Part shown: piece by piece, positions 1 to 64,000 of the stretch
How positions within the stretch are numbered: position 1 is the first letter of the stretch
Layout: every line of letters starts with the position of its first letter
From: a virus
Length of the DNA stretch: 64,000 nt
Virus record (IMG/VR): IMGVR_UViG_3300009314_000009
Coordinates: 3,981-67,980 of that record
Reading direction: 5' to 3' (one strand)
The notes under the pieces: generated by a model
Seen by the model: only the letters and a program-made list of their open reading frames with translations
Databases searched by the model: none
Told to the model about the DNA's origin: nothing
Translations under genes and position numbers: made by a program

Positions 1-394
1 TACTTTCAGGTATAGAATGTTGGGCTTGCTTAAACTGTCTGCGTACCATCAATCTATTTTGGTTTGCGTTCTGTCCATAAATTACAGCTTCAACAATCCA
101 CAAACCTACATATGTTTCATCTTTTCCAATGTATTTAACAACTTGTCTTTTTTCAAAACGTAACTGGGGTATCCGTTTAATATTTTTTACAGCTGTCCAA
201 CCGTCACCATCACTAAAAGCTAATTGAATCTGTATGCCTGAAATGGAAAGCACTTTAGCCTTTTCACCAATACGTGTGCACCAACGTTTCTGGTGTATTT
301 CATGTTTAGGAGGTTCATAAATAACCTCTTCACCTATTTCCAAAGGTTTTACAGGTTCAACTGACAAGCCTTCAACGCAATCTTTTCTTAACAT
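1..394 (-). CDS. Hypothetical protein, runs off the window start
   Basis: ATG at 394 with AGAGGGA RBS and an AACTTTTTATAATAA promoter at 422-436; frame MLRKDCVEGLSVEPVKPLEIGEEV... is open to base 1. Confidence 0.7.
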   Translation of the reverse strand, partial: MLRKDCVEGLSVEPVKPLEIGEEVIYEPPKHEIHQKRWCTRIGEKAKVLSISGIQIQLAFSDGDGWTAVKNIKRIPQLRFEKRQVVKYIGKDETYVGLWIVEAVIYGQNANQNRLMVRRQFKQAQHSIPES

Positions 395-442
395 GATTCC
401 CTCTTTACTTTGTGCCTAATCTTATTATAAAAAGTTTTACTA

Positions 443-709
443 TTAACCCGTGAAAGGGGTGTAATCATCAATAGTACTTGAGCTTTTATCATCGTCGTCA
501 AGGGGACATTCATCTGGGATAGGTATTACAAGATCATGGGGAAGAGGTGTAATTGAATCCTCATAACCCTGTACCTGATATGTTCTACCATTGTCAGGGT
601 GACCACAGCCAAACCGGCCCAAATAGTGAACATCAACAGGCTCCTGGAACAAAGGGCAATGGTTACAGCTGTCAATTATCATCTTTTTGTTTACACGTTT
701 AGTCATCAT
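443..709 (-). CDS. Small Cys-containing hypothetical protein
   Basis: ORF track; CNHCP...CGHP...IPDECPL pattern typical of small phage proteins. Confidence 0.65.
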   Translation of the reverse strand: MMTKRVNKKMIIDSCNHCPLFQEPVDVHYLGRFGCGHPDNGRTYQVQGYEDSITPLPHDLVIPIPDECPLDDDDKSSSTIDDYTPFTG

Positions 710-793
710 CCAGCTCCGAATTTATTTCAGTAAAAGAAAATTCACCATTAGGGTAAAAATGAAAAGCTTGCCAATATTTACGAATAGCCATTG

Positions 794-1456
794 TTACTCC
801 TTATCAAATAAAAGAGGGAAATGGGTATCAAGTTCCAACGAATCAATTGCACTTTTGAAACCATTTACATACTCTTGATTACTTGCTATTGCGCTTTTAA
901 TCTTTTCAAGTTCTCTTTCCAGACGCTCTTGTTCATATTGGTGTTCTTGTATAATAGTTTCATACGTTTTTAATACTTCTAAACACTTATGAGCATTGGC
1001 AGCTATAGCCTTATATTTCATCTTGGCAACAATTTCTGGCTCAATTTCCTTTTTTTCATCTTCAACAGGTATCCCGTTAACTGTTGTTTTTGTTCCAAAT
1101 AGCTCAGGCTTACAAGTACATATACCAGAACACGTTCTACAACCACCCATTGAAGTCAAATCCAGCTCAGGGTCCTTTGGAGCTTTTTCAATCAGTTCCA
1201 AATTCTCTAATAAAGGAAACCAATGCTTGAATGATTCAGTGTTATATTCAGCAAAACCGGTCCCATTATAATAGGGTCTCACCGTGGCTCTTTGTTTATT
1301 GTCATCTGAAATCCTGCGTAACTGTTCAGGGCTTGTGAGTACCGTTTCAATAAAAAATTTATCATTTTTATATGTTGTAGCTTCACCAACATACTTCACA
1401 AGGTCACCAGGACCAAATTCACTATGGCATTCTAACTGATTCATTATAGACCCCAT
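794..1456 (-). CDS. Hypothetical protein (SH3/KOW-like start, Cys cluster, coiled coil)
   Basis: ORF track; FGPGDLVKY, CRTCSGICTC, heptad-rich C-terminus. Confidence 0.65.
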   Translation of the reverse strand: MGSIMNQLECHSEFGPGDLVKYVGEATTYKNDKFFIETVLTSPEQLRRISDDNKQRATVRPYYNGTGFAEYNTESFKHWFPLLENLELIEKAPKDPELDLTSMGGCRTCSGICTCKPELFGTKTTVNGIPVEDEKKEIEPEIVAKMKYKAIAANAHKCLEVLKTYETIIQEHQYEQERLERELEKIKSAIASNQEYVNGFKSAIDSLELDTHFPLLFDKE

Positions 1457-1779
1457 TCAAACAGTTCCATAGCCAACCAATAGGCCCCGAATAAAAAGCA
1501 GAGCCCGATGAATAATGAAATAGCTATTATTGTAGCAGCAGCTGGGATGGTGCTTGGTTGACGCATTACTTTAAATTCTTCAGACCCTAAAAAGATCACA
1601 CCTTCCGGATCAAGGGGAAAATATCGGCCTTCAGCTCCATGTATTTTGACATGAGCGCCAGAATGACCTAACCCTATAACTTCACCAACAGCCCCTTCAC
1701 TGGCCCAAGACGGATTGTCAGAGGCAGCTCTGATAATTCTTATCGTATCCCCTTTTTTAACTTTCTTTGTTCCTATCAT
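1444..1779 (-). CDS. Hypothetical membrane-anchored protein (likely start 1779; the frame is open upstream to 2118)
   Basis: AGGAGG RBS and promoter cassette directly upstream of the ATG at 1779; hydrophobic C-terminal helix. Confidence 0.6.
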   Translation of the reverse strand: MIGTKKVKKGDTIRIIRAASDNPSWASEGAVGEVIGLGHSGAHVKIHGAEGRYFPLDPEGVIFLGSEEFKVMRQPSTIPAAATIIAISLFIGLCFLFGAYWLAMELFEWGL

Positions 1780-1875
1780 CTTGTCCTCCTTCGTTCCCTT
1801 ACTTTCAATATAGATTAAGTTGTACATGAAACCTAATACTTTTTTAAAAAAGTTACACTTTTTATAAAAAAACTT
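1776..1875 (-). promoter_or_regulatory. Class A promoter/RBS cassette, inverted copy of 61327-61426
   Basis: 100 bp with 3 mismatches to 61327-61426 by manual alignment; contains AAAGTGTAACTTTTTTAAAAAAGT, a TATATT box and AGGAGG. Confidence 0.85.
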
Positions 1876-2155
1876 GTTACTATCATCTCCCCAAGGAAAA
1901 CCCAGTTCACCCAGTTCATTTATTTGAATTGTTTCTGGCTCAACTTCTTTGTCCTCGTGAGTCCATTTATGGGTTATAAAGTCATATACTGAGCTACTAC
2001 ACATATGAGTGTGTTTTCCACCACCGTCTACATAGATTCTGATTCTACTGATTAACCCTGTGAGCATAGCAAACCGGCCGCAGAGGGGACATTTAGGAGG
2101 GCTTTTTTGCTTTTTCATAATTCCTGCTTTTTTATTCGTTCGGAAAGGTAATCAC

Positions 2156-2310
2156 TTGTAGCATGTTACCGGTCACCACTAACTTTTTTAAAAAAGTTAC
2201 AAGTACCAATCGGTCACCACTGTAGCATGTTATCGGTCACCACTAACTTTTTTAAACTTGTAGCATGTTATCGGTCACCACTAACTTTTTTAAAAAAGTC
2301 ACAAGTACCA
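2156..2310. repeat. Cluster of three ~36-bp direct repeats plus a partial copy (iteron-like)
   Basis: TGTAGCATGTTA(C/T)CGGTCACCACTAACTTTTTTAAA at ~2157, 2221 and 2259; perfect palindrome TAACTTTTTTAAAAAAGTTA at 2180-2199. Confidence 0.9.
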
Positions 2311-2355
2311 TCAAAACAAGTCATCCCGTCACAAGGTAACAGGGCTTCAGGGTTG

Positions 2356-2904
2356 TCAGTCATAGTAAACATTATCAGCAAAAGGGGGGCAATAGGGCTT
2401 ATACTTGCAACGGTATTTATCCAAAGGTTGTTCTATAGAGGCTTCAAGGGGCTCTTTTGCAACTTCCTGCGTTTTTTTCTGGCAAACATCATTTCCGGTA
2501 AATTTGTTAATTACTTTCACTATTTCGTTAGTTAAAGTTTCAATAAGGGTTTCTCTTTTAGCAGTATCTATCCCATAACATATATTATCACTGGAGACAA
2601 ACGGTTGTGGAGGGGGTGTAGGAAAACCCTTTATTGGGGGGTTTGGTTTTCTATCGGTTTCTGTTACAGCATCTAAGATTGCGCCAGTATAAGTTAATGT
2701 CGATTTATCAGGGCCTACACCTATTACTTCAGTTCTATTACCGTTTTCAATAGTTACAGTTACAAATTCATCTCCAAAGCCGTGTTCTTTTAGGAAAGCT
2801 TTATTGATATCAACAAGGAGTTCTTCTGTATCTACAGGAGTGTATATGATGATTTCTTTACCGGGGCCTGTTATAGTTGTTTTTTGGAAAAGATCTTTAT
2901 TCAT
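2356..2904 (-). CDS. Hypothetical protein
   Basis: ORF track, AAGGAG RBS. Confidence 0.65.
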   Translation of the reverse strand: MNKDLFQKTTITGPGKEIIIYTPVDTEELLVDINKAFLKEHGFGDEFVTVTIENGNRTEVIGVGPDKSTLTYTGAILDAVTETDRKPNPPIKGFPTPPPQPFVSSDNICYGIDTAKRETLIETLTNEIVKVINKFTGNDVCQKKTQEVAKEPLEASIEQPLDKYRCKYKPYCPPFADNVYYD

Positions 2905-2914
2905 GATTTACTCC

Positions 2915-3271
2915 TTATACAGGATGATGGGCAACAGGCTCTTTTTCAATGAAGCCAGGGTGTTCATGTTTACCAGTAATTCGCAATTTTATTACAAATC
3001 TTTCCGGGAAAGACACATATAATACACTTCTTGCAGCCCGGTACCCAACAGAAAGTCCTGTATCACCTACGGTTTGGATAGTAGTTTTACCAGTAGTAGC
3101 TTTGCCAATAAGTGTTAATACATCAAATTTCTTTTCTTCACCGCAAGTAGCTATTCTGAATATAGTGGGCTGGAGTATAGCATTGATTGTTTTTCGCAAC
3201 CATATTCTTTTGAGAAAAAAGAAATAAACAGCTAAAGTAAAGTTTTTCCATTGTTTTTTTATTTTATTCAT
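2915..3271 (-). CDS. Hypothetical protein
   Basis: ORF track 2915..3292; ATG at 3271 overlaps the end of the upstream gene. Confidence 0.55.
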   Translation of the reverse strand: MNKIKKQWKNFTLAVYFFFLKRIWLRKTINAILQPTIFRIATCGEEKKFDVLTLIGKATTGKTTIQTVGDTGLSVGYRAARSVLYVSFPERFVIKLRITGKHEHPGFIEKEPVAHHPV

Positions 3272-3707
3272 TGTATAACCTACGGGCTCCACAATATGTC
3301 TTGTTCCAATAATTATCCAATCGGCTACGGATCACTCCTTTAGTTGAAGAAGCATGAACAAACACATTATTCCCCATGTATATTCCCACGTGGGTTGGTC
3401 GTTTATTTTTACAGAAAAACACCAAGTCACCTTGCAACAATTTGTTTTTATTCACTCTTTCGCCCAATTTATTCAGTTCCTTAACAGAATAAGGGAGCAC
3501 TACACCGTTCATTTGCTCAAATACTTTAACAACCAAACCGCTACAATCAATGCCAGCCCGGGTAATTCCTCCATATTCATATGGTGTTCCTAACCAACTG
3601 TTTGTTATATATGCAAGTTTATTAGATTTTATCCCTACTATAAATAAAACCAATATACACGCAATAATCATGTAGATTCCCAAATATTTTAAATTATTCA
3701 GATTCAT
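3264..3707 (-). CDS. NlpC/P60 (C40) cell-wall peptidase with N-terminal signal/TM helix
   Basis: WLGTPYEYGG...GIDCSGLV...GDLVFF...HVGIYMGNNVFVHASS. Confidence 0.92.
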   Translation of the reverse strand: MNLNNLKYLGIYMIIACILVLFIVGIKSNKLAYITNSWLGTPYEYGGITRAGIDCSGLVVKVFEQMNGVVLPYSVKELNKLGERVNKNKLLQGDLVFFCKNKRPTHVGIYMGNNVFVHASSTKGVIRSRLDNYWNKTYCGARRLYNE

Positions 3708-4206
3708 TGTTTTCCTCTTGTTTTTGTAATAATTCTTTGATTTTTTTCTCATACAGTATCTGGTTCATACGCATGAGGTTTAACAGGATTTGATCAGAAC
3801 ATTCTTCCAATTCCCGGCCAATACCTTCTTTATTGCGATAAGCTTGTGAAGCTTCCAAAGCTTCATGTTGTATCCAGCGGTACATCTTATCAGCCGGTAT
3901 ATCTAACCAACCGCCTTTAGCCATGTTCTTAGGGTCTAAAAACCTGTCTTTCACAAAAGGTATAGCCTCAAAGATAAGATTCCAGAGCTCTTCAAAAGTC
4001 CTACGGGTGATTGTTTGATTTTCATCTATTTTAGTTGAAGTTCTCTCGTATCTGTGATGAACAGCCCCACAGGTACAAACTTTTATTGTAACATCAGGTT
4101 CTCTGTCATCAAATTTGCAAGTTCTTTCACAAAAAGCACAGGTAAAAAATAAATGATTTAAACCTGCGCTGACATTTACCCAATCTTTTGTTATTTTATC
4201 GCTCAT
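3694..4206 (-). CDS. Zn-ribbon fused to a possible MazG-like all-alpha NTP pyrophosphatase
   Basis: CAFC...CTCG; HEALEA...ELEECSDQI resembles the ExxE...ExxD motif. Confidence 0.45.
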   Translation of the reverse strand: MSDKITKDWVNVSAGLNHLFFTCAFCERTCKFDDREPDVTIKVCTCGAVHHRYERTSTKIDENQTITRRTFEELWNLIFEAIPFVKDRFLDPKNMAKGGWLDIPADKMYRWIQHEALEASQAYRNKEGIGRELEECSDQILLNLMRMNQILYEKKIKELLQKQEENNESE

Positions 4207-4460
4207 GATAAATCTCCACCATATAAATATACTTTTTGTTTGGGATGTAAGGATAAATCTGCTTTACCCAAAGGTACTTGTAACTCCAAATACTCAACAG
4301 TAGGATCAACTGTTGGTAATTTTTCAAAAATTTCAATTTCAACTTGTGGATTATCTGGAAAATCAGGGTGCCCGGTAAATTCACCACACACATAAAATCT
4401 TATTTGTTTAGCTTCGTCATCCTGAAATATCCAATAGTTCCAATTTTCCAAGGTAATCAT
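4203..4460 (-). CDS. Hypothetical protein
   Basis: ORF track; overlapping start/stop with neighbours. Confidence 0.6.
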   Translation of the reverse strand: MITLENWNYWIFQDDEAKQIRFYVCGEFTGHPDFPDNPQVEIEIFEKLPTVDPTVEYLELQVPLGKADLSLHPKQKVYLYGGDLS

Positions 4461-4939
4461 TTGGGACCTTCTTTGTATTTGATAATTTTCTCTTTAAGTC
4501 CCCACATACGCATAGACCCTAATCTAGCAACTTTTAGATGTTCCTCCGGTGTTAACTTTTCAGCTTTGTGGTTAGGTACTGGACTTTTCATAGTGCGCAC
4601 CTGCCCACTCTTACTCACGATTATCAAACCAGCTCTTTCCGGAATGTGTTCCAAGGCAAAATCAGCCAAATCGGAGGGCACTGCAAAGTAAAAGTTTTTT
4701 ATTCGGGGATCGTCATGTGAATGTTTCTTTTTACTTTCTGCTAAAAGGTCGCTTTTAGACACTTTTATTTCAATTTCTGTGACATAACCAGCGGAGGATA
4801 CAACCATTAAATCGCATTCATGTATACCCAATCCCCAACTGATATTAGGCACTATGGTATTAGTGCATATATCCATGTAACGGGCAACTCTTACTTCTAT
4901 TTCAAGTGTCGTTTTATAATCCATAAGAAACCATTGCAA
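4457..4939 (-). CDS. PD-(D/E)XK nuclease, MmcB-like
   Basis: ECDLMVV...EIEIKVSKSDLLAE...FYFAVP. Confidence 0.75.
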   Translation of the reverse strand: MQWFLMDYKTTLEIEVRVARYMDICTNTIVPNISWGLGIHECDLMVVSSAGYVTEIEIKVSKSDLLAESKKKHSHDDPRIKNFYFAVPSDLADFALEHIPERAGLIIVSKSGQVRTMKSPVPNHKAEKLTPEEHLKVARLGSMRMWGLKEKIIKYKEGPK

Positions 4940-5070
4940 GCAATGCCTTGTGTGACATCATACTCAAGGCATAGCGTATTATTTTCAGAATACACAAAAG
5001 GCTCAATATCATTAAGGGCTATTGTCACCAACATAATGAAGAATAGAGTGAATGCGATTGCATTTTTCAC
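4897..5070 (-). CDS. Small membrane/secreted protein (57 aa, not in ORF track)
   Basis: AAGGAG RBS, GTG start, MKNAIAFTLFFIMLVTIALND... Confidence 0.5.
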   Translation of the reverse strand: MKNAIAFTLFFIMLVTIALNDIEPFVYSENNTLCLEYDVTQGIACNGFLWIIKRHLK

Positions 5071-5432
5071 GCAAAATACTCCTTAAATTTGCTTGCAACT
5101 TTCGCTCCTAAACCATGTTTTTTCGAAGGAAGAAAACATTTTTGTTTGGCTATAAAGGGAAAACTTTTGAGATTAGATACATGCTTGCGTCCAGGTTTTA
5201 TGCAATGGTGATCGACTTTAAAAAGATCATCATTGGAAACAATTTCCTGTACAAAACCTCTGCAATTCAAGCAACTTCCCGTATCGTTTGTTGGTCTTGG
5301 TTTGCTTTTGAGTTTGATTACATTTTTCAGTTCATCATCAGAAGGTATGAAACTGTATAATATGGTGAAAATTACACATACTATTAATATAAATCCACCT
5401 ACATAGGGGGCTATTGCGTTAATCATGATCAA
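5067..5432 (-). CDS. Membrane protein with Cys motif
   Basis: N-terminal TM helix, CLNC. Confidence 0.6.
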   Translation of the reverse strand: MIMINAIAPYVGGFILIVCVIFTILYSFIPSDDELKNVIKLKSKPRPTNDTGSCLNCRGFVQEIVSNDDLFKVDHHCIKPGRKHVSNLKSFPFIAKQKCFLPSKKHGLGAKVASKFKEYFA

Positions 5433-5713
5433 CCTCTTTTATTTTTATGATTTTCAATTTCAATTGCACGTTCCACAGCTGGGATACATTCTGTTACATC
5501 ATTTACAGCTGAACCTTTTCCTCTGATTCCAGCACACAACAGCTTTTTAATCGCATGTTGTACTGGTGGATTAGTCACGTTAAATGCTTCTAAAACACTG
5601 TAAACATCCACATTATTTAATGTTTTGCCTTCAGTGTTTCTGATGGTTCTCAGGTATTTATTCCCTGATTTTAAACCTTTTTCAACTTTAGGGGTTTTTC
5701 TCGTTCTGCTCAT
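5429..5713 (-). CDS. Conserved phage protein, DUF3310-related
   Basis: VDVYSVLEAFNVTNPPVQHAIKKLLCAGIRGKG pattern. Confidence 0.6.
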   Translation of the reverse strand: MSRTRKTPKVEKGLKSGNKYLRTIRNTEGKTLNNVDVYSVLEAFNVTNPPVQHAIKKLLCAGIRGKGSAVNDVTECIPAVERAIEIENHKNKRG

Positions 5714-6594
5714 CTTTTTTCTCCTGTTAAAGGGTCCCGGCCCTCAGTTATTGCTGTTAATATTTCCATACCTTCTTGTGCTTTTTGCTTAGTTACATTC
5801 ACATTGTTATTCTGTGTCATGTTAATAGACAAGTTGGTATCATGCCACATACCAGCTATTCTACCAAGCAATTCAATAGCTTTTAGTTTATCGGGTAAAT
5901 GTATTTTATTCTGTTCAGCAAAGTCACAAATCACTTTACCGTCAATTTTATCAACAGGAAAAACTTTTATTTTTTTCTCTAATTTCTGGATAACACGTCT
6001 TTGTCTTTCAGGTATTAGATCCCAAGGCAACAAATCACCTTCACTATCATAAAAAGATGTTACATCAGTCAAAATCAAATCTGTCAAATATTCTATACAA
6101 ATAGGGAGTACTTCACTTTCAAAAATCTTGATTTGGAGCAAATTTAGCTGGCGAATGGCATTTCTGATTAATTTTGACCTTAACAAAATAGAAGCTTTTG
6201 TAAATGCTTCGCGGTCGGGAGTGTTTGAACCCCCATATACTTTTCTCCAAGAGGCTGTTTTATTGCGCGTACTGTGGAATTCATGAACAAAAGCTCTGTG
6301 ATTGGGGTCAACCAATTGATCAACCAATAAACTATCGGCTCCTTCAGGAATATCTATTGGTTCCAAATCATCAGTAGTCACCGGATTATCAATAATTTCA
6401 AAATCCGGGCTGTCCATATCTTGATTTTGAGCTTTCTGCAATTCCCAATCAATTTTTTTGCCCGGGGGGTTCTTTTCCCACATCCATAATGTTTTTTTCG
6501 ACACACCGTACTTCTTTGCAATCTCTTTTTTAGGCAATAAACCCAATTTAATCTCAGCCAGAGCTTTGAGAATATGTTCTTTTGAATGAGCCAT
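5710..6594 (-). CDS. terS: Terminase small subunit with N-terminal HTH
   Basis: EIAKKYGVSKKTLWMW helix-turn-helix; DVTSFYDSEGDLLPWDLIP and LPDKLKAIELLGRIAGMW typical of TerS; start moved to MAHSKEH. Confidence 0.75.
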   Translation of the reverse strand: MAHSKEHILKALAEIKLGLLPKKEIAKKYGVSKKTLWMWEKNPPGKKIDWELQKAQNQDMDSPDFEIIDNPVTTDDLEPIDIPEGADSLLVDQLVDPNHRAFVHEFHSTRNKTASWRKVYGGSNTPDREAFTKASILLRSKLIRNAIRQLNLLQIKIFESEVLPICIEYLTDLILTDVTSFYDSEGDLLPWDLIPERQRRVIQKLEKKIKVFPVDKIDGKVICDFAEQNKIHLPDKLKAIELLGRIAGMWHDTNLSINMTQNNNVNVTKQKAQEGMEILTAITEGRDPLTGEKR

Positions 6595-6622
6595 ATACAA
6601 CAATAATTTAAAGGTTACTTTT

Positions 6623-6638
6623 AATATATAATTTTTTA
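6623..6638 (-). promoter_or_regulatory. Candidate late promoter TAAAAAATTATATATT
   Basis: Identical 16-mer upstream of terS and at 38902-38917 upstream of a virion-module gene. Confidence 0.45.
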
Positions 6639-6730
6639 GAAAAAGGTAACGTTTTAAGATTAAAAAGGTAATGTTACACACAAAAAAGTTACTAAAAGTA
6701 ACCCAATTATTGTTGACGATTATAGTTGTA

Positions 6731-6919
6731 TTAATTGCCACGTTTTTTGTTCCGCTTTTCATCACTCTCTTTAATTTTGTCTGAGGCCTCTCGGCAATCT
6801 TTGAAGAATCTAAGATGTTTATTAATCTTACGGGAGCCTTCTGACCGATCTTTAAAAGGTTTTTGTTTACTGTTCATTCTCTGAGTAGCTTTTTGAATTT
6901 TATCAATATTTTTTTTCAT
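6731..6919 (-). CDS. Small basic hypothetical protein
   Basis: ORF track, AAGGAG RBS. Confidence 0.6.
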   Translation of the reverse strand: MKKNIDKIQKATQRMNSKQKPFKDRSEGSRKINKHLRFFKDCREASDKIKESDEKRNKKRGN

Positions 6920-6949
6920 AATTTACTCCTTTTTACATCTTAAGAGATA

Positions 6950-7031
6950 CTCAGCCCCATGTCGGTATGGGATAAGGGGGACAGGGGACCGACTACCATT
7001 TTGCCACACACAAACAAAACGGGGGGCTGAG
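6950..7031 (-). ncRNA. Candidate small structured RNA (three-way junction)
   Basis: CTCAGCCCC/GGGGCTGAG closing stem, inner GTCGGT/ACCGAC stem and a second hairpin; GC-rich in an AT-rich context. Confidence 0.45.
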
Positions 7032-7349
7032 TTATTTTTTTACCACTGCTATATCTACATAATAACCTTTACACTGGTCCAATCTTACCACTTCGTGATA
7101 ATTAGCAATTTGAGTTTCATAGGTGTCTGTTCCTTCTATTCGGTACATAATCCAATATTTTTCTTCAGCTTTTTTCTCAAACCATTTACAAAATTTAGCT
7201 GCTTGAGAACAATCACATTTCTTGCGATCTCCACCGGAATGAGGACAATTACACCACTCTTTGGCTACTTCTTCTGGATTCCTTCCTGAAAGTCCTGCAA
7301 TTTGTTTAAATATTTCTATCTGGAGTGAATTTTTAGTTACCTTGATCAT
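7032..7349 (-). CDS. Hypothetical protein with Cys cluster
   Basis: ORF track. Confidence 0.6.
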   Translation of the reverse strand: MIKVTKNSLQIEIFKQIAGLSGRNPEEVAKEWCNCPHSGGDRKKCDCSQAAKFCKWFEKKAEEKYWIMYRIEGTDTYETQIANYHEVVRLDQCKGYYVDIAVVKK

Positions 7350-7545
7350 AATTCCCTCTTTTATTTGTTATATATTCTCTGGCTGCTTCTTCTGTATCAA
7401 AACCAATAAAATTATTAGAACCATATAAAGTATTATTTATTTTTTTCTTAATTTCCTTTTTTGAAAGTTGTCCTACAAAGCTATAACTAATTGTAGCAAA
7501 CTGTGGGTTACTTCTTTCTTTTACGTAAAATTTTGCTCTTGTCAT
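7333..7545 (-). CDS. Small hypothetical protein
   Basis: AGGAGG RBS, class A promoter upstream. Confidence 0.65.
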   Translation of the reverse strand: MTRAKFYVKERSNPQFATISYSFVGQLSKKEIKKKINNTLYGSNNFIGFDTEEAAREYITNKRGNYDQGN

Positions 7546-7626
7546 CCTGTCCTCCTGTCCCTTACTTATAATATAACTAATTAAAATGTTAAAAGGAGAT
7601 ATTTTTTAAAAAAGTTACACTTTTTT
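7546..7626 (-). promoter_or_regulatory. Class A promoter variant
   Basis: AAAAAGTGTAACTTTTTTAAAAAA...TATATTATAAGTAAGGGACAGGAGG. Confidence 0.7.
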
Positions 7627-7635
7627 GAATTTTTA

Positions 7636-9054
7636 TTAATCTTCAAAACGACCTATCTCAGTTTCATTTAAAAATTTACTGTCAATATACCAAAGTCCTA
7701 AACCTAAAGCATGTAAAACCACTGCTTCACTTGTGTTTTCAGTTCCGTCATCTCTTTCAATGCCTTCAAATAATTTAACCCGGGAATAGCAAGCAGCTTT
7801 CTCTTTCTCTCCCATAGACAGCATTATCATTTTACCAACGTTAGGGATCTTTTTATAAGAGCCCCCAAGCCCTCCTATGCCAAATTTTTTACCATTATAC
7901 GCGTCACGATTCCCTTGCGTAGGTGCGAACACACAAACATCAAGTTCTTGTGCCCAACCAGCTAAATCTACCCATGTTTGTTCCTCATCTTTATTTTCAT
8001 TACTGTAGCCCCCAGCAGAACGGTGTTTCATTACATCGGGGTTGTCTACTATTATAACATCAGGAACAAAATTCAATTCTTTTTCCAACTGTTGAGTTTT
8101 AGTTTTAAGCATTGAAACTGTAGCTGTTCCCCGGGGGAATGTTACTGTTTTGATTCGGCCCCTATTCTGTAAACGAAGGGCATGAGCTCTTTTCTTTATT
8201 CTTTCAGAGTCCGTTATCATCTGTTCATCTTTGATTTCTATTTCATCATAGTAAATGCTTCCGTCATCTTCAAAATGGGGCAGCTTATAGGTACCTGGTT
8301 CTTTCGGCATAGTGTTTATACTTTGCCAGGTTCTCCGTGTAAATTGCCTTTTAGCTATTTCTAAATTAAAATAGAGAATGTTTAAACCTAAACTCAAACA
8401 AAAAGCCTGTACGAATATAGCAAACCAACTTTTACCTGCTTTACTTCCAGCAACCAATCCTACAAGATCACCCCGGAGCCACCAACCCAAAATGTATCCA
8501 AGGACCCCGGGAAGTTTAAACAATCTTTCTTCTTCAAAATTAAATGAATCACTAGTTTCTTCATGATTAATAAAAGGGTCATAAACATCACATTCGGTTT
8601 TTTCTACCCTTTTGAACTTAGTTAAAATTTCCTCAGCATATTTCAAATCTTTATTCTTAACAGCTTTTTTCATTTCTTCATTCATTTCGGAAAAAGCACG
8701 CCAATTAAAATAATTAATTATGTTTTCTGAATTATGTTGAGTATTATTTACTTTAAAGTTTTCAGAATCCTCATCAATGTTTTCTAACAAAGTCTGTATA
8801 TTTTTAGCTTCATCTTCATCAATTTCATCTTTATACTTTACAAATATACTTGTTATGTCTTTACCTGGAGCTTTGCCCGTAGTATCATAGTATTCTATTA
8901 TCCATTTGAAAAGGTATTCAGCATATTTGTTACTTGCCAACTCCGGTTTTAATATGGAACGGCAATTGGATAAAAGATTATCATTAACAATTAATTGATA
9001 AATGAATAATCTTTCTTCATCAAATTGAGAACCATCATCACGTTCTGTTATCAA
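7636..9054 (-). CDS. Replicative DnaB/gp41-like helicase
   Basis: Walker A AGSKAGKS, YFNLE, PDVIIVD, APTQGNR. Confidence 0.85.
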   Translation of the reverse strand: MITERDDGSQFDEERLFIYQLIVNDNLLSNCRSILKPELASNKYAEYLFKWIIEYYDTTGKAPGKDITSIFVKYKDEIDEDEAKNIQTLLENIDEDSENFKVNNTQHNSENIINYFNWRAFSEMNEEMKKAVKNKDLKYAEEILTKFKRVEKTECDVYDPFINHEETSDSFNFEEERLFKLPGVLGYILGWWLRGDLVGLVAGSKAGKSWFAIFVQAFCLSLGLNILYFNLEIAKRQFTRRTWQSINTMPKEPGTYKLPHFEDDGSIYYDEIEIKDEQMITDSERIKKRAHALRLQNRGRIKTVTFPRGTATVSMLKTKTQQLEKELNFVPDVIIVDNPDVMKHRSAGGYSNENKDEEQTWVDLAGWAQELDVCVFAPTQGNRDAYNGKKFGIGGLGGSYKKIPNVGKMIMLSMGEKEKAACYSRVKLFEGIERDDGTENTSEAVVLHALGLGLWYIDSKFLNETEIGRFED

Positions 9055-10811
9055 AACATACCACCTTCAGGTTTTTGGGGAGCTCCAGCATATTTGTTAA
9101 ATAAATTTAAAAGCAAATCATTATCATCGCTCACTTCTTTCCCTTCTACAATCTGGTCAACCATCTCCCGTTTAATATCCCAGCTTTCCATAATATCCAT
9201 ATCAACGGTACCTGCAGCCGGTAAGAAAAAAGAACCAACATTGTGTTCTTGTCCAGGCCTTAATAATCTATCTTCAGCCTGATCACTTTCCATAGGACTT
9301 CTGCTTATTTCTGTAAAGCAACAAGTATCACAAATATGTTGCATACCATCTAAACCAGTTCCACCTGATTGGATGTTGGCATCAAAAAATAAGCATTCAG
9401 GGTCCTCTAAAAATCTTTTGAAAGCTGCCTGTTTTTTCTTATTGGACATACCTCCATAATACATTACACTTTCTTTTTTATAACATTCATGTATGTATTC
9501 TACAACGGCCCTATGCCAACTAAATATTACTAATTTTTTCCCCGGGTTAATTTCTTTATAATTATCAATCCATTCAATAACAGATTTCTTTTTAACAGCA
9601 AAAGCACTACTCATCAAACTTTTTATAGCGTTTTGTAATTCAAAAGCTTTCGTGCGGTCTATGTCTTTATGTTCTTCTTTCCAAATAGCAATTTCTTTAT
9701 TCCAAGCAGCCTGATCTATTTCCATAGGGACTACAACGCGGGTTTTTCCAGGGAGCTCTTTTAACACGTCTGCTTTACGATACCTGATCATTACATTTTT
9801 AACGGCTCTGTGTAATGCTTTCGGATCTTTACAACCAGGTTGCTCGTGTTCCCCATAACCATTAGCTTCAATGTTACAATATTTATCTTGGAATCTTTTA
9901 AGTTTTGGAAATCGGTCTTTATCCACTAGATGTAAAGGCAACCAAAATTGACTTGGTTTCGTTTTGATAGGTGTTCCCGAAAGAGGTATAAAATTGGGAA
10001 TTGATTCAGCAATTTCTTTCAAGGCTTTGCCCCTCATTGATTCTATGTTATTACAGAATTGAATTTCATCCCCAATTGAAGTTTTAAAACCAGCCCGTTT
10101 TATAAAATGGAACCAAGAATTAGGTTGAACAACTTTTACTTTTTTAGGTTGAAGAACTCCATATTTTTTATGATACTTTGTTTCAGTTTTAGTAAAAGCC
10201 AATACATCCCAATTCACTACATAGGAAATGTCTTGTTCAAGTGGGTACCCTTTTTGACCGTCTAATATTTTAACAGGTCTTCCAACCCACTCTTTCCAAT
10301 ATTCTGCCCATTGAAGTTTAAGGTTAGCAGGGCACATTATAATAGCTGGTTGATGTTCTCTTCGCATGTGGCAAAATAAAGCTGCTATAACAGATTTACC
10401 TAAAGCCATATCTAAACCAAGTATACCACGACCACCGCGCCAAACCAAAAATTGAAGGCATTCATATTGATAATCCCAAGGCTTCAAACCGTTGACCCCG
10501 GCTATTTCACCTAAATCTATTTGCAACCAGGGTTTGCCTTCAATATTATCATCAAATTCAGGCCCATCACCTTCTATCTCAAAAGCATATAAAGGTGTGT
10601 CAATTAATTCACGGTTTTCTGGTATGTCAGGACATTCCCAAAAATAACCATCTGGATCCCATCTCCATTTTAGATTGGTTCCAGATGGACGTAATTTTTC
10701 ATTTTTGTTTCTTCTTCTAATATCATCAACCATTCCCCCGTCATAAGGAGAAAACAGTTGGAGCATTCCATCAACTTCCCGTGCATATCTGTCATTCAAA
10801 TCAATCGGCAT
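9051..10811 (-). CDS. SNF2-family (HARP/SMARCAL1-like) helicase
   Basis: DMALGKS, DEIQ, LSGTP, GTGLD, QAEDRLLRPGQ. Confidence 0.88.
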   Translation of the reverse strand: MPIDLNDRYAREVDGMLQLFSPYDGGMVDDIRRRNKNEKLRPSGTNLKWRWDPDGYFWECPDIPENRELIDTPLYAFEIEGDGPEFDDNIEGKPWLQIDLGEIAGVNGLKPWDYQYECLQFLVWRGGRGILGLDMALGKSVIAALFCHMRREHQPAIIMCPANLKLQWAEYWKEWVGRPVKILDGQKGYPLEQDISYVVNWDVLAFTKTETKYHKKYGVLQPKKVKVVQPNSWFHFIKRAGFKTSIGDEIQFCNNIESMRGKALKEIAESIPNFIPLSGTPIKTKPSQFWLPLHLVDKDRFPKLKRFQDKYCNIEANGYGEHEQPGCKDPKALHRAVKNVMIRYRKADVLKELPGKTRVVVPMEIDQAAWNKEIAIWKEEHKDIDRTKAFELQNAIKSLMSSAFAVKKKSVIEWIDNYKEINPGKKLVIFSWHRAVVEYIHECYKKESVMYYGGMSNKKKQAAFKRFLEDPECLFFDANIQSGGTGLDGMQHICDTCCFTEISRSPMESDQAEDRLLRPGQEHNVGSFFLPAAGTVDMDIMESWDIKREMVDQIVEGKEVSDDNDLLLNLFNKYAGAPQKPEGGMF

Positions 10812-11118
10812 CTAATCCTTTATACATCAAAATCAATCTTTGTTGGGCTGCTTCTATTTTATTATAATAAGTTTCAACAGTTTTCTGTTTTGCTTTTTCT
10901 TCCGATAATTTATTCAATTCTTCATTATACACATAACGCACTAAATTGGCTGATTCTGTATCATTAAACTTTTGGCAGTCTTCTATTAATGTTTTCATGT
11001 ATGTTGTGTCTTGTTCTAGTTCAAACACAGAAGCTGACACAGAATTTAAATCAGATCCAATTGAACCCCGTTTAGTATTCAACCAATTGATATGATTAAT
11101 TATTTCATCTTTATTCAT
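10801..11118 (-). CDS. Coiled-coil hypothetical protein
   Basis: ORF track; overlaps both neighbours. Confidence 0.6.
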   Translation of the reverse strand: MNKDEIINHINWLNTKRGSIGSDLNSVSASVFELEQDTTYMKTLIEDCQKFNDTESANLVRYVYNEELNKLSEEKAKQKTVETYYNKIEAAQQRLILMYKGLDAD

Positions 11119-11740
11119 CTTCTACCTGCTTCATGTTTTCAAAAATCAAAAAATAACAATGATATTTTCTCGCGTGAATTTGATTTTTTTGATTAGGTGA
11201 AACCATTCGGCTTTTTGCTAACAATATAAACATATCTTTCAAGTAAAAATTCAAATTTTCAGCCTGATTTATTATTTTTACATGACTCCAATATTGCTTC
11301 CTAGACGAAACTACATCTTGGCATTTCACTATTAATTTACCTTTTTGCTTTAAAACTCTGGAAAATTCCTCTAAACATTCATTATACCAAAATAATAGAT
11401 CTTTCATTGATGGGAATTCACCAAATCTGTTTGCAATTAATCCTTGAGATTCTTTTCTACGGCCCCCTATAAAAGGGGGATCGAACATTAATCTTTCTAT
11501 AGAATTATTTTCAAGATATTCCAATTTATTGGCGTTCGATTTTATTACATCAAATCTTTGAGGGAATAAATCTGATTTAAAAACAGGCTCTTCCACACAA
11601 CTTCTTTTGTAAAAAGAACCTATACTAAAAGTAGGGTCACAATCAATTCTTTTACCTTCTAAATGTAAACTAATTATGTTTCTTATCATTTCGCCTTCAT
11701 CATATCCTATTGATTTTATAGGATCAAAAAATAAACTCAT
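11111..11740 (-). CDS. Amino-type (N6-A/N4-C) DNA methyltransferase
   Basis: DPTFSIGSF SAM motif, MFDPPF catalytic motif, RVLKQKGKLIVKCQD. Confidence 0.82.
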   Translation of the reverse strand: MSLFFDPIKSIGYDEGEMIRNIISLHLEGKRIDCDPTFSIGSFYKRSCVEEPVFKSDLFPQRFDVIKSNANKLEYLENNSIERLMFDPPFIGGRRKESQGLIANRFGEFPSMKDLLFWYNECLEEFSRVLKQKGKLIVKCQDVVSSRKQYWSHVKIINQAENLNFYLKDMFILLAKSRMVSPNQKNQIHARKYHCYFLIFENMKQVEDE

Positions 11741-12636
11741 CTTATACCTGCTTCATGTTTTAAAATTCTACAATCTACAAACCCCAATTCATCAGGGTCC
11801 CCTCCATCCCAACGAATGCGCTCAGCAGCCACTCCCATAGAACGAAACTCAGCTACATGCTTTCCAGCTTTATCCCAGGCTTTCTGGTCAGTAGGGTCAA
11901 ACATAAATATTATTTTACGAAAGCTGTTTGCCAACTTGTGTATTTGTGAATCGGTAAGAGCTGATCCAAAACCGGTACCAACACCCTTGCCCATACGATA
12001 AACGTCAAAAGCTCCTTCAACTATACCACAAGTATCTCCTGTCCAATCATCTAAACCAAATATGATATCTTTATAATGGACTAAAGATTCTTCAGGAGTT
12101 GCTGAACGATATCTAAATTTATTGTTGTCTGTTATGTCCCTGGCTTGAAAACTAACTACTCTATGGTTGTAAGTTATTGGCAAAACAATCCTATTTTCCC
12201 AATCAGGCCCGTCCATAACTGTAGTAAAATGTAAATCATATTTTTGGCTTAAAAATTCAGGATTGTAACCCCTGCCCAAAAGATAATCATTGTGCCTTTC
12301 TCTTGCCTCACGGGTACCGGGTATTGTCATCATTTTAGCATTTTGTCGTTTTTCTTTGTAAATTCTGGAATGACCATAACCCCCATAACCTTGAAGGAGT
12401 CCACGGGCTTCCCTTTTGCTGACTTCTAATAATTCAGCTATAACTTCAACAGAAGAAATCCCACCACAGGACCAACAATTGTAACCACCTCTTTTTAAAT
12501 CGAAACCCCCAAAATAATCACGGTCACCACCTTTGTGGTTATGTTTAAAAGGGCAACAGATATTAATCCACCTTGAACTTTTTTGACGGTATTGGATCCT
12601 GAAATCCTTTAAAAATTTAACAACGTCCCAAACCAT
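11737..12636 (-). CDS. DNA primase (Zn finger + TOPRIM)
   Basis: CPF...CWSC, RIVLPI...SFQARDI, VEGAFD, FDP, GDPD. Confidence 0.88.
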   Translation of the reverse strand: MVWDVVKFLKDFRIQYRQKSSRWINICCPFKHNHKGGDRDYFGGFDLKRGGYNCWSCGGISSVEVIAELLEVSKREARGLLQGYGGYGHSRIYKEKRQNAKMMTIPGTREARERHNDYLLGRGYNPEFLSQKYDLHFTTVMDGPDWENRIVLPITYNHRVVSFQARDITDNNKFRYRSATPEESLVHYKDIIFGLDDWTGDTCGIVEGAFDVYRMGKGVGTGFGSALTDSQIHKLANSFRKIIFMFDPTDQKAWDKAGKHVAEFRSMGVAAERIRWDGGDPDELGFVDCRILKHEAGIR

Positions 12637-12738
12637 TTATATACCAAGCCCTCCTTGATATATGTGTTGACTTTCCAACCAACTATCTTTCTCGATTTCT
12701 TTTAAATGATTTTTTATGTAATCATCGCTAAAAATCAT
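12637..12738 (-). CDS. 33-aa hypothetical peptide (not in ORF track)
   Basis: ATGA overlap with the upstream gene; stop abuts the primase ATG. Confidence 0.4.
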   Translation of the reverse strand: MIFSDDYIKNHLKEIEKDSWLESQHIYQGGLGI

Positions 12739-12938
12739 ACTTCAATTTTCCATTCTTTGGTATAATTTCTGAGCCATTGTAATTTGGATATAGCATTATC
12801 ACCTGGCATATAAAAAATCTCAGGTATACCGTGACCTTGTTGAATACATTTAAAACGTAAATCACGCAAAATTTCACTAGCTTTAACTTCAGCTGTTTGG
12901 CTCATTACTTCCGCAAATTTAAAAAAATTTGATTTCAT
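12735..12938 (-). CDS. Small hypothetical protein
   Basis: AGGAGG RBS and class B promoter at 12955-12969. Confidence 0.65.
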   Translation of the reverse strand: MKSNFFKFAEVMSQTAEVKASEILRDLRFKCIQQGHGIPEIFYMPGDNAISKLQWLRNYTKEWKIEV

Positions 12939-12968
12939 ACTTGTCCTCCTGTATTTATTATAAAAAGT

Positions 12969-13544
12969 TCACTTTTTAAACACAAATTCCTTTTCAAATA
13001 CTTGCTTAGATTTTTTTATTTGAGCGTTTTTTATCATTTTATTAATAAATTTATTTTTAGTTTTTTTCTTCATTCTGCCATTTTCCAAATCTTCTAATTG
13101 ATCAAATAAATTATTAGCTCTCAAATATTGTTTTAACTTGCGCAAAGGGTCTTTTCTGATTTGAACCTTTTTAATTTCTTTATCTTTATGTATTTCAAAA
13201 TTTTTCATCTCAGCTTTCAATTTTAAGTAAGCCTTATGTTTGCCAGCAAATTTTAAATATTTAAGTGTTTTCTGTCCGTCACCTCCCAAAATCATATTTA
13301 AAACATTAGGATTTTCTAAAAATTTACGATCTACAATTGCTGCTTCGTAAGCATAAGCTTCAACTGATGTTTTAAATGTTGCTAAAATTTCTTTTTTAAA
13401 TTTACTTGGAGCATATCGTTGTTGCAGATCTTTAATTAACAAACCACTACCCAAGCAGCCATCTTTCATGTTATTCGTGGAATATTTGCCCACATAAAAT
13501 TGCCCAGTAGGCACAAAAATAACCTTGTATACCATGTGAATCAT
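12969..13544 (-). CDS. GIY-YIG endonuclease, Seg-like, with basic C-terminal tail
   Basis: VYKV...FYVGKYST...LGSG...FKKEIL...AYAYEAAIV...NMILGG; the ORF-track extension to 13628 is mostly the tandem repeat. Confidence 0.8.
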   Translation of the reverse strand: MIHMVYKVIFVPTGQFYVGKYSTNNMKDGCLGSGLLIKDLQQRYAPSKFKKEILATFKTSVEAYAYEAAIVDRKFLENPNVLNMILGGDGQKTLKYLKFAGKHKAYLKLKAEMKNFEIHKDKEIKKVQIRKDPLRKLKQYLRANNLFDQLEDLENGRMKKKTKNKFINKMIKNAQIKKSKQVFEKEFVFKK

Positions 13545-13550
13545 TTCAAT

Positions 13551-13620
13551 ACCTGTTACCTTTTTACCTGTTACCTTTTTACCTGTTACCTTTTTACTTG
13601 TTACCTTTTTACTTGTTATC
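13551..13620. repeat. 15-bp tandem repeat, ~4.6 copies
   Basis: AC(C/T)TGTTACCTTTTT four times plus a partial copy. Confidence 0.95.
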
Positions 13621-14171
13621 GCAGTCACTGGGCAGCATAGTTTCCCTAGACCTGTTGCGGTATAGGGAATATGACGCAGTGTACTGTTTCACATTATGTT
13701 CTGAATTGATTGGATATACCGCGAGCCTTTTTACACACTTCACACTCTACAATTCAGCCTATCCAAATAAATCTGGAATGGGGTCGTGTTGCTGAAATTT
13801 CGACAGATAAACTTTTACATAAATGTACTTCAAGCCTTCAGCGCAAGTATCGGGGGCCTGTCTGAAACTGCTCCCCCATGAGCTATTGAACAAAGTTTAA
13901 GATCCAATAACCCACAAATTACTATTCAAGCCCCTTTCAGTTGCCTTCAGAGGTTGTAATTCAATTGAAACTGGTATTTCAGGCCCCAGTTTTTAATAGG
14001 CGTATAGCGTGCAATCTGGCTATCGGTGGAATAAAAAGAGCTGTCACGGGTTTCGTTTCAGTTCTTTCTTCTTCTCGTTCCCTATGCTTATTTTTCCTAA
14101 TGAAGGGGTGGAGATCACCCCGGAACAAAAAGAAAAAAGTAAGCATTATTGCCGGTAGCTACTCCGACTGC
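13621..14171 (-). ncRNA. Candidate large structured non-coding RNA (~550 nt)
   Basis: No credible ORF, raised GC, at least 8 helices, GNRA-type loops, complementary ends GCAGTC/GACTGC, TATAAT box just upstream. Confidence 0.6.
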
Positions 14172-14299
14172 TTATATATATTATATAAATTTATTTACAA
14201 AAGTAGCAATTTTTTATTACATATCTCTTAATTTGTAAAAAGCTTTGAGTTTTTTGCCTGTTTCACTTGATTTTTTAACTTTGTGATACATGTTCCCTC

Positions 14300-14914
14300 C
14301 TACAATTTATTATACGAATAACAAAGTGCTACTGGGTCCTGTTCTGCGTCAAATTTTTCATAAATAAAATAACGCAAATCTCCAAGAGCTCTTTGGAGTC
14401 TCTTTTTGTCCCAGCCCCATTCGCTAACTATGTTGAGTAAGTTATCAATAGTGAGCCGCAATTGACGACCTAAAGCTGTTACAAGGTTCCCCGATACTAT
14501 AACACTGTATATTTTTTTAGCATCTTCTGACAGCTCCGAATAGGCTATATTCAAATCTATGTTTTCTGCGTTGTCAAAAGCTTCCCCGCGATCTTCCTGG
14601 CTTGCGTGACCATCATGGAGTCCAGATCCTGAGTCTTTACTGCGGTCATCCCTTACCAATTTGAATTTATATGCCTTATCTTGAAATTTATACCAGTAAC
14701 GGTAATGTAATTTTTTCAAGTGGGTCCAAAGAACAGTTCCAAAATTAGCACCTTTTTCTGGATCAAAAACTTCCAAAGCTTCGTAAAAAATTAAAGAGCC
14801 CTCTTGGAAAAGATCTTCATATTGATCGGCTGGTGCTTTCAATGTATGTATGGCTTTATGTATCATATTTTTATAACATTTGCCGCCATATGTATATGGT
14901 TTCTGTTTATTCAC
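14300..14914 (-). CDS. Phage RNA polymerase sigma factor (sigma70 region 2)
   Basis: YEDLFQEGSLIFYEALEVFDPEKGANFGT; GGAGG RBS before the GTG at 14914. Confidence 0.75.
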   Translation of the reverse strand: MNKQKPYTYGGKCYKNMIHKAIHTLKAPADQYEDLFQEGSLIFYEALEVFDPEKGANFGTVLWTHLKKLHYRYWYKFQDKAYKFKLVRDDRSKDSGSGLHDGHASQEDRGEAFDNAENIDLNIAYSELSEDAKKIYSVIVSGNLVTALGRQLRLTIDNLLNIVSEWGWDKKRLQRALGDLRYFIYEKFDAEQDPVALCYSYNKL

Positions 14915-15110
14915 TAGAACCTCCACAATCAGTACAAAGATCACTTACGAGGTACGGTCCATTTTCTGCAAATACGAGGTGCGGTCCATTTTCTGATTTG
15001 CAACAATCACAGATTTCTTCACCGCAACAATCGCAAAACTTTATAGAACCTGGTGTAACTTCAGATCCACAACCACTACAGAATTCATTTTTGTCTATTT
15101 GTACGTCCAT
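14907..15110 (-). CDS. Small Cys-rich Zn-binding protein
   Basis: Four CxxC pairs; AGGAGG RBS before the ATG at 15110. Confidence 0.65.
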   Translation of the reverse strand: MDVQIDKNEFCSGCGSEVTPGSIKFCDCCGEEICDCCKSENGPHLVFAENGPYLVSDLCTDCGGSSE

Positions 15111-15190
15111 TTTGTCCTCCTTATTTATCCTTATTTTCAATATAGATAAATAAAAAATAAAAAGGAGATATTTCTTAAAAAATATAACTA
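15111..15190 (-). promoter_or_regulatory. Class A promoter variant
   Basis: TATCTCCTTT (shared with the 7.6 kb copy)...TCTATATTGAAA (shared with the 1.8 and 61.4 kb copies)...AGGAGGACAA. Confidence 0.6.
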
Positions 15191-15212
15191 TTTACTTAAA
15201 TTTTTAGTTATT

Positions 15213-15851
15213 TTAATGATTTTCAACTATATTACCAATTGCGTCAATATAGTAATGACCTGATTTTTCTAATTTGGGTAAAATTTCTTGCTTCCATGTG
15301 TCATGATCTTTGGCTTTTAATAAAAGTTCTTCAGGTGTTTGTTTATACTTATATACTTTTTGTAATTTTGAAAATTTATCATCAGATTTTAACCAAAACC
15401 AGAATAAAGATCGACAGTGATTGTTTTGAAACTTGTTGTCTTCATGTAAAAAATCCATCAAAGTCAAACGTTTTTGCGGCCATACACCTATTAATTCTTG
15501 ATTTAGACGGGCTTTTGTGTATCTATTGCATTGGTGAGCTATGCAATCCCATATTGAATTGTTTGATACAATGATATTTCTATCATTTTTATTGTGTAAT
15601 TTAGTATCATCCATAATAAAATTCACAATAAAGGTACCTTTCACTATTTCATTAATTGCTTGTTTTAAATTATTTAACCATTTTGAATTTTTATTCAAAA
15701 CCTTTGAAAAAGGCAAATTATCAGGATCTAAATCAAAATCTTTCGCATTTTCTTTCCAAAGTTTATTACATTTGTCTACTATGATTTTTGAATTGTTGTA
15801 AATTTCTTCAAGGTTACCACTAGTTTCAATTTCATCAAACAAATTAGACAT
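15213..15851 (-). CDS. Hypothetical protein, first gene of the leftward arm
   Basis: ORF track, GAGG RBS. Confidence 0.7.
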   Translation of the reverse strand: MSNLFDEIETSGNLEEIYNNSKIIVDKCNKLWKENAKDFDLDPDNLPFSKVLNKNSKWLNNLKQAINEIVKGTFIVNFIMDDTKLHNKNDRNIIVSNNSIWDCIAHQCNRYTKARLNQELIGVWPQKRLTLMDFLHEDNKFQNNHCRSLFWFWLKSDDKFSKLQKVYKYKQTPEELLLKAKDHDTWKQEILPKLEKSGHYYIDAIGNIVENH

Positions 15852-15873
15852 AAATACCTCTTTTGCGTTACAT

Positions 15874-15918
15874 TTATTATAAATAGTTGGGAGATTACTT
15901 TGTAATGTTTTATAATAA
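15874..15918. promoter_or_regulatory. Back-to-back class B promoters at the strand switch
   Basis: AACTATTTATAATAA (minus, 15874-15888) and TTTTATAATAA (plus, 15908-15918). Confidence 0.65.
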
Positions 15919-15971
15919 GATTATAAGCATGAAACAATAATTCAAAATGGGATCATTGTGAAGTACATAAT

Positions 15972-17033
15972 ATGAGAGAATTTAAAACCCCTATAAGTTT
16001 ACGTGGCGATCATTATTATTGCCCACTCAGTCTCCAAATAGATAGTTATTGGAACTGTGAACCGGGTTGCATCTCTTGTTATCTTCGGAAAATGAACAGA
16101 ACCTGGGGACAAGAACAACGTGTAACTGATCCTGAAAATGTAAGGAAAAAACTCACCAGTGGTATGAACAGCAAAAACCCAAAGACACCATTGGCTCACG
16201 CCCTCAAAAATAAAAATACTATAAGATTGGGCAATAAAACTGATCCTTTTCAAAACATAGAAAAAACAAAAAGGATTAGCAGCAGAATAATTGGAGTTAT
16301 GGAAGATCTTGATTGGAGTTATGTTGTACAAACTAAATATGTTGCTAATGTAGTGCCTGTTTTCCATAAAATAAAAGTAGGTACATTAATGCCTATAGTT
16401 TCCCCGGGGCTTGAGATGGATTGGGAATTGTTTGAAAAATGTAAAACAACCAACCCTATAGACCGTTTGAGACTTCTTAACGTGTTTAACCGTGAACACG
16501 ATATTCAAGGTGGTGTTAATGGTGAGCCTTTTATTCCTGGGTATCATTCTGAAAGAGATTTTGAACAAACTTTAAAATTATTGAAAACATATAATATTAA
16601 ATCATACAACACTTATCATCTTCATTTTAATGATTTAGTTGCTAAAAATTTCCATGAAGCTGGTTTAGATATTGAATTAATATGGAAAATGAACCAAGAT
16701 GAGAATTGGAAACCTATTCTACAAAATCTTATTGACCTTGCTAAAAAATATGATATAATATTGGGTTGTCCGGATTTCGTCAACAGTGGTTTGTACCAAG
16801 AAAAAACAAATACTTGTTGCGGTTTAAATGTACCTAACCCAACCAAGTTCACTATGATTGAATGGAAGAAAAAGATGCTGTGGGAAGGTAAAACAGCACA
16901 ACAGGCCATAGATGAAACTTGGGATGGGGTAGGGGATAGGCAAGAAGCTCTTGACATTTTAACTAATAAACAAAAAGATATGTATACAATTAAAGATATT
17001 GAAATCGAAACAAAGAAAGGTGGTCTGTTTTGA
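15972..17033 (+). CDS. Radical SAM enzyme A, spore photoproduct lyase-like
   Basis: DSYWNCEPGCISCY (CxxxCxxC), RLGNKTDPFQ, QTK, EPFIPG. Confidence 0.88.
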   Translation: MREFKTPISLRGDHYYCPLSLQIDSYWNCEPGCISCYLRKMNRTWGQEQRVTDPENVRKKLTSGMNSKNPKTPLAHALKNKNTIRLGNKTDPFQNIEKTKRISSRIIGVMEDLDWSYVVQTKYVANVVPVFHKIKVGTLMPIVSPGLEMDWELFEKCKTTNPIDRLRLLNVFNREHDIQGGVNGEPFIPGYHSERDFEQTLKLLKTYNIKSYNTYHLHFNDLVAKNFHEAGLDIELIWKMNQDENWKPILQNLIDLAKKYDIILGCPDFVNSGLYQEKTNTCCGLNVPNPTKFTMIEWKKKMLWEGKTAQQAIDETWDGVGDRQEALDILTNKQKDMYTIKDIEIETKKGGLF

Positions 17034-17656
17034 AAAATGATAAAAACTACAAAGATGTGCTGAAAGTTTCCAAAAGAGGCTCAGATTGGAATTCACAAAA
17101 AGCAATTTTTGAAAAAATATTCAAAGCAATCAAAGATGGAAGTGGAGCTCTTGGTACATTTTTAGATCTCACTTGTGGTGTTGGTGCAATATTTAAAAAA
17201 CTTGTAGATGATTTTCAGTTCAAAAAATGGATTGGGCTTGAAATAAGCGAATGTTGTTTGGAAGAATGGGAACTTTTAAAAGAAAAATACAAAGATCAAG
17301 TTGAAATTGAAACTTTATTAATGAGTTGTTTTGATTATCGTAGTGAAGATCCAATACAAATTGCTTATTTATCTTTCAACACTTTCTCGTTGCACAAAAA
17401 ACACGAAGAAACTTGGAGCAAAATTGAAACATTTTTAAAAAATAATGATATTGAACATTTTGTATTCGCTGACACTGCTTCAATGTGGTTCAAAATACGT
17501 GGTCACGGTGGTCCATATGATGTTGAAGATTGGGATGAGTACGTTGAGAAAATGGAAGATACCTTATCAGAAATAACAAATCACTCGTATGAACTACAAT
17601 TAGCTGAAAGATTCAGTTCTAAAAAATGTGCTATCTTTCATTTCAAAAAGGTTTAA
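17030..17656 (+). CDS. Class I SAM-dependent methyltransferase-fold protein
   Basis: FLDLTCGVG motif I, WIGLEIS motif II. Confidence 0.7.
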   Translation: MKNDKNYKDVLKVSKRGSDWNSQKAIFEKIFKAIKDGSGALGTFLDLTCGVGAIFKKLVDDFQFKKWIGLEISECCLEEWELLKEKYKDQVEIETLLMSCFDYRSEDPIQIAYLSFNTFSLHKKHEETWSKIETFLKNNDIEHFVFADTASMWFKIRGHGGPYDVEDWDEYVEKMEDTLSEITNHSYELQLAERFSSKKCAIFHFKKV

Positions 17657-17657
17657 T

Positions 17658-19061
17658 ATGAATTACTGGGATTACAGAAAAAAAGCTATTAAACTTGCCC
17701 CCCGCATGACTACTCTTTCAGGTAAAGGGGAAGGGTTCAAAATGAAAGAAAAGGGCAGGAAAAGCAATTATCACCAATACTCTATTAAAGAAAGAACCAA
17801 TGTGAAAATGGAACGTTTGTTAGATACTGAAACAATTGGTTCTTTCGCTGAAGTCTCTCTCCGTGCCCAAAGCTGTCCCATGCCTCTTAACATAGATGTA
17901 TGGGACGGCTTGACTTGTCCAATGGGTTGTAAATACTGTTTTGCTGATTATTTCAGACACAGCCTTTACACTTCTTTTTTTGACAACGGGAAAACTTTAG
18001 GGTTAAGAAGTTGCAACGCAAATGATTATAAAAATCGGCTTGATGAATTATTCAAGCACCGTGGTGAAAAAACTTCTTGGGATAAGAATGAATTGGTCAA
18101 CGCTATACGGCTTCAAATACCTATTCGGTTGGGAATACGTTTTGAAGATTTCCCTCCAATAGAACGTGAAAAAGGTGTTGCATTACAATTACTGGATTAT
18201 TTGGCTGATAACAAATACCCATTAATGATCAACACCAAATCAGTTATCCCGGGTGAAGATAAATATTTGAATGCTCTTGCCAGAAATCCGGCAGGGACTG
18301 CGATTCACTACACTCTAATAAGTAGTGATGACACGTTTCTCCGGAAAATAGAGCCCGGGGCACCTACGTTCAAACAACGGCTCAATTCAATGAAAAGACT
18401 GGCTGAAGCCGGTGTAAGGGTCGTGGCTCGTATAGAACCATGGATGTTTTTATTAAATGATAGCAAGGATATGGTTGATCATTACATAGGAGAACTCAAA
18501 GCTGCTGGGGTCCGGCATATGACTTTTGACAGTTACAGCTACTCAGCAAATTCAAAGGGGCTTGAAACTAATTTCAGAAATTTAGGCATTGATTTCAGAA
18601 GGATGTTTTTGATTAGCTCCGATAGCCAGTGGCTCAGCAGCTTACTTTTAGGTAAATTTATCCAATATTTCCGGGATAATGGGATGGAGTGTTCCACTTT
18701 TGACCAAGGCAATGCCCCGGATAATGACGACATGATTTGTTGTTCTGTGGGGGATAAGTTTGAAGATTATGGATTCAATTGGGGGTCCGGAGTAACCGCA
18801 ATAAAATTTATACAATCACGGGGAATGACCCCAACTACATGGGGGCACTTTATTAAATGGATTGAGGAAAAAGGTGGATTTTTATCCAAACAACTCCATG
18901 ATGATGTCAAATTGCTTTGGAATGGGCGAGGTGATGGAGCGTGGCCTATTTATTGGAGTTGGGGATTGGAAGCTATTGGTCAAAACTCTGAAGGCACTAT
19001 TTGGAGATTTAACCGTGAACATGATTTTAGAGAAGAATACTGGAGGCAATTATGCGATTAA
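17658..19061 (+). CDS. Radical SAM enzyme B, SPL-like paralogue
   Basis: TCPMGCKYCF (CxxxCxxC), RLGIRFEDF, INTKS, IEPGAPTFKQRL, RIEPW. Confidence 0.9.
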   Translation: MNYWDYRKKAIKLAPRMTTLSGKGEGFKMKEKGRKSNYHQYSIKERTNVKMERLLDTETIGSFAEVSLRAQSCPMPLNIDVWDGLTCPMGCKYCFADYFRHSLYTSFFDNGKTLGLRSCNANDYKNRLDELFKHRGEKTSWDKNELVNAIRLQIPIRLGIRFEDFPPIEREKGVALQLLDYLADNKYPLMINTKSVIPGEDKYLNALARNPAGTAIHYTLISSDDTFLRKIEPGAPTFKQRLNSMKRLAEAGVRVVARIEPWMFLLNDSKDMVDHYIGELKAAGVRHMTFDSYSYSANSKGLETNFRNLGIDFRRMFLISSDSQWLSSLLLGKFIQYFRDNGMECSTFDQGNAPDNDDMICCSVGDKFEDYGFNWGSGVTAIKFIQSRGMTPTTWGHFIKWIEEKGGFLSKQLHDDVKLLWNGRGDGAWPIYWSWGLEAIGQNSEGTIWRFNREHDFREEYWRQLCD

Positions 19062-19744
19062 CCGAAACAACTGAATGCGTTGTAGCTCAAGCGGTAGCCT
19101 TGACGCAAAACGGTAAAATGAAAAACACAGTTCATATCAAAGACAAAGATATTTTAATTATGAATTTGGATGACACTATTGTAACACGTAATAAAGTTAC
19201 GCAAGAATTCAATAATGAAATAAGCTTTTTTGCCAATGATTATGAAAGTCCTGAATTAGAGGTTCGGAACGGTCAAGTTGTATTTAAAAAATGTGTAGGT
19301 GGTTACAAACGCGAAAAAATTTGTCCAGCTCCTAAAAACAAATACATAGATGTGAGGGAAATACTGGACAATCATGAACCTGTTAAAGATTATCCGGTAA
19401 CATTAAAAGATGATGTGCTGTCTTTATTAGAAGATGGTTTGAGTCATATTGAATTCCACAATGTTGATGGTTATCTCAAAATACTTCAAAAAGACATTTA
19501 TTCAGGCCAAAAAATAGAAGTTGAGAAAATACAAGAGGGTATGTTTCCAGAAACCTGCAAGATGCCAGAAAATTTGCCTATTGGATTGAGAACAGTTGAT
19601 TTTAAAGCTCTTTTCAGTTTTCAATCGCAGTTGACTTTTTACTTCCAGGATAAAAATTACATCTATTTTAAAAATGGTGAAGGTGATTTTGAAGGAATTA
19701 TATCAACTTGCATTTATGATGAAATAGGGTACATTGAAAAATAA
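19052..19744 (+). CDS. Putative two-domain sliding clamp (gp45/PCNA-like)
   Basis: 230 aa, repeated helix/strand pattern, N-terminus MRLTETT reminiscent of T4 gp45 MKLSKDT; fold is inferred. Confidence 0.45.
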   Translation: MRLTETTECVVAQAVALTQNGKMKNTVHIKDKDILIMNLDDTIVTRNKVTQEFNNEISFFANDYESPELEVRNGQVVFKKCVGGYKREKICPAPKNKYIDVREILDNHEPVKDYPVTLKDDVLSLLEDGLSHIEFHNVDGYLKILQKDIYSGQKIEVEKIQEGMFPETCKMPENLPIGLRTVDFKALFSFQSQLTFYFQDKNYIYFKNGEGDFEGIISTCIYDEIGYIEK

Positions 19745-19762
19745 ACAACGGGAGAATGTGGT

Positions 19763-19924
19763 ATGGGCGGTAAAAGTAGAAAAACGGGAGGGGTTAGCAA
19801 ATCCCTTATAGACCGGATAAAAGCCGGTAAAGCTTCGAAAGATCGAAAAGACACCAGTAAACCTGTTGCTAAAAAATCGTGTGGAGCGCAGCCTAAAAAC
19901 CCTAAAAAAGGTGGGTTGTTTTGA
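19763..19924 (+). CDS. 53-aa Lys/Gly-rich peptide ending KKGGLF (not in ORF track)
   Basis: GGGAG RBS; MGGKSRKTGGVSKSLIDRIKAGKASKDRKDTSKPVAKKSCGAQPKNPKKGGLF fills the gap between neighbours. Confidence 0.75.
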   Translation: MGGKSRKTGGVSKSLIDRIKAGKASKDRKDTSKPVAKKSCGAQPKNPKKGGLF

Positions 19925-19926
19925 AT

Positions 19927-20583
19927 ATGATTTATCCCGAATATTCAGAAATGTTGGAGCAATTGGAAAAAGAACCAAACTTTTTCCTATCTTCCGAATA
20001 TTGGGAAAGAGCCGGTTGGTATGACAGTAGTTGTGATGAAGTTTCTTTTGTTGGAGCTCCTTTGTTGGAAAGATTTTTTGATCACCAGTTTATTTATGAA
20101 CCAATAAATCCTGATAATATTGATGAATTTTTATCAGGAAAACAAATGAAATCAGTTAGAAAGCAATATAATAAATATCGCGATATTTTGACACCTTTCT
20201 ATAATACTCAAGATGACCCAGAAGATCTTTTGATGAAGTGGGTTGGTGAGCGCGATTTATATGACCCCGATGTGTTTGTGAATTACGTTTTTCATGGTGA
20301 TAACCGTATATTTATTAAAAATCAAAAAGGTGAATTGGTAGCTCTTTTAATTTGGGATTACAATTACAAATTCATAAATTTTCGTTATTGTCTAGTAGAT
20401 CCTGATTACAAAGGTTTATCTGATTATTGCAGAGTACTGTTCAGACAATTAATGTATTTACGATTCCCAACCAAATTAATAAATGATGGGGGGAGTTTAG
20501 GCAGTCCAACCTTGTATACGTACAAGCAAAAGCTTAAACCCTTAAAAGTTGATCTTTTATACTACAAATCAAATAAGGATTAA
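19927..20583 (+). CDS. DUF2156/MprF C-terminal-like GNAT-fold (aminoacyl-tRNA-dependent) transferase
   Basis: DHQFIY...[16 protein letters not shown] and DPDYKGL...[21 protein letters not shown] parallel the DUF2156 motifs DYxY...LxGKK...RNHxNxF and INREEDLGxxGLRKAKxSYxP. Confidence 0.65.
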
Positions 20584-20585
20584 AC

Positions 20586-21404
20586 ATGCGTGAATATTTG
20601 CGATTGTTGAAAAAAATCAAAAACGAAGGGATTCAAAAAGGTGACCGTACCGGTACTGGTACAATAAGCCTTTTTGGAGAACAAATGCGATTTGACCTTT
20701 CAAAAGGTTTTCCTTTAGTGACAACTAAAAAGACGTTTCTGAAGGGTATTATCCATGAATTAATATGGTTGCTTTCCGGAGATACTAATATTAAATACCT
20801 TACGGATAACGGAGTTCATATTTGGGATGAATGGGCTGATGAAAATGGTGATCTAGGTCCTGTTTATGGACACCAATGGCGTAAATGGGGATCATTTGAT
20901 TCAAAACACCCAGAGTATTTGGCCAGTGAAGGGCTTGATCAAATAACTAATGTTATTGAACGCATTAAAACAAATCCTAATTGCCGTAGATTGATCGTAA
21001 CTGCTTGGAATCCTGTTGAAATCTATCAAATGGCTTTACCACCTTGCCACATGTTCTTCCAATTTTATGTAGTAAACGGAAAACTCAGTTGCCAAATGTA
21101 CCAACGTTCAGCTGATATGTTCTTGGGGGTGCCTTTTAATATTGCGGCTTACGCCTTATTGACAATGATGGTTGCCCAAGTCTGTGATTTAGAACCCGGT
21201 GAATTTATTCACGTGATAGGTGATGCTCATGTTTATAACAATCATTTGGAACAGATTGATGAACAATTAAAACGGGAGCCCCGTGAATTACCTACAATGT
21301 TAATGAATCGAAAGGTGAAAAACATTTTTGATTTCAAATATGAAGATTTTTCTTTGATTGGGTACAACCCACATCCAGCTATTAAAGGTAAAGTTTCTGT
21401 ATAA
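20586..21404 (+). CDS. thyA: Thymidylate synthase
   Basis: [35 protein letters not shown]. Confidence 0.98.
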
Positions 21405-21431
21405 ATTTAACTGAATAAAAAAGGAGTAATA

Positions 21432-22559
21432 ATGATTATACAAAAAGAAATCCTTGCCAATGCCATTAAAAGAATTATGCCAGGCATAGGCAAAGATAAA
21501 ACAGCCCTACAGGGTATGGACACCATTATAATTGATAAAGGTGGTCTTCATACTTTTAATGGGACCATTTGTGCCACGGTACCTATGGATACAGAAGGTA
21601 TCAAAGGAGCAATAAAAGGCGAGAAATTTTTCAAGCTTGTCCAAAAATACAAAGCTGAAGAAGTAACCCTTGAGCATACAGAAAAAGGTTTATCTATCAA
21701 ATGTGGTAAAAATAAATCAACTCTGGCTTGGGTGACTGACGTAAAAACTCCGGAATTTATAGAAGAACTTCACAATGTTAAGCCGTCAGTTGAGCTGCCT
21801 GACGATTTTCAAGAGGCTTTACGTTTGTGTGATATACCTACCAACCCAAAAGATTATGCTGGGACCTTTGTTCAAGGAAACTTAATGATGAGTACTGATC
21901 AAAATCGTTCCAACATTTTTACCTTTAAAGAAGGTATTAAAGATGAAGATGGTGAGGATGCTATGTTTTGGGTTAGTCTTCAAAATGGGAATCAACTGTT
22001 AAAACTTGATGACAAATTCACTCATTACACTACCAAAGAAAAATTGAAAGATGGTGCTGAAAGAAAAGGTGTTTGGATACATTTCTTGACTTCTGAAGGT
22101 ACTGTTTTCAGTTGTACTCTTCTTAACATGGAAACCGTTGAGCCTATTATCAGCCATATGAAACGTTTTAATTCAATGGAAAAAGAAGATGGTGCTGTTG
22201 AAGGTACTTTGCCAGAAGGATTCAAAGAAGTTGTTCAACGTGTTGGATCTCTCAGTGCGCGTTCTGAATCAAAAGCTCTTGAATATGTAAAATTAACTTT
22301 TACGCAAGCAGCTTTAATAGTGAGTTCAGCAAGTAGTGCAGGAAGTTCTGTTGAAGAATTGGAATGGGATATTAAAGTGCCTGAAGATTCACAAGCCAGT
22401 TATTTATACCCAGTACCTTTTTTACTGGATATTTATAACAAAGCAAAAGATTTCTGGATGAAAGATATGTCTGGTGGCCAAGGTGTCAACATAACAACTT
22501 TGATATTTAATTCTGGTGGTTATAAACATCTGGTGAGTAATTTAACTGATCCAGATTAA
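21432..22559 (+). CDS. DNA polymerase sliding clamp, beta (DnaN)-like
   Basis: 375 aa, MIIQKEILANAIKRIMPGIG N-terminus, three-repeat layout, lies next to the polymerase. Confidence 0.7.
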   Translation: MIIQKEILANAIKRIMPGIGKDKTALQGMDTIIIDKGGLHTFNGTICATVPMDTEGIKGAIKGEKFFKLVQKYKAEEVTLEHTEKGLSIKCGKNKSTLAWVTDVKTPEFIEELHNVKPSVELPDDFQEALRLCDIPTNPKDYAGTFVQGNLMMSTDQNRSNIFTFKEGIKDEDGEDAMFWVSLQNGNQLLKLDDKFTHYTTKEKLKDGAERKGVWIHFLTSEGTVFSCTLLNMETVEPIISHMKRFNSMEKEDGAVEGTLPEGFKEVVQRVGSLSARSESKALEYVKLTFTQAALIVSSASSAGSSVEELEWDIKVPEDSQASYLYPVPFLLDIYNKAKDFWMKDMSGGQGVNITTLIFNSGGYKHLVSNLTDPD

Positions 22560-22581
22560 AAACCAATTTCTACATTTATCG

Positions 22582-22631
22582 CTATAAATAGTATATTTGA
22601 TAACTCTTATACACTATTTATAGTATATTTG
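22582..22631. promoter_or_regulatory. Inverted plus direct repeat upstream of DNA polymerase
   Basis: CTATAAATAGT (22582)/ACTATTTATAG (22613); ATAGTATATTTG occurs twice. Confidence 0.5.
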
Positions 22632-22652
22632 TAAAATACAAAAGGATTTTTC

Positions 22653-25250
22653 ATGTCTCTTTTTTCGGTCCCTTCTGACAATAAACCGACCAAAGGTAAA
22701 AAAGTCAAACAAGGTTGTGAGGGCTGTGATCTTCAATATATAGCTAGAAATCCCAAAATGCCAATATATGGAGAAGGGAAAAAAGAGATATTAATTGTAA
22801 CAGATACTCTTTCTGAGGATGATGATTTTGAAGGACACCCTTTAAGCGATGAATATGGCGATCTTCTAAAGTATGAATTAAGAAAATACAATGTACATTT
22901 ATTTAAAGATTGTTGGGTAACAAGTGCTATACGTTGTTCGTGTGAAGCAGCTAATAGTAATGATAAATTGATTGATCAATGTGGTAAACAAGTTTTAACT
23001 GATATACGCAAGTTAAAGCCTAAAGTTGTAATATTATTGGGAAGGGCTGCTGTAAAAGCAGTAATTAATTCAAGACTTACCGGCAGATTAGCTGGGACTG
23101 ATTACATAAGTTTTTATGGGGACATGATACCAGATCAACAACTAAAAACATATTTATGCCCAACTTACCATCCAAAAGAAATCAAAAAAACTGAAAGTAA
23201 ATATGATAAAAAACCTGACGTTATTTATTTAAAAAATTGGCGTGATAATTTAGAAGCAGCTTGTAAAAAAGCTACTGATAAAAAATATGAATTTCCTGAT
23301 TATGAAAAATTAAGAGAGAAAAAACGCATTATATGGGATGTAGATAGTGCAATTAAATTCCTTGAAACAATGAAAGATGTTTGGGAAAAAGGTCAGGAAG
23401 ATATAGCCCACGATTATGAAACAAGTGGTTTAAAAAATCAAGCTGCTGGTCATTTCATAGAATGTGTTTCTATTGCTGATAAACGTGAATCAGTTTGTAT
23501 GCCTTTCTTCCGGAAAAATAAAATATTTTGTAAAGCTTATGAAGCAATAATGGTTTCTAGAAAAATTGGAAAAGTAGCTCATAACAATTGTTATGAGGAT
23601 AGCTGGACATATAATAAGGCTCACCATGAAACCATGCCTAAATACAAAACTGCCGGTTGGAGGTGGGACACCTTATTGGGTTGGCACTGTATCCATAATC
23701 AAAAACCTACTGGACAAAAATATTTAGTTTATCGAAATTATGGCATAATAAATTATGATGAACATATTAGTAAATTTTTAGGATCAAATGATGAAGACAA
23801 CAAAAACTCTTTTAATACAGTACATAAAGCCCCAAAACAAGAGCTTTACGATTATTGCGCTGAAGATTCTCTATTTTGTTTTAAATTATACCAGGACCAA
23901 AAAGCTTGGTTTGAAAAACATCCACATCTTTTAGATGGTTTTTTATTCCTGCTTGAAGGTCAAATGTCTTTAAGCAGTTTACATATTAACGGACAAGGTT
24001 TTGATATTGAAAGAGCTATTGAAGCCAAAGTTTCATTAGAACAAGAAATTAAACAGAAAATACTTGAATTAAGAACTTCTGAATGGGGAGAAGGTTGGGA
24101 TGGCAAAACTGGAGGGGATAACGTATATAATCATATATACAAAACTTTAGGTTTGAAAAACATAGATGAGAAGAAAACTGGAGCTGGCAAAGATGCTCTT
24201 GATGAAGATGTTATGGAAAAAATGGATCATCCTTTTACTGATTCAATTCTAGAAATAAAGAAACTGGAAAAAGTTTTAAGTACTTACATGGAAGGGTACC
24301 TGCGCGAAACTGTTGACGGTTTTGTTCATTCTTTCTTCCGACTTTTGACCAAAACATTAAGAAGCAACAGTGATAGCCCTAATGCTCAGAATATACCCAA
24401 ACGAAATAAAAAAGTTAAAAAGATTTTACGCAGTTGTTTTGTTCCACGTCCTGACAGCAGAATTATGGAATGGGATTACAAAGCATTGGAAACTATAATA
24501 GCAGCTTGTAATTATCCAGACCCTAATTGGATTGAATATGTTTCAGATTTAAGTTCAGATATGCACTGGGATTGGACCTACAAAATGTTTGAATTTACTG
24601 ATGATTTTGTTGATATTTTAATTGAAGAAGACATCAAAGATGACATAAGAAGTTGGGTGAAAAATGGCGCGGTTTTCCCCGGCATATACGGTTCAAGTTA
24701 TGTAGCTATATCATCAAGCCTTTACAAAATAATGAAAAGAATACCAACTATGTGGGATTATTTTGGGGAAAAAGGTTGGCATGATTATAAGAAATTCAAA
24801 AATCACTTAAAGGCCATGTATGAATGGTATTGGACTGAATGGTTCCCAACTTATAAAGAACTGAGGGAGGAAGATTACAAAAAGTATTTAAAAGATGGTT
24901 ACACAGACACCTTAAATGGTTTCCGCTATCAAGGCCCTATGTCCTACACTGAATTTTGTAACTGGAAAACCCAGGGACCTGCTAGTCATATAAAATTATG
25001 GACTTTGAAAGAAACTGAAAAGGAAATCGAAGAAGAGCAAATGGAATCTAAACTAATATGTGAAGTTCATGACGCTATTGTGGGTGATGTAGTAAATGGA
25101 GAAGAAACGGAAATGAGCAGATTGATCAATCATATAGGTACTGTTTCAGTGAGAGAGCATTGGACATGGATAATAGTTCCCTTGGTGATTGATGGAGAGC
25201 AATCAAAAGTAAACGGCAACTGGGCAGAAATGGAGAAATTTAAATTATGA
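22653..25250 (+). CDS. polA: Family A DNA polymerase with N-terminal family-4 UDG-like domain and 3'-5' exonuclease
   Basis: CEGCDL...YHP UDG-like domain; DYETSG, AHN, YCAEDS exonuclease; motifs DYKALE, RSWVKNGAVFPGIYG, VHDA. Confidence 0.93.
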   Translation: MSLFSVPSDNKPTKGKKVKQGCEGCDLQYIARNPKMPIYGEGKKEILIVTDTLSEDDDFEGHPLSDEYGDLLKYELRKYNVHLFKDCWVTSAIRCSCEAANSNDKLIDQCGKQVLTDIRKLKPKVVILLGRAAVKAVINSRLTGRLAGTDYISFYGDMIPDQQLKTYLCPTYHPKEIKKTESKYDKKPDVIYLKNWRDNLEAACKKATDKKYEFPDYEKLREKKRIIWDVDSAIKFLETMKDVWEKGQEDIAHDYETSGLKNQAAGHFIECVSIADKRESVCMPFFRKNKIFCKAYEAIMVSRKIGKVAHNNCYEDSWTYNKAHHETMPKYKTAGWRWDTLLGWHCIHNQKPTGQKYLVYRNYGIINYDEHISKFLGSNDEDNKNSFNTVHKAPKQELYDYCAEDSLFCFKLYQDQKAWFEKHPHLLDGFLFLLEGQMSLSSLHINGQGFDIERAIEAKVSLEQEIKQKILELRTSEWGEGWDGKTGGDNVYNHIYKTLGLKNIDEKKTGAGKDALDEDVMEKMDHPFTDSILEIKKLEKVLSTYMEGYLRETVDGFVHSFFRLLTKTLRSNSDSPNAQNIPKRNKKVKKILRSCFVPRPDSRIMEWDYKALETIIAACNYPDPNWIEYVSDLSSDMHWDWTYKMFEFTDDFVDILIEEDIKDDIRSWVKNGAVFPGIYGSSYVAISSSLYKIMKRIPTMWDYFGEKGWHDYKKFKNHLKAMYEWYWTEWFPTYKELREEDYKKYLKDGYTDTLNGFRYQGPMSYTEFCNWKTQGPASHIKLWTLKETEKEIEEEQMESKLICEVHDAIVGDVVNGEETEMSRLINHIGTVSVREHWTWIIVPLVIDGEQSKVNGNWAEMEKFKL

Positions 25251-25753
25251 ATATCGTAAAATTTTTAAATAAAGAAGAGTTGGAAGAGCAAAAAGATAAA
25301 AGCGAACCACTTAAAAGATGGAAAAAGGCTGTTTTACCTAATAATGAATTAATTGAAGAATTCACACATCAAAATTTTAAATTCTTTTTGCGTAAATTCA
25401 AAGACCACACATATATGGTATATGAAAAAACATCAGGAATGTCAATAGGTACTTACCACAATGACAGGGAATCTTGTATGAAAACTCAAAAAGTTTTTAT
25501 TGATCAAAAAATCGAACAAGGTATTCTTCCGCAAACTGTAAAAAATAGAATTAAAGAACGGGGATTTATCAACGGGGATGAAAATGATTTACCTTTTTCT
25601 TTGGAAGAAGAAGAAAAAATTGAAGCTTCACAAACTGATCTTTTTATAATAAATAAAGAACAAAAGCCTTCCAATGAGAAAAAAGCTGAACAAACAGTAA
25701 AGGTGTTGACTAAAAAGTCTACAACACAGAGTACCGGTGGAGGGCTTTTCTGA
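25247..25753 (+). CDS. Hypothetical protein ending GGGLF
   Basis: ORF track. Confidence 0.7.
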   Translation: MNIVKFLNKEELEEQKDKSEPLKRWKKAVLPNNELIEEFTHQNFKFFLRKFKDHTYMVYEKTSGMSIGTYHNDRESCMKTQKVFIDQKIEQGILPQTVKNRIKERGFINGDENDLPFSLEEEEKIEASQTDLFIINKEQKPSNEKKAEQTVKVLTKKSTTQSTGGGLF

Positions 25754-25911
25754 TGAACCATAGGCACTTAGATGAAAAAGATAGGGTGCGGTGTGAAGTT
25801 TGGACCAGGGTGATGGGTTACCATAGACCTGTAAGAAACTTTAACAAAGGAAAAAGAGCTGAATTTGTGGAAAGGAACACATTTAAGGAGCCTAAAAATG
25901 AGCAAAGTTAG
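25753..25911 (+). CDS. Stand-alone NrdD C-terminal glycyl-radical domain peptide (52 aa, not in ORF track)
   Basis: TGATG overlap; RCEVWTRVMGYHRPVRNFNKGKRAEFVER. Confidence 0.85.
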   Translation: MNHRHLDEKDRVRCEVWTRVMGYHRPVRNFNKGKRAEFVERNTFKEPKNEQS

Positions 25912-26272
25912 TGTTGAAGAAGTTTTTAGATGGGGAAAAACTCCTACAAATCCTGATTTAATTCATTTGATTAAACATCCAAAAGACCACAAAAGAAAAG
26001 TGCGTTGTATATTACAAAATCAAGAGCTCTTTTTTAATATAGGGGATTTTTTAAAACCTTTCAAAGCTCCAGTTTATCAAATAGCTATTAATGTTTGTTT
26101 ACCTTCTGAACATAGAAATTTGTCTCAAATATGGATGGCTAAAAGAGCTTGGGAAGCTATTTCAGAAAAAGTTAAGAAAAAATTATCAATAAATCAACTA
26201 AAAAAGGAAATCAAAAAAGGTGTAACTGAAGGCACCTTGTTCCCCGATTTAGAAGATGAGGAAAAGGAGTAA
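25898..26272 (+). CDS. Hypothetical protein
   Basis: AAGGAG RBS before MSKVSVEE. Confidence 0.65.
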   Translation: MSKVSVEEVFRWGKTPTNPDLIHLIKHPKDHKRKVRCILQNQELFFNIGDFLKPFKAPVYQIAINVCLPSEHRNLSQIWMAKRAWEAISEKVKKKLSINQLKKEIKKGVTEGTLFPDLEDEEKE

Positions 26273-26275
26273 ATT

Positions 26276-26470
26276 ATGAATAACAGTTTAACTGGTTCTC
26301 TTTTGGCCCAAGGCTACAGAGATTTATTATTGGGCAAATGTAATCAAATTTTTATGCCCAAAAGGAGTCAAGTTGTAAAAAATAAACAGCTCCAAAATCG
26401 TAAAAAAAGTAAATCTAAAAATAAAAAAGTAACCTCAGTCACTTATCAAAAAAGATCGGCCTGGTATTAA
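26276..26470 (+). CDS. Small basic hypothetical protein
   Basis: ORF track, RBS. Confidence 0.6.
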   Translation: MNNSLTGSLLAQGYRDLLLGKCNQIFMPKRSQVVKNKQLQNRKKSKSKNKKVTSVTYQKRSAWY

Positions 26471-26480
26471 GGAGTCAATT

Positions 26481-26720
26481 ATGCCGAAACCATTAAATGA
26501 AGCCATATCCGTAAAGGAAGCCAAAGACATTGCTTTTGAGTACAATTATCCTCAAGTGTTGATTTTTGCTGTAGATCCTGAAACAGGTCGCCAACATTTA
26601 ACTACTTACGGCAAAGGCGAAAAAAATGCTGAAAAAGCCAAACAAGCTGGCGAATATTTAAAAGATGCAATGGGTTGGGTTCCCAAAAAAGCTCCCTCAG
26701 AAGAGGAAAAGGAGAAATAA
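26481..26720 (+). CDS. Hypothetical protein
   Basis: ORF track, RBS. Confidence 0.7.
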   Translation: MPKPLNEAISVKEAKDIAFEYNYPQVLIFAVDPETGRQHLTTYGKGEKNAEKAKQAGEYLKDAMGWVPKKAPSEEEKEK

Positions 26721-27683
26721 ATGGCTGATTCATTCGGTTATCATAAAATGTTTCGCCCCGATGATTGGCGTGAAATAAGAGGAAATCAAGCTGCTGCTGA
26801 AAGTTTTCGACAATTGCTTGATAAAAAAGACGGCCCCCGGGTATACCTTATAACAGGCCCCAGTGGGTGTGGCAAAACAACAATGGCTCGTATAGCTGCT
26901 AATCACCTTGAATGTTCCGGTATGAATCTGAATGAATACAATGCTGCTAAAGATCGTGGTATTGATTTAGTACGTCATATTGAAGAGGAAGTAAGATTTG
27001 CTGTCCAAGGAGTTCGCTGCTGGTTACTTGACGAAGCTCACCGATTAACTACGCAAGCTCAGGAAGCTTTTTTGAAAACTTTGGAAGATGGTCCCAGCAC
27101 TGATTATTTCTTCATTTGTACGACAAATCCGGAAGTGTTTAAATCAACTTTCTTGCGACGTTGTACAAAGATAATAATAAAACCTTTAGACGATAGGGAT
27201 GTGGCCGATTTGCTGGAAGAAATAGTGGATGAAGAAAGGCTTGATGTATCAGATGAAGTTGTTGATAGAATTGTAGATGTTGCCCAAGGGTCCCCGGCTA
27301 TAGCTTTAAGTGCTTTACAAACTATAGCTGATTTGTCTGAAAAATTGGCTTTGGAAAAACTTAAAGATGACAGCAATTTGGCCGTTTTAGACACTCAATC
27401 TAAAGAAATGGGAGAGCTAATCAAAACAGTATTCTGGGGCAAAACCAGTATAAGTGCTGTTATGAAAATCATAGCCACTATGAAAAAAGGCGATAAGGAA
27501 AACCCAGAAAGCATTCGTTTGGCCTTAGTTAATTGTGCTGGCAATAATCTTTTAGCCGGTGGAAAAAATGTAACTGAACGAAGTTTAGAAGTGTTAGACC
27601 ATTTATGTGATGGAACATCATTTTATAATAAAAGCCAAGCCTGGGCTACACTGGTATATAAATTACATGAAGTATATTCTTAA
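26721..27683 (+). CDS. Clamp loader AAA+ ATPase (DnaX/RFC-like)
   Basis: FRPDDW, GPSGCGKTT, DEAHRLT, LKTLE, LRRC. Confidence 0.9.
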   Translation: MADSFGYHKMFRPDDWREIRGNQAAAESFRQLLDKKDGPRVYLITGPSGCGKTTMARIAANHLECSGMNLNEYNAAKDRGIDLVRHIEEEVRFAVQGVRCWLLDEAHRLTTQAQEAFLKTLEDGPSTDYFFICTTNPEVFKSTFLRRCTKIIIKPLDDRDVADLLEEIVDEERLDVSDEVVDRIVDVAQGSPAIALSALQTIADLSEKLALEKLKDDSNLAVLDTQSKEMGELIKTVFWGKTSISAVMKIIATMKKGDKENPESIRLALVNCAGNNLLAGGKNVTERSLEVLDHLCDGTSFYNKSQAWATLVYKLHEVYS

Positions 27684-27705
27684 AATATTTTTTAAAAAAT
27701 ATAGC

Positions 27706-27744
27706 GAAAAAGGGGTCACTTTGTCCCCTTTCTTTTTATAATAA
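27706..27744 (+). terminator. Hairpin terminator overlapping a class B promoter
   Basis: AAAGGGG...CCCCTTT followed by CTTTTTATAATAA. Confidence 0.5.
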
Positions 27745-27765
27745 GTTTAGAGCAAAAGGATTAAA

Positions 27766-28506
27766 ATGTCAGATCAACAAGTAACAGTAAGCACAGTCAG
27801 ATATTTGAGTCAAGATCGCGTAATTGACCGTGGTAATCTTCATAAAATGGAAGAAGAACACCACAGTAAAAACGGGTATTGGGTTGAACTGAATACCCAG
27901 GCAAAAGAAGAAGTCCACTGGCTCAAAAATAAACTGAAAAAGAAAAGATCTGAAAAAAGATTAGAGATTATAAGAGAATGCAAACCCTCATTGGATCCAA
28001 AAGAATTGCCGGAAACCCTTAAAAGTTATTTAGATGTTAAAGCCCATCACAGAAACATTTCAAGTAAACTTGAAGCAAAAAAAGCTGAAGCCCGTTTGAA
28101 CGCAATGTCATATCCTATGAAAACAGCTACTGGCAAAGCAAAAGATCCTACATCTGCTGAAATTGATGCACGTATTAAATCTGATGGTGATGTTATTACT
28201 TTAACTGAACAATTTAATGAAGCTTCAACTGAATTGGAAATTTTAGAGGCCAAAGGCTATCAAAATGTTAAAAATAAAGAACCTACTGTTGATGACATTA
28301 ATGCGATGATTGATAATGATGAGGCAATATCTAAATTAACTGAGGAATTATTAGAAGCTGAAGCAGCTCAAATAAAATACCAGGCTGCCGTGGATGAAAT
28401 GCGCGGTGTTAAACAATCAATAAGTAATTTAATCACCCTATGGTGTAATCATTATTGGGATGACCCTAAAGCTGTAGTACAACAACGTAAATTGGAACAG
28501 GAGTAA
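27766..28506 (+). CDS. UvsY-like recombination mediator with internal duplication
   Basis: KDPTSAEIDARIKSD and KEPTVDDINAMIDND repeats; ISNLITLWCNHYW end; adjacent to SSB. Confidence 0.55.
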   Translation: MSDQQVTVSTVRYLSQDRVIDRGNLHKMEEEHHSKNGYWVELNTQAKEEVHWLKNKLKKKRSEKRLEIIRECKPSLDPKELPETLKSYLDVKAHHRNISSKLEAKKAEARLNAMSYPMKTATGKAKDPTSAEIDARIKSDGDVITLTEQFNEASTELEILEAKGYQNVKNKEPTVDDINAMIDNDEAISKLTEELLEAEAAQIKYQAAVDEMRGVKQSISNLITLWCNHYWDDPKAVVQQRKLEQE

Positions 28507-28509
28507 AAA

Positions 28510-29652
28510 ATGGCTCGTAAGTTAAGTGAAAAAAGAAGAAAAAGAAGTGAAGAAGCAGCCGGTGCTACCAGTATGGGAGGAAGTACTGGCGGTTATTATG
28601 CTTTGAATGGGATATCACACCCCCGATTTGAAATACAACAAGGGGAAAATATTGTTGATGTTATCCCTTACGTTATCAAAAACAAAAATCACCCGCATAT
28701 ACTTCGGGATGATAATGACCTTGGTGAAATTGAAGCTAATTTGGATATAAATGTACACCCTAGAATTGGGGAAGATAAAGTGTATTTTGTTTGTCCAGAA
28801 AAAGCTGGATTGCGTCCTAAATGTTTTCTATGTGAAACTATGTGGGAACATTGGCGTGAAGCTGGTGGAAAATCTTCCAGTGATACTCATCCCCGTTATA
28901 AAGCATTTCAGGCTTTAAAAGATAGCCGCAGATGGTTCCTTTTTGTTCGTCCACGAACAGGACCCCAAAAAGGTATGATTTGTTTTTGGGATGCTCCTTA
29001 TTCAGGCAAAAAAGCTGCTTGGGGTGAACAAGTTGATAATAAAATCAAATTTAAAAAGAAAAAAGGAATAACAATTGATTATGTATCTACTGATATGGAT
29101 GGTTGTTCTATTTCTTTCGATGCTTCAAAAGGTGAAAATGACAATTGGTTTGAGTACCAAGAGTTTGAATTTGTGGACAGAGAAACACCTGTCACAGATG
29201 ATGATGTTGATTCTCTTCCTGATTTATCTGAATTCATGGTAATTTGTAGCAATGAGGAAATGAAAGCTTATTACCTTGATGGCAAATTGCCGGATGCTTA
29301 TAAAAATAAAAAAGGTACATCTGCTGAAGAAACCACTGCGGAAACGTCTGAAGAAACCACTGCGGAAACGTCTGAAGATTCAACTGAATCAGCTGGAGCT
29401 CCCCCCGCATTAAGAGCTCCACGGGAGGACAAACCAGACCCGGAGCCAGAAACACAGACTGCATCTGTACCGGAATCTGCACCTGCGGAAGAACCTGCGA
29501 AGGACAAACCAGAAGATGTACCCGTAACTTCTTCTGATTCAGGAGAGTGTCCTGAAGGCCGTGAATTTGGTCCCGGGTATCGCGGTTGTACAAACAAAAA
29601 AACCTGTCCTAATGTAGATGCTTGTTACAAAGCAAAAAGAGCAGCAAAATAA
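28510..29652 (+). CDS. Single-stranded DNA-binding protein (gp32-like) with acidic linker and C-terminal Cys4 domain
   Basis: H...CP...CFLCE Zn motif, aromatic OB core, acidic linker, position in the replication operon. Confidence 0.7.
   Translation: MARKLSEKRRKRSEEAAGATSMGGSTGGYYALNGISHPRFEIQQGENIVDVIPYVIKNKNHPHILRDDNDLGEIEANLDINVHPRIGEDKVYFVCPEKAGLRPKCFLCETMWEHWREAGGKSSSDTHPRYKAFQALKDSRRWFLFVRPRTGPQKGMICFWDAPYSGKKAAWGEQVDNKIKFKKKKGITIDYVSTDMDGCSISFDASKGENDNWFEYQEFEFVDRETPVTDDDVDSLPDLSEFMVICSNEEMKAYYLDGKLPDAYKNKKGTSAEETTAETSEETTAETSEDSTESAGAPPALRAPREDKPDPEPETQTASVPESAPAEEPAKDKPEDVPVTSSDSGECPEGREFGPGYRGCTNKKTCPNVDACYKAKRAAK
29324..29378 (+). repeat. 24-bp in-frame tandem repeat in the SSB linker
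   Basis: CTGAAGAAACCACTGCGGAAACGT twice (EETTAETS). Confidence 0.85.
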
Positions 29653-29664
29653 AATAGGTTCTTT

Positions 29665-30081
29665 ATGTATCAATCTAATGAAATCAAAACCAGTGACTTC
29701 CATCAAATGATGGAGGCTGCTGGTATTGGTTGTTATGAATCTACTATAAGGCATTTTCTACAACAATATCCAGAATTGGGCAAGATAGAAAATAAGGGTG
29801 GACCAGGAAGTCGTAAATACATTTATCACAAAGATAAAGCAGAAGAATTTATCAAATTTCGAAATAACACTCATGAAAAATGGTATAGTTTAATTAATCT
29901 TTGCAGAGAAACCAATTCAACCAAATTACCTTATGAAAAATGGAGAAGGAAATTTCAATACAATCTTGTGTATAAATTGGGTATTGTGCCTGTTAAAATT
30001 TATGGTTTTGCTTACGTACCACGGGAAAAAGTTAAATGGATTAAACAAAAATTAAATCCTATCAGGAGTAACATCAAATGA
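29665..30081 (+). CDS. Putative DNA-binding protein (excisionase/MerR-like HTH)
   Basis: ESTIRHFL...GGPGSRKYIYHKD. Confidence 0.5.
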   Translation: MYQSNEIKTSDFHQMMEAAGIGCYESTIRHFLQQYPELGKIENKGGPGSRKYIYHKDKAEEFIKFRNNTHEKWYSLINLCRETNSTKLPYEKWRRKFQYNLVYKLGIVPVKIYGFAYVPREKVKWIKQKLNPIRSNIK

Positions 30082-31238
30082 CAAAGAAAAATGAAAAGAA
30101 AGCTCAATTGGATGACATTGATGAAGTGTATGAAGATGACACCTTTCTACACTTGTACAAAGTTCATGACCCGTGGGGCCGTATGCGTACTGGATGTTTG
30201 CTTCATGATCTACAAGCTGGGGGCAGCAAAGGTATTTTAGGGTATCCTTTAGGTTGGATGGTTAATTTTGTTGGGGGCAGTTCTTCTGGGAAAACTTTAG
30301 CAGCCCATGAATTAACCGGTTATGAATATAATCAAGATAAAAAAATGAAACCTTGTTACATACCTACAGAATATGGAGACAGTTTTGATACTGAAAAAAT
30401 GTATGGTTTTGATGCCACTATAGATCCTGAAGACATTCCAAAAACTGTTCAGGAAGCTGACGCATTTATGACACAACATGTACACTCTTTGGCTGATCCT
30501 AATAAAAAAGAAAATGTATCAAAAAATGTGATCATTCTCGATTCTTTAGATGGTTTGCGTTCTAATCAAACCATTGATATGCAAGATGAAAGAGTGGATC
30601 AATACAGAAAAGGAAAAGAAGTAAAAGACAAAGGAAGTTATCAAGCACAAAAAGCTTGTTTTTTATCACAACATTTTTTCCCTAATCAAGCTTGTAATTT
30701 ACGACACAAAAAAGCTTCTTTGATTATTATTTCCCAAGTCAGAGATAATATGAGTGTTACGTCTTTTGAAACAGAAAAACGTAATGGTGGCAGAGCCATG
30801 GATTTTTATTGCCATACTGTACAATGGTTTTACCAAGTACAAAAACTTTACGCAACAGGGAAAGCTGAAAAAGAAGGCAGAGCAGCCGGGGCTATAATGA
30901 GGGTAAAAAACAAAAAATCAAAAACTCCAAGGCCTGGCAGAATCATTAACATACTTCTATATTTTAATTTTGGAGTAGATGATGTTGGAACCAGTTTGTT
31001 ATTTCTTTATGATCTTCTTACTGAAAAAGGTAGAATGACTTGTAAAAATTATGATATAGAATGGGATGGGGAAGAAACAACATTTCTTGATTTGCGTGAT
31101 CGCATTTATGGAGAATGTCAAAATGGTAATTATGCAAACCGGAAAAAACTTGATCAATTAGTTATTGAGAAATGGGAAGATGCTGAGCAAAACAGTATTA
31201 AGTTTACTCCCGGTGGTGGCTCTTTTTCAAAATATTGA
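30078..31238 (+). CDS. RecA/UvsX-like recombinase
   Basis: GYPLG...GGSSSGKT, IILDSLD, IISQVRDN, GGRAMDFY. Confidence 0.9.
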   Translation: MTKKNEKKAQLDDIDEVYEDDTFLHLYKVHDPWGRMRTGCLLHDLQAGGSKGILGYPLGWMVNFVGGSSSGKTLAAHELTGYEYNQDKKMKPCYIPTEYGDSFDTEKMYGFDATIDPEDIPKTVQEADAFMTQHVHSLADPNKKENVSKNVIILDSLDGLRSNQTIDMQDERVDQYRKGKEVKDKGSYQAQKACFLSQHFFPNQACNLRHKKASLIIISQVRDNMSVTSFETEKRNGGRAMDFYCHTVQWFYQVQKLYATGKAEKEGRAAGAIMRVKNKKSKTPRPGRIINILLYFNFGVDDVGTSLLFLYDLLTEKGRMTCKNYDIEWDGEETTFLDLRDRIYGECQNGNYANRKKLDQLVIEKWEDAEQNSIKFTPGGGSFSKY

Positions 31239-31245
31239 GGATGTT

Positions 31246-31728
31246 ATGCGTATTTTAGGTGTTGATTATGGTACTAATGGAGCTTTTGCTTTAATAGATA
31301 CTGAAACTGAGGAACATGAAATTTGGGATATGCCGTTGGAAGATGGTGAAATTGATGTTGTAAAAGTTGGTGAAATCCTTGATAAAAGAGATTGGTGCCT
31401 TGATGTTATTTGGATTGAACATGTAATTGCCAATGGGCCCAACGCTGGTAAAAAAGGTTTACTTAAACAAGGTAAAAATATTGGCAAAGCTGAAGCCATG
31501 TTAATTTTATTTTCCAATAAGTATAATTGGCCTATGAAAGATGTAAGTGGTCAACGTTGGACAAGATTCCAAGGGCTCTGGGGCAAAGATAAAAAGAATC
31601 ACGTGCTAAAAGCAATTGAAAAATATCCTATGTTAAAATCATTGATGTACGGGCCTAAAGGAGGTCCAAAAGATGGGAGAGCTGACGCACTTTTAATAGC
31701 TGATTACGGGAGATATAACAATGAGTAA
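31246..31728 (+). CDS. RuvC-like Holliday junction resolvase
   Basis: ILGVDYGTNGA, IEHV, DGRADALLIA. Confidence 0.88.
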   Translation: MRILGVDYGTNGAFALIDTETEEHEIWDMPLEDGEIDVVKVGEILDKRDWCLDVIWIEHVIANGPNAGKKGLLKQGKNIGKAEAMLILFSNKYNWPMKDVSGQRWTRFQGLWGKDKKNHVLKAIEKYPMLKSLMYGPKGGPKDGRADALLIADYGRYNNE

Positions 31729-31906
31729 TCCAACTGAATACGATAAATGTCTAAGATGTGGGAGACCTCTTAAAACAAAGGAAAGTCGCGTACACGGTTA
31801 TGGCGCTGTTTGTCTGAAAAAAAGACAAGAACTTGAAATTACCCCAGGCACTCAATTGAATAATACTTTTGAGGACGGATCTGAAAAGGAGGTTCCCAAT
31901 GAATAA
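31721..31906 (+). CDS. Small Zn-finger protein (DUF6011-like)
   Basis: CLRCGRPLKTKESRVHGYGAVC. Confidence 0.75.
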   Translation: MSNPTEYDKCLRCGRPLKTKESRVHGYGAVCLKKRQELEITPGTQLNNTFEDGSEKEVPNE

Positions 31907-32008
31907 AGGTGAATTTAAGATTCTTTTATTTTCTTTAATTGGTGATGATTTCAATTATAAAAACGTCACCAAAGCATTTGGTACTCACTATAGAAAAAGG
32001 TTCTCATA

Positions 32009-33259
32009 ATGAATAACACCGGCCCTATTTTATCAGCGCGGGGTATAAACCTAAAATCTTGGGAAGATATTGAACTCAATTTCCATCCTGGGATTAATAT
32101 GTTGACAGGCCACAGTCGTGCAGGTAAAACCAATTTCTGTAGAGGTATGCGTGTAATAAATGAAAATCGACCTGAAGGCACTAATTACATAAGTTTTTGG
32201 GCTGTAGAAAAAACTAAATCAGGAACTGATAAAATAGTTGATAGGTTTTCTTTTAAAACCGTTTTGACTGAAGGATCAATAGAACGTTCCCGGGGACCTA
32301 AAGGAGCCAAAGACAATTTATTTATAGTTAATGATGTACCTTTAAAAGCTGTGGGAAAAGGTGTTCCTGAAGAGGTTACACAACTACTTAATATGAATGA
32401 AGTCAATTTTGGAACTCAACATGGTGAACCTTTTTTATTGAGACCAGATGGCAAAGGTGGAGCTGAAGCAGCCAGATTTTTAAATAAATTAGTTGATTTT
32501 TCAGCAGCCGATGAAGCTTTACAAAGAGTTGATTTGTTATCAAAACAATCTAAAAAAGAAAGGGACCGATTCAAAGCAAACACAAAAGATCTTGAAGAAA
32601 AAATGGAAAAATTCAAAGATTTAGAACTTTTACAGGAGCTGGTGGAAGATGCAACAGATTTGGAACAAGACATTGATGATATTGGTGCTGAGTTGGTGGG
32701 TATTTGTAAGTTACGTGATTCGTTTCATAAACTTATGGAAGATTTTCTTTATTACCCCAATACAGATTATTTGGAAGAACTTTTGGATGAAGGTGAGAGA
32801 ATTGGACCGCAAATTGAAAATCTTGGAAAAGAAATCAGGGATTTATCAAAAGCACAAGAAACTGTAAAACGCTGTAGCCGTTTTCTTGCAAACACTAAAG
32901 ACATTGAGAAAGCTCAGGAGCTCTTAAGAACAGTTGAAAGTTTGAACAGAGGGATCGAAGCTTTGGGAAGTGAGATCAACACTTTAGAGGGGCTTAAAAT
33001 CAAATTTAATAAATGTTCTGAAAAATTAAATAATTTTCCAGATTTAGAAGAAGTTGAAGAGCTCTTGGATGATGTAGAAGAAATCACAGATGAAATAAAA
33101 GAGTTAGAAAGTGGAATTGAAAATCTTGAACAAAGTCAAACTAAATTGGAAGATTTAGCAGAAAAATTACTTTTTTTAGATCGTGATTTGGAAATAGCTG
33201 AAGAGGAACTTGGCACTATTTGTCCTCATTGTAACGGCACTGGGAGGATATCAAAATGA
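32009..33259 (+). CDS. SbcC/Rad50 N-terminal half
   Basis: Walker A GHSRAGKT, Q-loop, coiled coil ending at CPHC hook. Confidence 0.85.
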   Translation: MNNTGPILSARGINLKSWEDIELNFHPGINMLTGHSRAGKTNFCRGMRVINENRPEGTNYISFWAVEKTKSGTDKIVDRFSFKTVLTEGSIERSRGPKGAKDNLFIVNDVPLKAVGKGVPEEVTQLLNMNEVNFGTQHGEPFLLRPDGKGGAEAARFLNKLVDFSAADEALQRVDLLSKQSKKERDRFKANTKDLEEKMEKFKDLELLQELVEDATDLEQDIDDIGAELVGICKLRDSFHKLMEDFLYYPNTDYLEELLDEGERIGPQIENLGKEIRDLSKAQETVKRCSRFLANTKDIEKAQELLRTVESLNRGIEALGSEINTLEGLKIKFNKCSEKLNNFPDLEEVEELLDDVEEITDEIKELESGIENLEQSQTKLEDLAEKLLFLDRDLEIAEEELGTICPHCNGTGRISK

Positions 33260-34143
33260 AAATACTTAACGTTTCAGATATACATTTAGGTTGGTCTAAA
33301 CCCAGATGCCGACAAGATCCTGATTGGGTAGAATCTCAACAAAACATAGTTGATTTTGTAGTTAAAACGGCTATTGAAGAAAAAGTTGATTACATTATAG
33401 ACAACGGTGACACTTTTGATGTGCCAGTGCAACCTCTTGCCGTGATCAATATAATACCAAATGCTTTGGAAAGATACAAATCAGATATAAATTGGATTTG
33501 TATGCCAGGCAACCACTCTTTACAGTATCACCAACCTAAAAATATGCCTAAATCAGCACTTTCTACTTTGGGTCATTGTAAAAAAGTAACAATGCTCAAA
33601 TGTAATGAAGAATTTGAAGCTGAATTTATGGACATACCTATAGTTCACCGCCTTATTTTTCCTAATTTGGAATCGGTGCCCTTTTATGTTAAAGATAAAG
33701 GTGAAGGGTGTTATGAGTATGCTGAATTGTTATTAGATCGGTACCCTTGCCATGATTTAATATTGACCGGAGATTATCACCACAGCTTCCATTTTGAAAA
33801 AGATGGGAGACACGTTGTAAATCCCGGTTGTGCTAATATTCAAGATGCTAAAATGATTGAATACCACCCCAAATTAGCTATAATTGATTATAATCCTGGG
33901 AAAAAGGTGGGAGTTGATTGGATAGCTATTCCTGACAATATTGAATTAACTAGTAATGAGCATATATTAAAAGTTGCTAAAAGTGAAGCTAATATTGATG
34001 GTTTTTTAGAAAAATTGGAAGAGGCTAAAGAATTTACACTTGATTTTTGGGTAGATGTAGAAAATTATATGGAAGAAAATAACATACTACAAGATGAAAA
34101 AGATTTTGTTTTAAATGAAGTAAAACCACAAAAAGAAACATAG
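33256..34143 (+). CDS. SbcD/Mre11 metallophosphoesterase nuclease
   Basis: SDIH, GDTFD, GNH, GDYH, NPG. Confidence 0.9.
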   Translation: MKILNVSDIHLGWSKPRCRQDPDWVESQQNIVDFVVKTAIEEKVDYIIDNGDTFDVPVQPLAVINIIPNALERYKSDINWICMPGNHSLQYHQPKNMPKSALSTLGHCKKVTMLKCNEEFEAEFMDIPIVHRLIFPNLESVPFYVKDKGEGCYEYAELLLDRYPCHDLILTGDYHHSFHFEKDGRHVVNPGCANIQDAKMIEYHPKLAIIDYNPGKKVGVDWIAIPDNIELTSNEHILKVAKSEANIDGFLEKLEEAKEFTLDFWVDVENYMEENNILQDEKDFVLNEVKPQKET

Positions 34144-34151
34144 AGGTACTT

Positions 34152-34406
34152 ATGTCTGATCAAAATGAAATTACTATCCGAAGAAAAAAAGTGGATAGCA
34201 TAAAAGAGGAAAAAATCAAAACACAGGCTGAATTTGACCAGGTAGTGGAAAGCCTCAAAGAAAATCATAATATTTCTCCTGAATGTATTGAAGAAGAGGT
34301 TGAAAAAATTATACCTGAGAAAAAAGCTCAAAAAGAAAAACTGAGCAAACAACGCGATGAAATCCTTGATGATGTTGATGAAATTCTCAGAAAGGCAGAA
34401 GCATAA
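34152..34406 (+). CDS. Small coiled-coil protein
   Basis: ORF track. Confidence 0.7.
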   Translation: MSDQNEITIRRKKVDSIKEEKIKTQAEFDQVVESLKENHNISPECIEEEVEKIIPEKKAQKEKLSKQRDEILDDVDEILRKAEA

Positions 34407-35014
34407 TGAAAAAATTCAGTGAAGAACAAAAAAAGGATCTGAAAAAGATAAAAACGGAATTGTATTCATTATTCCCTGAAAAAGACAAAAAGAATTTTAT
34501 TAAACATCTTAATAATGAAGATTTGCTTCATTACTTGGAAAAACATGTAATACCTGTTTTATTTGGATCTTTTGAAAACACAAGAGCCTCTATTGTCAAT
34601 CTGTTAATTTTGGTAGCTAATCTGCTTCAAAGGGATAAATATCTTGCTTATATCCAAGCCATGGATGATATACCTGCTTTTATTGATAGTTATCAGCCTT
34701 CATTTATACCAGATTGCCCTTGTCATAGAATCAAAGAAATGAAAGGCAAAGTTGAGGTAAAAGCATGTTTTTATAATGGAGGAAAACCCGGGAGCTGTAA
34801 CAAGGCTGCTTGTCCAATGCCCAATGATGAAAGGCCAGAACCTTTACAAAAAATTGATTGTCCTGTTTGTGAGGGTGATCTCAAAAAAACATGTAGTATT
34901 TGTTTTAATCTGGGTACTGTAGAAAAAGGCAAAATATGCCCCACGTGTGAAGGTAATCCTATTGAATGTGAAACTTGCGGGAATAGCCGCATAAACCCAG
35001 AATGGCAGGAATAA
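34406..35014 (+). CDS. Cys-rich Zn-finger protein
   Basis: Multiple CxxCxG motifs, DnaJ-like. Confidence 0.65.
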   Translation: MKKFSEEQKKDLKKIKTELYSLFPEKDKKNFIKHLNNEDLLHYLEKHVIPVLFGSFENTRASIVNLLILVANLLQRDKYLAYIQAMDDIPAFIDSYQPSFIPDCPCHRIKEMKGKVEVKACFYNGGKPGSCNKAACPMPNDERPEPLQKIDCPVCEGDLKKTCSICFNLGTVEKGKICPTCEGNPIECETCGNSRINPEWQE

Positions 35015-35054
35015 AGTAATTAATTACCTTTTAAAGGTAATAAAAGGAACTATC

Positions 35055-35336
35055 ATGGAATTATCAGAAATTTTTCAAGGATTTGCTTATCAAAAAGTTG
35101 AAAACTCATCAAATGTCAAAGCTTATGGTTATGATATTTTCAAAGAGATTTTAAGAGTTCAATTTAAAGATGGCTCTGTTTATAATTACAATGAATTGCC
35201 TGTTTCTGTAGCTAAAGCTATTCAAATGGCACATAAAACTGGAAAATCAGTAGGTAGTTTTTTACATCAAAAAGTTTATCCATTTTCAAAAGGTGTTAAA
35301 GTGTCCTCTAAAGAACCCGGGGGTGGCAATGGATAG
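35055..35336 (+). CDS. KTSC-domain protein
   Basis: SSNVKAYGYD...LRVQFKDGSVYNY...SVGSFLH. Confidence 0.85.
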   Translation: MELSEIFQGFAYQKVENSSNVKAYGYDIFKEILRVQFKDGSVYNYNELPVSVAKAIQMAHKTGKSVGSFLHQKVYPFSKGVKVSSKEPGGGNG

Positions 35337-35961
35337 CCGGTTGGTAAATGCGCAAAAAGTGTTACAAAAGCGCATAGGACGTAAGGAAGAACTTGAACAG
35401 CAGCTTGTAGATGAAAGAGCTCGTTTTGAAAAACAAGAAAAACGTGTTGCCATGATCGAAAGATGTGCTGCCATGTTACAGCAAATTGCCACTGATATGA
35501 ATAATGAAGTGTCCATATCTTTGACTGATATTACACAGGCTATGGTTGATAGTGTTTTCCCCGGGGAATACAAAGTCAAAATGGATTTCAATATAAAAGC
35601 TGGCAGAACCCACGTGGATATTTATTTGGATATGGATGGTACAAAAATATATCCATTAGATGATGATGGTGGTGGAGTTAGTAATATGATGGAATTAGGC
35701 CTCAGATTAGCAGCTTTAAAATTAGGAAAATCACGCAGAACACTTGTATTAGATCAACCTTTTAAGGATCTATCTGTTGAATATCTTCCTTTAGCTGGTA
35801 AGATATTGAGAAAAATCAGTAAAGATTTGAAATTGCAAATGATTATAATAAATCATATAGAAGCTTTAATGGGGATAGCTGACCGTACATTTCAATTTAG
35901 AAAAGATTTAACAACTAAAAGATCACAAGTAAAAGTTGTCAATCATGAACACCCAGAATAA
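35329..35961 (+). CDS. SbcC/Rad50 C-terminal half
   Basis: Coiled coil, DGGG signature, LVLDQPF Walker B, INH H-loop, ADRTF. Confidence 0.85.
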   Translation: MDSRLVNAQKVLQKRIGRKEELEQQLVDERARFEKQEKRVAMIERCAAMLQQIATDMNNEVSISLTDITQAMVDSVFPGEYKVKMDFNIKAGRTHVDIYLDMDGTKIYPLDDDGGGVSNMMELGLRLAALKLGKSRRTLVLDQPFKDLSVEYLPLAGKILRKISKDLKLQMIIINHIEALMGIADRTFQFRKDLTTKRSQVKVVNHEHPE

Positions 35962-35972
35962 AAGGAGACATA

Positions 35973-36221
35973 ATGTCAGAGGAAGTTAAAAAAGAATTGG
36001 ATGAAGAAAAAAAAGAACAAGAAACAGTTCCAATAAAACTTGAGGAATTTGTAGTATTGCCCTTGGATTTTTTTAATTCAATTTTTGAATACTTACAAAC
36101 CAAACCAGTAAATGAAACCCGACATATGGTGAACGCTTTAGATCCTCAATTAGGTAATATAGCAAAACCTTTGAAATTGGTTTTAGATCAGATAGCCCTG
36201 GAACAAAACAATGAGGTATAA
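35973..36221 (+). CDS. Hypothetical protein
   Basis: ORF track, AAGGAG RBS. Confidence 0.7.
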   Translation: MSEEVKKELDEEKKEQETVPIKLEEFVVLPLDFFNSIFEYLQTKPVNETRHMVNALDPQLGNIAKPLKLVLDQIALEQNNEV

Positions 36222-36578
36222 ATGAAAAAACTGTTAATTTTCCTGCTTTTGGGAATCCTGGTTGGTATTGGCCTTGGAAACCCTAAAACGGATTATGAAA
36301 AAAATGCTGCCAGCTCAGAATATGTAACACCATCTCTCACATATTCTGATCAGGAAATTGCCACAATTGATTCTGTGAGCAATGATATTATGATAAAAGC
36401 AGAGATTGATGAACAACACGCTCCTGCAATTGAGAACACCTCTATTATCTTTTTAAAAGGTAGGTGTTATCAAGGTAAAAAACAATGTATAGCAGTGCTA
36501 TTGGCACAAGGAGGTGGATACTTATATCCATACAGTAGGTCTAATGATTCTCTGTCTGTGATAAGACCCACTACTTGA
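36222..36578 (+). CDS. Secreted/membrane hypothetical protein
   Basis: MKKLLIFLLLGILVGIGLG signal peptide. Confidence 0.65.
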   Translation: MKKLLIFLLLGILVGIGLGNPKTDYEKNAASSEYVTPSLTYSDQEIATIDSVSNDIMIKAEIDEQHAPAIENTSIIFLKGRCYQGKKQCIAVLLAQGGGYLYPYSRSNDSLSVIRPTT

Positions 36579-36588
36579 AAGTGTATGG

Positions 36589-36671
36589 CTACTGTGCGAA
36601 ATGGATTTAATTGGTTAATGTAAGTTCGAATCTTGCCGGGGGAAGGTCCCCTGAAATCTAACAAACAGTAG
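36589..36671 (+). ncRNA. Candidate T-loop-containing small RNA
   Basis: CTACTGT/ACAGTAG closing stem, GTAAG-TTCGAAT-CTTGC T-arm, GGGG/CCCC hairpin. Confidence 0.4.
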
Positions 36672-36720
36672 AATGATGAATTATCTCTTACCACGTAAAT
36701 TTTTAAACCCAATAACATTT

Positions 36721-36754
36721 AAAAAGAGCCCACAAAGGAGCTCTTTTTTATTTT
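36721..36754. terminator. Bidirectional intrinsic terminator between convergent arms
   Basis: AAAAAGAGC...GCTCTTTTT. Confidence 0.75.
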
Positions 36755-36768
36755 GTATAAATTTAAAA

Positions 36769-37059
36769 TTATTGGATTTTGGCATCGAATCTTTTATTAA
36801 TATGGAAAAACCGGTTATCAATTCGGCTCATTGCCTCAAAATGTGTTTCACTTTTAAGGTAATTTTCCAGAATATGATCGTGATCAGTTTTATGTATGAT
36901 TTCTTGTTTCTTAACCATGTTTCTGGTTTCTTCCCGGTACTCTTTCTGGGTCATCAAAATATAAGCAGAGAATGAACTAGAAATGGTGATTAAAAGAGTA
37001 CAAAGCCCCCCGATTATCCAACCAGCTATTTTCAATTGATTAACTCTTTGCCTTGTCAC
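36769..37059 (-). CDS. Single-TM protein, possible holin
   Basis: N-terminal TM helix plus coiled coil; last gene of the late operon. Confidence 0.4.
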   Translation of the reverse strand: MTRQRVNQLKIAGWIIGGLCTLLITISSSFSAYILMTQKEYREETRNMVKKQEIIHKTDHDHILENYLKSETHFEAMSRIDNRFFHINKRFDAKIQ

Positions 37060-37148
37060 ACTATCTCCTGAGCTGCTTCCAGTACTGGTGACATATCATC
37101 TATCACAAATTCACTATGACCATCTGCAACATATTTGAAACCTTCCTA

Positions 37149-38543
37149 TTATACAATAATATCTTCAACAAGATAGACTGTGGGCCATACTCCGATATAT
37201 GGGAAAACCGCCCCTGTTGGTAATGCGTCTGTTAAAACAAATTCAACACCATTAGTTGCTATAAATTTATTCCCGTTAGGATCTGATTGAGTCCATAACC
37301 GAACATCCATGTTCACAAAAGCTAATTCATCTGTATCAAAATCACTGTACATAAACCACGAATAATCACATGGGATATTGAAAGATGCGGGACCCCTTGC
37401 GCCTAAAAATATTTCATCTACCGTACAAGCTCCACCTAATATTGTTGAGTCCTCTTGGCTTGTTCCGTTTACAGTTAATTTTAAAAGGCTTGAGCTAACT
37501 TCTACTGTATAAAATAAATCCACTCCTGTTGATACTGATAAAACCGGAGTCACTGCTTTACTATTATTAGCATCATCATCCCAAAAAACTTGCAAGTTGC
37601 CAGAATTAAATAATAGTCTTAAACTTGTTGCACCTATCCCTGAATTACCAATATCAAATACAGCATCAAACCCACCCGCTGAAGAATCAAGATTTACCAA
37701 CCCTTTAAAATATCTAGTTTTACCGTCTGCTAAATTAGTAGATGTTAAACCGGTTGCTTTTATAATATCATTTCTTAACCTGGTTCGTCCTGTTTTTGGT
37801 GATTCCACAAGATCATCACTGTCTGAAGGTGTGTAATTTGGATATTGAAGAGTTGTTGGTGAAGAGTCTGTTGCCGCGAGATATCTATACTTATCACTTA
37901 AAAAGGTTGCGCCTTTATCAGTGTTGCTTAAGAAATTCCAAAAACCTAATTGATCACTATCACAATTATGTAATAGGAAATCTGGATGTGTTGTTTCGCC
38001 TATACTTGTGCCAATTGTTAATACGTCGAAAGTTGTTCCTGTAAAATCTATAGTTTCATCGTCTGTTGTGTCAATACCATCTATCGTTGCATATATTTTA
38101 TTATTAGCAGAATCAATTCTAAATCCATATACTTTGTTTTCACCAGCCACAAAACTTCCAGTAAAATCAGAAGTTTTTGTACCTGTTAATGCTGATCCTG
38201 CTTGTATCCTCCATCTGTTTCCAGATGCTCGATACATTCCTCGTAGGAATCTTGTTTCTGGATTAGCGCTATCATAAAATGCAAAAAATCTATCATTGTT
38301 TGATACATTAAGTGCTTTTATTTTTATATTGAAATTATCATCAACAGCAGGGTCATAGCTTATATTTTCATTTTTTAATAAATCTACTGGTGTTGTGCTA
38401 TCAAAATTAAGAGGTGCTAATGTGTCAACTGTCACTTTTGTTCCATCACTATAAAGAGCATAACTCATAACAGCTTTTGCTATCCAAAAGCCTTGCCAAA
38501 AGCCTTGCCATGCATCTTGATAAAAACTTTGCCAAAAAGCCAT
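37149..38543 (-). CDS. Virion protein with tandem LamG/concanavalin-like domains
   Basis: Beta-rich, IYATIDG / LKLTVNG...IFLGAR patterns; N-terminal (F/W)Q repeats. Confidence 0.55.
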   Translation of the reverse strand: MAFWQSFYQDAWQGFWQGFWIAKAVMSYALYSDGTKVTVDTLAPLNFDSTTPVDLLKNENISYDPAVDDNFNIKIKALNVSNNDRFFAFYDSANPETRFLRGMYRASGNRWRIQAGSALTGTKTSDFTGSFVAGENKVYGFRIDSANNKIYATIDGIDTTDDETIDFTGTTFDVLTIGTSIGETTHPDFLLHNCDSDQLGFWNFLSNTDKGATFLSDKYRYLAATDSSPTTLQYPNYTPSDSDDLVESPKTGRTRLRNDIIKATGLTSTNLADGKTRYFKGLVNLDSSAGGFDAVFDIGNSGIGATSLRLLFNSGNLQVFWDDDANNSKAVTPVLSVSTGVDLFYTVEVSSSLLKLTVNGTSQEDSTILGGACTVDEIFLGARGPASFNIPCDYSWFMYSDFDTDELAFVNMDVRLWTQSDPNGNKFIATNGVEFVLTDALPTGAVFPYIGVWPTVYLVEDIIV

Positions 38544-38879
38544 TTAAGATAAAACTCCATTTACAAATGCTACAGCATTTGAAGTAGTTGCAATTAATCT
38601 AAAAGCACAACCAGTGAAAATAGTATCTTGGGTACGCTCTGAAACATCACCAGCATCCCAATCTACTGCGTCAATTGAATCAGCTTCAGCTGCTTCGATA
38701 TCCAAAGTGGCTTGGATTTTTGCGGTTCCTCCGCTCCCGGGAACAACTTCTACAGCAGTCACTACAACTCCTGAGGGCATTAAAAACCAATCAGATGGAG
38801 TACCTGCTACAGCAGTAATTTTTTTTCTAACATCAGTTTTGTTGCCGTCTGGTGTTGTTAATCTTACTAATGTTGACAT
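38544..38879 (-). CDS. Small beta-sandwich putative virion protein
   Basis: GTAKIQATLD...W...AFRL pattern; own RBS and promoter. Confidence 0.55.
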   Translation of the reverse strand: MSTLVRLTTPDGNKTDVRKKITAVAGTPSDWFLMPSGVVVTAVEVVPGSGGTAKIQATLDIEAAEADSIDAVDWDAGDVSERTQDTIFTGCAFRLIATTSNAVAFVNGVLS

Positions 38880-38947
38880 GATATTCTCCTTATATGTATC
38901 AAATATATAATTTTTTACTTTTTTCTTTTAGTTTAACCTGTAACTTT

Positions 38948-41512
38948 TTAAGCATTTTCCAATGCTTCAAGTCTCATTTTTAATTTTTTAATTTCTTCAT
39001 TTTGAGCATATACAATATTGTTAATATGGTTCGCTTCAGGATCACCATTAGGATCGTATGTTGCAAAATTAGGCTCAACTAATGCTATATCCTCAGCAAT
39101 GGGACCGTGACCCAGTTCACCAGGTATTAATTCACCATCTTCATCATATGCTTTCATATTAAATGTTTTCAGCTCAATATTATAGATCTTGGAAGTATCC
39201 ATTTCAAGTGGACGTTCATCCATTTTATGTTTGCGGGATGAAGTAGATCTAGTCAAATCACCACCGGCACCAATAACCAGATTTGCGGCAGTTGCAGTTG
39301 TAAATCCGTAAGTGGCTGGTAAAAATACACGCCCATTACCTCTGACTTCTAAGCCCGATATTGCACCCGCATTTCCATATACACGCATCGCATAATATGA
39401 TTGACTTGCGGAAGCTATTTGCGCATATAAACCATTACCTGTTGTATTTGTATTATTAACAGCCATTACTTGAGCACCTGATAAATTCACTGAATGTAGC
39501 AGGTATCCGTTAGCATTTAATGTTGTGCGTATTATTCCATTCGTTGCAAAATTTATTGGTGTATTCTCATAATTCCATAGAATAGCATTATTAGTGTCAT
39601 CATAACCTACCAAAAACCCATTACTGTTTCCCGTACCCGTTGCGGCATCTTGATAGACGGTATAAGCTCCTGTTGAACCATACACAACACTATTAAGCCC
39701 TGTGAGAGTAGGGGCTGTTGCAGTCCCTACTAATAAACGTCCATCCTGAGTTAACCTCATTCTTTCAGTTAATGTAGCTGAATTACCATCAGTTCCTGCA
39801 GCAGTAGTGGTATTAAAGCTTACAACACCATTTGCTTGTGTCACAGCTGAGCCATATCCAGAATCAGATCCTAAAAATTTCCAAGCACCATCAAAATAAA
39901 GATGGTTTGAAAGTATCGAAGATGAAGCAACCGCAGAACCCCATAAAGAGGTATCACGACCTATTTGTAAAGCTCTATAATTACTATCCCAAGTTTTAGG
40001 GGAAGTATTCCCAATAGACAACACACCATCTAATGATAAACGCATTCTTTCAGTAGGGGTGTATATTGTATCAGCAGTGCCAGAAACATCAGAAAGCCAT
40101 CTATGATCTCCTGCCCCTTGTATGTAGATAGAAGCTTCATCTGTGTATTTACGTTTGAAATCTCCGTCATAATAAAAATTTTGGCCAATATAAAATGAAT
40201 TAGCAGCACCACTTGGGTTATTCCCCATCATAGTACCAGCACCAGCCATATCCATTCCAAAAAATGAACCTGAGTAAGCTTTAGGAGTTATGCCATTGAA
40301 AGACATATGTCCAGCAGCACTTATCAATATTCTAGAAAGATTATTGGTCCCAATACGTAAACCTAAGTTTTCAGTGTTCCATAATAAAGTTTCACCTGTT
40401 GAACTTATTCCAACTAAGGAACCATTCCCATCACCTGTCCCCGTAGCTGTATTTTGACAATTCAAATAAGAAGCACTAGCCCCTCCGTATAACACTTGCC
40501 TAACTTCATCACTACTTGGTGCAACGGTGGTGCCAACAAGTAACTTGCCATCATCAGTTAACCTCATTCTTTCAGTGGGTGTGAAACCTATCCCAGCTGT
40601 GACACCTGTATCACTTAACCAAGAATGTACCCCACCTGCTAAAGCATAGAATCCACAATCACCTGAATTTTTAGGCTTGAAAGCCCCATCATAATAAACA
40701 TTATTGGTAAAATAAGTTTCAATTGCACCAGCAACACTATTTTCAGAAGCAATCGCACCAGCAACACCAACTTCAATAGCATTCCAACCAGAATCCCATG
40801 CTTGTGGATTAGTCGCTAAACCTAAATTACCAGATGAATCAAGAATCATTCTTTGAGTAGGAGTGAATCCAATATCGGCTGTGCCAGAAATATCACTGTA
40901 CCATCTGTGGACACCGTCCTTTTGTGTACACATAGAAGTTTCGTCAGTTACTTTGCGTTTATAAGATCCATCATAATAAACATTTTGGCCCAAGTATAAA
41001 GTTGATCCTGCTGATTCTGCTTTAGTAGTAAATAATGAAGCAGTACCACCCACATCAACCCCAAACAATGAAGAATCCCATGATTCAGCAGTTCTTCCTA
41101 AACCTAAATTACCATTCTGATTGTAACAAACATGACGAGCTCCAATCATATTTGTTCCGTCAGAAAGTATGGTCACGCTGTTTCCAGATAATACTGTGGC
41201 AATAGTGCTTCCAGCCAATGTTACTACACCACTTCCACTATTTATTATATTAACACTTCTACCAGAATTTAATTTGTTACTTAAAGTAAGAGTAAAAGTA
41301 CCATTAACAATTATGTTCAAATCACCACCATAGGTGGCAAGATCAATGGTGTCTGCTCCTGTTTTAAATAAATATTTAGGCATTAAACCATCTTCAACAT
41401 TCATCCAAAAATCAGCACCAATCCCTGAACCTCTTACAAGATAAACCGCATCACCTTCTTGACTTTCAGTGGCTTGCGTAAACTCCTTGATTCTTGTTTC
41501 GTCATTAGCCAT
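38948..41512 (-). CDS. Tail fibre with internal repeats and C-terminal intramolecular chaperone (peptidase S74-like)
   Basis: Repeated TERMRL/GNLGLG units; SSRKHK...GPIAEDI...coiled-coil end. Confidence 0.85.
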   Translation of the reverse strand: MANDETRIKEFTQATESQEGDAVYLVRGSGIGADFWMNVEDGLMPKYLFKTGADTIDLATYGGDLNIIVNGTFTLTLSNKLNSGRSVNIINSGSGVVTLAGSTIATVLSGNSVTILSDGTNMIGARHVCYNQNGNLGLGRTAESWDSSLFGVDVGGTASLFTTKAESAGSTLYLGQNVYYDGSYKRKVTDETSMCTQKDGVHRWYSDISGTADIGFTPTQRMILDSSGNLGLATNPQAWDSGWNAIEVGVAGAIASENSVAGAIETYFTNNVYYDGAFKPKNSGDCGFYALAGGVHSWLSDTGVTAGIGFTPTERMRLTDDGKLLVGTTVAPSSDEVRQVLYGGASASYLNCQNTATGTGDGNGSLVGISSTGETLLWNTENLGLRIGTNNLSRILISAAGHMSFNGITPKAYSGSFFGMDMAGAGTMMGNNPSGAANSFYIGQNFYYDGDFKRKYTDEASIYIQGAGDHRWLSDVSGTADTIYTPTERMRLSLDGVLSIGNTSPKTWDSNYRALQIGRDTSLWGSAVASSSILSNHLYFDGAWKFLGSDSGYGSAVTQANGVVSFNTTTAAGTDGNSATLTERMRLTQDGRLLVGTATAPTLTGLNSVVYGSTGAYTVYQDAATGTGNSNGFLVGYDDTNNAILWNYENTPINFATNGIIRTTLNANGYLLHSVNLSGAQVMAVNNTNTTGNGLYAQIASASQSYYAMRVYGNAGAISGLEVRGNGRVFLPATYGFTTATAANLVIGAGGDLTRSTSSRKHKMDERPLEMDTSKIYNIELKTFNMKAYDEDGELIPGELGHGPIAEDIALVEPNFATYDPNGDPEANHINNIVYAQNEEIKKLKMRLEALENA

Positions 41513-41513
41513 T

Positions 41514-42050
41514 TTAGCCTCCTATTCCAATAATTTTTTTACCGGATTCACTTATAATTTTTTTACCAGCAGGATCTTCTTGTATTAAAAAAGATCCTAA
41601 ATAAGCTTTCACACCACCCACACTTATTTCTTCTAATTGTTCTACAGTCACGTCCGCATCAGTTATAGCTACATAGGCTGCGGGTTCTCCTGCGTCCCAT
41701 AAGCCATGTATAGTAGCAACTGTAGCTGCAAATTTATCTAAAAGAGCCCCTTTTAATTGGGTTGTAGTACCACTTTGAGACGCATTGGTAGCAGCTTTAA
41801 CTTCTGTACGCAATTCATCGTCAGTTTTAGTTCCCCTAGCTACATCCCACTTTTTACCCAATATAGTTAATTGATTATTAACTGCATCGTCAACCCAAAA
41901 CCCGTCTTTTATTTCAAAATTTACACCTTGTGAATCATTAAAAACCCGACCAATTACTTTAGCTACAGTTTCAAAATTAGGTTTTCGAAACTGGCTTGAT
42001 AAAGTATCTTTTGCCAGTTCCTCGTTATCAAATTCTTCCAATTCAGCCAT
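41514..42050 (-). CDS. Baseplate wedge protein (DUF2612-like)
   Basis: DAVNNQLTILGK...R...TDDELR...SGT; follows baseplate J. Confidence 0.75.
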   Translation of the reverse strand: MAELEEFDNEELAKDTLSSQFRKPNFETVAKVIGRVFNDSQGVNFEIKDGFWVDDAVNNQLTILGKKWDVARGTKTDDELRTEVKAATNASQSGTTTQLKGALLDKFAATVATIHGLWDAGEPAAYVAITDADVTVEQLEEISVGGVKAYLGSFLIQEDPAGKKIISESGKKIIGIGG

Positions 42051-43501
42051 TATGTACTCACTATAAAAACACGATCAGTCGCGAAATCACCAATCTCACT
42101 AGTGCCAATTGTTAATGTATCTGTTTCCACCCATGAAGGAGTGTCTGCAGGGGCATCTGTTAAAGCATATTCAATTTTAGTCAATATACTACCGGGTACC
42201 TCATAAAAAGGTAGTGTCAATTCAGTTTTTACAATATCATCCCCAAGATCATATCTTGGTTGACAATAATCAACAGTTGCCTGTTTGATTCTGGTATCCC
42301 CATCAGCCGGGTAACTTCCTTCAGGATTGTCTGTGCGGGTAAAACGCACATGAACATATTTAGGATCTGGACGGCTGAAAGGTATTATAAACTCTTGTCC
42401 ATCAATAGGATCAACAGCTGTTCCCGAATACCCCCCACGGCCAAAATATTCAATACCGCCTCCGATAGCATCATATATAGCTTGAGCAATTTCATCTTCA
42501 TCTCCACCTCCAACAACAGTTTCAACTGATTTAGCATTTTGCCCACCAACCACGCCCATAGTTCTATTACTTACTGCAGAAACTGAAGTAACATTATCTA
42601 CTGTTCCAACTAATGTTTCAATAGCTACTTCAGTGGCTAAACCTTTAACCAATTCAGCCCTTCTTCGAATTAATAATTCAGTGTCAGTTTCTTCTTCTTC
42701 CCCTGTAGTACCTGGATCAGGGTTTGTGATTTCTTTCCAACCTGAAACACTAGTTAAAATAACAGATAAAGAAGTGGCTGGACAAGAAAGAGCTCCTGCA
42801 ATATTAGCAATAAAATTCCCGGGGGACCATAATTCATCGAGTGTAAAAGTAACTGACCAACTGGCGTTCATATCAATATCACCGTCAATAGTCAATGTAG
42901 TGTCTCCAGTACGCACCCCGTTTATATCCGAAGGAAAAGCGGCAATTATAGCATCAATAGCATCTGTTTGATCTTCTCCAACACCAGTAGTATGTGTATA
43001 AGGAGTTCCATTGATAGTCACAGTATACGTGTGGCCAGCTCCTGAATTTTCATCAGCTTCCAAAACTAATCTGCGACAAAGCGTTTTGGTGATAGTTACT
43101 TCTTCAGTTAAAGCATATTCAAGATCAGCAGGTGGTAAATAGTCAGGGGCTTGGGTGACTTTGGAATCTATAGGCACGATGGTTCCTTCATCTCCACGCA
43201 ACAACGCATTGTCAACCTGAGTAAAAGTGGCATCACGCCTATATGTTCCTGTTTCAGCAGAAAGTTTGGTGGCAGAATTTCCTGTGGCATTATCAGGATC
43301 TTTTGCCAAATAAACTTCTTCCTGCACATCATCGTTTGTACTAGCCAAACGTGCTAATATGGTAGCAATCTGTCCCCAAGCCCCGGTAGGGTCTAAATCA
43401 ACATCATCGCCTTCTTCTTCTTTTATATATCCTTCAATTAAAGTGAGCCATTCTTCAAAGCTCAACTTTTGATACCCATCATCAGTTAAAGTACCCATCA
43501 T
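42050..43501 (-). CDS. Baseplate J-like protein
   Basis: DPDNATG, GEEEETDTELLIRR, GGDEDEIAQAIY. Confidence 0.88.
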   Translation of the reverse strand: MMGTLTDDGYQKLSFEEWLTLIEGYIKEEEGDDVDLDPTGAWGQIATILARLASTNDDVQEEVYLAKDPDNATGNSATKLSAETGTYRRDATFTQVDNALLRGDEGTIVPIDSKVTQAPDYLPPADLEYALTEEVTITKTLCRRLVLEADENSGAGHTYTVTINGTPYTHTTGVGEDQTDAIDAIIAAFPSDINGVRTGDTTLTIDGDIDMNASWSVTFTLDELWSPGNFIANIAGALSCPATSLSVILTSVSGWKEITNPDPGTTGEEEETDTELLIRRRAELVKGLATEVAIETLVGTVDNVTSVSAVSNRTMGVVGGQNAKSVETVVGGGDEDEIAQAIYDAIGGGIEYFGRGGYSGTAVDPIDGQEFIIPFSRPDPKYVHVRFTRTDNPEGSYPADGDTRIKQATVDYCQPRYDLGDDIVKTELTLPFYEVPGSILTKIEYALTDAPADTPSWVETDTLTIGTSEIGDFATDRVFIVST

Positions 43502-43869
43502 GACTCCTGTGGGAAAACAAAAGTGGCAGGAAAAAGATCAGAACCAGCTTTTATTTCCGTTGTTACAATTAATTTTCTCTCATGAGATTCACCTATGTAT
43601 TCTGTTTCAAATTTTGTAATGGTTTCTACAAAAGGTCTGTTTAAAATAGCTTGTTTCAATATGGCTATTTTAAAATCAAGATCAATATTTTTTTTCACCA
43701 TTATTTGAACCCAGGCAATACCTTGTTCATCATCTAAATAAATCTCAGTTTTATTAGTCTGTAAATAACTATTAATATTTTGTGCAAAAGCTTCTGAATC
43801 AATAACTTTCGGGAAGTTACCCGCTTGTTTCAAAAGATCTCCATCAGCTCCTATTGCTATATTTTTCAT
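43498..43869 (-). CDS. Baseplate gp25-like sheath initiator
   Basis: Position; LQTNKTEIYLDDEQGIAW. Confidence 0.7.
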   Translation of the reverse strand: MKNIAIGADGDLLKQAGNFPKVIDSEAFAQNINSYLQTNKTEIYLDDEQGIAWVQIMVKKNIDLDFKIAILKQAILNRPFVETITKFETEYIGESHERKLIVTTEIKAGSDLFPATFVFPQES

Positions 43870-43871
43870 AA

Positions 43872-44624
43872 TTAACCTTTAATCACGGGGTTCCCAGAAA
43901 CAATTTGGCCCCCAGTTAATGGGATAGGAGCACCCACATATGCCGGTGGGTTTCCTGAAGGCAAAAAAGCTCCTGAAGCTAACATAGCTGCTGCTATAGC
44001 ATTCACGTCAATAATAGATAAAGTGGTGGTCACGGGATCTGTAACCCTAGCCACATCCAAACTGCCTCCATTTAAAACAACATTTGATCCATCTATTTCT
44101 ATAGTAGCAGAACCATTATCAAAAGTTATTTTTCCAGATGAATCAATTGTAATGGTCCCTGAATTATTAGTGATTATAATATTACCATCTTTATCTATAG
44201 ATATTTTGGGAGCGCCACTCAAATCAATACCATCTGGTAACAATCCTCCTAAAACTATAGCATTGGTCAATTGGTGATCACTTAAATCATCAGGAGAAGA
44301 GATTGTTGAGCCGTCACTGGCTTTCCATTCGCCAATACCATAATCAGTAAAACCTACAAGCACATCATCCCCGGGTTGGTATTCAATATCTAAAACGCAA
44401 CTCAGGCCTCCCATAAAAACTACAGGTACATCCGAAATAGTTTTCAATTCAATTTCCTGACCTTTAAAAGTGATATATTTAACCAAAGGAGTTATCTCAG
44501 CGCGTTTATTGTTTTTATCATAACTTTCAATTTTAGCAGGAGTGCAACAATGAACGTCATGAAGCATTCTGCGAACTACTTCAGGAATGACTTGTGCCAT
44601 AGTTTCCATTTCTTTTCCAGACAT
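43872..44624 (-). CDS. Baseplate spike (Gp138-like)
   Basis: PAKIESYD, DVPVVF, PGDDVLVGF, HQLTNAI. Confidence 0.8.
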   Translation of the reverse strand: MSGKEMETMAQVIPEVVRRMLHDVHCCTPAKIESYDKNNKRAEITPLVKYITFKGQEIELKTISDVPVVFMGGLSCVLDIEYQPGDDVLVGFTDYGIGEWKASDGSTISSPDDLSDHQLTNAIVLGGLLPDGIDLSGAPKISIDKDGNIIITNNSGTITIDSSGKITFDNGSATIEIDGSNVVLNGGSLDVARVTDPVTTTLSIIDVNAIAAAMLASGAFLPSGNPPAYVGAPIPLTGGQIVSGNPVIKG

Positions 44625-44625
44625 G

Positions 44626-45483
44626 TCACACTCCTATTGCTTCACCACGGACCACATATGGTGTTGTTCCATAATTAGCCCCGGTAAAAGTACATTTATC
44701 CACTACGTACAACCCGTTTATATCTCTCTTGTTATCTACGTTTACAAATTTATTAGGGATAATCTGTGGGTTTAAAATTGATTTAAAAACAATCTTTCTG
44801 CTAAGTTTTTTCTCTTCTTTTTTTCCTTTATTTTTAGTTGAAACTAATTTAGAAGCGGTTAACAATCCGGTTTCTGGACGTAAATCAGTTGTAGTAACTT
44901 CCTGAGGGTTGGCTTCACTTGAAATGATTAAAGAATCATTATCAATAAAAATGATCAAACCTTCTTTTTCCACAATCTCTTTACAATATCGTAAAGCTTG
45001 TTTTGGGGTACCGGTAAAAACATAACCATTTTTCAAAGTAATACCAGTTACATTTTCAATACCGTATAAAGCCAATCCCATCACATTTGCTATTTCTTGA
45101 ATAGGTCCTGATATTCCTGTGTTGGGTCCGTAAGCAAGTGAAACTGTTACTGATTTTAAATCTATTGAAGAACTTTGAAGGCTATTTGATTCTATATCTA
45201 CATATGTATCATAACCATTATAACCGGGAACTGCTGAAGTGATTTGCCCAATATAAATAACACCGGTGCCTTCATCTTCATAACCAGCCTCTAAAACTAT
45301 GCTTTTGCCTTTTTTTAAAATATTGTTGGTAGTATTTTTGGTCACATTAAAAATACGTATTTTGGCTTTATTAGATTTGAATTGACGATCACGGGTAACT
45401 TCAAAACGTAAATGTAAAGCACTTATTTCTAAAGCTTCGATTAAATCACCGGCCTTCAATATGATCTTTTTCTTATAAGCCAA
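44626..45483 (-). CDS. Baseplate hub protein
   Basis: NKAKIRIFN, LEAGY, IYIGQI, LNPQI. Confidence 0.8.
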   Translation of the reverse strand: MAYKKKIILKAGDLIEALEISALHLRFEVTRDRQFKSNKAKIRIFNVTKNTTNNILKKGKSIVLEAGYEDEGTGVIYIGQITSAVPGYNGYDTYVDIESNSLQSSSIDLKSVTVSLAYGPNTGISGPIQEIANVMGLALYGIENVTGITLKNGYVFTGTPKQALRYCKEIVEKEGLIIFIDNDSLIISSEANPQEVTTTDLRPETGLLTASKLVSTKNKGKKEEKKLSRKIVFKSILNPQIIPNKFVNVDNKRDINGLYVVDKCTFTGANYGTTPYVVRGEAIGV

Positions 45484-45823
45484 CGTTGGTCTCCCAATTG
45501 TTATATTCTTCCTCAGTTATATAAAGAAGGTCCCACCCTTTTCCAAAATTATCATAAGTTATTTCATCACCAATTTCTTTATCAGTTTTCCAAATAATTA
45601 AAGCACCTTTCAAACTGGTAGGTATATTTTCAGTAAGTGGGTACCCGGGGACCCCTTTTATACCAGTAGCTCTTTTGCCAGTATCAGGTTCCAAATATTC
45701 ATTAATCATCCAAAATTCAGTCAAAGTGTTCCAAATAAAACGCAAATTAATACGGATATCCTCAACCAAAAAATTGATTGAGAAATCTGAACTCACATCT
45801 GGAAAAACTGAGATTTTTTCCAT
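45473..45823 (-). CDS. Baseplate protein
   Basis: LRFIWN...FWM, LLYITEEE; position. Confidence 0.65.
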   Translation of the reverse strand: MEKISVFPDVSSDFSINFLVEDIRINLRFIWNTLTEFWMINEYLEPDTGKRATGIKGVPGYPLTENIPTSLKGALIIWKTDKEIGDEITYDNFGKGWDLLYITEEEYNNWETNVGL

Positions 45824-46476
45824 TATGGACCCCCAAAAGATTTGAGTGGCGCTCCCAAATATTCAGGGAATGAAAATGCACTTAATACTCTTCCAGGTCT
45901 CTGTTCTCCTGCATTTGCATTGGGACTTACTCTTTGTTTATCTTTATCTTTTTTTAAATCTTTGGTTTTTGGTCTTTTTATTTGGGTTGCTTCAATATTA
46001 ACTTCTTTCAATTGAACTGTCCGAAACTCTTGGAAATTTATCATGAATCCCTGAGCTTCCCCGGTCTTACCATCTCTTTTAGCTTCTACACTAGTGATTA
46101 TGTAATTTTCATAATATTTCAAAGTTGTTACAATATTAACCGGCTCCGCATTATCTTTATAATATTCAAGCTCATCAAAAACTTCCTGAGCACTATTGCT
46201 GAAAAGCTCCCCTCTTTGTAATCCAAAATTAGTTATGTAACCTTCAATTGAACCTTTTCGTATTTTTTGTTGTATATGATCAGTAAAAGGGCTGCCATCT
46301 TCAACAGGATGAGTTGTTGCTTTAATCTCCCATTTATGTTTTTCTGCTAAAAGAAGATCAAACATAATAATGATATCACCGGTTTCTGAACTATCTATTG
46401 TCATAGCCCGATTACGCCCCAAAAACATTGCGGCATTTGTAGTAAAACTCTCATATCTTCCCGGCACTACAGGCAT
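45823..46476 (-). CDS. Tail tube initiator/Dit-like protein
   Basis: TTHPVEDGSPFTDHI, VTTLKYYEN; follows the tape measure gene. Confidence 0.75.
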   Translation of the reverse strand: MPVVPGRYESFTTNAAMFLGRNRAMTIDSSETGDIIIMFDLLLAEKHKWEIKATTHPVEDGSPFTDHIQQKIRKGSIEGYITNFGLQRGELFSNSAQEVFDELEYYKDNAEPVNIVTTLKYYENYIITSVEAKRDGKTGEAQGFMINFQEFRTVQLKEVNIEATQIKRPKTKDLKKDKDKQRVSPNANAGEQRPGRVLSAFSFPEYLGAPLKSFGGP

Positions 46477-48674
46477 CAGTCAAACTCCCTTATAAGATCA
46501 CGAAGTTGTTCTGCGGTTCCTTCAGCAATTTCAGTACTTATTTCCAGTGGCGGGGTATCTGCTGGAGCTCCATCTAAATTAACTTCAGCTTTGATTTCTC
46601 CTATTTGTATGATAGGAGCTGGTTTGGGTCCTCCAAAAGGATTAACCCCGGGCAATGAACCTCCTGGTATAGCTGGTAAAGGTTGTCTAGCTTGTTCAAC
46701 AAGTTTGTCATAATCAATCCTTTTTAAAGCTTCAGGCATTTTATCCAGTATCTCAGGTATTGGGGCTAAAGTGTCTTGGACCGCAGTTTTAAGAGTATCA
46801 GCCATTTTAAAAATTGGATCTAAACTACCTCCTCCAAAACCTCCAGCTGTAAGCCCACCGCCTCCAGGTAGTTGTCGTGAGAGTTTTCGAACATCTATTT
46901 TTTCGGGTTCTGCTTTTGGTAAAAAGCCCCTTATTAAACGTACAATTATGCTTTTATTAGCCATTTCATCAAGTTTTTTGCTTAAGGCTTCAGTGGCTTT
47001 CGGGAGATCGAACCAGAAAACATTGAGCAATATATCAATTACACCCAATAGAGGGTCTAAGTCTCTGAGTATCCCAGAAGCCCATTTGTCAAAAGACTCG
47101 GCCAACATTTCAAATTTATCTAACCATCCTGTCATAGGACCTTTGTCCACGTCTGAGGCTGCATCGAATAATCTACCAATACCATTAAGCACCCTTTCTA
47201 TAATAGTTGTAAAAGGATTCAAAAAGATGCCGGCTATTTTAACTAATTTGCTGCCAGTGTTAGCCACTATTTTTAAAGCCCCTCCCACAACAGAAGACAT
47301 AATCCTAATACCTTTTGTTATTATCGATACCATGAATCCGAGTGGGCTTAATAACACACCTAAACCTTTTACTAAAGGAGGCAAAACATTTACCGCAGTA
47401 GCTACTATATCAGTCAAAATATTACCAAGCCCAGAATCTTTAACAAAGCTTACCATTGCTGTTTCCATCTTGGAAGCAAAAAGAGCCATTCGACCAGATA
47501 AACCTTGAAAAGCAACATCTGCAGCTTGTTCAGCTACACCACTGCTTTCTCTAATATTTTTTAAATTTTCATCCAATTCGCTCGACATTTGTACTAAAGC
47601 CAAAAGAGCTCTTTTACCCCGGGAAGCTTGGGCAAAACCGTCTTGAGTGAAAGCAAACATGTCCTCTTTAGACAATTCGGATAAAGTTTTAACTAAACCT
47701 TCAAAATCTGTAAATTCCCCTGTAGCTGTGTTCATAAAACGTTCTAAATCAATATTGATATCTTTTAAAGCTTTTTTAAATTTAGTGCGTTTGGATTCTG
47801 CTAAAAGATTACGGAATAAAGTTCCACCTAATTCCCTTTTTAGCCCAGCTTTTGCTAGTATACCTAGTGAGGCAGCCACTTGTGCAATATCCAATCCACT
47901 TTGTTTTGCTTCGGTACCTACTGTAGCAAAACCACTACCCATACCTGCAACAGTTTGTGTCGTCAATGTAGCACTTTTAACAAGTACATCATTAATATGC
48001 GTTAAATCTTTAACAGCTAAACCTTGAGCACTCATTATATCAGTAGCAATATCAGCTGCCCTCCCAAGGTCCATATTAGCAGCTGCGGCAAGTTGTAGTG
48101 TGCCCGGGAGAGCTCCAATCACTTCGTCAACTTCTAAACCAGCTTGGGCCAGGAATTTTTCAGCTTCAGCTGCTTGTGAAATGGTAAAAATACTGGCTTC
48201 ACCGGCCTTGAGGGCAGCTTCTTCCAATTTTTCCATATTATCAGACGTGGCTAATGTAACCCGCTGTACACTTTTCATACCTTTTTCAAATTCAAGGTAT
48301 TTTTGAACGGCAGTGGTTAAAGCTTGAACAGCTTTAACCACTCCATAAATAGCAACACCCGCTGCTATTGCTGTAGGTGTTATTCCTCCCAAAAATTGAC
48401 CAATAATAGGTATTTGTTGCGCCATGGAGCGTAACGGCCCCAAAATATTGCCAAATGAAGTTTCCATTCGGGTATTGAAAGCATTCATTTTATCGGTTAC
48501 ACGTCCCAAACCAGTTCCAATTTTTTCCTTGGTTTTTTGCGCGAATTTACGATATTTGGCGTCAAGTTTTTCAAGGGCTTGTTTGCCTTTGTTTATTTTC
48601 TTGTTCCATTTATCTAATTTGGCTTCATCAACCTGAATCCCAAATTTTGTTAGTAGTTCGCGAATTACTGGCAT
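46476..48674 (-). CDS. Tape measure protein (TP901-type core)
   Basis: FEKGMKSV...LAQAGL...LPGTLQLAAA...AADIATD. Confidence 0.92.
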   Translation of the reverse strand: MPVIRELLTKFGIQVDEAKLDKWNKKINKGKQALEKLDAKYRKFAQKTKEKIGTGLGRVTDKMNAFNTRMETSFGNILGPLRSMAQQIPIIGQFLGGITPTAIAAGVAIYGVVKAVQALTTAVQKYLEFEKGMKSVQRVTLATSDNMEKLEEAALKAGEASIFTISQAAEAEKFLAQAGLEVDEVIGALPGTLQLAAAANMDLGRAADIATDIMSAQGLAVKDLTHINDVLVKSATLTTQTVAGMGSGFATVGTEAKQSGLDIAQVAASLGILAKAGLKRELGGTLFRNLLAESKRTKFKKALKDINIDLERFMNTATGEFTDFEGLVKTLSELSKEDMFAFTQDGFAQASRGKRALLALVQMSSELDENLKNIRESSGVAEQAADVAFQGLSGRMALFASKMETAMVSFVKDSGLGNILTDIVATAVNVLPPLVKGLGVLLSPLGFMVSIITKGIRIMSSVVGGALKIVANTGSKLVKIAGIFLNPFTTIIERVLNGIGRLFDAASDVDKGPMTGWLDKFEMLAESFDKWASGILRDLDPLLGVIDILLNVFWFDLPKATEALSKKLDEMANKSIIVRLIRGFLPKAEPEKIDVRKLSRQLPGGGGLTAGGFGGGSLDPIFKMADTLKTAVQDTLAPIPEILDKMPEALKRIDYDKLVEQARQPLPAIPGGSLPGVNPFGGPKPAPIIQIGEIKAEVNLDGAPADTPPLEISTEIAEGTAEQLRDLIREFD

Positions 48675-48980
48675 TTATCTACCTTGTATTGCTGCGTTTA
48701 TAGTTTCTCTCAGTTTTCTTTCATCTTCCTTGAAAGCTTTTTTACCTTCATCGGCTAATTTGACGGCTTCATCCATATCCAACAAGGAATTTATTTTGAG
48801 TAATTCTGGAAAGGTTATTGTGTTGTAATCTGCCAGGGTGACTTTGCCAGCTTTATAAGCTCTCCAGAATGGCCACTCAATTTTCATTTCCTCATTTAAT
48901 TCGCCAATATCACCTAATTCCTCTAATCTTCGTTTTCTGTCGTCGATTCCTCGCTCAATGTATTTATTGTCTGAAGCCAT
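48675..48980 (-). CDS. Tail assembly chaperone, downstream (GT-type) frame
   Basis: In the -1 frame of the upstream chaperone; slippery CCCTTTC at 49016-49010. Confidence 0.6.
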   Translation of the reverse strand: MASDNKYIERGIDDRKRRLEELGDIGELNEEMKIEWPFWRAYKAGKVTLADYNTITFPELLKINSLLDMDEAVKLADEGKKAFKEDERKLRETINAAIQGR

Positions 48981-49489
48981 TGACCAAAATCGCCTGTCAC
49001 CCGTCTCAAGAAAGGGAAACGATTAAAACGCATAACCTCCAACATAAGCACAAAGATAGCATCAGGCATAATACCTGAAAAAGCCTGATCATAAGTATCG
49101 GCATCAACCACTTTAACTGGGGCTGATTTAGGTTGCATTACATCCATACCTTTAAACATTACCAATACCAAATCTACAAATTCTTCTACAGACATTGATT
49201 TTGATAAATCCTGTAAAGATTCTGTGAGAGCTTTAATAAAAGGTTGAACTTCAGAAATATCTAAAGTCAATAAAGATTTTAGATCAAATTTTTCACCAGT
49301 AACCCACATACCTTTTTCTTTAAGCATTTGTATAATTGTAAACCCTATTTGAACAGGTCCATTTAATACAGAGGATGCTGGTGAAGTTAATTTCCAAGCA
49401 CAACGTAAAACATCTGTGCCTTTCATAGGAAAGAATTGGAAGGTTGTCCCCTCCAATTCTACCGAATGAACTTTATCATCTAATGCCAT
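48923..49489 (-). CDS. Tail assembly chaperone
   Basis: Position between tube and tape measure genes. Confidence 0.7.
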   Translation of the reverse strand: MALDDKVHSVELEGTTFQFFPMKGTDVLRCAWKLTSPASSVLNGPVQIGFTIIQMLKEKGMWVTGEKFDLKSLLTLDISEVQPFIKALTESLQDLSKSMSVEEFVDLVLVMFKGMDVMQPKSAPVKVVDADTYDQAFSGIMPDAIFVLMLEVMRFNRFPFLRRVTGDFGQWLQTINTLSEESTTENED

Positions 49490-49511
49490 AATTCCCTACC
49501 TTTATTTATTT

Positions 49512-49946
49512 TTACAGCACTGTACCACCTAAAAAGGTTGCAGCTGGTCCGGTGTCAAACACCCAAACATTTGCATCTGCTTCTCTTTTTAAACTAGCAT
49601 CAGCCATTTTAATTATCCAAGCATGAAGACAAGTAACCAATGAAAGCCCATTAAGGTCTTTGGAAAGCCATGGAAGCTTATTTACATTGGTTAGAGCATC
49701 TACATTATGAAGCCCGGACAAAATGTCATTCAACGGATTGGTTTTAAGAAGATTTACTGTAATCAATTTGTGATGATTATTTAGATTGGCTCTTTCCCGT
49801 GTACCGTCCACACCGGTTTTAGAACCAAACATATCATCTGGGCTCACAATTGAAATACCTTCTTCATCAACTCCTGTAAAAGTTATACCACCCCAGGTGT
49901 GTACCCAACTTTTAAAATCGTATGTATTTACTACTGGATTAATCAT
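49512..49946 (-). CDS. Tail tube protein (DUF3277-like)
   Basis: TYD, GVDG, ITVNLLKTNPLNDILS, KDLNG, WVF. Confidence 0.82.
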   Translation of the reverse strand: MINPVVNTYDFKSWVHTWGGITFTGVDEEGISIVSPDDMFGSKTGVDGTRERANLNNHHKLITVNLLKTNPLNDILSGLHNVDALTNVNKLPWLSKDLNGLSLVTCLHAWIIKMADASLKREADANVWVFDTGPAATFLGGTVL

Positions 49947-49958
49947 TTTTCATACTCC

Positions 49959-51458
49959 TTATGCGTATGTTACACCCTGGATAACCCATTCTTCAAAAGC
50001 TCCTTGAAGTCGGGCACTCCATTCTATTTTATCCAATTTACGGGCAGCGCGGTTAGTTTCGCTAATTTCAGTAATATCTGGAATTGTTATTGAAATAGTA
50101 TCACTATCAATGAACCATACAGAGGCTTCACTCAATGCGGCACGTAATTCGTTTTCACTTGTAGCTATACCAGGATTGTTTGCTGGCACTTTGCGTTCAC
50201 CGGCACTACTTCTGGTTGCCAAGCCCCATAACTTGGTTTGAATAAGATCATTTAACCAATCGGTACCCCGTACAACATCAAGAGGGGTTCCATCAGTCAT
50301 ACGACCTTTGTACAACACATTTATGCCTTTAATGCGTGTGTAAATGTTACCGCTTCTTGGAGTAGCTCCTTGGGGATCAAAAACAAAATCCAAAATGGTT
50401 TCATTTGCTTCAATCGGGGTGACTCCGGTAATAGTTTTATATGCGAAAGTCTGGGAAGCAGGTTGAAAAGGAAATCCTTCAGCCAGAGCTCCTACAGCAA
50501 ACCATTCACATGCAGCAGGAGTAATATGCTGGGCATCTTGTTCCTGTGGGTTATACATAATTATGGTACGTTTAAGTGCCAGATTACCAAAGTAAGTGAA
50601 TAGATCATCAGTACCTGGGGTACTACCTGCGTCATAACCTAATACCACTGTACCGGCTGCTAAATTGAATAAAGTAGCCACTGTAATATCAGTACCACCT
50701 CCAGAAGGAGCTGTGATTGTAATTGAGCTGGTTGAATCTACGGTATCTGAAGCAATTTTTAACCGAGTACCTACCACTGTACAAGTTGCTCCGGTAAGAG
50801 CAGTATCAATCACTGTAGCCACTTCAGACAAAGTAGTTACTGGTGTACTAAAATCAAGTGCGGTGATTTGAACAGCAGCAGCTCCATCAATACTTATACC
50901 AAAAGCTCCATCAGAAACGGCTGCCCAAGCAGCAATAGTTCCTGCGGTTCCCCCAATAGTATAACCAGCTGAAGCAACACGGGTATAATTAATACAACCT
51001 TCATCCGCAGTTGCGTGAGCAAAAATACGGCTTTTGGTTTCTACCCATCCAGCAATAGCTTGTAAATTTGTTTTTCTTGTAGATGTGGTCCAATCTGATT
51101 CTTCTACAATTGTTAAACCATACCAACCCGAATATTCATCATGAATAGCGGTAAGGGCTTCAGGCCATCCGGCATCCCCTGAATCTTTTCTTCCTAAAAC
51201 AAATTGTCCAGGGTTTGGATTCTGAGCAAAAAGACGTTTAGCAGCAGCATAAACATCACTGTCAGATCCCCATCCATCAGTTACCACTGCGTCAAGACTG
51301 GCATATGAACGGTGTCTGGATTCATTGTTAAGGAATGGTACTGTGGTGTCAAACTCGTCAAATTCTTTGACAAGCATAACGATCCCAAAACCTGCAGCAG
51401 CAGGAAAAGTCAAATCACCTGTGATGGTGCTCTGAATTATTTTGTCGATCATTGCCAT
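49959..51458 (-). CDS. Tail sheath protein (DUF3383-like)
   Basis: YAAAKRLFAQNPNP, TFAYKTITGV, DVVRGTDWL. Confidence 0.9.
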   Translation of the reverse strand: MAMIDKIIQSTITGDLTFPAAAGFGIVMLVKEFDEFDTTVPFLNNESRHRSYASLDAVVTDGWGSDSDVYAAAKRLFAQNPNPGQFVLGRKDSGDAGWPEALTAIHDEYSGWYGLTIVEESDWTTSTRKTNLQAIAGWVETKSRIFAHATADEGCINYTRVASAGYTIGGTAGTIAAWAAVSDGAFGISIDGAAAVQITALDFSTPVTTLSEVATVIDTALTGATCTVVGTRLKIASDTVDSTSSITITAPSGGGTDITVATLFNLAAGTVVLGYDAGSTPGTDDLFTYFGNLALKRTIIMYNPQEQDAQHITPAACEWFAVGALAEGFPFQPASQTFAYKTITGVTPIEANETILDFVFDPQGATPRSGNIYTRIKGINVLYKGRMTDGTPLDVVRGTDWLNDLIQTKLWGLATRSSAGERKVPANNPGIATSENELRAALSEASVWFIDSDTISITIPDITEISETNRAARKLDKIEWSARLQGAFEEWVIQGVTYA

Positions 51459-51472
51459 GTTTCATTCTCCTG

Positions 51473-52075
51473 TTATTGTTGTTCTGTGTCAAAAGTGCCT
51501 GAAATTATAGTAGCAACGGAAGCGTTCTGAATACCAAAACTGCCAGAAATGCTTGCTATAAAATCTTGTTGGAAGGTTATACCATCCATAACACCTAAAT
51601 TAACCGTCATCATGCTTTCTTCGTAATAGGTGTTGTCTACTTTGAAAGGTACCGACATGATACCACCTTCAAAACCTCTCAAAGCCATACTTTTACTTTT
51701 GAACAAACTTTTAACAGCATGATGTGTCCAAGTTTTTTTAAGTATAGCCAATAATTTACCATCTCCATTTACTTCCCTGATCTCAACTAAAGCCTTATTA
51801 TCAGTAATATGAGTATCATTGCTATAAGTTGACTCAGTTTCCGGCTTATCGAAATCATAATCAGTATCAACCCCCAATTCAATAGAATCAAGGCCGTTTT
51901 GCTTTTGTTCTGTAGGAGCGTAACCAATTACAATATGTTTATTTTCATTGGTTCCTTCAGAAGTATGACTTCTTTCAATTTTTATATCAAGAGAAGCTGG
52001 TAAAATGGTATCTGTGTTCAAAACAAGATCCACCCAATCATGTAAAACATTTTTAATTTCTTCTATACTGGTCAT
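51473..52075 (-). CDS. Tail terminator/neck protein
   Basis: Position directly before the sheath gene. Confidence 0.6.
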   Translation of the reverse strand: MTSIEEIKNVLHDWVDLVLNTDTILPASLDIKIERSHTSEGTNENKHIVIGYAPTEQKQNGLDSIELGVDTDYDFDKPETESTYSNDTHITDNKALVEIREVNGDGKLLAILKKTWTHHAVKSLFKSKSMALRGFEGGIMSVPFKVDNTYYEESMMTVNLGVMDGITFQQDFIASISGSFGIQNASVATIISGTFDTEQQ

Positions 52076-52428
52076 AAACCCACCGCTTTATTTGTTCTAG
52101 GGCTGGCCAGATATTTGTAATGGTGTAAAGCTTTAAAAGGACCTTTAGCAGTATTTGGTAATTTCACTAAACATTCGTACCAATCATCCTCAAATAGTAC
52201 ATAAGTGCTTGTTACTTCTGATTTTTTAGTGTTCAGTGGAATATTACTATAAACTTTTACAGTTCCCGCACCCCAGTTGCCTTCCGGAGCCAAGGCCAGG
52301 TCCTTACCTGTGGCCGGTTGTACATCACCTTTAAAAGTGGTTTGTACCCAATTTTTAGTGGTATCCAGTTTCACTTTGGTCACTGTATAATCTCTGCGCT
52401 GGTATGTTTCTTTATATAACAAAGCCAT
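52072..52428 (-). CDS. Head closure protein
   Basis: VQPATGKDLALAPEG, KVYS, HYKY. Confidence 0.75.
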   Translation of the reverse strand: MALLYKETYQRRDYTVTKVKLDTTKNWVQTTFKGDVQPATGKDLALAPEGNWGAGTVKVYSNIPLNTKKSEVTSTYVLFEDDWYECLVKLPNTAKGPFKALHHYKYLASPRTNKAVGL

Positions 52429-52901
52429 TAGCGCAACCTCTTCCAAGTAATAGCCCCACGCAAATTACCAGTGTCTACAAGTGGGATAGAATTTGGTGTT
52501 ACTTTTTTACCACTGGGGCGTTTTTTGTAATTTGCACTTAATTTCTTGAATTTGAATTTAGTGAAAGCTTCTTTCAGAGCTCCTTCATAAAAGTTCCCTA
52601 AAAGAGCCATAGCAACTTCGGGGCGCATCCCGCCCATCATAACTTCTGCGGAAAGTTTAACAATTAATTTACGCATTTTAGCTTCGTTGGCGCGAAAAGT
52701 TCTGCCATGAACAGGTCGCGCTGGTATATTCATTTTTTTACTACCAAGCTCATGAGTGGCCATTAATTCAGCTAAATCAATTTCACCATCTTCAGTTTTT
52801 CCAGAATCTGAAAAATGACCAATACCAATAACAACAGTATCAAGCTTTTTAATATTGTTCATTATTTTGTTATAAAGCTTTTTTTTATCTCTTACACTCA
52901 T
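52428..52901 (-). CDS. Neck/tail completion protein
   Basis: HELG...IPARP...PLVDTGNLRGAIT. Confidence 0.8.
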   Translation of the reverse strand: MSVRDKKKLYNKIMNNIKKLDTVVIGIGHFSDSGKTEDGEIDLAELMATHELGSKKMNIPARPVHGRTFRANEAKMRKLIVKLSAEVMMGGMRPEVAMALLGNFYEGALKEAFTKFKFKKLSANYKKRPSGKKVTPNSIPLVDTGNLRGAITWKRLR

Positions 52902-53569
52902 AAAGACATACTCCCAGTACTCATCATACCAAAATTGGAGGTGCTTTTGAGCGATATCAAAGACACACCATAACGGGTTCTTGATAAATCGGCTTTTACT
53001 TCAGACCATTTATTATTTATGTCTGAAGTGGCTCCATAAGTGATAGCCAGATCACCTTGTTTCACAGCTTTTACAGAACCGTTACCGACACTCGCGGTGT
53101 CATTTATATCTTCTGTAACCTGGGCATCTAAAGTCATTAAATGAGCAGTTCTAAGGGCCAGAGCATAATCATAATTACCTCTGAACCAAACAGAACTGAT
53201 TAAAGTTTTAGCAAGAGCCAAAAAGGCATCCCGCAAAAAGGTATCTACTTCACCAATTGTCACAACAGCTTGCGAAGCACCACCAGTTACAGTGGCGCTT
53301 AGTAAGATTTCAAGACGTACGGTGGTTACAGTTATCACCAATCCAGAACGCTCCGCAGATCCAACATAAGGGAGCGCAATTAGATTAGTAACAAGTTGAT
53401 CCAAAGTGTCATCGGAGCTTCCAGAATAAGTGGCAGCAGCAGTTTGCCCGTTTACTGTAACTGAAATAACATTACCTGTTATTAAAGCAGTATCTAAACT
53501 GAGCCAGTTGGTTCTTACGTTAAACTGTGGCGCAATTAATTGTAAACGTTCAGTTGCTGTAGCCATCAT
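52898..53569 (-). CDS. Head-tail adaptor (DUF4054-like) with inserted domain
   Basis: ALRTAHLMTL, GDLAITY, TRYG. Confidence 0.75.
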   Translation of the reverse strand: MMATATERLQLIAPQFNVRTNWLSLDTALITGNVISVTVNGQTAAATYSGSSDDTLDQLVTNLIALPYVGSAERSGLVITVTTVRLEILLSATVTGGASQAVVTIGEVDTFLRDAFLALAKTLISSVWFRGNYDYALALRTAHLMTLDAQVTEDINDTASVGNGSVKAVKQGDLAITYGATSDINNKWSEVKADLSRTRYGVSLISLKSTSNFGMMSTGSMSL

Positions 53570-53576
53570 TTATCCT

Positions 53577-54206
53577 TTAGTCATCCAAATCGCTTTTGGG
53601 ACCTTTGTAATCATTAATAGCTTTTTCCTGTTCAAATACCAAAGCTTTGTAAGAATCTTTTTTGAGATTCTTTTTCCAGCTTTTAAGAGTATCAGGGTTG
53701 AAGGTATCTTTAATGATTTCTTCAACCTGTTCGGCATCCAATGATTCCAATTTCTTAATAGAAATTTTCACATTGGGTCTGCCTCCCATACTCTTCATAT
53801 AAGCAGCATATGCTTTTAATCTGACATCTTCATCAGAAGCCTTTACGCGGAATACACGCAAATTACCGGCAACTTTTTGAACATCTTCAGAAAGAGTAAC
53901 TAAATAATGACCACCTGCTTCAGGTTTTATACCTAATTCCCCGGGAGCAATAGCATCGCAAAATTCATCCAAAGACAAATATTTAGAAAGCTCCTGAGTT
54001 GTGGGCTCTTTTATTTCTTTCACGTTCACTTCTTCCAGCACTCGTTTTCGTATGTAATACTGAACAACTGCTAGTTTCCGCAAACTTTCCCAAACTTCAA
54101 CTGGGAGCTCGTTATGTCCCGCATAAAGTTTGTACTCTTTCTTTTTATGGGAAAGGCCAATCAGGCCGTTCCCTTTTTTTCTGTTTATGATTATTATATT
54201 ATCCAT
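53577..54206 (-). CDS. Hypothetical protein after major capsid gene
   Basis: ORF track. Confidence 0.65.
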   Translation of the reverse strand: MDNIIIINRKKGNGLIGLSHKKKEYKLYAGHNELPVEVWESLRKLAVVQYYIRKRVLEEVNVKEIKEPTTQELSKYLSLDEFCDAIAPGELGIKPEAGGHYLVTLSEDVQKVAGNLRVFRVKASDEDVRLKAYAAYMKSMGGRPNVKISIKKLESLDAEQVEEIIKDTFNPDTLKSWKKNLKKDSYKALVFEQEKAINDYKGPKSDLDD

Positions 54207-54251
54207 TTTAATGCCATCCTTTCTGTTAAATCCCTACCTCTTTAACAAATG

Positions 54252-55274
54252 TTAAATGCCTGAAGCTTTAACAACTGATTGAGGATAATAAACAACTACA
54301 CCACCAGTACGTGAAATTTGAGTTACAACGTACTCCATGTTTTTGTATTCCTGAGGCATGGTCATCATAGGTACAGGACGATATTGAGCCACATTACGTG
54401 AATTTTTCACATAACCCATCATCATGTCTGCACCACCGGTTCCAGCTTCTTTAAGCTCATCCAGCCAATCAATAGATACTTCTGGGTGAGTTTTCTTAAA
54501 GAATTCAAGAACAGTAACATCAGAAGCTGTACTGTTTTGTTTCTCAGAAATCAATTCAAACTGGTCAATAGGCATAAGAACTTGGTTAACAACTCTTTTG
54601 CCTCTGGTAGTGGTTTTGACCAAACGTACCAGGCTATTGAGATCCAAAAGGATTTCAGCTGAAGTTTTGGTACTGAATTCAGTAGCAGCAGCAGCTCCAT
54701 TTGGGACAATATATTCAAGAATACCAGGATAATCGAAAAAGCCCTGAAGGTTGTCTTCAGCAGAACCAAACCAAGCAGCCCGGTCCAAACGTTGAGCAAT
54801 TGCTTCAGTAGCAGTTTCAGCGCGTTTGCTCTGTAGATTGAAGTTTGCTCTTTGAGCTCTTGCGATCTCAAAAATATTATAACCATAAGCAGCTGCCACA
54901 GTTTTAATATTCACGGTAACTTCTTCACCCAGAACGTCAACACGTGGTATATCAGTTGCGAAATCTGAAATTATTTTCGCATAACCACGTTTGCTGAATT
55001 TACGATAAGTGATTGTTTCAACACCAAGGTCTCCCTCAGTATCTACAGGCAAAAACTTATCAGCTTTCAACTCATGATATTCATAATCAAAAGTTTCGGA
55101 TTTTATAAGCTCCAATTGGCGCTTAAAGAACACTTGCCCCTGGCTATCAAGAACCAGGTTTTGTGTACTTTCATCTTGTCGGATCACTCCCTCAAAAGCA
55201 GCAGCATCAAAGTTGAGATTTACTTTCATGTTACTCAGATATTCGGGAACTGCATCCAGTTTCATTCCTTTCAT
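54252..55274 (-). CDS. Major capsid protein (DUF2184 family)
   Basis: DIPRVD, AYGYNIFEI, GFFDYP, RTGGVVVYYP; AGGAGG RBS before the ATG at 55274. Confidence 0.92.
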   Translation of the reverse strand: MKGMKLDAVPEYLSNMKVNLNFDAAAFEGVIRQDESTQNLVLDSQGQVFFKRQLELIKSETFDYEYHELKADKFLPVDTEGDLGVETITYRKFSKRGYAKIISDFATDIPRVDVLGEEVTVNIKTVAAAYGYNIFEIARAQRANFNLQSKRAETATEAIAQRLDRAAWFGSAEDNLQGFFDYPGILEYIVPNGAAAATEFSTKTSAEILLDLNSLVRLVKTTTRGKRVVNQVLMPIDQFELISEKQNSTASDVTVLEFFKKTHPEVSIDWLDELKEAGTGGADMMMGYVKNSRNVAQYRPVPMMTMPQEYKNMEYVVTQISRTGGVVVYYPQSVVKASGI

Positions 55275-55287
55275 TTTCAATCCCTCC

Positions 55288-56064
55288 TTAAGCGATTGGT
55301 GTTGCGCCACCCTGGAGGTGAACTACAAACAAAGTTGATGAATCAGGCACAGACTCTTTAAATACAGCCTGTATTGCTACTGCGTTACTTGATGTGTCAT
55401 TACTGGTAAATTTACCAACTCCAACAACACTCACAAGAACCTTACAAATAGTATTGGCATCTGGTGCTGTATCGTCAGTTTCTATTACTATATCACCCAG
55501 ACTCATAAGAGAAGCAACTTCAGCAGGAGCGTAAGAAGCATCATCATAAGTAGGTGATTGTGTTTCTTTTTGGAGGCCAATAGCTGGCCCAACCATAATA
55601 AGATCACCAGAAACGGCTGCTGTACCGGGAGTAATAGTTGCTTGTGAAGCACCTAAAGTAATAACACCTGTAGCAGTAATAGCAGCTGCTTTAGTTGTTA
55701 TGGTTAGAACCAGTGTTGCAACACTTGCTGAATAAATAGCATCAGCAGCATTCAGCTGATCCACCAAATTATCCAAAGTAGTTGGAGAATCAGTGTCCCA
55801 GGTTTCAGCATACGCTACACCATTAATGGTCAAAGTAATTACATTATCTTCAACCAGCACCCCATCCAAAGTAAGGGTATTAGTATCAGCCACAGGCAAA
55901 AGCACATTGTGATCATCGCCTTTATAGGCAAAAGCCATTCGGCCAAATGGTATATCATTAACACCAATCACCGTTCTGCTTATATTCTCTTTGGGACCGT
56001 TACCAAAAGGCATACCAGCTCTGGCTGCCTCAATATAGCCCCATTCACCGCGTGGAATAGCCAT
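55288..56064 (-). CDS. Capsid decoration/cement protein with inserted domain
   Basis: AGMP, IPFGR, Y...ASLMSLGDIV; position between protease and MCP. Confidence 0.7.
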   Translation of the reverse strand: MAIPRGEWGYIEAARAGMPFGNGPKENISRTVIGVNDIPFGRMAFAYKGDDHNVLLPVADTNTLTLDGVLVEDNVITLTINGVAYAETWDTDSPTTLDNLVDQLNAADAIYSASVATLVLTITTKAAAITATGVITLGASQATITPGTAAVSGDLIMVGPAIGLQKETQSPTYDDASYAPAEVASLMSLGDIVIETDDTAPDANTICKVLVSVVGVGKFTSNDTSSNAVAIQAVFKESVPDSSTLFVVHLQGGATPIA

Positions 56065-57431
56065 TATTTGTCTCCTTTATATTTGTTTCTGAGCTTTACA
56101 TCAAGCTTTTGCTCAGGGGTTTTTTCGGGTTCTTTGCCGTCAGCTTTCGGGGCTGGCTCGGTTTTAAGTTTAGTGGCATTTTTCTTGTCGGCTTTTTGGA
56201 GCCCGTCAAGTTTTTTAACTGCCATTTCAAACGCACCTTCAATAAAAGCATCACTTTTGCCTTCCAGATCTTCTTTGGCGCTAGAATCTAAAGCAATAAT
56301 TACTGCTTTTTTCTTGTCCAATTCTGAAGCACTGGCATCAACTTTAGCTTCTGATTGTTCAATTGCGTCATCAAGCTTTTTAGCTTCTGCTACATAAGCT
56401 TCAATGTCATCTTTTGAAACACTATTATCAAGCTTGCCATTTAGCTCTTCAATAGTTTTTTCTGCCTGGTCGAATTTACCTTGCAGAGTTTCACTTTCTT
56501 TCTGTGCTGTATCCAATGCTTCATCTGCTGTCTGCTTAGCAGATTCAGCTTTTTCAGCACGGTCCACAGCGGCATCAAGATGTTCGAAAAGTTTGTCATC
56601 ACCATCAAGGGTGATTCCATCAATTTTACGTTCCATCCTCTTTCCTCCTGTGTCTTTTTTGGTTTTACTGGTTGATTTACGTTTATGTTTTGCGCACCCG
56701 TCTTTTCCTTCATCTTTGTCAGGGTCCTCAGTTATTTCAATTAACATCATAACACCGTCCATTTTCAAAACAGCGTCATCTCCTGCGCGGCCTTCGTCAA
56801 CAATAGCCAAATGATTATAACGGATATTGGTCTGTATTGCGTCATAACGCACACCACCCCAAACACCAGGCCGTTCCACTACATCTGTGGTATATCCGCA
56901 AGATAAACCGCGTTTTCCACCTTCCACATCAGACACGGTATCTTTTTGTTGGATAGATAAAGGTACTGAAACAAATCCGTGCAACTGGTCCTGTACAACG
57001 TTTTCTCCTAAATTACCAACACTATATTTATCCCGATTATCAGCAGTAACCCGCTCTGTAGGATGATTATTAGTAAGTGGAGCCATTTTCAATGTTGCTA
57101 GGCTGTCAGGGTGAAAAACGTGCTCTGGGGCTCTGAGTTCTTTTCTGATTGAACCATCTTCCCTTCTATAAGAGAAAACCCCAATGGTAGTGGCCACGGC
57201 CCGGCCCACCAAAAAGCCATCATCATTTTTCTTTAAAGGAGTATAATCAAACTTTTTCCATTCATTTGAATAGTCTTCAAACCATTCACCTTCCTGGCCA
57301 TCATTAACTATACCACCTATAAGGTCTACCCGATCTACATTATCTGTACGAAATTTGGAATCAGCACTATCTGTGCGAAAAGACGATGTAACAATAAGTT
57401 CTTCATCAAATAATGAATTTAATTTAGCCAT
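56064..57431 (-). CDS. Prohead protease/scaffold (DUF2213)
   Basis: LSCGY, QTNIRYNHLAIVDEGRAG, coiled-coil scaffold. Confidence 0.9.
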   Translation of the reverse strand: MAKLNSLFDEELIVTSSFRTDSADSKFRTDNVDRVDLIGGIVNDGQEGEWFEDYSNEWKKFDYTPLKKNDDGFLVGRAVATTIGVFSYRREDGSIRKELRAPEHVFHPDSLATLKMAPLTNNHPTERVTADNRDKYSVGNLGENVVQDQLHGFVSVPLSIQQKDTVSDVEGGKRGLSCGYTTDVVERPGVWGGVRYDAIQTNIRYNHLAIVDEGRAGDDAVLKMDGVMMLIEITEDPDKDEGKDGCAKHKRKSTSKTKKDTGGKRMERKIDGITLDGDDKLFEHLDAAVDRAEKAESAKQTADEALDTAQKESETLQGKFDQAEKTIEELNGKLDNSVSKDDIEAYVAEAKKLDDAIEQSEAKVDASASELDKKKAVIIALDSSAKEDLEGKSDAFIEGAFEMAVKKLDGLQKADKKNATKLKTEPAPKADGKEPEKTPEQKLDVKLRNKYKGDK

Positions 57432-57630
57432 TACGCACCTCATTTTTATTAATGACAGGTTTTTCTTTTGGCTTTTCCGTTTTTGGCAGAACCCTGCTGT
57501 CAGCAGTTTTGAATTCTTTCACCACAACTCCGGATGTTTAGTAAAAGTTTATATATCAAAATTAATTTTAATAGTTTGTAAACTTTTACTATTTAAAAGG
57601 AGGTATCAGTTGATTATTGATTTTTTTAAC

Positions 57631-57712
57631 AAAAAGTGTAACTTTTTTAAAAAAGTATTAGGTTTTAATGAAAAACTGTTTATATTATAACCAATAGCAA
57701 AAGGAGAACAAT
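57631..57712 (+). promoter_or_regulatory. Class A promoter driving the moron
   Basis: AAAAAGTGTAACTTTTTTAAAAAAGTATTAGGTTT identical to the 1.8 and 61.3 kb cassettes; TATATT; AAGGAG. Confidence 0.8.
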
Positions 57713-57952
57713 ATGCAATTATTACTGTTGATACTTGTATCATTATTAGCTGCTTGTACTGTAGCCGAAATCAATAACGCAGGGGAGAATTACCCAGAGC
57801 CTTTTGGAGAATGCCCTGAGTTGGAAAATTACCCAGGAATACTTTATGACAGTATATATGTTACAGACACACTTTTTGTGCTAGATAGTGTATTTGTAAC
57901 AGATACCATTTTCCAAACTGATACTATCATTCAGTATGTTAGGATAAGATAG
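57713..57952 (+). CDS. Small lipoprotein
   Basis: Lipobox LLAAC; D(S/T)xxxx repeats. Confidence 0.7.
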   Translation: MQLLLLILVSLLAACTVAEINNAGENYPEPFGECPELENYPGILYDSIYVTDTLFVLDSVFVTDTIFQTDTIIQYVRIR

Positions 57953-57958
57953 GGTATT

Positions 57959-58621
57959 ATGAAAAAACATTATATCTGTGACGATTTCGATGAAGATTGC
58001 TTGGATATGACAACTAAACAAGCTGAAGGTTGTTTTAAGGGTTGTGCTGGTGGTTTAGATCCTTGTGAAGGTTATTGCCCTATTTATGGAGATACTAGGA
58101 AAAAACCTGACAATACTGGGAAAAATTTTGATATGGTTATTATTGATGATCCAGTTGACATTGATAAACCTCGCACAATGCCCGGAGAGAAAACAAGCAA
58201 AACTTGGAAAGAAAAAACAGGTGATGAAGTTATCAATGATTTGAATAATTTCATTAGCGAAATGTTAAATCAATCAAAGATTCCTAAAATACCCGTATGC
58301 CCACACAAAAAGATGATGGGAGTAGACTACAAAGATTGTAATGATAAAAAATCTTGTCCTTTCGTAACTGATTGCTACAAAGAATGGGGTATAAGGAAAA
58401 TTGATATTGATGCTAAGTCAACCAAAAACATCAATGACATCATTCAAGTTGAAATTAAAATTAGAGAAAATAAAACAGATAAATTATCTGATTTTATAAA
58501 AAATTTGAACAATCATGACGAACCCCGTAAATGCCTTGCTTGTGGCAAAATAACTATGAAACAAGGTTTTGAATGTCCCCATTGTGGTGGATATCTTTCT
58601 GATTATGATGAGGATGATTAA
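57959..58621 (+). CDS. Mosaic Cys-rich hypothetical protein
   Basis: Three Cys clusters, C-terminal Zn ribbon. Confidence 0.65.
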   Translation: MKKHYICDDFDEDCLDMTTKQAEGCFKGCAGGLDPCEGYCPIYGDTRKKPDNTGKNFDMVIIDDPVDIDKPRTMPGEKTSKTWKEKTGDEVINDLNNFISEMLNQSKIPKIPVCPHKKMMGVDYKDCNDKKSCPFVTDCYKEWGIRKIDIDAKSTKNINDIIQVEIKIRENKTDKLSDFIKNLNNHDEPRKCLACGKITMKQGFECPHCGGYLSDYDEDD

Positions 58622-59637
58622 GCAACCTGTAAATGGGGGCTGCGGTCGATATGTTTATCCGCGGCTGTCAGGAGCTCCCGGAAAATAGGTATGCCAGTAC
58701 ATCTACATTGTACGGCCCAACCCACTTGCAAAGGTTCTTCTTTTCCTTTTTTCTTGCGCCAGGTTTTGCCTCCGTCATCAGATATCAGCTCTTTTTTGTC
58801 CCATCGCGCAGTTTTGCCATTCATAACGTGATGGCTGGGTTTAGCTTTTGGGTATTTGCCTTTGGGATTCCCTCGCACCCTTTCATCACCGGCTGTCAAC
58901 CATTTATACAGGTTCAAACCGGCTTCACCCATTCTCCTTTCCGAAAGGCTGCTGTTCAACTTGGCAGTCTGATCCCTAGCAATCAAATTAGCCCGTGTCA
59001 TGGGCATATTCATAGTGGTAACTAAATTATTACGTGTATTAGTCCACAGCAGCCCCTGTTCCACACCGTTACGTACAATCTGTGTGGTACTATAAATGAA
59101 GGTTTTTGTTACATTGGTCCAAAGTTCTTCATTACGCTCAATCCAGCTATTAAGTACATCATCCAACCAAGGTTCAGTAGGTAAAAGAAAAGCCGTAGCA
59201 GCATCAGCTCCTAATACGGCCCCGGTAAATTTACCCCATTGACTCACATTAAAATTGTCAATTCCGGATGCTTTCTTTAATAGGTATGCTGTGCGGTAAT
59301 CTTCAACGTCACCAAATATTTCTTCCTGGACTGAATTTATAAATGTTACAAGGTTCTTTAGGTCCCCTGGGTAATCATCTTGTTTCTCTTCCGCATCCTG
59401 CCTGTAATCCTTTAACCATTGATCATATTGAGGCTCAACAAATTCCAAAAAGCCATCAATCATTACTTTGTAGTATTTTCGCAGTGTTCTCGCATAATCT
59501 AATTCAGCAGCACGGGGAAATAACCAAGGGATATTGTAAATGCCGTCTCGTGTGTGCTTACGCCTCCAGGCTGGCATTTTAGCCCTGTGGCGCACCAAAG
59601 GGTCAAACAAATAACTTTCTTCAGGGTTTACAGCCAT
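58618..59637 (-). CDS. Head morphogenesis protein (SPP1 gp7/Mu gpF-like)
   Basis: RANLIARDQTAKLNS, YKWLTAGDERVR, QCRC. Confidence 0.9.
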   Translation of the reverse strand: MAVNPEESYLFDPLVRHRAKMPAWRRKHTRDGIYNIPWLFPRAAELDYARTLRKYYKVMIDGFLEFVEPQYDQWLKDYRQDAEEKQDDYPGDLKNLVTFINSVQEEIFGDVEDYRTAYLLKKASGIDNFNVSQWGKFTGAVLGADAATAFLLPTEPWLDDVLNSWIERNEELWTNVTKTFIYSTTQIVRNGVEQGLLWTNTRNNLVTTMNMPMTRANLIARDQTAKLNSSLSERRMGEAGLNLYKWLTAGDERVRGNPKGKYPKAKPSHHVMNGKTARWDKKELISDDGGKTWRKKKGKEEPLQVGWAVQCRCTGIPIFRELLTAADKHIDRSPHLQVA

Positions 59638-61235
59638 TATGAATTGGTCATCCTTGAAATTTGTTCATCGGTAAAATAACCACTTGCTTTTAAAGCTTCC
59701 ACGCGGTCATTCTTAGAAATTTCATTAAATTCCGGTTTGTCCAAAGCTTCAATGATTTCATCCAGTTTCTCTTCCAATTTTTCATCAAATTTTGATTGAT
59801 TAAAGCCTTGAATGGTTTCCAAATACTCAGCCACATCTTCAGCTGTAGCTTCTTCACCTTCTTCCTCACCTTCGGTACCGGGTTCACCAACGGGGCCTTT
59901 TCCAGAAATCTCTGTATTAAAACTCCATTCACCGTTACCATAACGGCTTTGTCTTACTTCTTCAGGGAACAGAGCTGGCACATCCACGGTATGTATTTTA
60001 TCAATCTCAGCTTGGAGTTTTTTCATTTCCAAGTGCTCTTTCTGAGTAGGTGGTGTTGGATGTTTGAAAGTTACAACATATTTATCTTCTGTACCAGTAA
60101 TCATATCAACTAATTGCTGGACCAACGGTTCAATATCTTCCTGGAGCCCTATACAAAGATTGTCATAATTTTTCGCATCTGATTCCCCCGTAGAATTTTC
60201 ACCAGCAGGGCTTCTTCCGAATAACTTGGTGATAGGTATTTCATTCATACCTGCTAACTGCATTTGAAACAAGGCCACTATGTCAGGTATTCCAGCAAAG
60301 TTAAAACTATCACGTTTAAAATCTTCCCCCGCTTCAGCATCAAATAATATAGCGTTTATCACACTTTTAGTAATTACCATGGCTTTTATACGGGCTTGGA
60401 ATCTTGCCCAGGCTTCCTGGCTAGTTTCCGCATCATTATCGCCCATGGCATCTAGCAACTCTTTGAGGCCCCCCATTATAAATTTACCAATAGTGGCTTC
60501 TTGCATCATAGTAGATATGGCTTTCATGGCAACACCGTAATAGCCCAAAGCATCCATAGCTGCTTCCAATACGCTGGTTCCCCAAAATTCTTCCTCAATT
60601 GGATCTGCTAAAGTTTCAACCCGGTCTAATTTCTCACCTTTTAAGATGAGTAACCTGCTGCGGTGTATTTCTACTGTGTCACCCCGTCTTTTTTTCAATT
60701 TGAATATTTCTACATCTTCATAAAATTCACTTTTAGGGTCGTCATTGATATCTGATTCCAATATATCAAAATCAGCCCGGGAAAAGTTTTTCAATCCTGT
60801 TATTTTAGTAGCTGAGCCAGTAAGTTTCAAAGGTTCTTTCAATTCACCACCATTTTTAGTTTGTAACAGAATAGCACCACCTCCAAACTTTCTGGCATGT
60901 GTAAGAAGTTGTGTAAAGGCTTGTTTAGTTTTGAGTTTCTTTAGTTGTCGTAATATCTTACCATCAGTATCTTCGGTAAGTTCAATCCAGTTTTTAGTTG
61001 CGTCTTTTGCTGGAGCTTTCACAATAGTTTTGGCAATACCATCCTTTCGGCACATAGACTCAAAAGTCTGAAGGGGCACCAAACTACCAATTACAAAATC
61101 GGTCTGTTCATTTTTATCTTGGACACCCCCGATACCGCTGGCAAAATTTGTCCAATTAGAGTCATTACGGTTGCCAGTAATATTGCCCATAATAGCTAGC
61201 AATTGTTTGAGCTGTACTTGCTGATCTACTTTCAT
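59637..61235 (-). CDS. Portal protein (DUF1073 family)
   Basis: ARKFGGG, IHRSRL, WGTSVL, IPITKLFGRSPAG, GESDAKNY. Confidence 0.92.
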   Translation of the reverse strand: MKVDQQVQLKQLLAIMGNITGNRNDSNWTNFASGIGGVQDKNEQTDFVIGSLVPLQTFESMCRKDGIAKTIVKAPAKDATKNWIELTEDTDGKILRQLKKLKTKQAFTQLLTHARKFGGGAILLQTKNGGELKEPLKLTGSATKITGLKNFSRADFDILESDINDDPKSEFYEDVEIFKLKKRRGDTVEIHRSRLLILKGEKLDRVETLADPIEEEFWGTSVLEAAMDALGYYGVAMKAISTMMQEATIGKFIMGGLKELLDAMGDNDAETSQEAWARFQARIKAMVITKSVINAILFDAEAGEDFKRDSFNFAGIPDIVALFQMQLAGMNEIPITKLFGRSPAGENSTGESDAKNYDNLCIGLQEDIEPLVQQLVDMITGTEDKYVVTFKHPTPPTQKEHLEMKKLQAEIDKIHTVDVPALFPEEVRQSRYGNGEWSFNTEISGKGPVGEPGTEGEEEGEEATAEDVAEYLETIQGFNQSKFDEKLEEKLDEIIEALDKPEFNEISKNDRVEALKASGYFTDEQISRMTNS

Positions 61236-61326
61236 AATACTACAATTTCCATTGTTTGTTCCTTATAATTTACTTTATTCTGAACATTACCTTTAGGTTA
61301 CTTTTTGAAAGAATAAAACAACTAAA

Positions 61327-61426
61327 AAGTTTTTTTATAAAAAGTGTAACTTTTTTAAAAAAGTATTAGGTTTCATGTTCAACTTAATCTATATTGAAAG
61401 TAAGGGAACGAAGGCAGACAAGATGA
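61327..61426 (+). promoter_or_regulatory. Class A promoter cassette, inverted copy of 1776-1875
   Basis: 100 bp, 3 mismatches; RBS changed to AGGCAG and followed only by a 13-codon ORF. Confidence 0.85.
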
Positions 61427-61541
61427 CTAATTCAAATGAACAACTTAAAAATCAAATTATTTAAAAAGTTGATATTATGCCCTTGTGGAAGGGCGTAACT
61501 TTTTATAATAACAATAAGCCAACAACAGGAGAAAAGATTTA

Positions 61542-61730
61542 ATGGAAGTACAAGCAATTGATTTGGACCATTATAAAGTAGTAGATAATGGCCAAGAATA
61601 TGAAGTTAATCATAAAGGTGATGGCACTTGGGGAGTTAAACCAATGGAAACTGATTTCCAGCAAACAGTTGCTGTGGTAGATGTTTGTGGAGCGGTCCGT
61701 GATGAAACTTTAGCAGCTCAAATGGAGTAA
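61542..61730 (+). CDS. Small hypothetical protein
   Basis: Class B promoter at 61497-61511, AGGAG RBS. Confidence 0.65.
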   Translation: MEVQAIDLDHYKVVDNGQEYEVNHKGDGTWGVKPMETDFQQTVAVVDVCGAVRDETLAAQME

Positions 61731-61767
61731 AGATGGTTACTGAATTTATAAAAGACAGAGGCCTGGA

Positions 61768-62085
61768 ATGAACAAAGAGCATCAACAGGCAAAAATTAAA
61801 GAACTCGAAGCTGATAACAAAGAGTTAAAACATAAATCTGAAGAATTGGACAAACAATTGAAAGCAGCCAACGGTTTAATAAAGGATTACAGAGAACTAT
61901 CTGAAAAACTTGATAAACAATTGGATAGTTACAAAGATGTTCTTCAAATAGCTGTAGATAGTGTAAGGGACCTGGGGAAAAAGTTTCAATTGGTAAGTAA
62001 AACCAAAAATCAGACACAACGTACCGTATTGGCTGAAGAAGGCCAGCAAACTGCGGTTGAAGTGGTGAAAAGGTTGAAAATATGA
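61768..62085 (+). CDS. Coiled-coil hypothetical protein
   Basis: ORF track. Confidence 0.65.
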   Translation: MNKEHQQAKIKELEADNKELKHKSEELDKQLKAANGLIKDYRELSEKLDKQLDSYKDVLQIAVDSVRDLGKKFQLVSKTKNQTQRTVLAEEGQQTAVEVVKRLKI

Positions 62086-62178
62086 TAGATAAACAAATAC
62101 AAGGTGTTGCTGAAAAGATTGCTAATAAAGTTATCTCTTTTATAGAATTAAAAAAGAAACGCAAAAACAAAAACGATA

Positions 62179-63657
62179 ATGAAACCGCTTAAATACAACC
62201 TGAAGGGCTCTGGAGATTACTGGAATAATATCGAAAAAGTAATAGGGGCCAAAAATGAAGAAGCTGAAAAAGCCCTTAAGGAACGTGATGTCAGAATAAA
62301 AACATTACAAATGATCTGGGATGAACCAGAAACCCTAGGGCATTTGATAGGCTTTAACGACCTTTTACCAATGCATGGTGAATGGATTAAGTTGATGTGG
62401 GACAAGTTAGAGGCGGGTGAAGACCGCGCTATGCAAGCTCACCGAGGATCTTTCAAAACATCAGCTATCACACAAGTGGGGTCCTTGCGTCATTTAATAT
62501 TTAACCCGGATGCCCGTATTGCTATTTGCCGTCCCAACTTAACTGGTTCAATAGATATCACCAAGGTGTTGCGTACCTCTTTCCAACTACCTGCCATAAT
62601 TGCAACTTTGATGGGAGCTCCTTTACATAGGGACATAAAAGAAGTCACTTCAAAAGAGAAAAATATCAAATGGGCCTTTAAGCAAAACACGGCCCCGAAG
62701 GAAGGCAACCTGGATAGTTGGGGTATGCTAGGTATGACCGGGTACCACTATGACATTATCGTACTATGCGACATAGTAACTATTGACGACAGAACTTCAA
62801 AGGCTAAACGTGATAAAACCAATGCTTTCGTGCGTGAGGTACGTAACAACATTAGGGACATGGATAGTAATGTATTAATGGAAGGTACCCCTTGGCACCC
62901 TGAAGATGCCTGGAAAGAATGGCCACCTGATTTCAGAGTCGATATTTATCAATCCGGACTTCGTACTGAAGAACAGATTAAAAAGCTCAAAGATGGATAT
63001 GTGAATAAAGACGGGCTCTGGGTACCGGGTCTTACTAAGGTAGAATTTGGTTGTAACCAAGAACTTAAACACCTTAACAGTGACGACCAGATATTTGCTG
63101 AACCAACTTACGGACCTTTTCCTCGCAGCAAATTACCTGCATATATGCATATTGATGGAAAATATGATGGAGACCATACAGGCGGTATCACCCTATTACA
63201 GAAACGCAACCAGGACAAAAAGTGGAACGGTAAAGGTTGGGTATTTACTGATCACGTAGATAACCACATTAAATTCATAATAACTCAGTGTATTGCTCAC
63301 AATGTTAGATGGTGTGGGGCAGAGAAGAACGCTGACAAAGGGTACCTAATTAAAGATCTACAGATAGAAGCCCGGAAGCAACATTGCCGTACCAAATTCT
63401 TCACCTATCATGAGGACATGAATAAACACGTTAAAATACAAACTCATGGCAAGAAACACTGGGGCAATGTAATATGGGATGAACGTATGGAAGAGGCCAT
63501 TAATTGGCAGAACCCTTCTAACGAGCCAAATGGGCATGCTTACATAAATCAAATGACCATGTATATTGATGGAGAGGACCTAAATGACGCAGCTGACAGC
63601 TTTGCGAGTTGTTGCCGCGAGTTATTTGATTCTAAACGTGGCCGGGGTCTTTGGTAA
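62179..63657 (+). CDS. terL: Terminase large subunit
   Basis: AHRGSFKTS Walker A, TGYHYD, GTPWHPED, CNQEL, nuclease HIDG / EKN / NKHVKI / DAADS. Confidence 0.88.
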   Translation: MKPLKYNLKGSGDYWNNIEKVIGAKNEEAEKALKERDVRIKTLQMIWDEPETLGHLIGFNDLLPMHGEWIKLMWDKLEAGEDRAMQAHRGSFKTSAITQVGSLRHLIFNPDARIAICRPNLTGSIDITKVLRTSFQLPAIIATLMGAPLHRDIKEVTSKEKNIKWAFKQNTAPKEGNLDSWGMLGMTGYHYDIIVLCDIVTIDDRTSKAKRDKTNAFVREVRNNIRDMDSNVLMEGTPWHPEDAWKEWPPDFRVDIYQSGLRTEEQIKKLKDGYVNKDGLWVPGLTKVEFGCNQELKHLNSDDQIFAEPTYGPFPRSKLPAYMHIDGKYDGDHTGGITLLQKRNQDKKWNGKGWVFTDHVDNHIKFIITQCIAHNVRWCGAEKNADKGYLIKDLQIEARKQHCRTKFFTYHEDMNKHVKIQTHGKKHWGNVIWDERMEEAINWQNPSNEPNGHAYINQMTMYIDGEDLNDAADSFASCCRELFDSKRGRGLW

Positions 63658-63722
63658 TAAAAAATTTACCAAGTTATCTAGGTAACTTTTTATAATAGGG
63701 GTAGGAACAAAAGGAGAGCAAT

Positions 63723-63821
63723 ATGCGATTAACAAACGACGTACGTGACAACATTATAAGTGACGTAATGAAAGAAACAACTTTTCATGTTGAAATTGAA
63801 AAGTTGAAACTGATGAACTGA
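63723..63821 (+). pseudogene. Short ORF resembling an Nmad5 N-terminus, probably a deletion remnant
   Basis: Promoter and strong RBS precede only 32 codons, MRLTNDVRDNIISDVM... Confidence 0.3.
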
Positions 63822-63885
63822 TTAAATACCCTTTAGGTGTTATGAATCAGGTCAAAATGATAAGAATGCAAAAAGTGGAGGAAGT

Positions 63886-64000
63886 ATGAAATACCAACTG
63901 ATTAAAATCAATATTGGTGTCCGTGACGACATACCTCAAACTGGTAAAATGTACGCGACTTATTTTTGGAGAATGACTTATTTTTGGAAAAAAGACTATA
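63886..64000 (+). CDS. Hypothetical protein, runs off the window end
   Basis: GGAGG RBS, MKYQLIKINIG... Confidence 0.5.
   Translation, partial: MKYQLIKINIGVRDDIPQTGKMYATYFWRMTYFWKKDY

Follow-up and report, generated by a model that had tools for sequence, protein, structure and literature searches.

The closest described system is the pathway by which Pseudomonas phage M6 makes 5-(2-aminoethyl)-deoxyuridine (5-NedU), reported to comprise a TS-like hydroxymethylase (gp58), a 5-hmdU DNA kinase (gp54), an amino acid:DNA transferase (gp51), a radical-SAM isomerase (gp53) and a PLP decarboxylase (gp52) (PMC8989533). According to that report, gp53 is a DNA N-alpha-GlyT isomerase and gp52 decarboxylates C-alpha-GlyT on DNA as the finishing step to 5-(2-aminoethyl)uracil, both acting on DNA-bound thymidine adducts; it also describes swappable finishing enzymes in metagenomic clusters, from a survey anchored on the kinase (PMC8989533). 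COG1533 SplB-type genes, for their part, are described as SOS-regulated in several phyla (PMC8565304). The locus studied here belongs to a complete 68-kb uncultured phage genome, of which a stretch of 64,000 nt (the window) was analysed. It has in common with the M6 pathway two gp53 homologs (rSAM1 and rSAM2), a gp52 ortholog in relatives, clustering with replication genes, and swappable finishing enzymes. However, no match was found here for the hydroxymethylase, the kinase or the aGPT-Pplase; where M6 has a single radical-SAM enzyme, two to three paralogs occur; a clamp-fold protein, an invariant peptide and an aminoacyl-tRNA-type transferase come in addition; and the window's phage is without any PLP enzyme.

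A five-gene module among the replication genes

The module is embedded among replication genes, and all seven of the tightly packed open reading frames claimed by the earlier note are present (positions are those of the window):

9051..10811, minus strand: SNF2-family helicase, C-terminus PEGGMF (tail motif, read from the sequence)
15887..15916, plus strand: promoter-like site, TTGGGA-18-TATAAT, 10/12 consensus matches, in the 120-nt divergent gap before rSAM1; a lead only
15972..17033, plus strand: rSAM1, 353-aa radical-SAM enzyme of the SplB/PA0069-like clade, homolog of M6 gp53, C-terminus KKGGLF
17030..17656, plus strand: MT-like, 208-aa class-I SAM-methyltransferase-like accessory, from a sub-threshold Pfam match and language-model neighbours
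17658..19061, plus strand: rSAM2, 467-aa radical-SAM paralog, extended at its N-terminus; its ORF begins at GTG 17628
19052..19744, plus strand: p230, predicted two-domain clamp fold, gp45/PCNA-sized, from an AF2 model and structure comparison
19763..19924, plus strand: pep53, 53-aa basic peptide with invariant N-terminus MGGKSRK.G..S..LI, Lys-rich linker and C-terminal G-hydrophobic docking-type motif (KKGGLF here)
19927..20583, plus strand: p220, DUF2156/LPG_synthase_C-type aminoacyl-tRNA-dependent transferase fold; alternative TTG start 19921
20586..21404, plus strand: ThyA, canonical thymidylate synthase (PF00303, 1.8e-124), a lineage-specific insertion outside the conserved module
21432..22559, plus strand: DnaN-like 375-aa replicative clamp (context; phrog_947 processivity factor, 6.8e-14), directly 3' of p220 in 41/42 clusters
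22653..25250, plus strand: UDG-domain/family A DNA polymerase (context; PF00476 5.6e-31, PF03167 1.8e-9)
25247..25753, plus strand: 168-aa protein, C-terminus GGGLF (tail motif), without Pfam, PHROG or NCBIfam match
26721..27683, plus strand: clamp loader (context; phrog_5846, 1.6e-54)

We took ATG 17658 as the start of rSAM2 because the family alignment begins there, which leaves a gap of 1 nt after MT-like. The other junctions are overlaps of 4 nt (rSAM1/MT-like) and 10 nt (rSAM2/p230), gaps of 18 nt (p230/pep53) and 2 nt (p220/ThyA) and, between pep53 and p220, a gap of 2 nt from ATG 19927 or an overlap of 4 nt from the TTG. As to the single promoter proposed earlier, a candidate site does precede rSAM1, but the scan as a whole returned 58 sites against 46.6 +/- 6.1 in shuffled sequences and is not above these.

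Co-occurrence was counted with p220 as the anchor (65 clusters; 90 loci), using as denominators the clusters with at least 1.2 kb (44), 3.5 kb (32) or 6.5 kb (25) of upstream sequence. Upstream of p220, p230 and pep53 are found in 42/44 clusters, at least one radical-SAM gene in 30/32 and at least two in 22/25, and in the loci pep53 throughout either directly adjoins p220 or overlaps it. The position of the module is constant, with helicase/primase genes on one side and clamp, polymerase and clamp-loader genes on the other. The conserved module consists of five genes, namely, rSAM1, rSAM2, p230, pep53 and p220. Relatives carry two to three radical-SAM paralogs per module together with a swappable finishing methyltransferase/reductase cassette, and a PLP enzyme is present in 13 of their 25 clusters. 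Co-occurrence in related phages was a test that the earlier note had set for its reading, and since the genes recur together across many uncultured phages, that reading survives it. Exchange with DNA-modification genes at the same locus, which it had also suggested looking for, is seen in L013, a locus devoid of rSAM, p230 and pep53, where the slot holds a TAGT-family DNA glycosyltransferase (PF20691, 5.4e-40); in T6-like phages, TAGT is described as having modified DNA bases as its substrates (PMC13390438).

The remaining two of the seven genes are not core. The putative SAM-binding protein has class I methyltransferases as its language-model neighbours (0.95-0.96) and matches Methyltransf_25 at 9.4e-5, but with 23.5 bits it stays below the gathering score of 27; its similarity to the same-slot genes of L005, L009 and L012 is weak (pairwise E 6e-5 to 7e-4). 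Being found in 5/25 clusters, it is an accessory rather than the system component it had been taken for. ThyA is canonical, as had been said (ThyA equivalog NF002497, 458 bits against a cut-off of 327), but it lies near p220 only in the window's phage (1/90 loci) and drops out as a component.

Radical-SAM pair and link to the M6 enzymes

rSAM1 and rSAM2 are paralogs across 337 columns (hhalign probability 99, E 3.6e-18), and both have the CxxxCxxC motif and shared extra cysteine motifs, in agreement with the earlier description of two such proteins with common motifs. In rSAM1 the motif is C29/C33/C36, and C17, C266 and C282-C283 are invariant as well. rSAM2 matches PF04055 with 31.2 bits (cut-off 29.5), and its Atlas structural neighbours fall into rSAM+DUF1848 and rSAM+SPL clusters. 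The best named sequence matches are COG1533 SplB-like proteins, with which the pair has a CxxxCxxC radical-SAM core and a DNA link in common: rSAM1 matches the NCBIfam PA0069 radical-SAM family at 2.8e-9, far under the cut-off, and rSAM2 the Rv2578c/PA0069 families at about 1e-13. However, the scores of 36-50 bits are far under all of the family cut-offs (360-430), and, unlike these families, the module enzymes have extra conserved cysteine motifs (CP..., CC) and sit in a biosynthetic-looking operon. The rSAM proteins gave no sequence match to solved SPL structures and no Pfam match to peptide-modifying SPASM/RRE types at E <= 0.1, and no window protein matches the spore-photoproduct-lyase models at E <= 0.1. 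Against M6 gp53, the rSAM1 profile aligns over 252 columns (probability 96.3, E 1.9e-9), and rSAM2 shows weak similarity (profile probability 81, E 1.2e-5; BLASTP 21% identity, E 9e-5).

Over its full length, the PLP enzyme of the relatives shares 47% identity with M6 gp52 (E 7e-84) and the SFSK lysine aligns; the gp52 orthologs among relatives range from 38 to 48% identity. A gp52-like PLP enzyme is absent from the complete genome of the window's phage by a search that was positive in 4/4 relatives, so it is from relatives that the best tie to DNA chemistry comes. Searches with M6 gp51 and gp54 as single queries, which divergent analogues could escape, gave no match in the ORFs of the gathered loci and the window, nor in the phage's complete genome or the records of the 4 relatives. 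A TS-family gene was found in 0/5 related records, with the control search positive in 10/14 genomes. The claim that 5hmdU entry genes are unrecognisable here is thus borne out for the dUMP hydroxymethylase, the 5-hmdU kinase and the amino acid:DNA transferase, complete genomes included. Two broader claims of the earlier note hold in part. DNA hypermodification is favoured by the gp52 ortholog in relatives, the gp53 homology of the rSAMs and the lack of matches to entry enzymes, but the target base, the step order and the aminoacylation of DNA are what we infer. Likewise, the unmatched entry enzymes suggest a new entry step, but the system is not wholly unprecedented, as SPL-like radical-SAM and PLP enzymes that work on DNA are known from M6.

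Clamp fold, basic peptide and transferase

The AF2 model of p230 (pLDDT 88.3, pTM 0.85) has only clamps or processivity factors among its top 38 VIA matches (Z 8.7-14.9), the best being T4 gp45 (6drt_A; Z 14.9, 202 residues aligned, rmsd 3.5); in BFVD, a cyanophage sliding clamp matches best (TM 0.67/0.70). What had been noted as a 230-aa clamp-sized protein is therefore, as modelled, a spare clamp-shaped protein, which shares the two-domain fold of gp45/PCNA and the size of gp45 but is additional to the DnaN-like replicative clamp and clamp loader that the phage already owns. Its alignment has 23 invariant positions, and many of these are polar, which is unusual among clamps.

Clamp clients dock via short hydrophobic C-terminal peptides. 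GG[LM]F C-termini of this sort occur in four window proteins, rSAM1, pep53, the SNF2-family helicase and the 168-aa protein, two of which are replication proteins. The 53-aa peptide of the earlier description is a genuine conserved gene: its GGKSRK is invariant in 70 loci in spite of 48 distinct 18-nt codings, and the tail motif, which was defined post hoc after inspection of the peptides, is found in 52/55 of them against 6.9 +/- 2.3 in shuffled tails. The N-terminal invariance suits an enzyme substrate equally well as an adaptor.

The p220 profile matched 348 representative clusters, and PF09924 is matched by 24/58 family members (best 8e-7); the window's own copy has no Pfam match, PF09924 included. 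The top Foldseek matches of its AF2 model (pLDDT 90.9, pTM 0.88) are 2hqy, L-PGS/A-PGS/MprF, Sbb17, FemX, ATE1 and L/F-transferase, making p220 DUF2156-like by both family and fold, as had been claimed. In contrast to the DUF2156/LPG_synthase_C-type enzymes of this fold, p220 is soluble, phage-encoded, fixed beside a sliding-clamp gene, and short (218-220 aa here, about 250-270 in relatives). The acceptors used by its structural matches are lipids, peptides, proteins or small molecules, and we know of no DUF2156/Fem/L-F-transferase-type enzyme with a DNA acceptor. Since p220 stays beside the clamp in 2 lineages (L006/L007; L013) that are without rSAM, p230 and pep53, it may do a separate job. 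A small peptide beside a tRNA-dependent transferase and tailoring enzymes is also the arrangement of PEARL-type scaffold-peptide biosynthesis, and Mu Mom offers a GNAT-fold enzyme in DNA base modification; however, neither a LanB-like PEARL enzyme nor a Mom homolog was seen, and the conserved end of pep53 is the N-terminus, not the C-terminus.

Readings of the module

We favour, with a probability of roughly 0.55, the reading that the five core genes form a replisome-linked module for post-replicative modification of bases in the phage's own DNA, entered through a new first step and probably with an amino-acid-derived group. The peptide itself could instead be the substrate, its N-terminus being tailored by the rSAMs, by p220 (with an amino acid from aminoacyl-tRNA, like L/F-transferase/FemX) and by the finishing enzyme, to yield a modified basic peptide that docks on a clamp through its C-terminal motif, e.g., regulating or hijacking replication. 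Peptide tailoring is a common radical-SAM activity, and the invariant GGKSRK, the adjacency of pep53 and p220 in all loci, and structural neighbours of p220 whose targets are in every case amines/hydroxyls of peptides, proteins, lipids or small molecules agree with this; yet we hold it to be unlikely, as the rSAMs fall into the SplB/gp53-like clade and not the SPASM/RRE types, the relatives' PLP enzyme is orthologous to a decarboxylase whose substrate, an adduct on DNA, presents a free amino-acid head, which residues inside a peptide do not, p220 is kept without pep53 in 2 lineages, and the clamp-fold protein is left without a role.

Clamp docking is typical for repair enzymes, and, where oxygen is absent, clamp-tethered SPL-like rSAMs might reverse or process lesions in phage DNA as it replicates, such as thymine dimers, crosslinks or photoproduct-like damage. 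This accords with the best named matches, which are to two families (PA0069 and Rv2578c) of COG1533 'DNA repair photolyase', with a LexA site at Rv2578c, and with the reported SOS regulation of COG1533 genes. It is nonetheless improbable: repair has no need for a PLP decarboxylase, an aminoacyl-tRNA transferase, an invariant peptide or a swappable methyltransferase/reductase cassette, the spore-photoproduct-lyase models found no match among window proteins at E <= 0.1, and M6 gp53, the closest homolog of known function, serves to install a modification and not to repair DNA. That a modified nucleotide is made, or tRNA or other RNA modified, with p220 binding tRNA as substrate and not as donor and the location reflecting shared expression only, would suit radical-SAM enzymes that modify tRNA/rRNA or make 7-deazapurine precursors, the aminoacyl-tRNA-binding fold of p220 and the insertion of ThyA, a nucleotide-pool enzyme, but is very improbable given that ThyA is confined to this phage, that its genome has no tRNA gene, that the clamp-fold protein and clamp-type tails point to DNA, and that the gp52 and gp53 homologs work on polymer DNA.

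In a module that modifies phage DNA, rSAM1 and rSAM2, being SPL/gp53-like, would act by radical chemistry on one of the normal DNA bases, with the thymine C5-methyl as the best candidate, a step that would replace the known entry by dUMP hydroxymethylase, 5-hmdU DNA kinase and amino acid:DNA transferase. p220 would supply or extend the amino-acid part, and clamp-type contacts, through the extra gp45-like p230 and the G-hydrophobic C-terminal tails of rSAM1 and pep53, may hold the enzymes at newly made DNA. A swappable finishing cassette would then trim the adduct, with an M6 gp52-type PLP decarboxylase in most relatives. A module of this kind would have been missed by the published metagenome survey, anchored as it was on the kinase. 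In the window's phage the finishing cassette is the MT-like protein only, so its final group probably retains the carboxylate or is methylated.

Setting and conservation of the gene cluster

All seven genes of the cluster read as open frames, and they are tightly packed as the earlier note had described, neighbours either overlapping or being separated by at most 18 nt. The single promoter placed ahead of them stands in part: a promoter-like site does lie at 15887-15916 on the same strand, but the consensus scan overall (58 sites versus 46.6 +/- 6.1 in shuffled sequences) is not above the shuffles. The record has 67,980 bases with direct terminal repeats and is estimated to be 100% complete, the window covering 64,000 of them, and it is that of a tailed phage; a crAss-like identity was rejected because it does not agree with the tail and sheath arm or with the gene set. 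On the + strand the replication arm occupies the window from about 16 to 36 kb; the - strand holds further replication genes between 7.6 and 12.6 kb, and the tail and head arm starts there at 37 kb. The phage encodes three sigma-70-like proteins, included below.

Features of the phage genome (window coordinates unless a locus is named)
15972-21404, + strand: the cluster, in the order rSAM1, methyltransferase-like gene, rSAM2, p230, pep53, p220, ThyA
Downstream of the cluster: DnaN-like clamp, UDG-domain family A polymerase and clamp loader (context genes)
14300-14944, - strand: sigma-70-like protein, region 2 match only (Pfam scan)
L093 (the rest of the phage's own genome) 754-1533 and 1593-2384, - strand: two sigma-70-like proteins with full region 2 and region 4, in the 4 kb outside the window (Pfam scan)

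Two side observations concern this neighbourhood. Many related loci (L009, L013, L021, L041, L046, L052, L060, L066, L067, L069 and L085) encode the family A polymerase as two neighbouring ORFs, and in loci L010-L012 it is replaced by a 1084-aa protein with a weak PolA profile match (E about 1e-17 to 1e-19). Genes for N6/N4 DNA methyltransferases are scattered in and around the module, at 11111-11740 (- strand) of the window and in three related loci (L002:9392-10078, L006:6301-7698 and L011:7665-8348), so some A or C sites, at least, should stay open to ordinary methylation.

We collected 90 related loci, drawing on viral sequences, genomes and metagenomes, and scored their ORFs with profiles made from the window proteins. 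With p220 as the anchor, the 90 loci holding it (window included) fell into 65 clusters at at least 95% identity, among which we counted the other genes wherever enough flanking sequence was available.

Genes found beside p220 in clusters of related loci
p230 and pep53 upstream of p220: 42 of 44 clusters with at least 1.2 kb upstream
At least one radical-SAM gene: 30 of 32 clusters with at least 3.5 kb upstream
At least two radical-SAM genes: 22 of 25 clusters with at least 6.5 kb upstream
PLP-fold enzyme: 13 of 25 clusters with at least 6.5 kb upstream
Methyltransferase-like gene: 5 of 25 informative clusters
PLP-fold enzyme and methyltransferase-like gene together: 1 of 25 informative clusters
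DnaN-like clamp downstream of p220: 41 of 42 clusters with at least 1.2 kb downstream

These counts indicate that the conserved module consists of five genes, rSAM1, rSAM2, p230, pep53 and p220, and for these five the co-occurrence in related phages that the earlier note had called for is borne out. In two lineages (loci L006/L007 and locus L013), p220 still adjoins the clamp without the radical-SAM genes, p230 or pep53. A 206-aa protein upstream of p220 in L006 was considered as a p230-like candidate and rejected, having no detectable similarity to p230 (hhalign probability 3). In L013 a short ORF of 40 aa (6973-7095), which overlaps the p220 start, contains MGGSSCGTKK, a faint likeness to the start of pep53, and may be the remnant of a lost peptide gene. 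Upstream of p220 and the clamp, the slot in L013 is taken by a TAGT-family DNA glycosyltransferase (4710-5855; PF20691, 5.4e-40), and enzymes of this family work on modified bases in the DNA of T6-like phages (PMC13390438). No TS-family gene was found in the L013 record, which is 87% complete, and searches of the L013 and L006 records with Tet_JBP (PF12851) gave no match, a result that is uninformative because the control genomes were silent too.

A tblastn search of 50,697 deposited phage records returned no match for p220 and only two weak partial matches for rSAM2 (27-29% identity over 23-31% of the query); one of these two, locus L091, has a 278-aa ORF at the match and was set aside. The module has therefore escaped experiment so far. 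Since rSAM2 hit only two MAG contigs among genome contigs, no isolate host is known, and a DNA-level search with the whole region recovered thyA matches only.

Proteins of the core module

rSAM1 has 353 aa and rSAM2 has 467 aa counted from the ATG at 17658. Their alignments show that CxxxCxxC is invariant in both families, which also have in common a CP before the cluster motif and a CC pair near the end, and the two proteins are paralogous over 337 columns (hhalign probability 99, E 3.6e-18). rSAM2 passes the Pfam Radical_SAM model PF04055 (31.2 bits, cut-off 29.5), and rSAM1 is placed in the superfamily because it is a paralog of rSAM2. Both proteins match named families weakly, with E 2.8e-9 to 3e-13 against PA0069 and Rv2578c (well under the cut-offs), and both also match phrog_13321 weakly. 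In the ESM Atlas rSAM2 falls in mostly viral clusters, and its structural neighbours bear DUF1848 or SPL domains. No SPL model was among the NCBIfam and Pfam matches of the window proteins at E <= 0.1, and TIGR03886 was touched only by a third paralog in L010 (1.8e-3). Sequence comparison of the radical-SAM proteins with solved structures (PDB, including SPL chains), by single sequence or by profile, gave chance-level matches only, and no SPASM/twitch or RRE Pfam family was found on rSAM1 or rSAM2 at E <= 0.1. Literature on DUF1848, DUF5131, Rv2578c, PA0069 and COG1533 yielded incidental mentions only.

Against the radical-SAM isomerase gp53 of M6, the rSAM1 family profile scored a probability of 96.3 (E 1.9e-9, 252 columns) and rSAM2 a probability of 81. 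By these profile comparisons, rSAM1 and rSAM2 are homologous to gp53, a statement about homology alone and not about a shared reaction.

In several relatives a third radical-SAM paralog, about 486 aa long, is encoded between p220 and the clamp; it is nearer to PA0069/Rv2578c (E 2.7e-16) than rSAM1 or rSAM2 is.

Third radical-SAM paralog in related loci (examples; found in others also)
L010:11024-12484
L012:11010-12464
L021:3560-5035

The rSAM2 ortholog of a further relative (L015:6643-8439) has 598 aa, with an insertion of about 130 aa exactly within CxxxCxxC; the last residues of the insertion are VHN, with a Cys coming next, so that it looks like an intein. An NCBIfam model named 'intein-containing Rv2578c family' is touched by rSAM2 at 6.6e-11.

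The structure of p230 was predicted confidently (pLDDT 88.3, pTM 0.85) and shows a DNA-clamp fold of two domains. T4 gp45 ranks first in the VIA comparison (Z 14.9, 202 residues aligned, rmsd 3.5), in which each of the 38 rows with Z from 8.7 to 14.9 is a sliding clamp or a processivity factor; Foldseek against PDB and BFVD gave the same result. On the strength of this model, p230 is a protein of the gp45/PCNA class of clamp folds. Its family alignment, from which six of 29 hits were omitted (P0001, the window's own copy, and P0007, P0011, P0013, P0017 and P0020 for partial or odd length), supports a family of 26 sequences with 23 invariant positions, many of them polar. The predicted complex of p230 with pep53 (score 0.01, mark 0.32) weighs neither way on binding.

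The pattern of codons indicates that pep53, the 53-aa basic peptide, is the product of a real gene, strongly constrained at the level of the protein: the hexapeptide GGKSRK does not vary across 70 loci, yet 48 different 18-nt strings encode it, among which both Ser codon boxes and both Arg codon boxes are used. After a Lys-rich linker, a motif of G followed by hydrophobic residues, defined only after looking at the tails, occurs in 52 of 55 distinct complete pep53 peptides versus 6.9 +/- 2.3 in shuffled tails. In the window this motif is KKGGLF, identical to the ending of rSAM1, and similar tails are found at 10 of 23 distinct rSAM1 C-termini versus 2 of 46 clamps and 5 of 63 p220 proteins. 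Judged by sequence, the tail shared by pep53 and rSAM1 looks like a clamp-client motif.

Two other window proteins have like endings.
9051-10811, - strand: SNF2 helicase, ending PEGGMF
25247-25753, + strand: 168-aa protein of no known family, located after the polymerase, ending GGGLF

p220 was likewise predicted confidently (pLDDT 90.9, pTM 0.88), and its fold search returned first DUF2156, aminoacyl-phosphatidylglycerol synthase (aaPGS)/MprF chains, with an aminoacyl-tRNA-dependent peptide synthase, FemX, ATE1 and L/F-transferase also among the best structural matches. PF09924 is matched by 24 of 58 p220 family members (best 8e-7), the window's copy not being one of them. The predicted structure thus makes p220 a protein of the DUF2156/LPG_synthase_C type with a tandem-GNAT fold. 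Besides the window protein and one locus protein, the family alignment includes 56 of 150 listed p220 hits, and the p220 profile found 348 representative clusters. The window's p220 (19921-20583) is some 30-50 aa shorter than its relatives because part of the N-terminal sub-domain is deleted (alignment columns about 44-90), and its model falls below pLDDT 50 at residues 37-46; it keeps 10 of 10 invariant family residues.

Accessory genes and comparison with the M6 pathway

ThyA is canonical, as had been claimed, scoring 458 bits against a ThyA equivalog cut-off of 327, for which reason a role as hydroxymethylase was rejected; it is only 23% identical to the M6 hydroxymethylase gp58. Its inclusion in the system did not hold, since among the loci compared it lies near p220 in the window alone, and it is a lineage-specific insertion. 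The 208-aa protein, described in the earlier note as a SAM-binding methyltransferase, can be called methyltransferase-like: it scores 23.5 bits against Methyltransf_25, under the gathering score of 27, a G-x-G motif is visible in its family alignment, and its language-model neighbours are class I methyltransferases. The gene is one of several swappable accessories. A simple swap between it and the PLP enzyme was rejected because locus L005 carries both, and locus L012 has the methyltransferase-like gene together with an aldo-keto reductase.

The thymidine hypermodifications described in PMC8989533 all begin at 5-hydroxymethyl-uracil, which comes from synthesis before replication or from TET/JBP oxidation in DNA, and continue with activation by a kinase. 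According to the same paper, the SPL-like radical-SAM enzyme gp53 of M6 isomerises N-alpha-glycinylthymidine to C-alpha-glycinylthymidine, the substrate of gp52, which decarboxylates it in DNA to 5-(2-aminoethyl)uracil. The module retains late enzymes of this pathway, namely the gp53-like radical-SAM proteins and, in relatives, a PLP-fold enzyme that is 47% identical to gp52 over its full length (E 7e-84), with the proposed PLP-holding lysine of gp52 aligned. With gp52 as the query on whole records, four of four relatives gave a match (38-48% identity), while the same search found no gp52-type decarboxylase in the complete genome of the window phage. Since this phage has the methyltransferase-like protein only, its product should differ from that of most relatives.

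In contrast to the late enzymes, the early ones are unmatched, and in their place the module has a second radical-SAM paralog, p220, an invariant peptide and a spare clamp. The 5-hmdU DNA kinase gp54 had no blastp match at E <= 1e-3 among the ORFs of the fetched loci and the window, and none at E <= 0.01 in the complete genome or in the records of four relatives. The amino acid:DNA transferase gp51 (aGPT-Pplase) had no match in the ORFs of the fetched loci, the own genome or the four relatives' records. Both searches used a single query and had no positive control for the protein sought, and a very divergent analogue could escape them. A TS-family gene (dUMP hydroxymethylase paralog) was found in none of five related records, the control being positive in 10 of 14 genomes, and Pfam scans of 41 window proteins and six other proteins of the genome gave no aGPT-Pplase domain, hypermodification starter or deazaguanine gene. 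These searches agree with the earlier statement that genes of the known 5hmdU and deazaguanine routes are not recognisable. The metagenome survey reported in PMC8989533 was anchored on the kinase, and would therefore have missed this module. We found no description of this gene set in the literature, although the supplements of that paper (gp52/gp53 homolog clusters) could hold related clusters.

Possible functions of the module

The best-supported reading is that DNA bases are modified after replication, at the replisome or close to it, by a pathway whose entry step would be new. The gp53-like enzymes would take a normal base in DNA as their substrate, for which the chemistry of SPL and gp53 makes the thymine methyl our guess; p220 would supply an amino acid taken from aminoacyl-tRNA, the enzymes would be kept on new DNA by p230 and the tail motifs, and a variable last enzyme would finish the added group. 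Several points speak against modification of DNA: aminoacyl-tRNA transferases with the p220 fold are not known to use DNA as acceptor, two lineages keep p220 but lack the other core genes, and the invariance of pep53 would equally suit a substrate. The last of these fits the strongest rival, in which the module matures the peptide itself, an explanation that we regard as unlikely. DNA repair by these enzymes is less probable again, and chemistry on nucleotides or RNA is the least probable of the three.

A more specific form of the DNA-modification reading, which we offer as a long shot, makes pep53 a clamp-tethered amino-acid carrier. Here p220 would load an amino acid, glycine being the obvious guess, from aminoacyl-tRNA onto the invariant Gly-Gly N-terminus of pep53, which would ride the clamp (p230 or the DnaN-like ring) by its C-terminal motif. 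The twin radical-SAM enzymes would then make a C-C bond joining the carried residue to the methyl of ordinary thymine in freshly replicated DNA, and a swappable finishing enzyme would release and trim the adduct. If true, the module would be the first example of a tRNA-fed, carrier-peptide-mediated reaction that directly functionalises a C-H bond of a canonical DNA base.

Among uncultured phages the module is widespread (348 p220 representative clusters, with the p230-peptide pair in 42 of 44 informative loci). If it does modify DNA, it would represent a new way of functionalising an ordinary base of duplex DNA, a novel role for aminoacyl-tRNA and a delivery of modification enzymes by clamp coupling, and would indicate new modified bases capable of blocking restriction and CRISPR nucleases.
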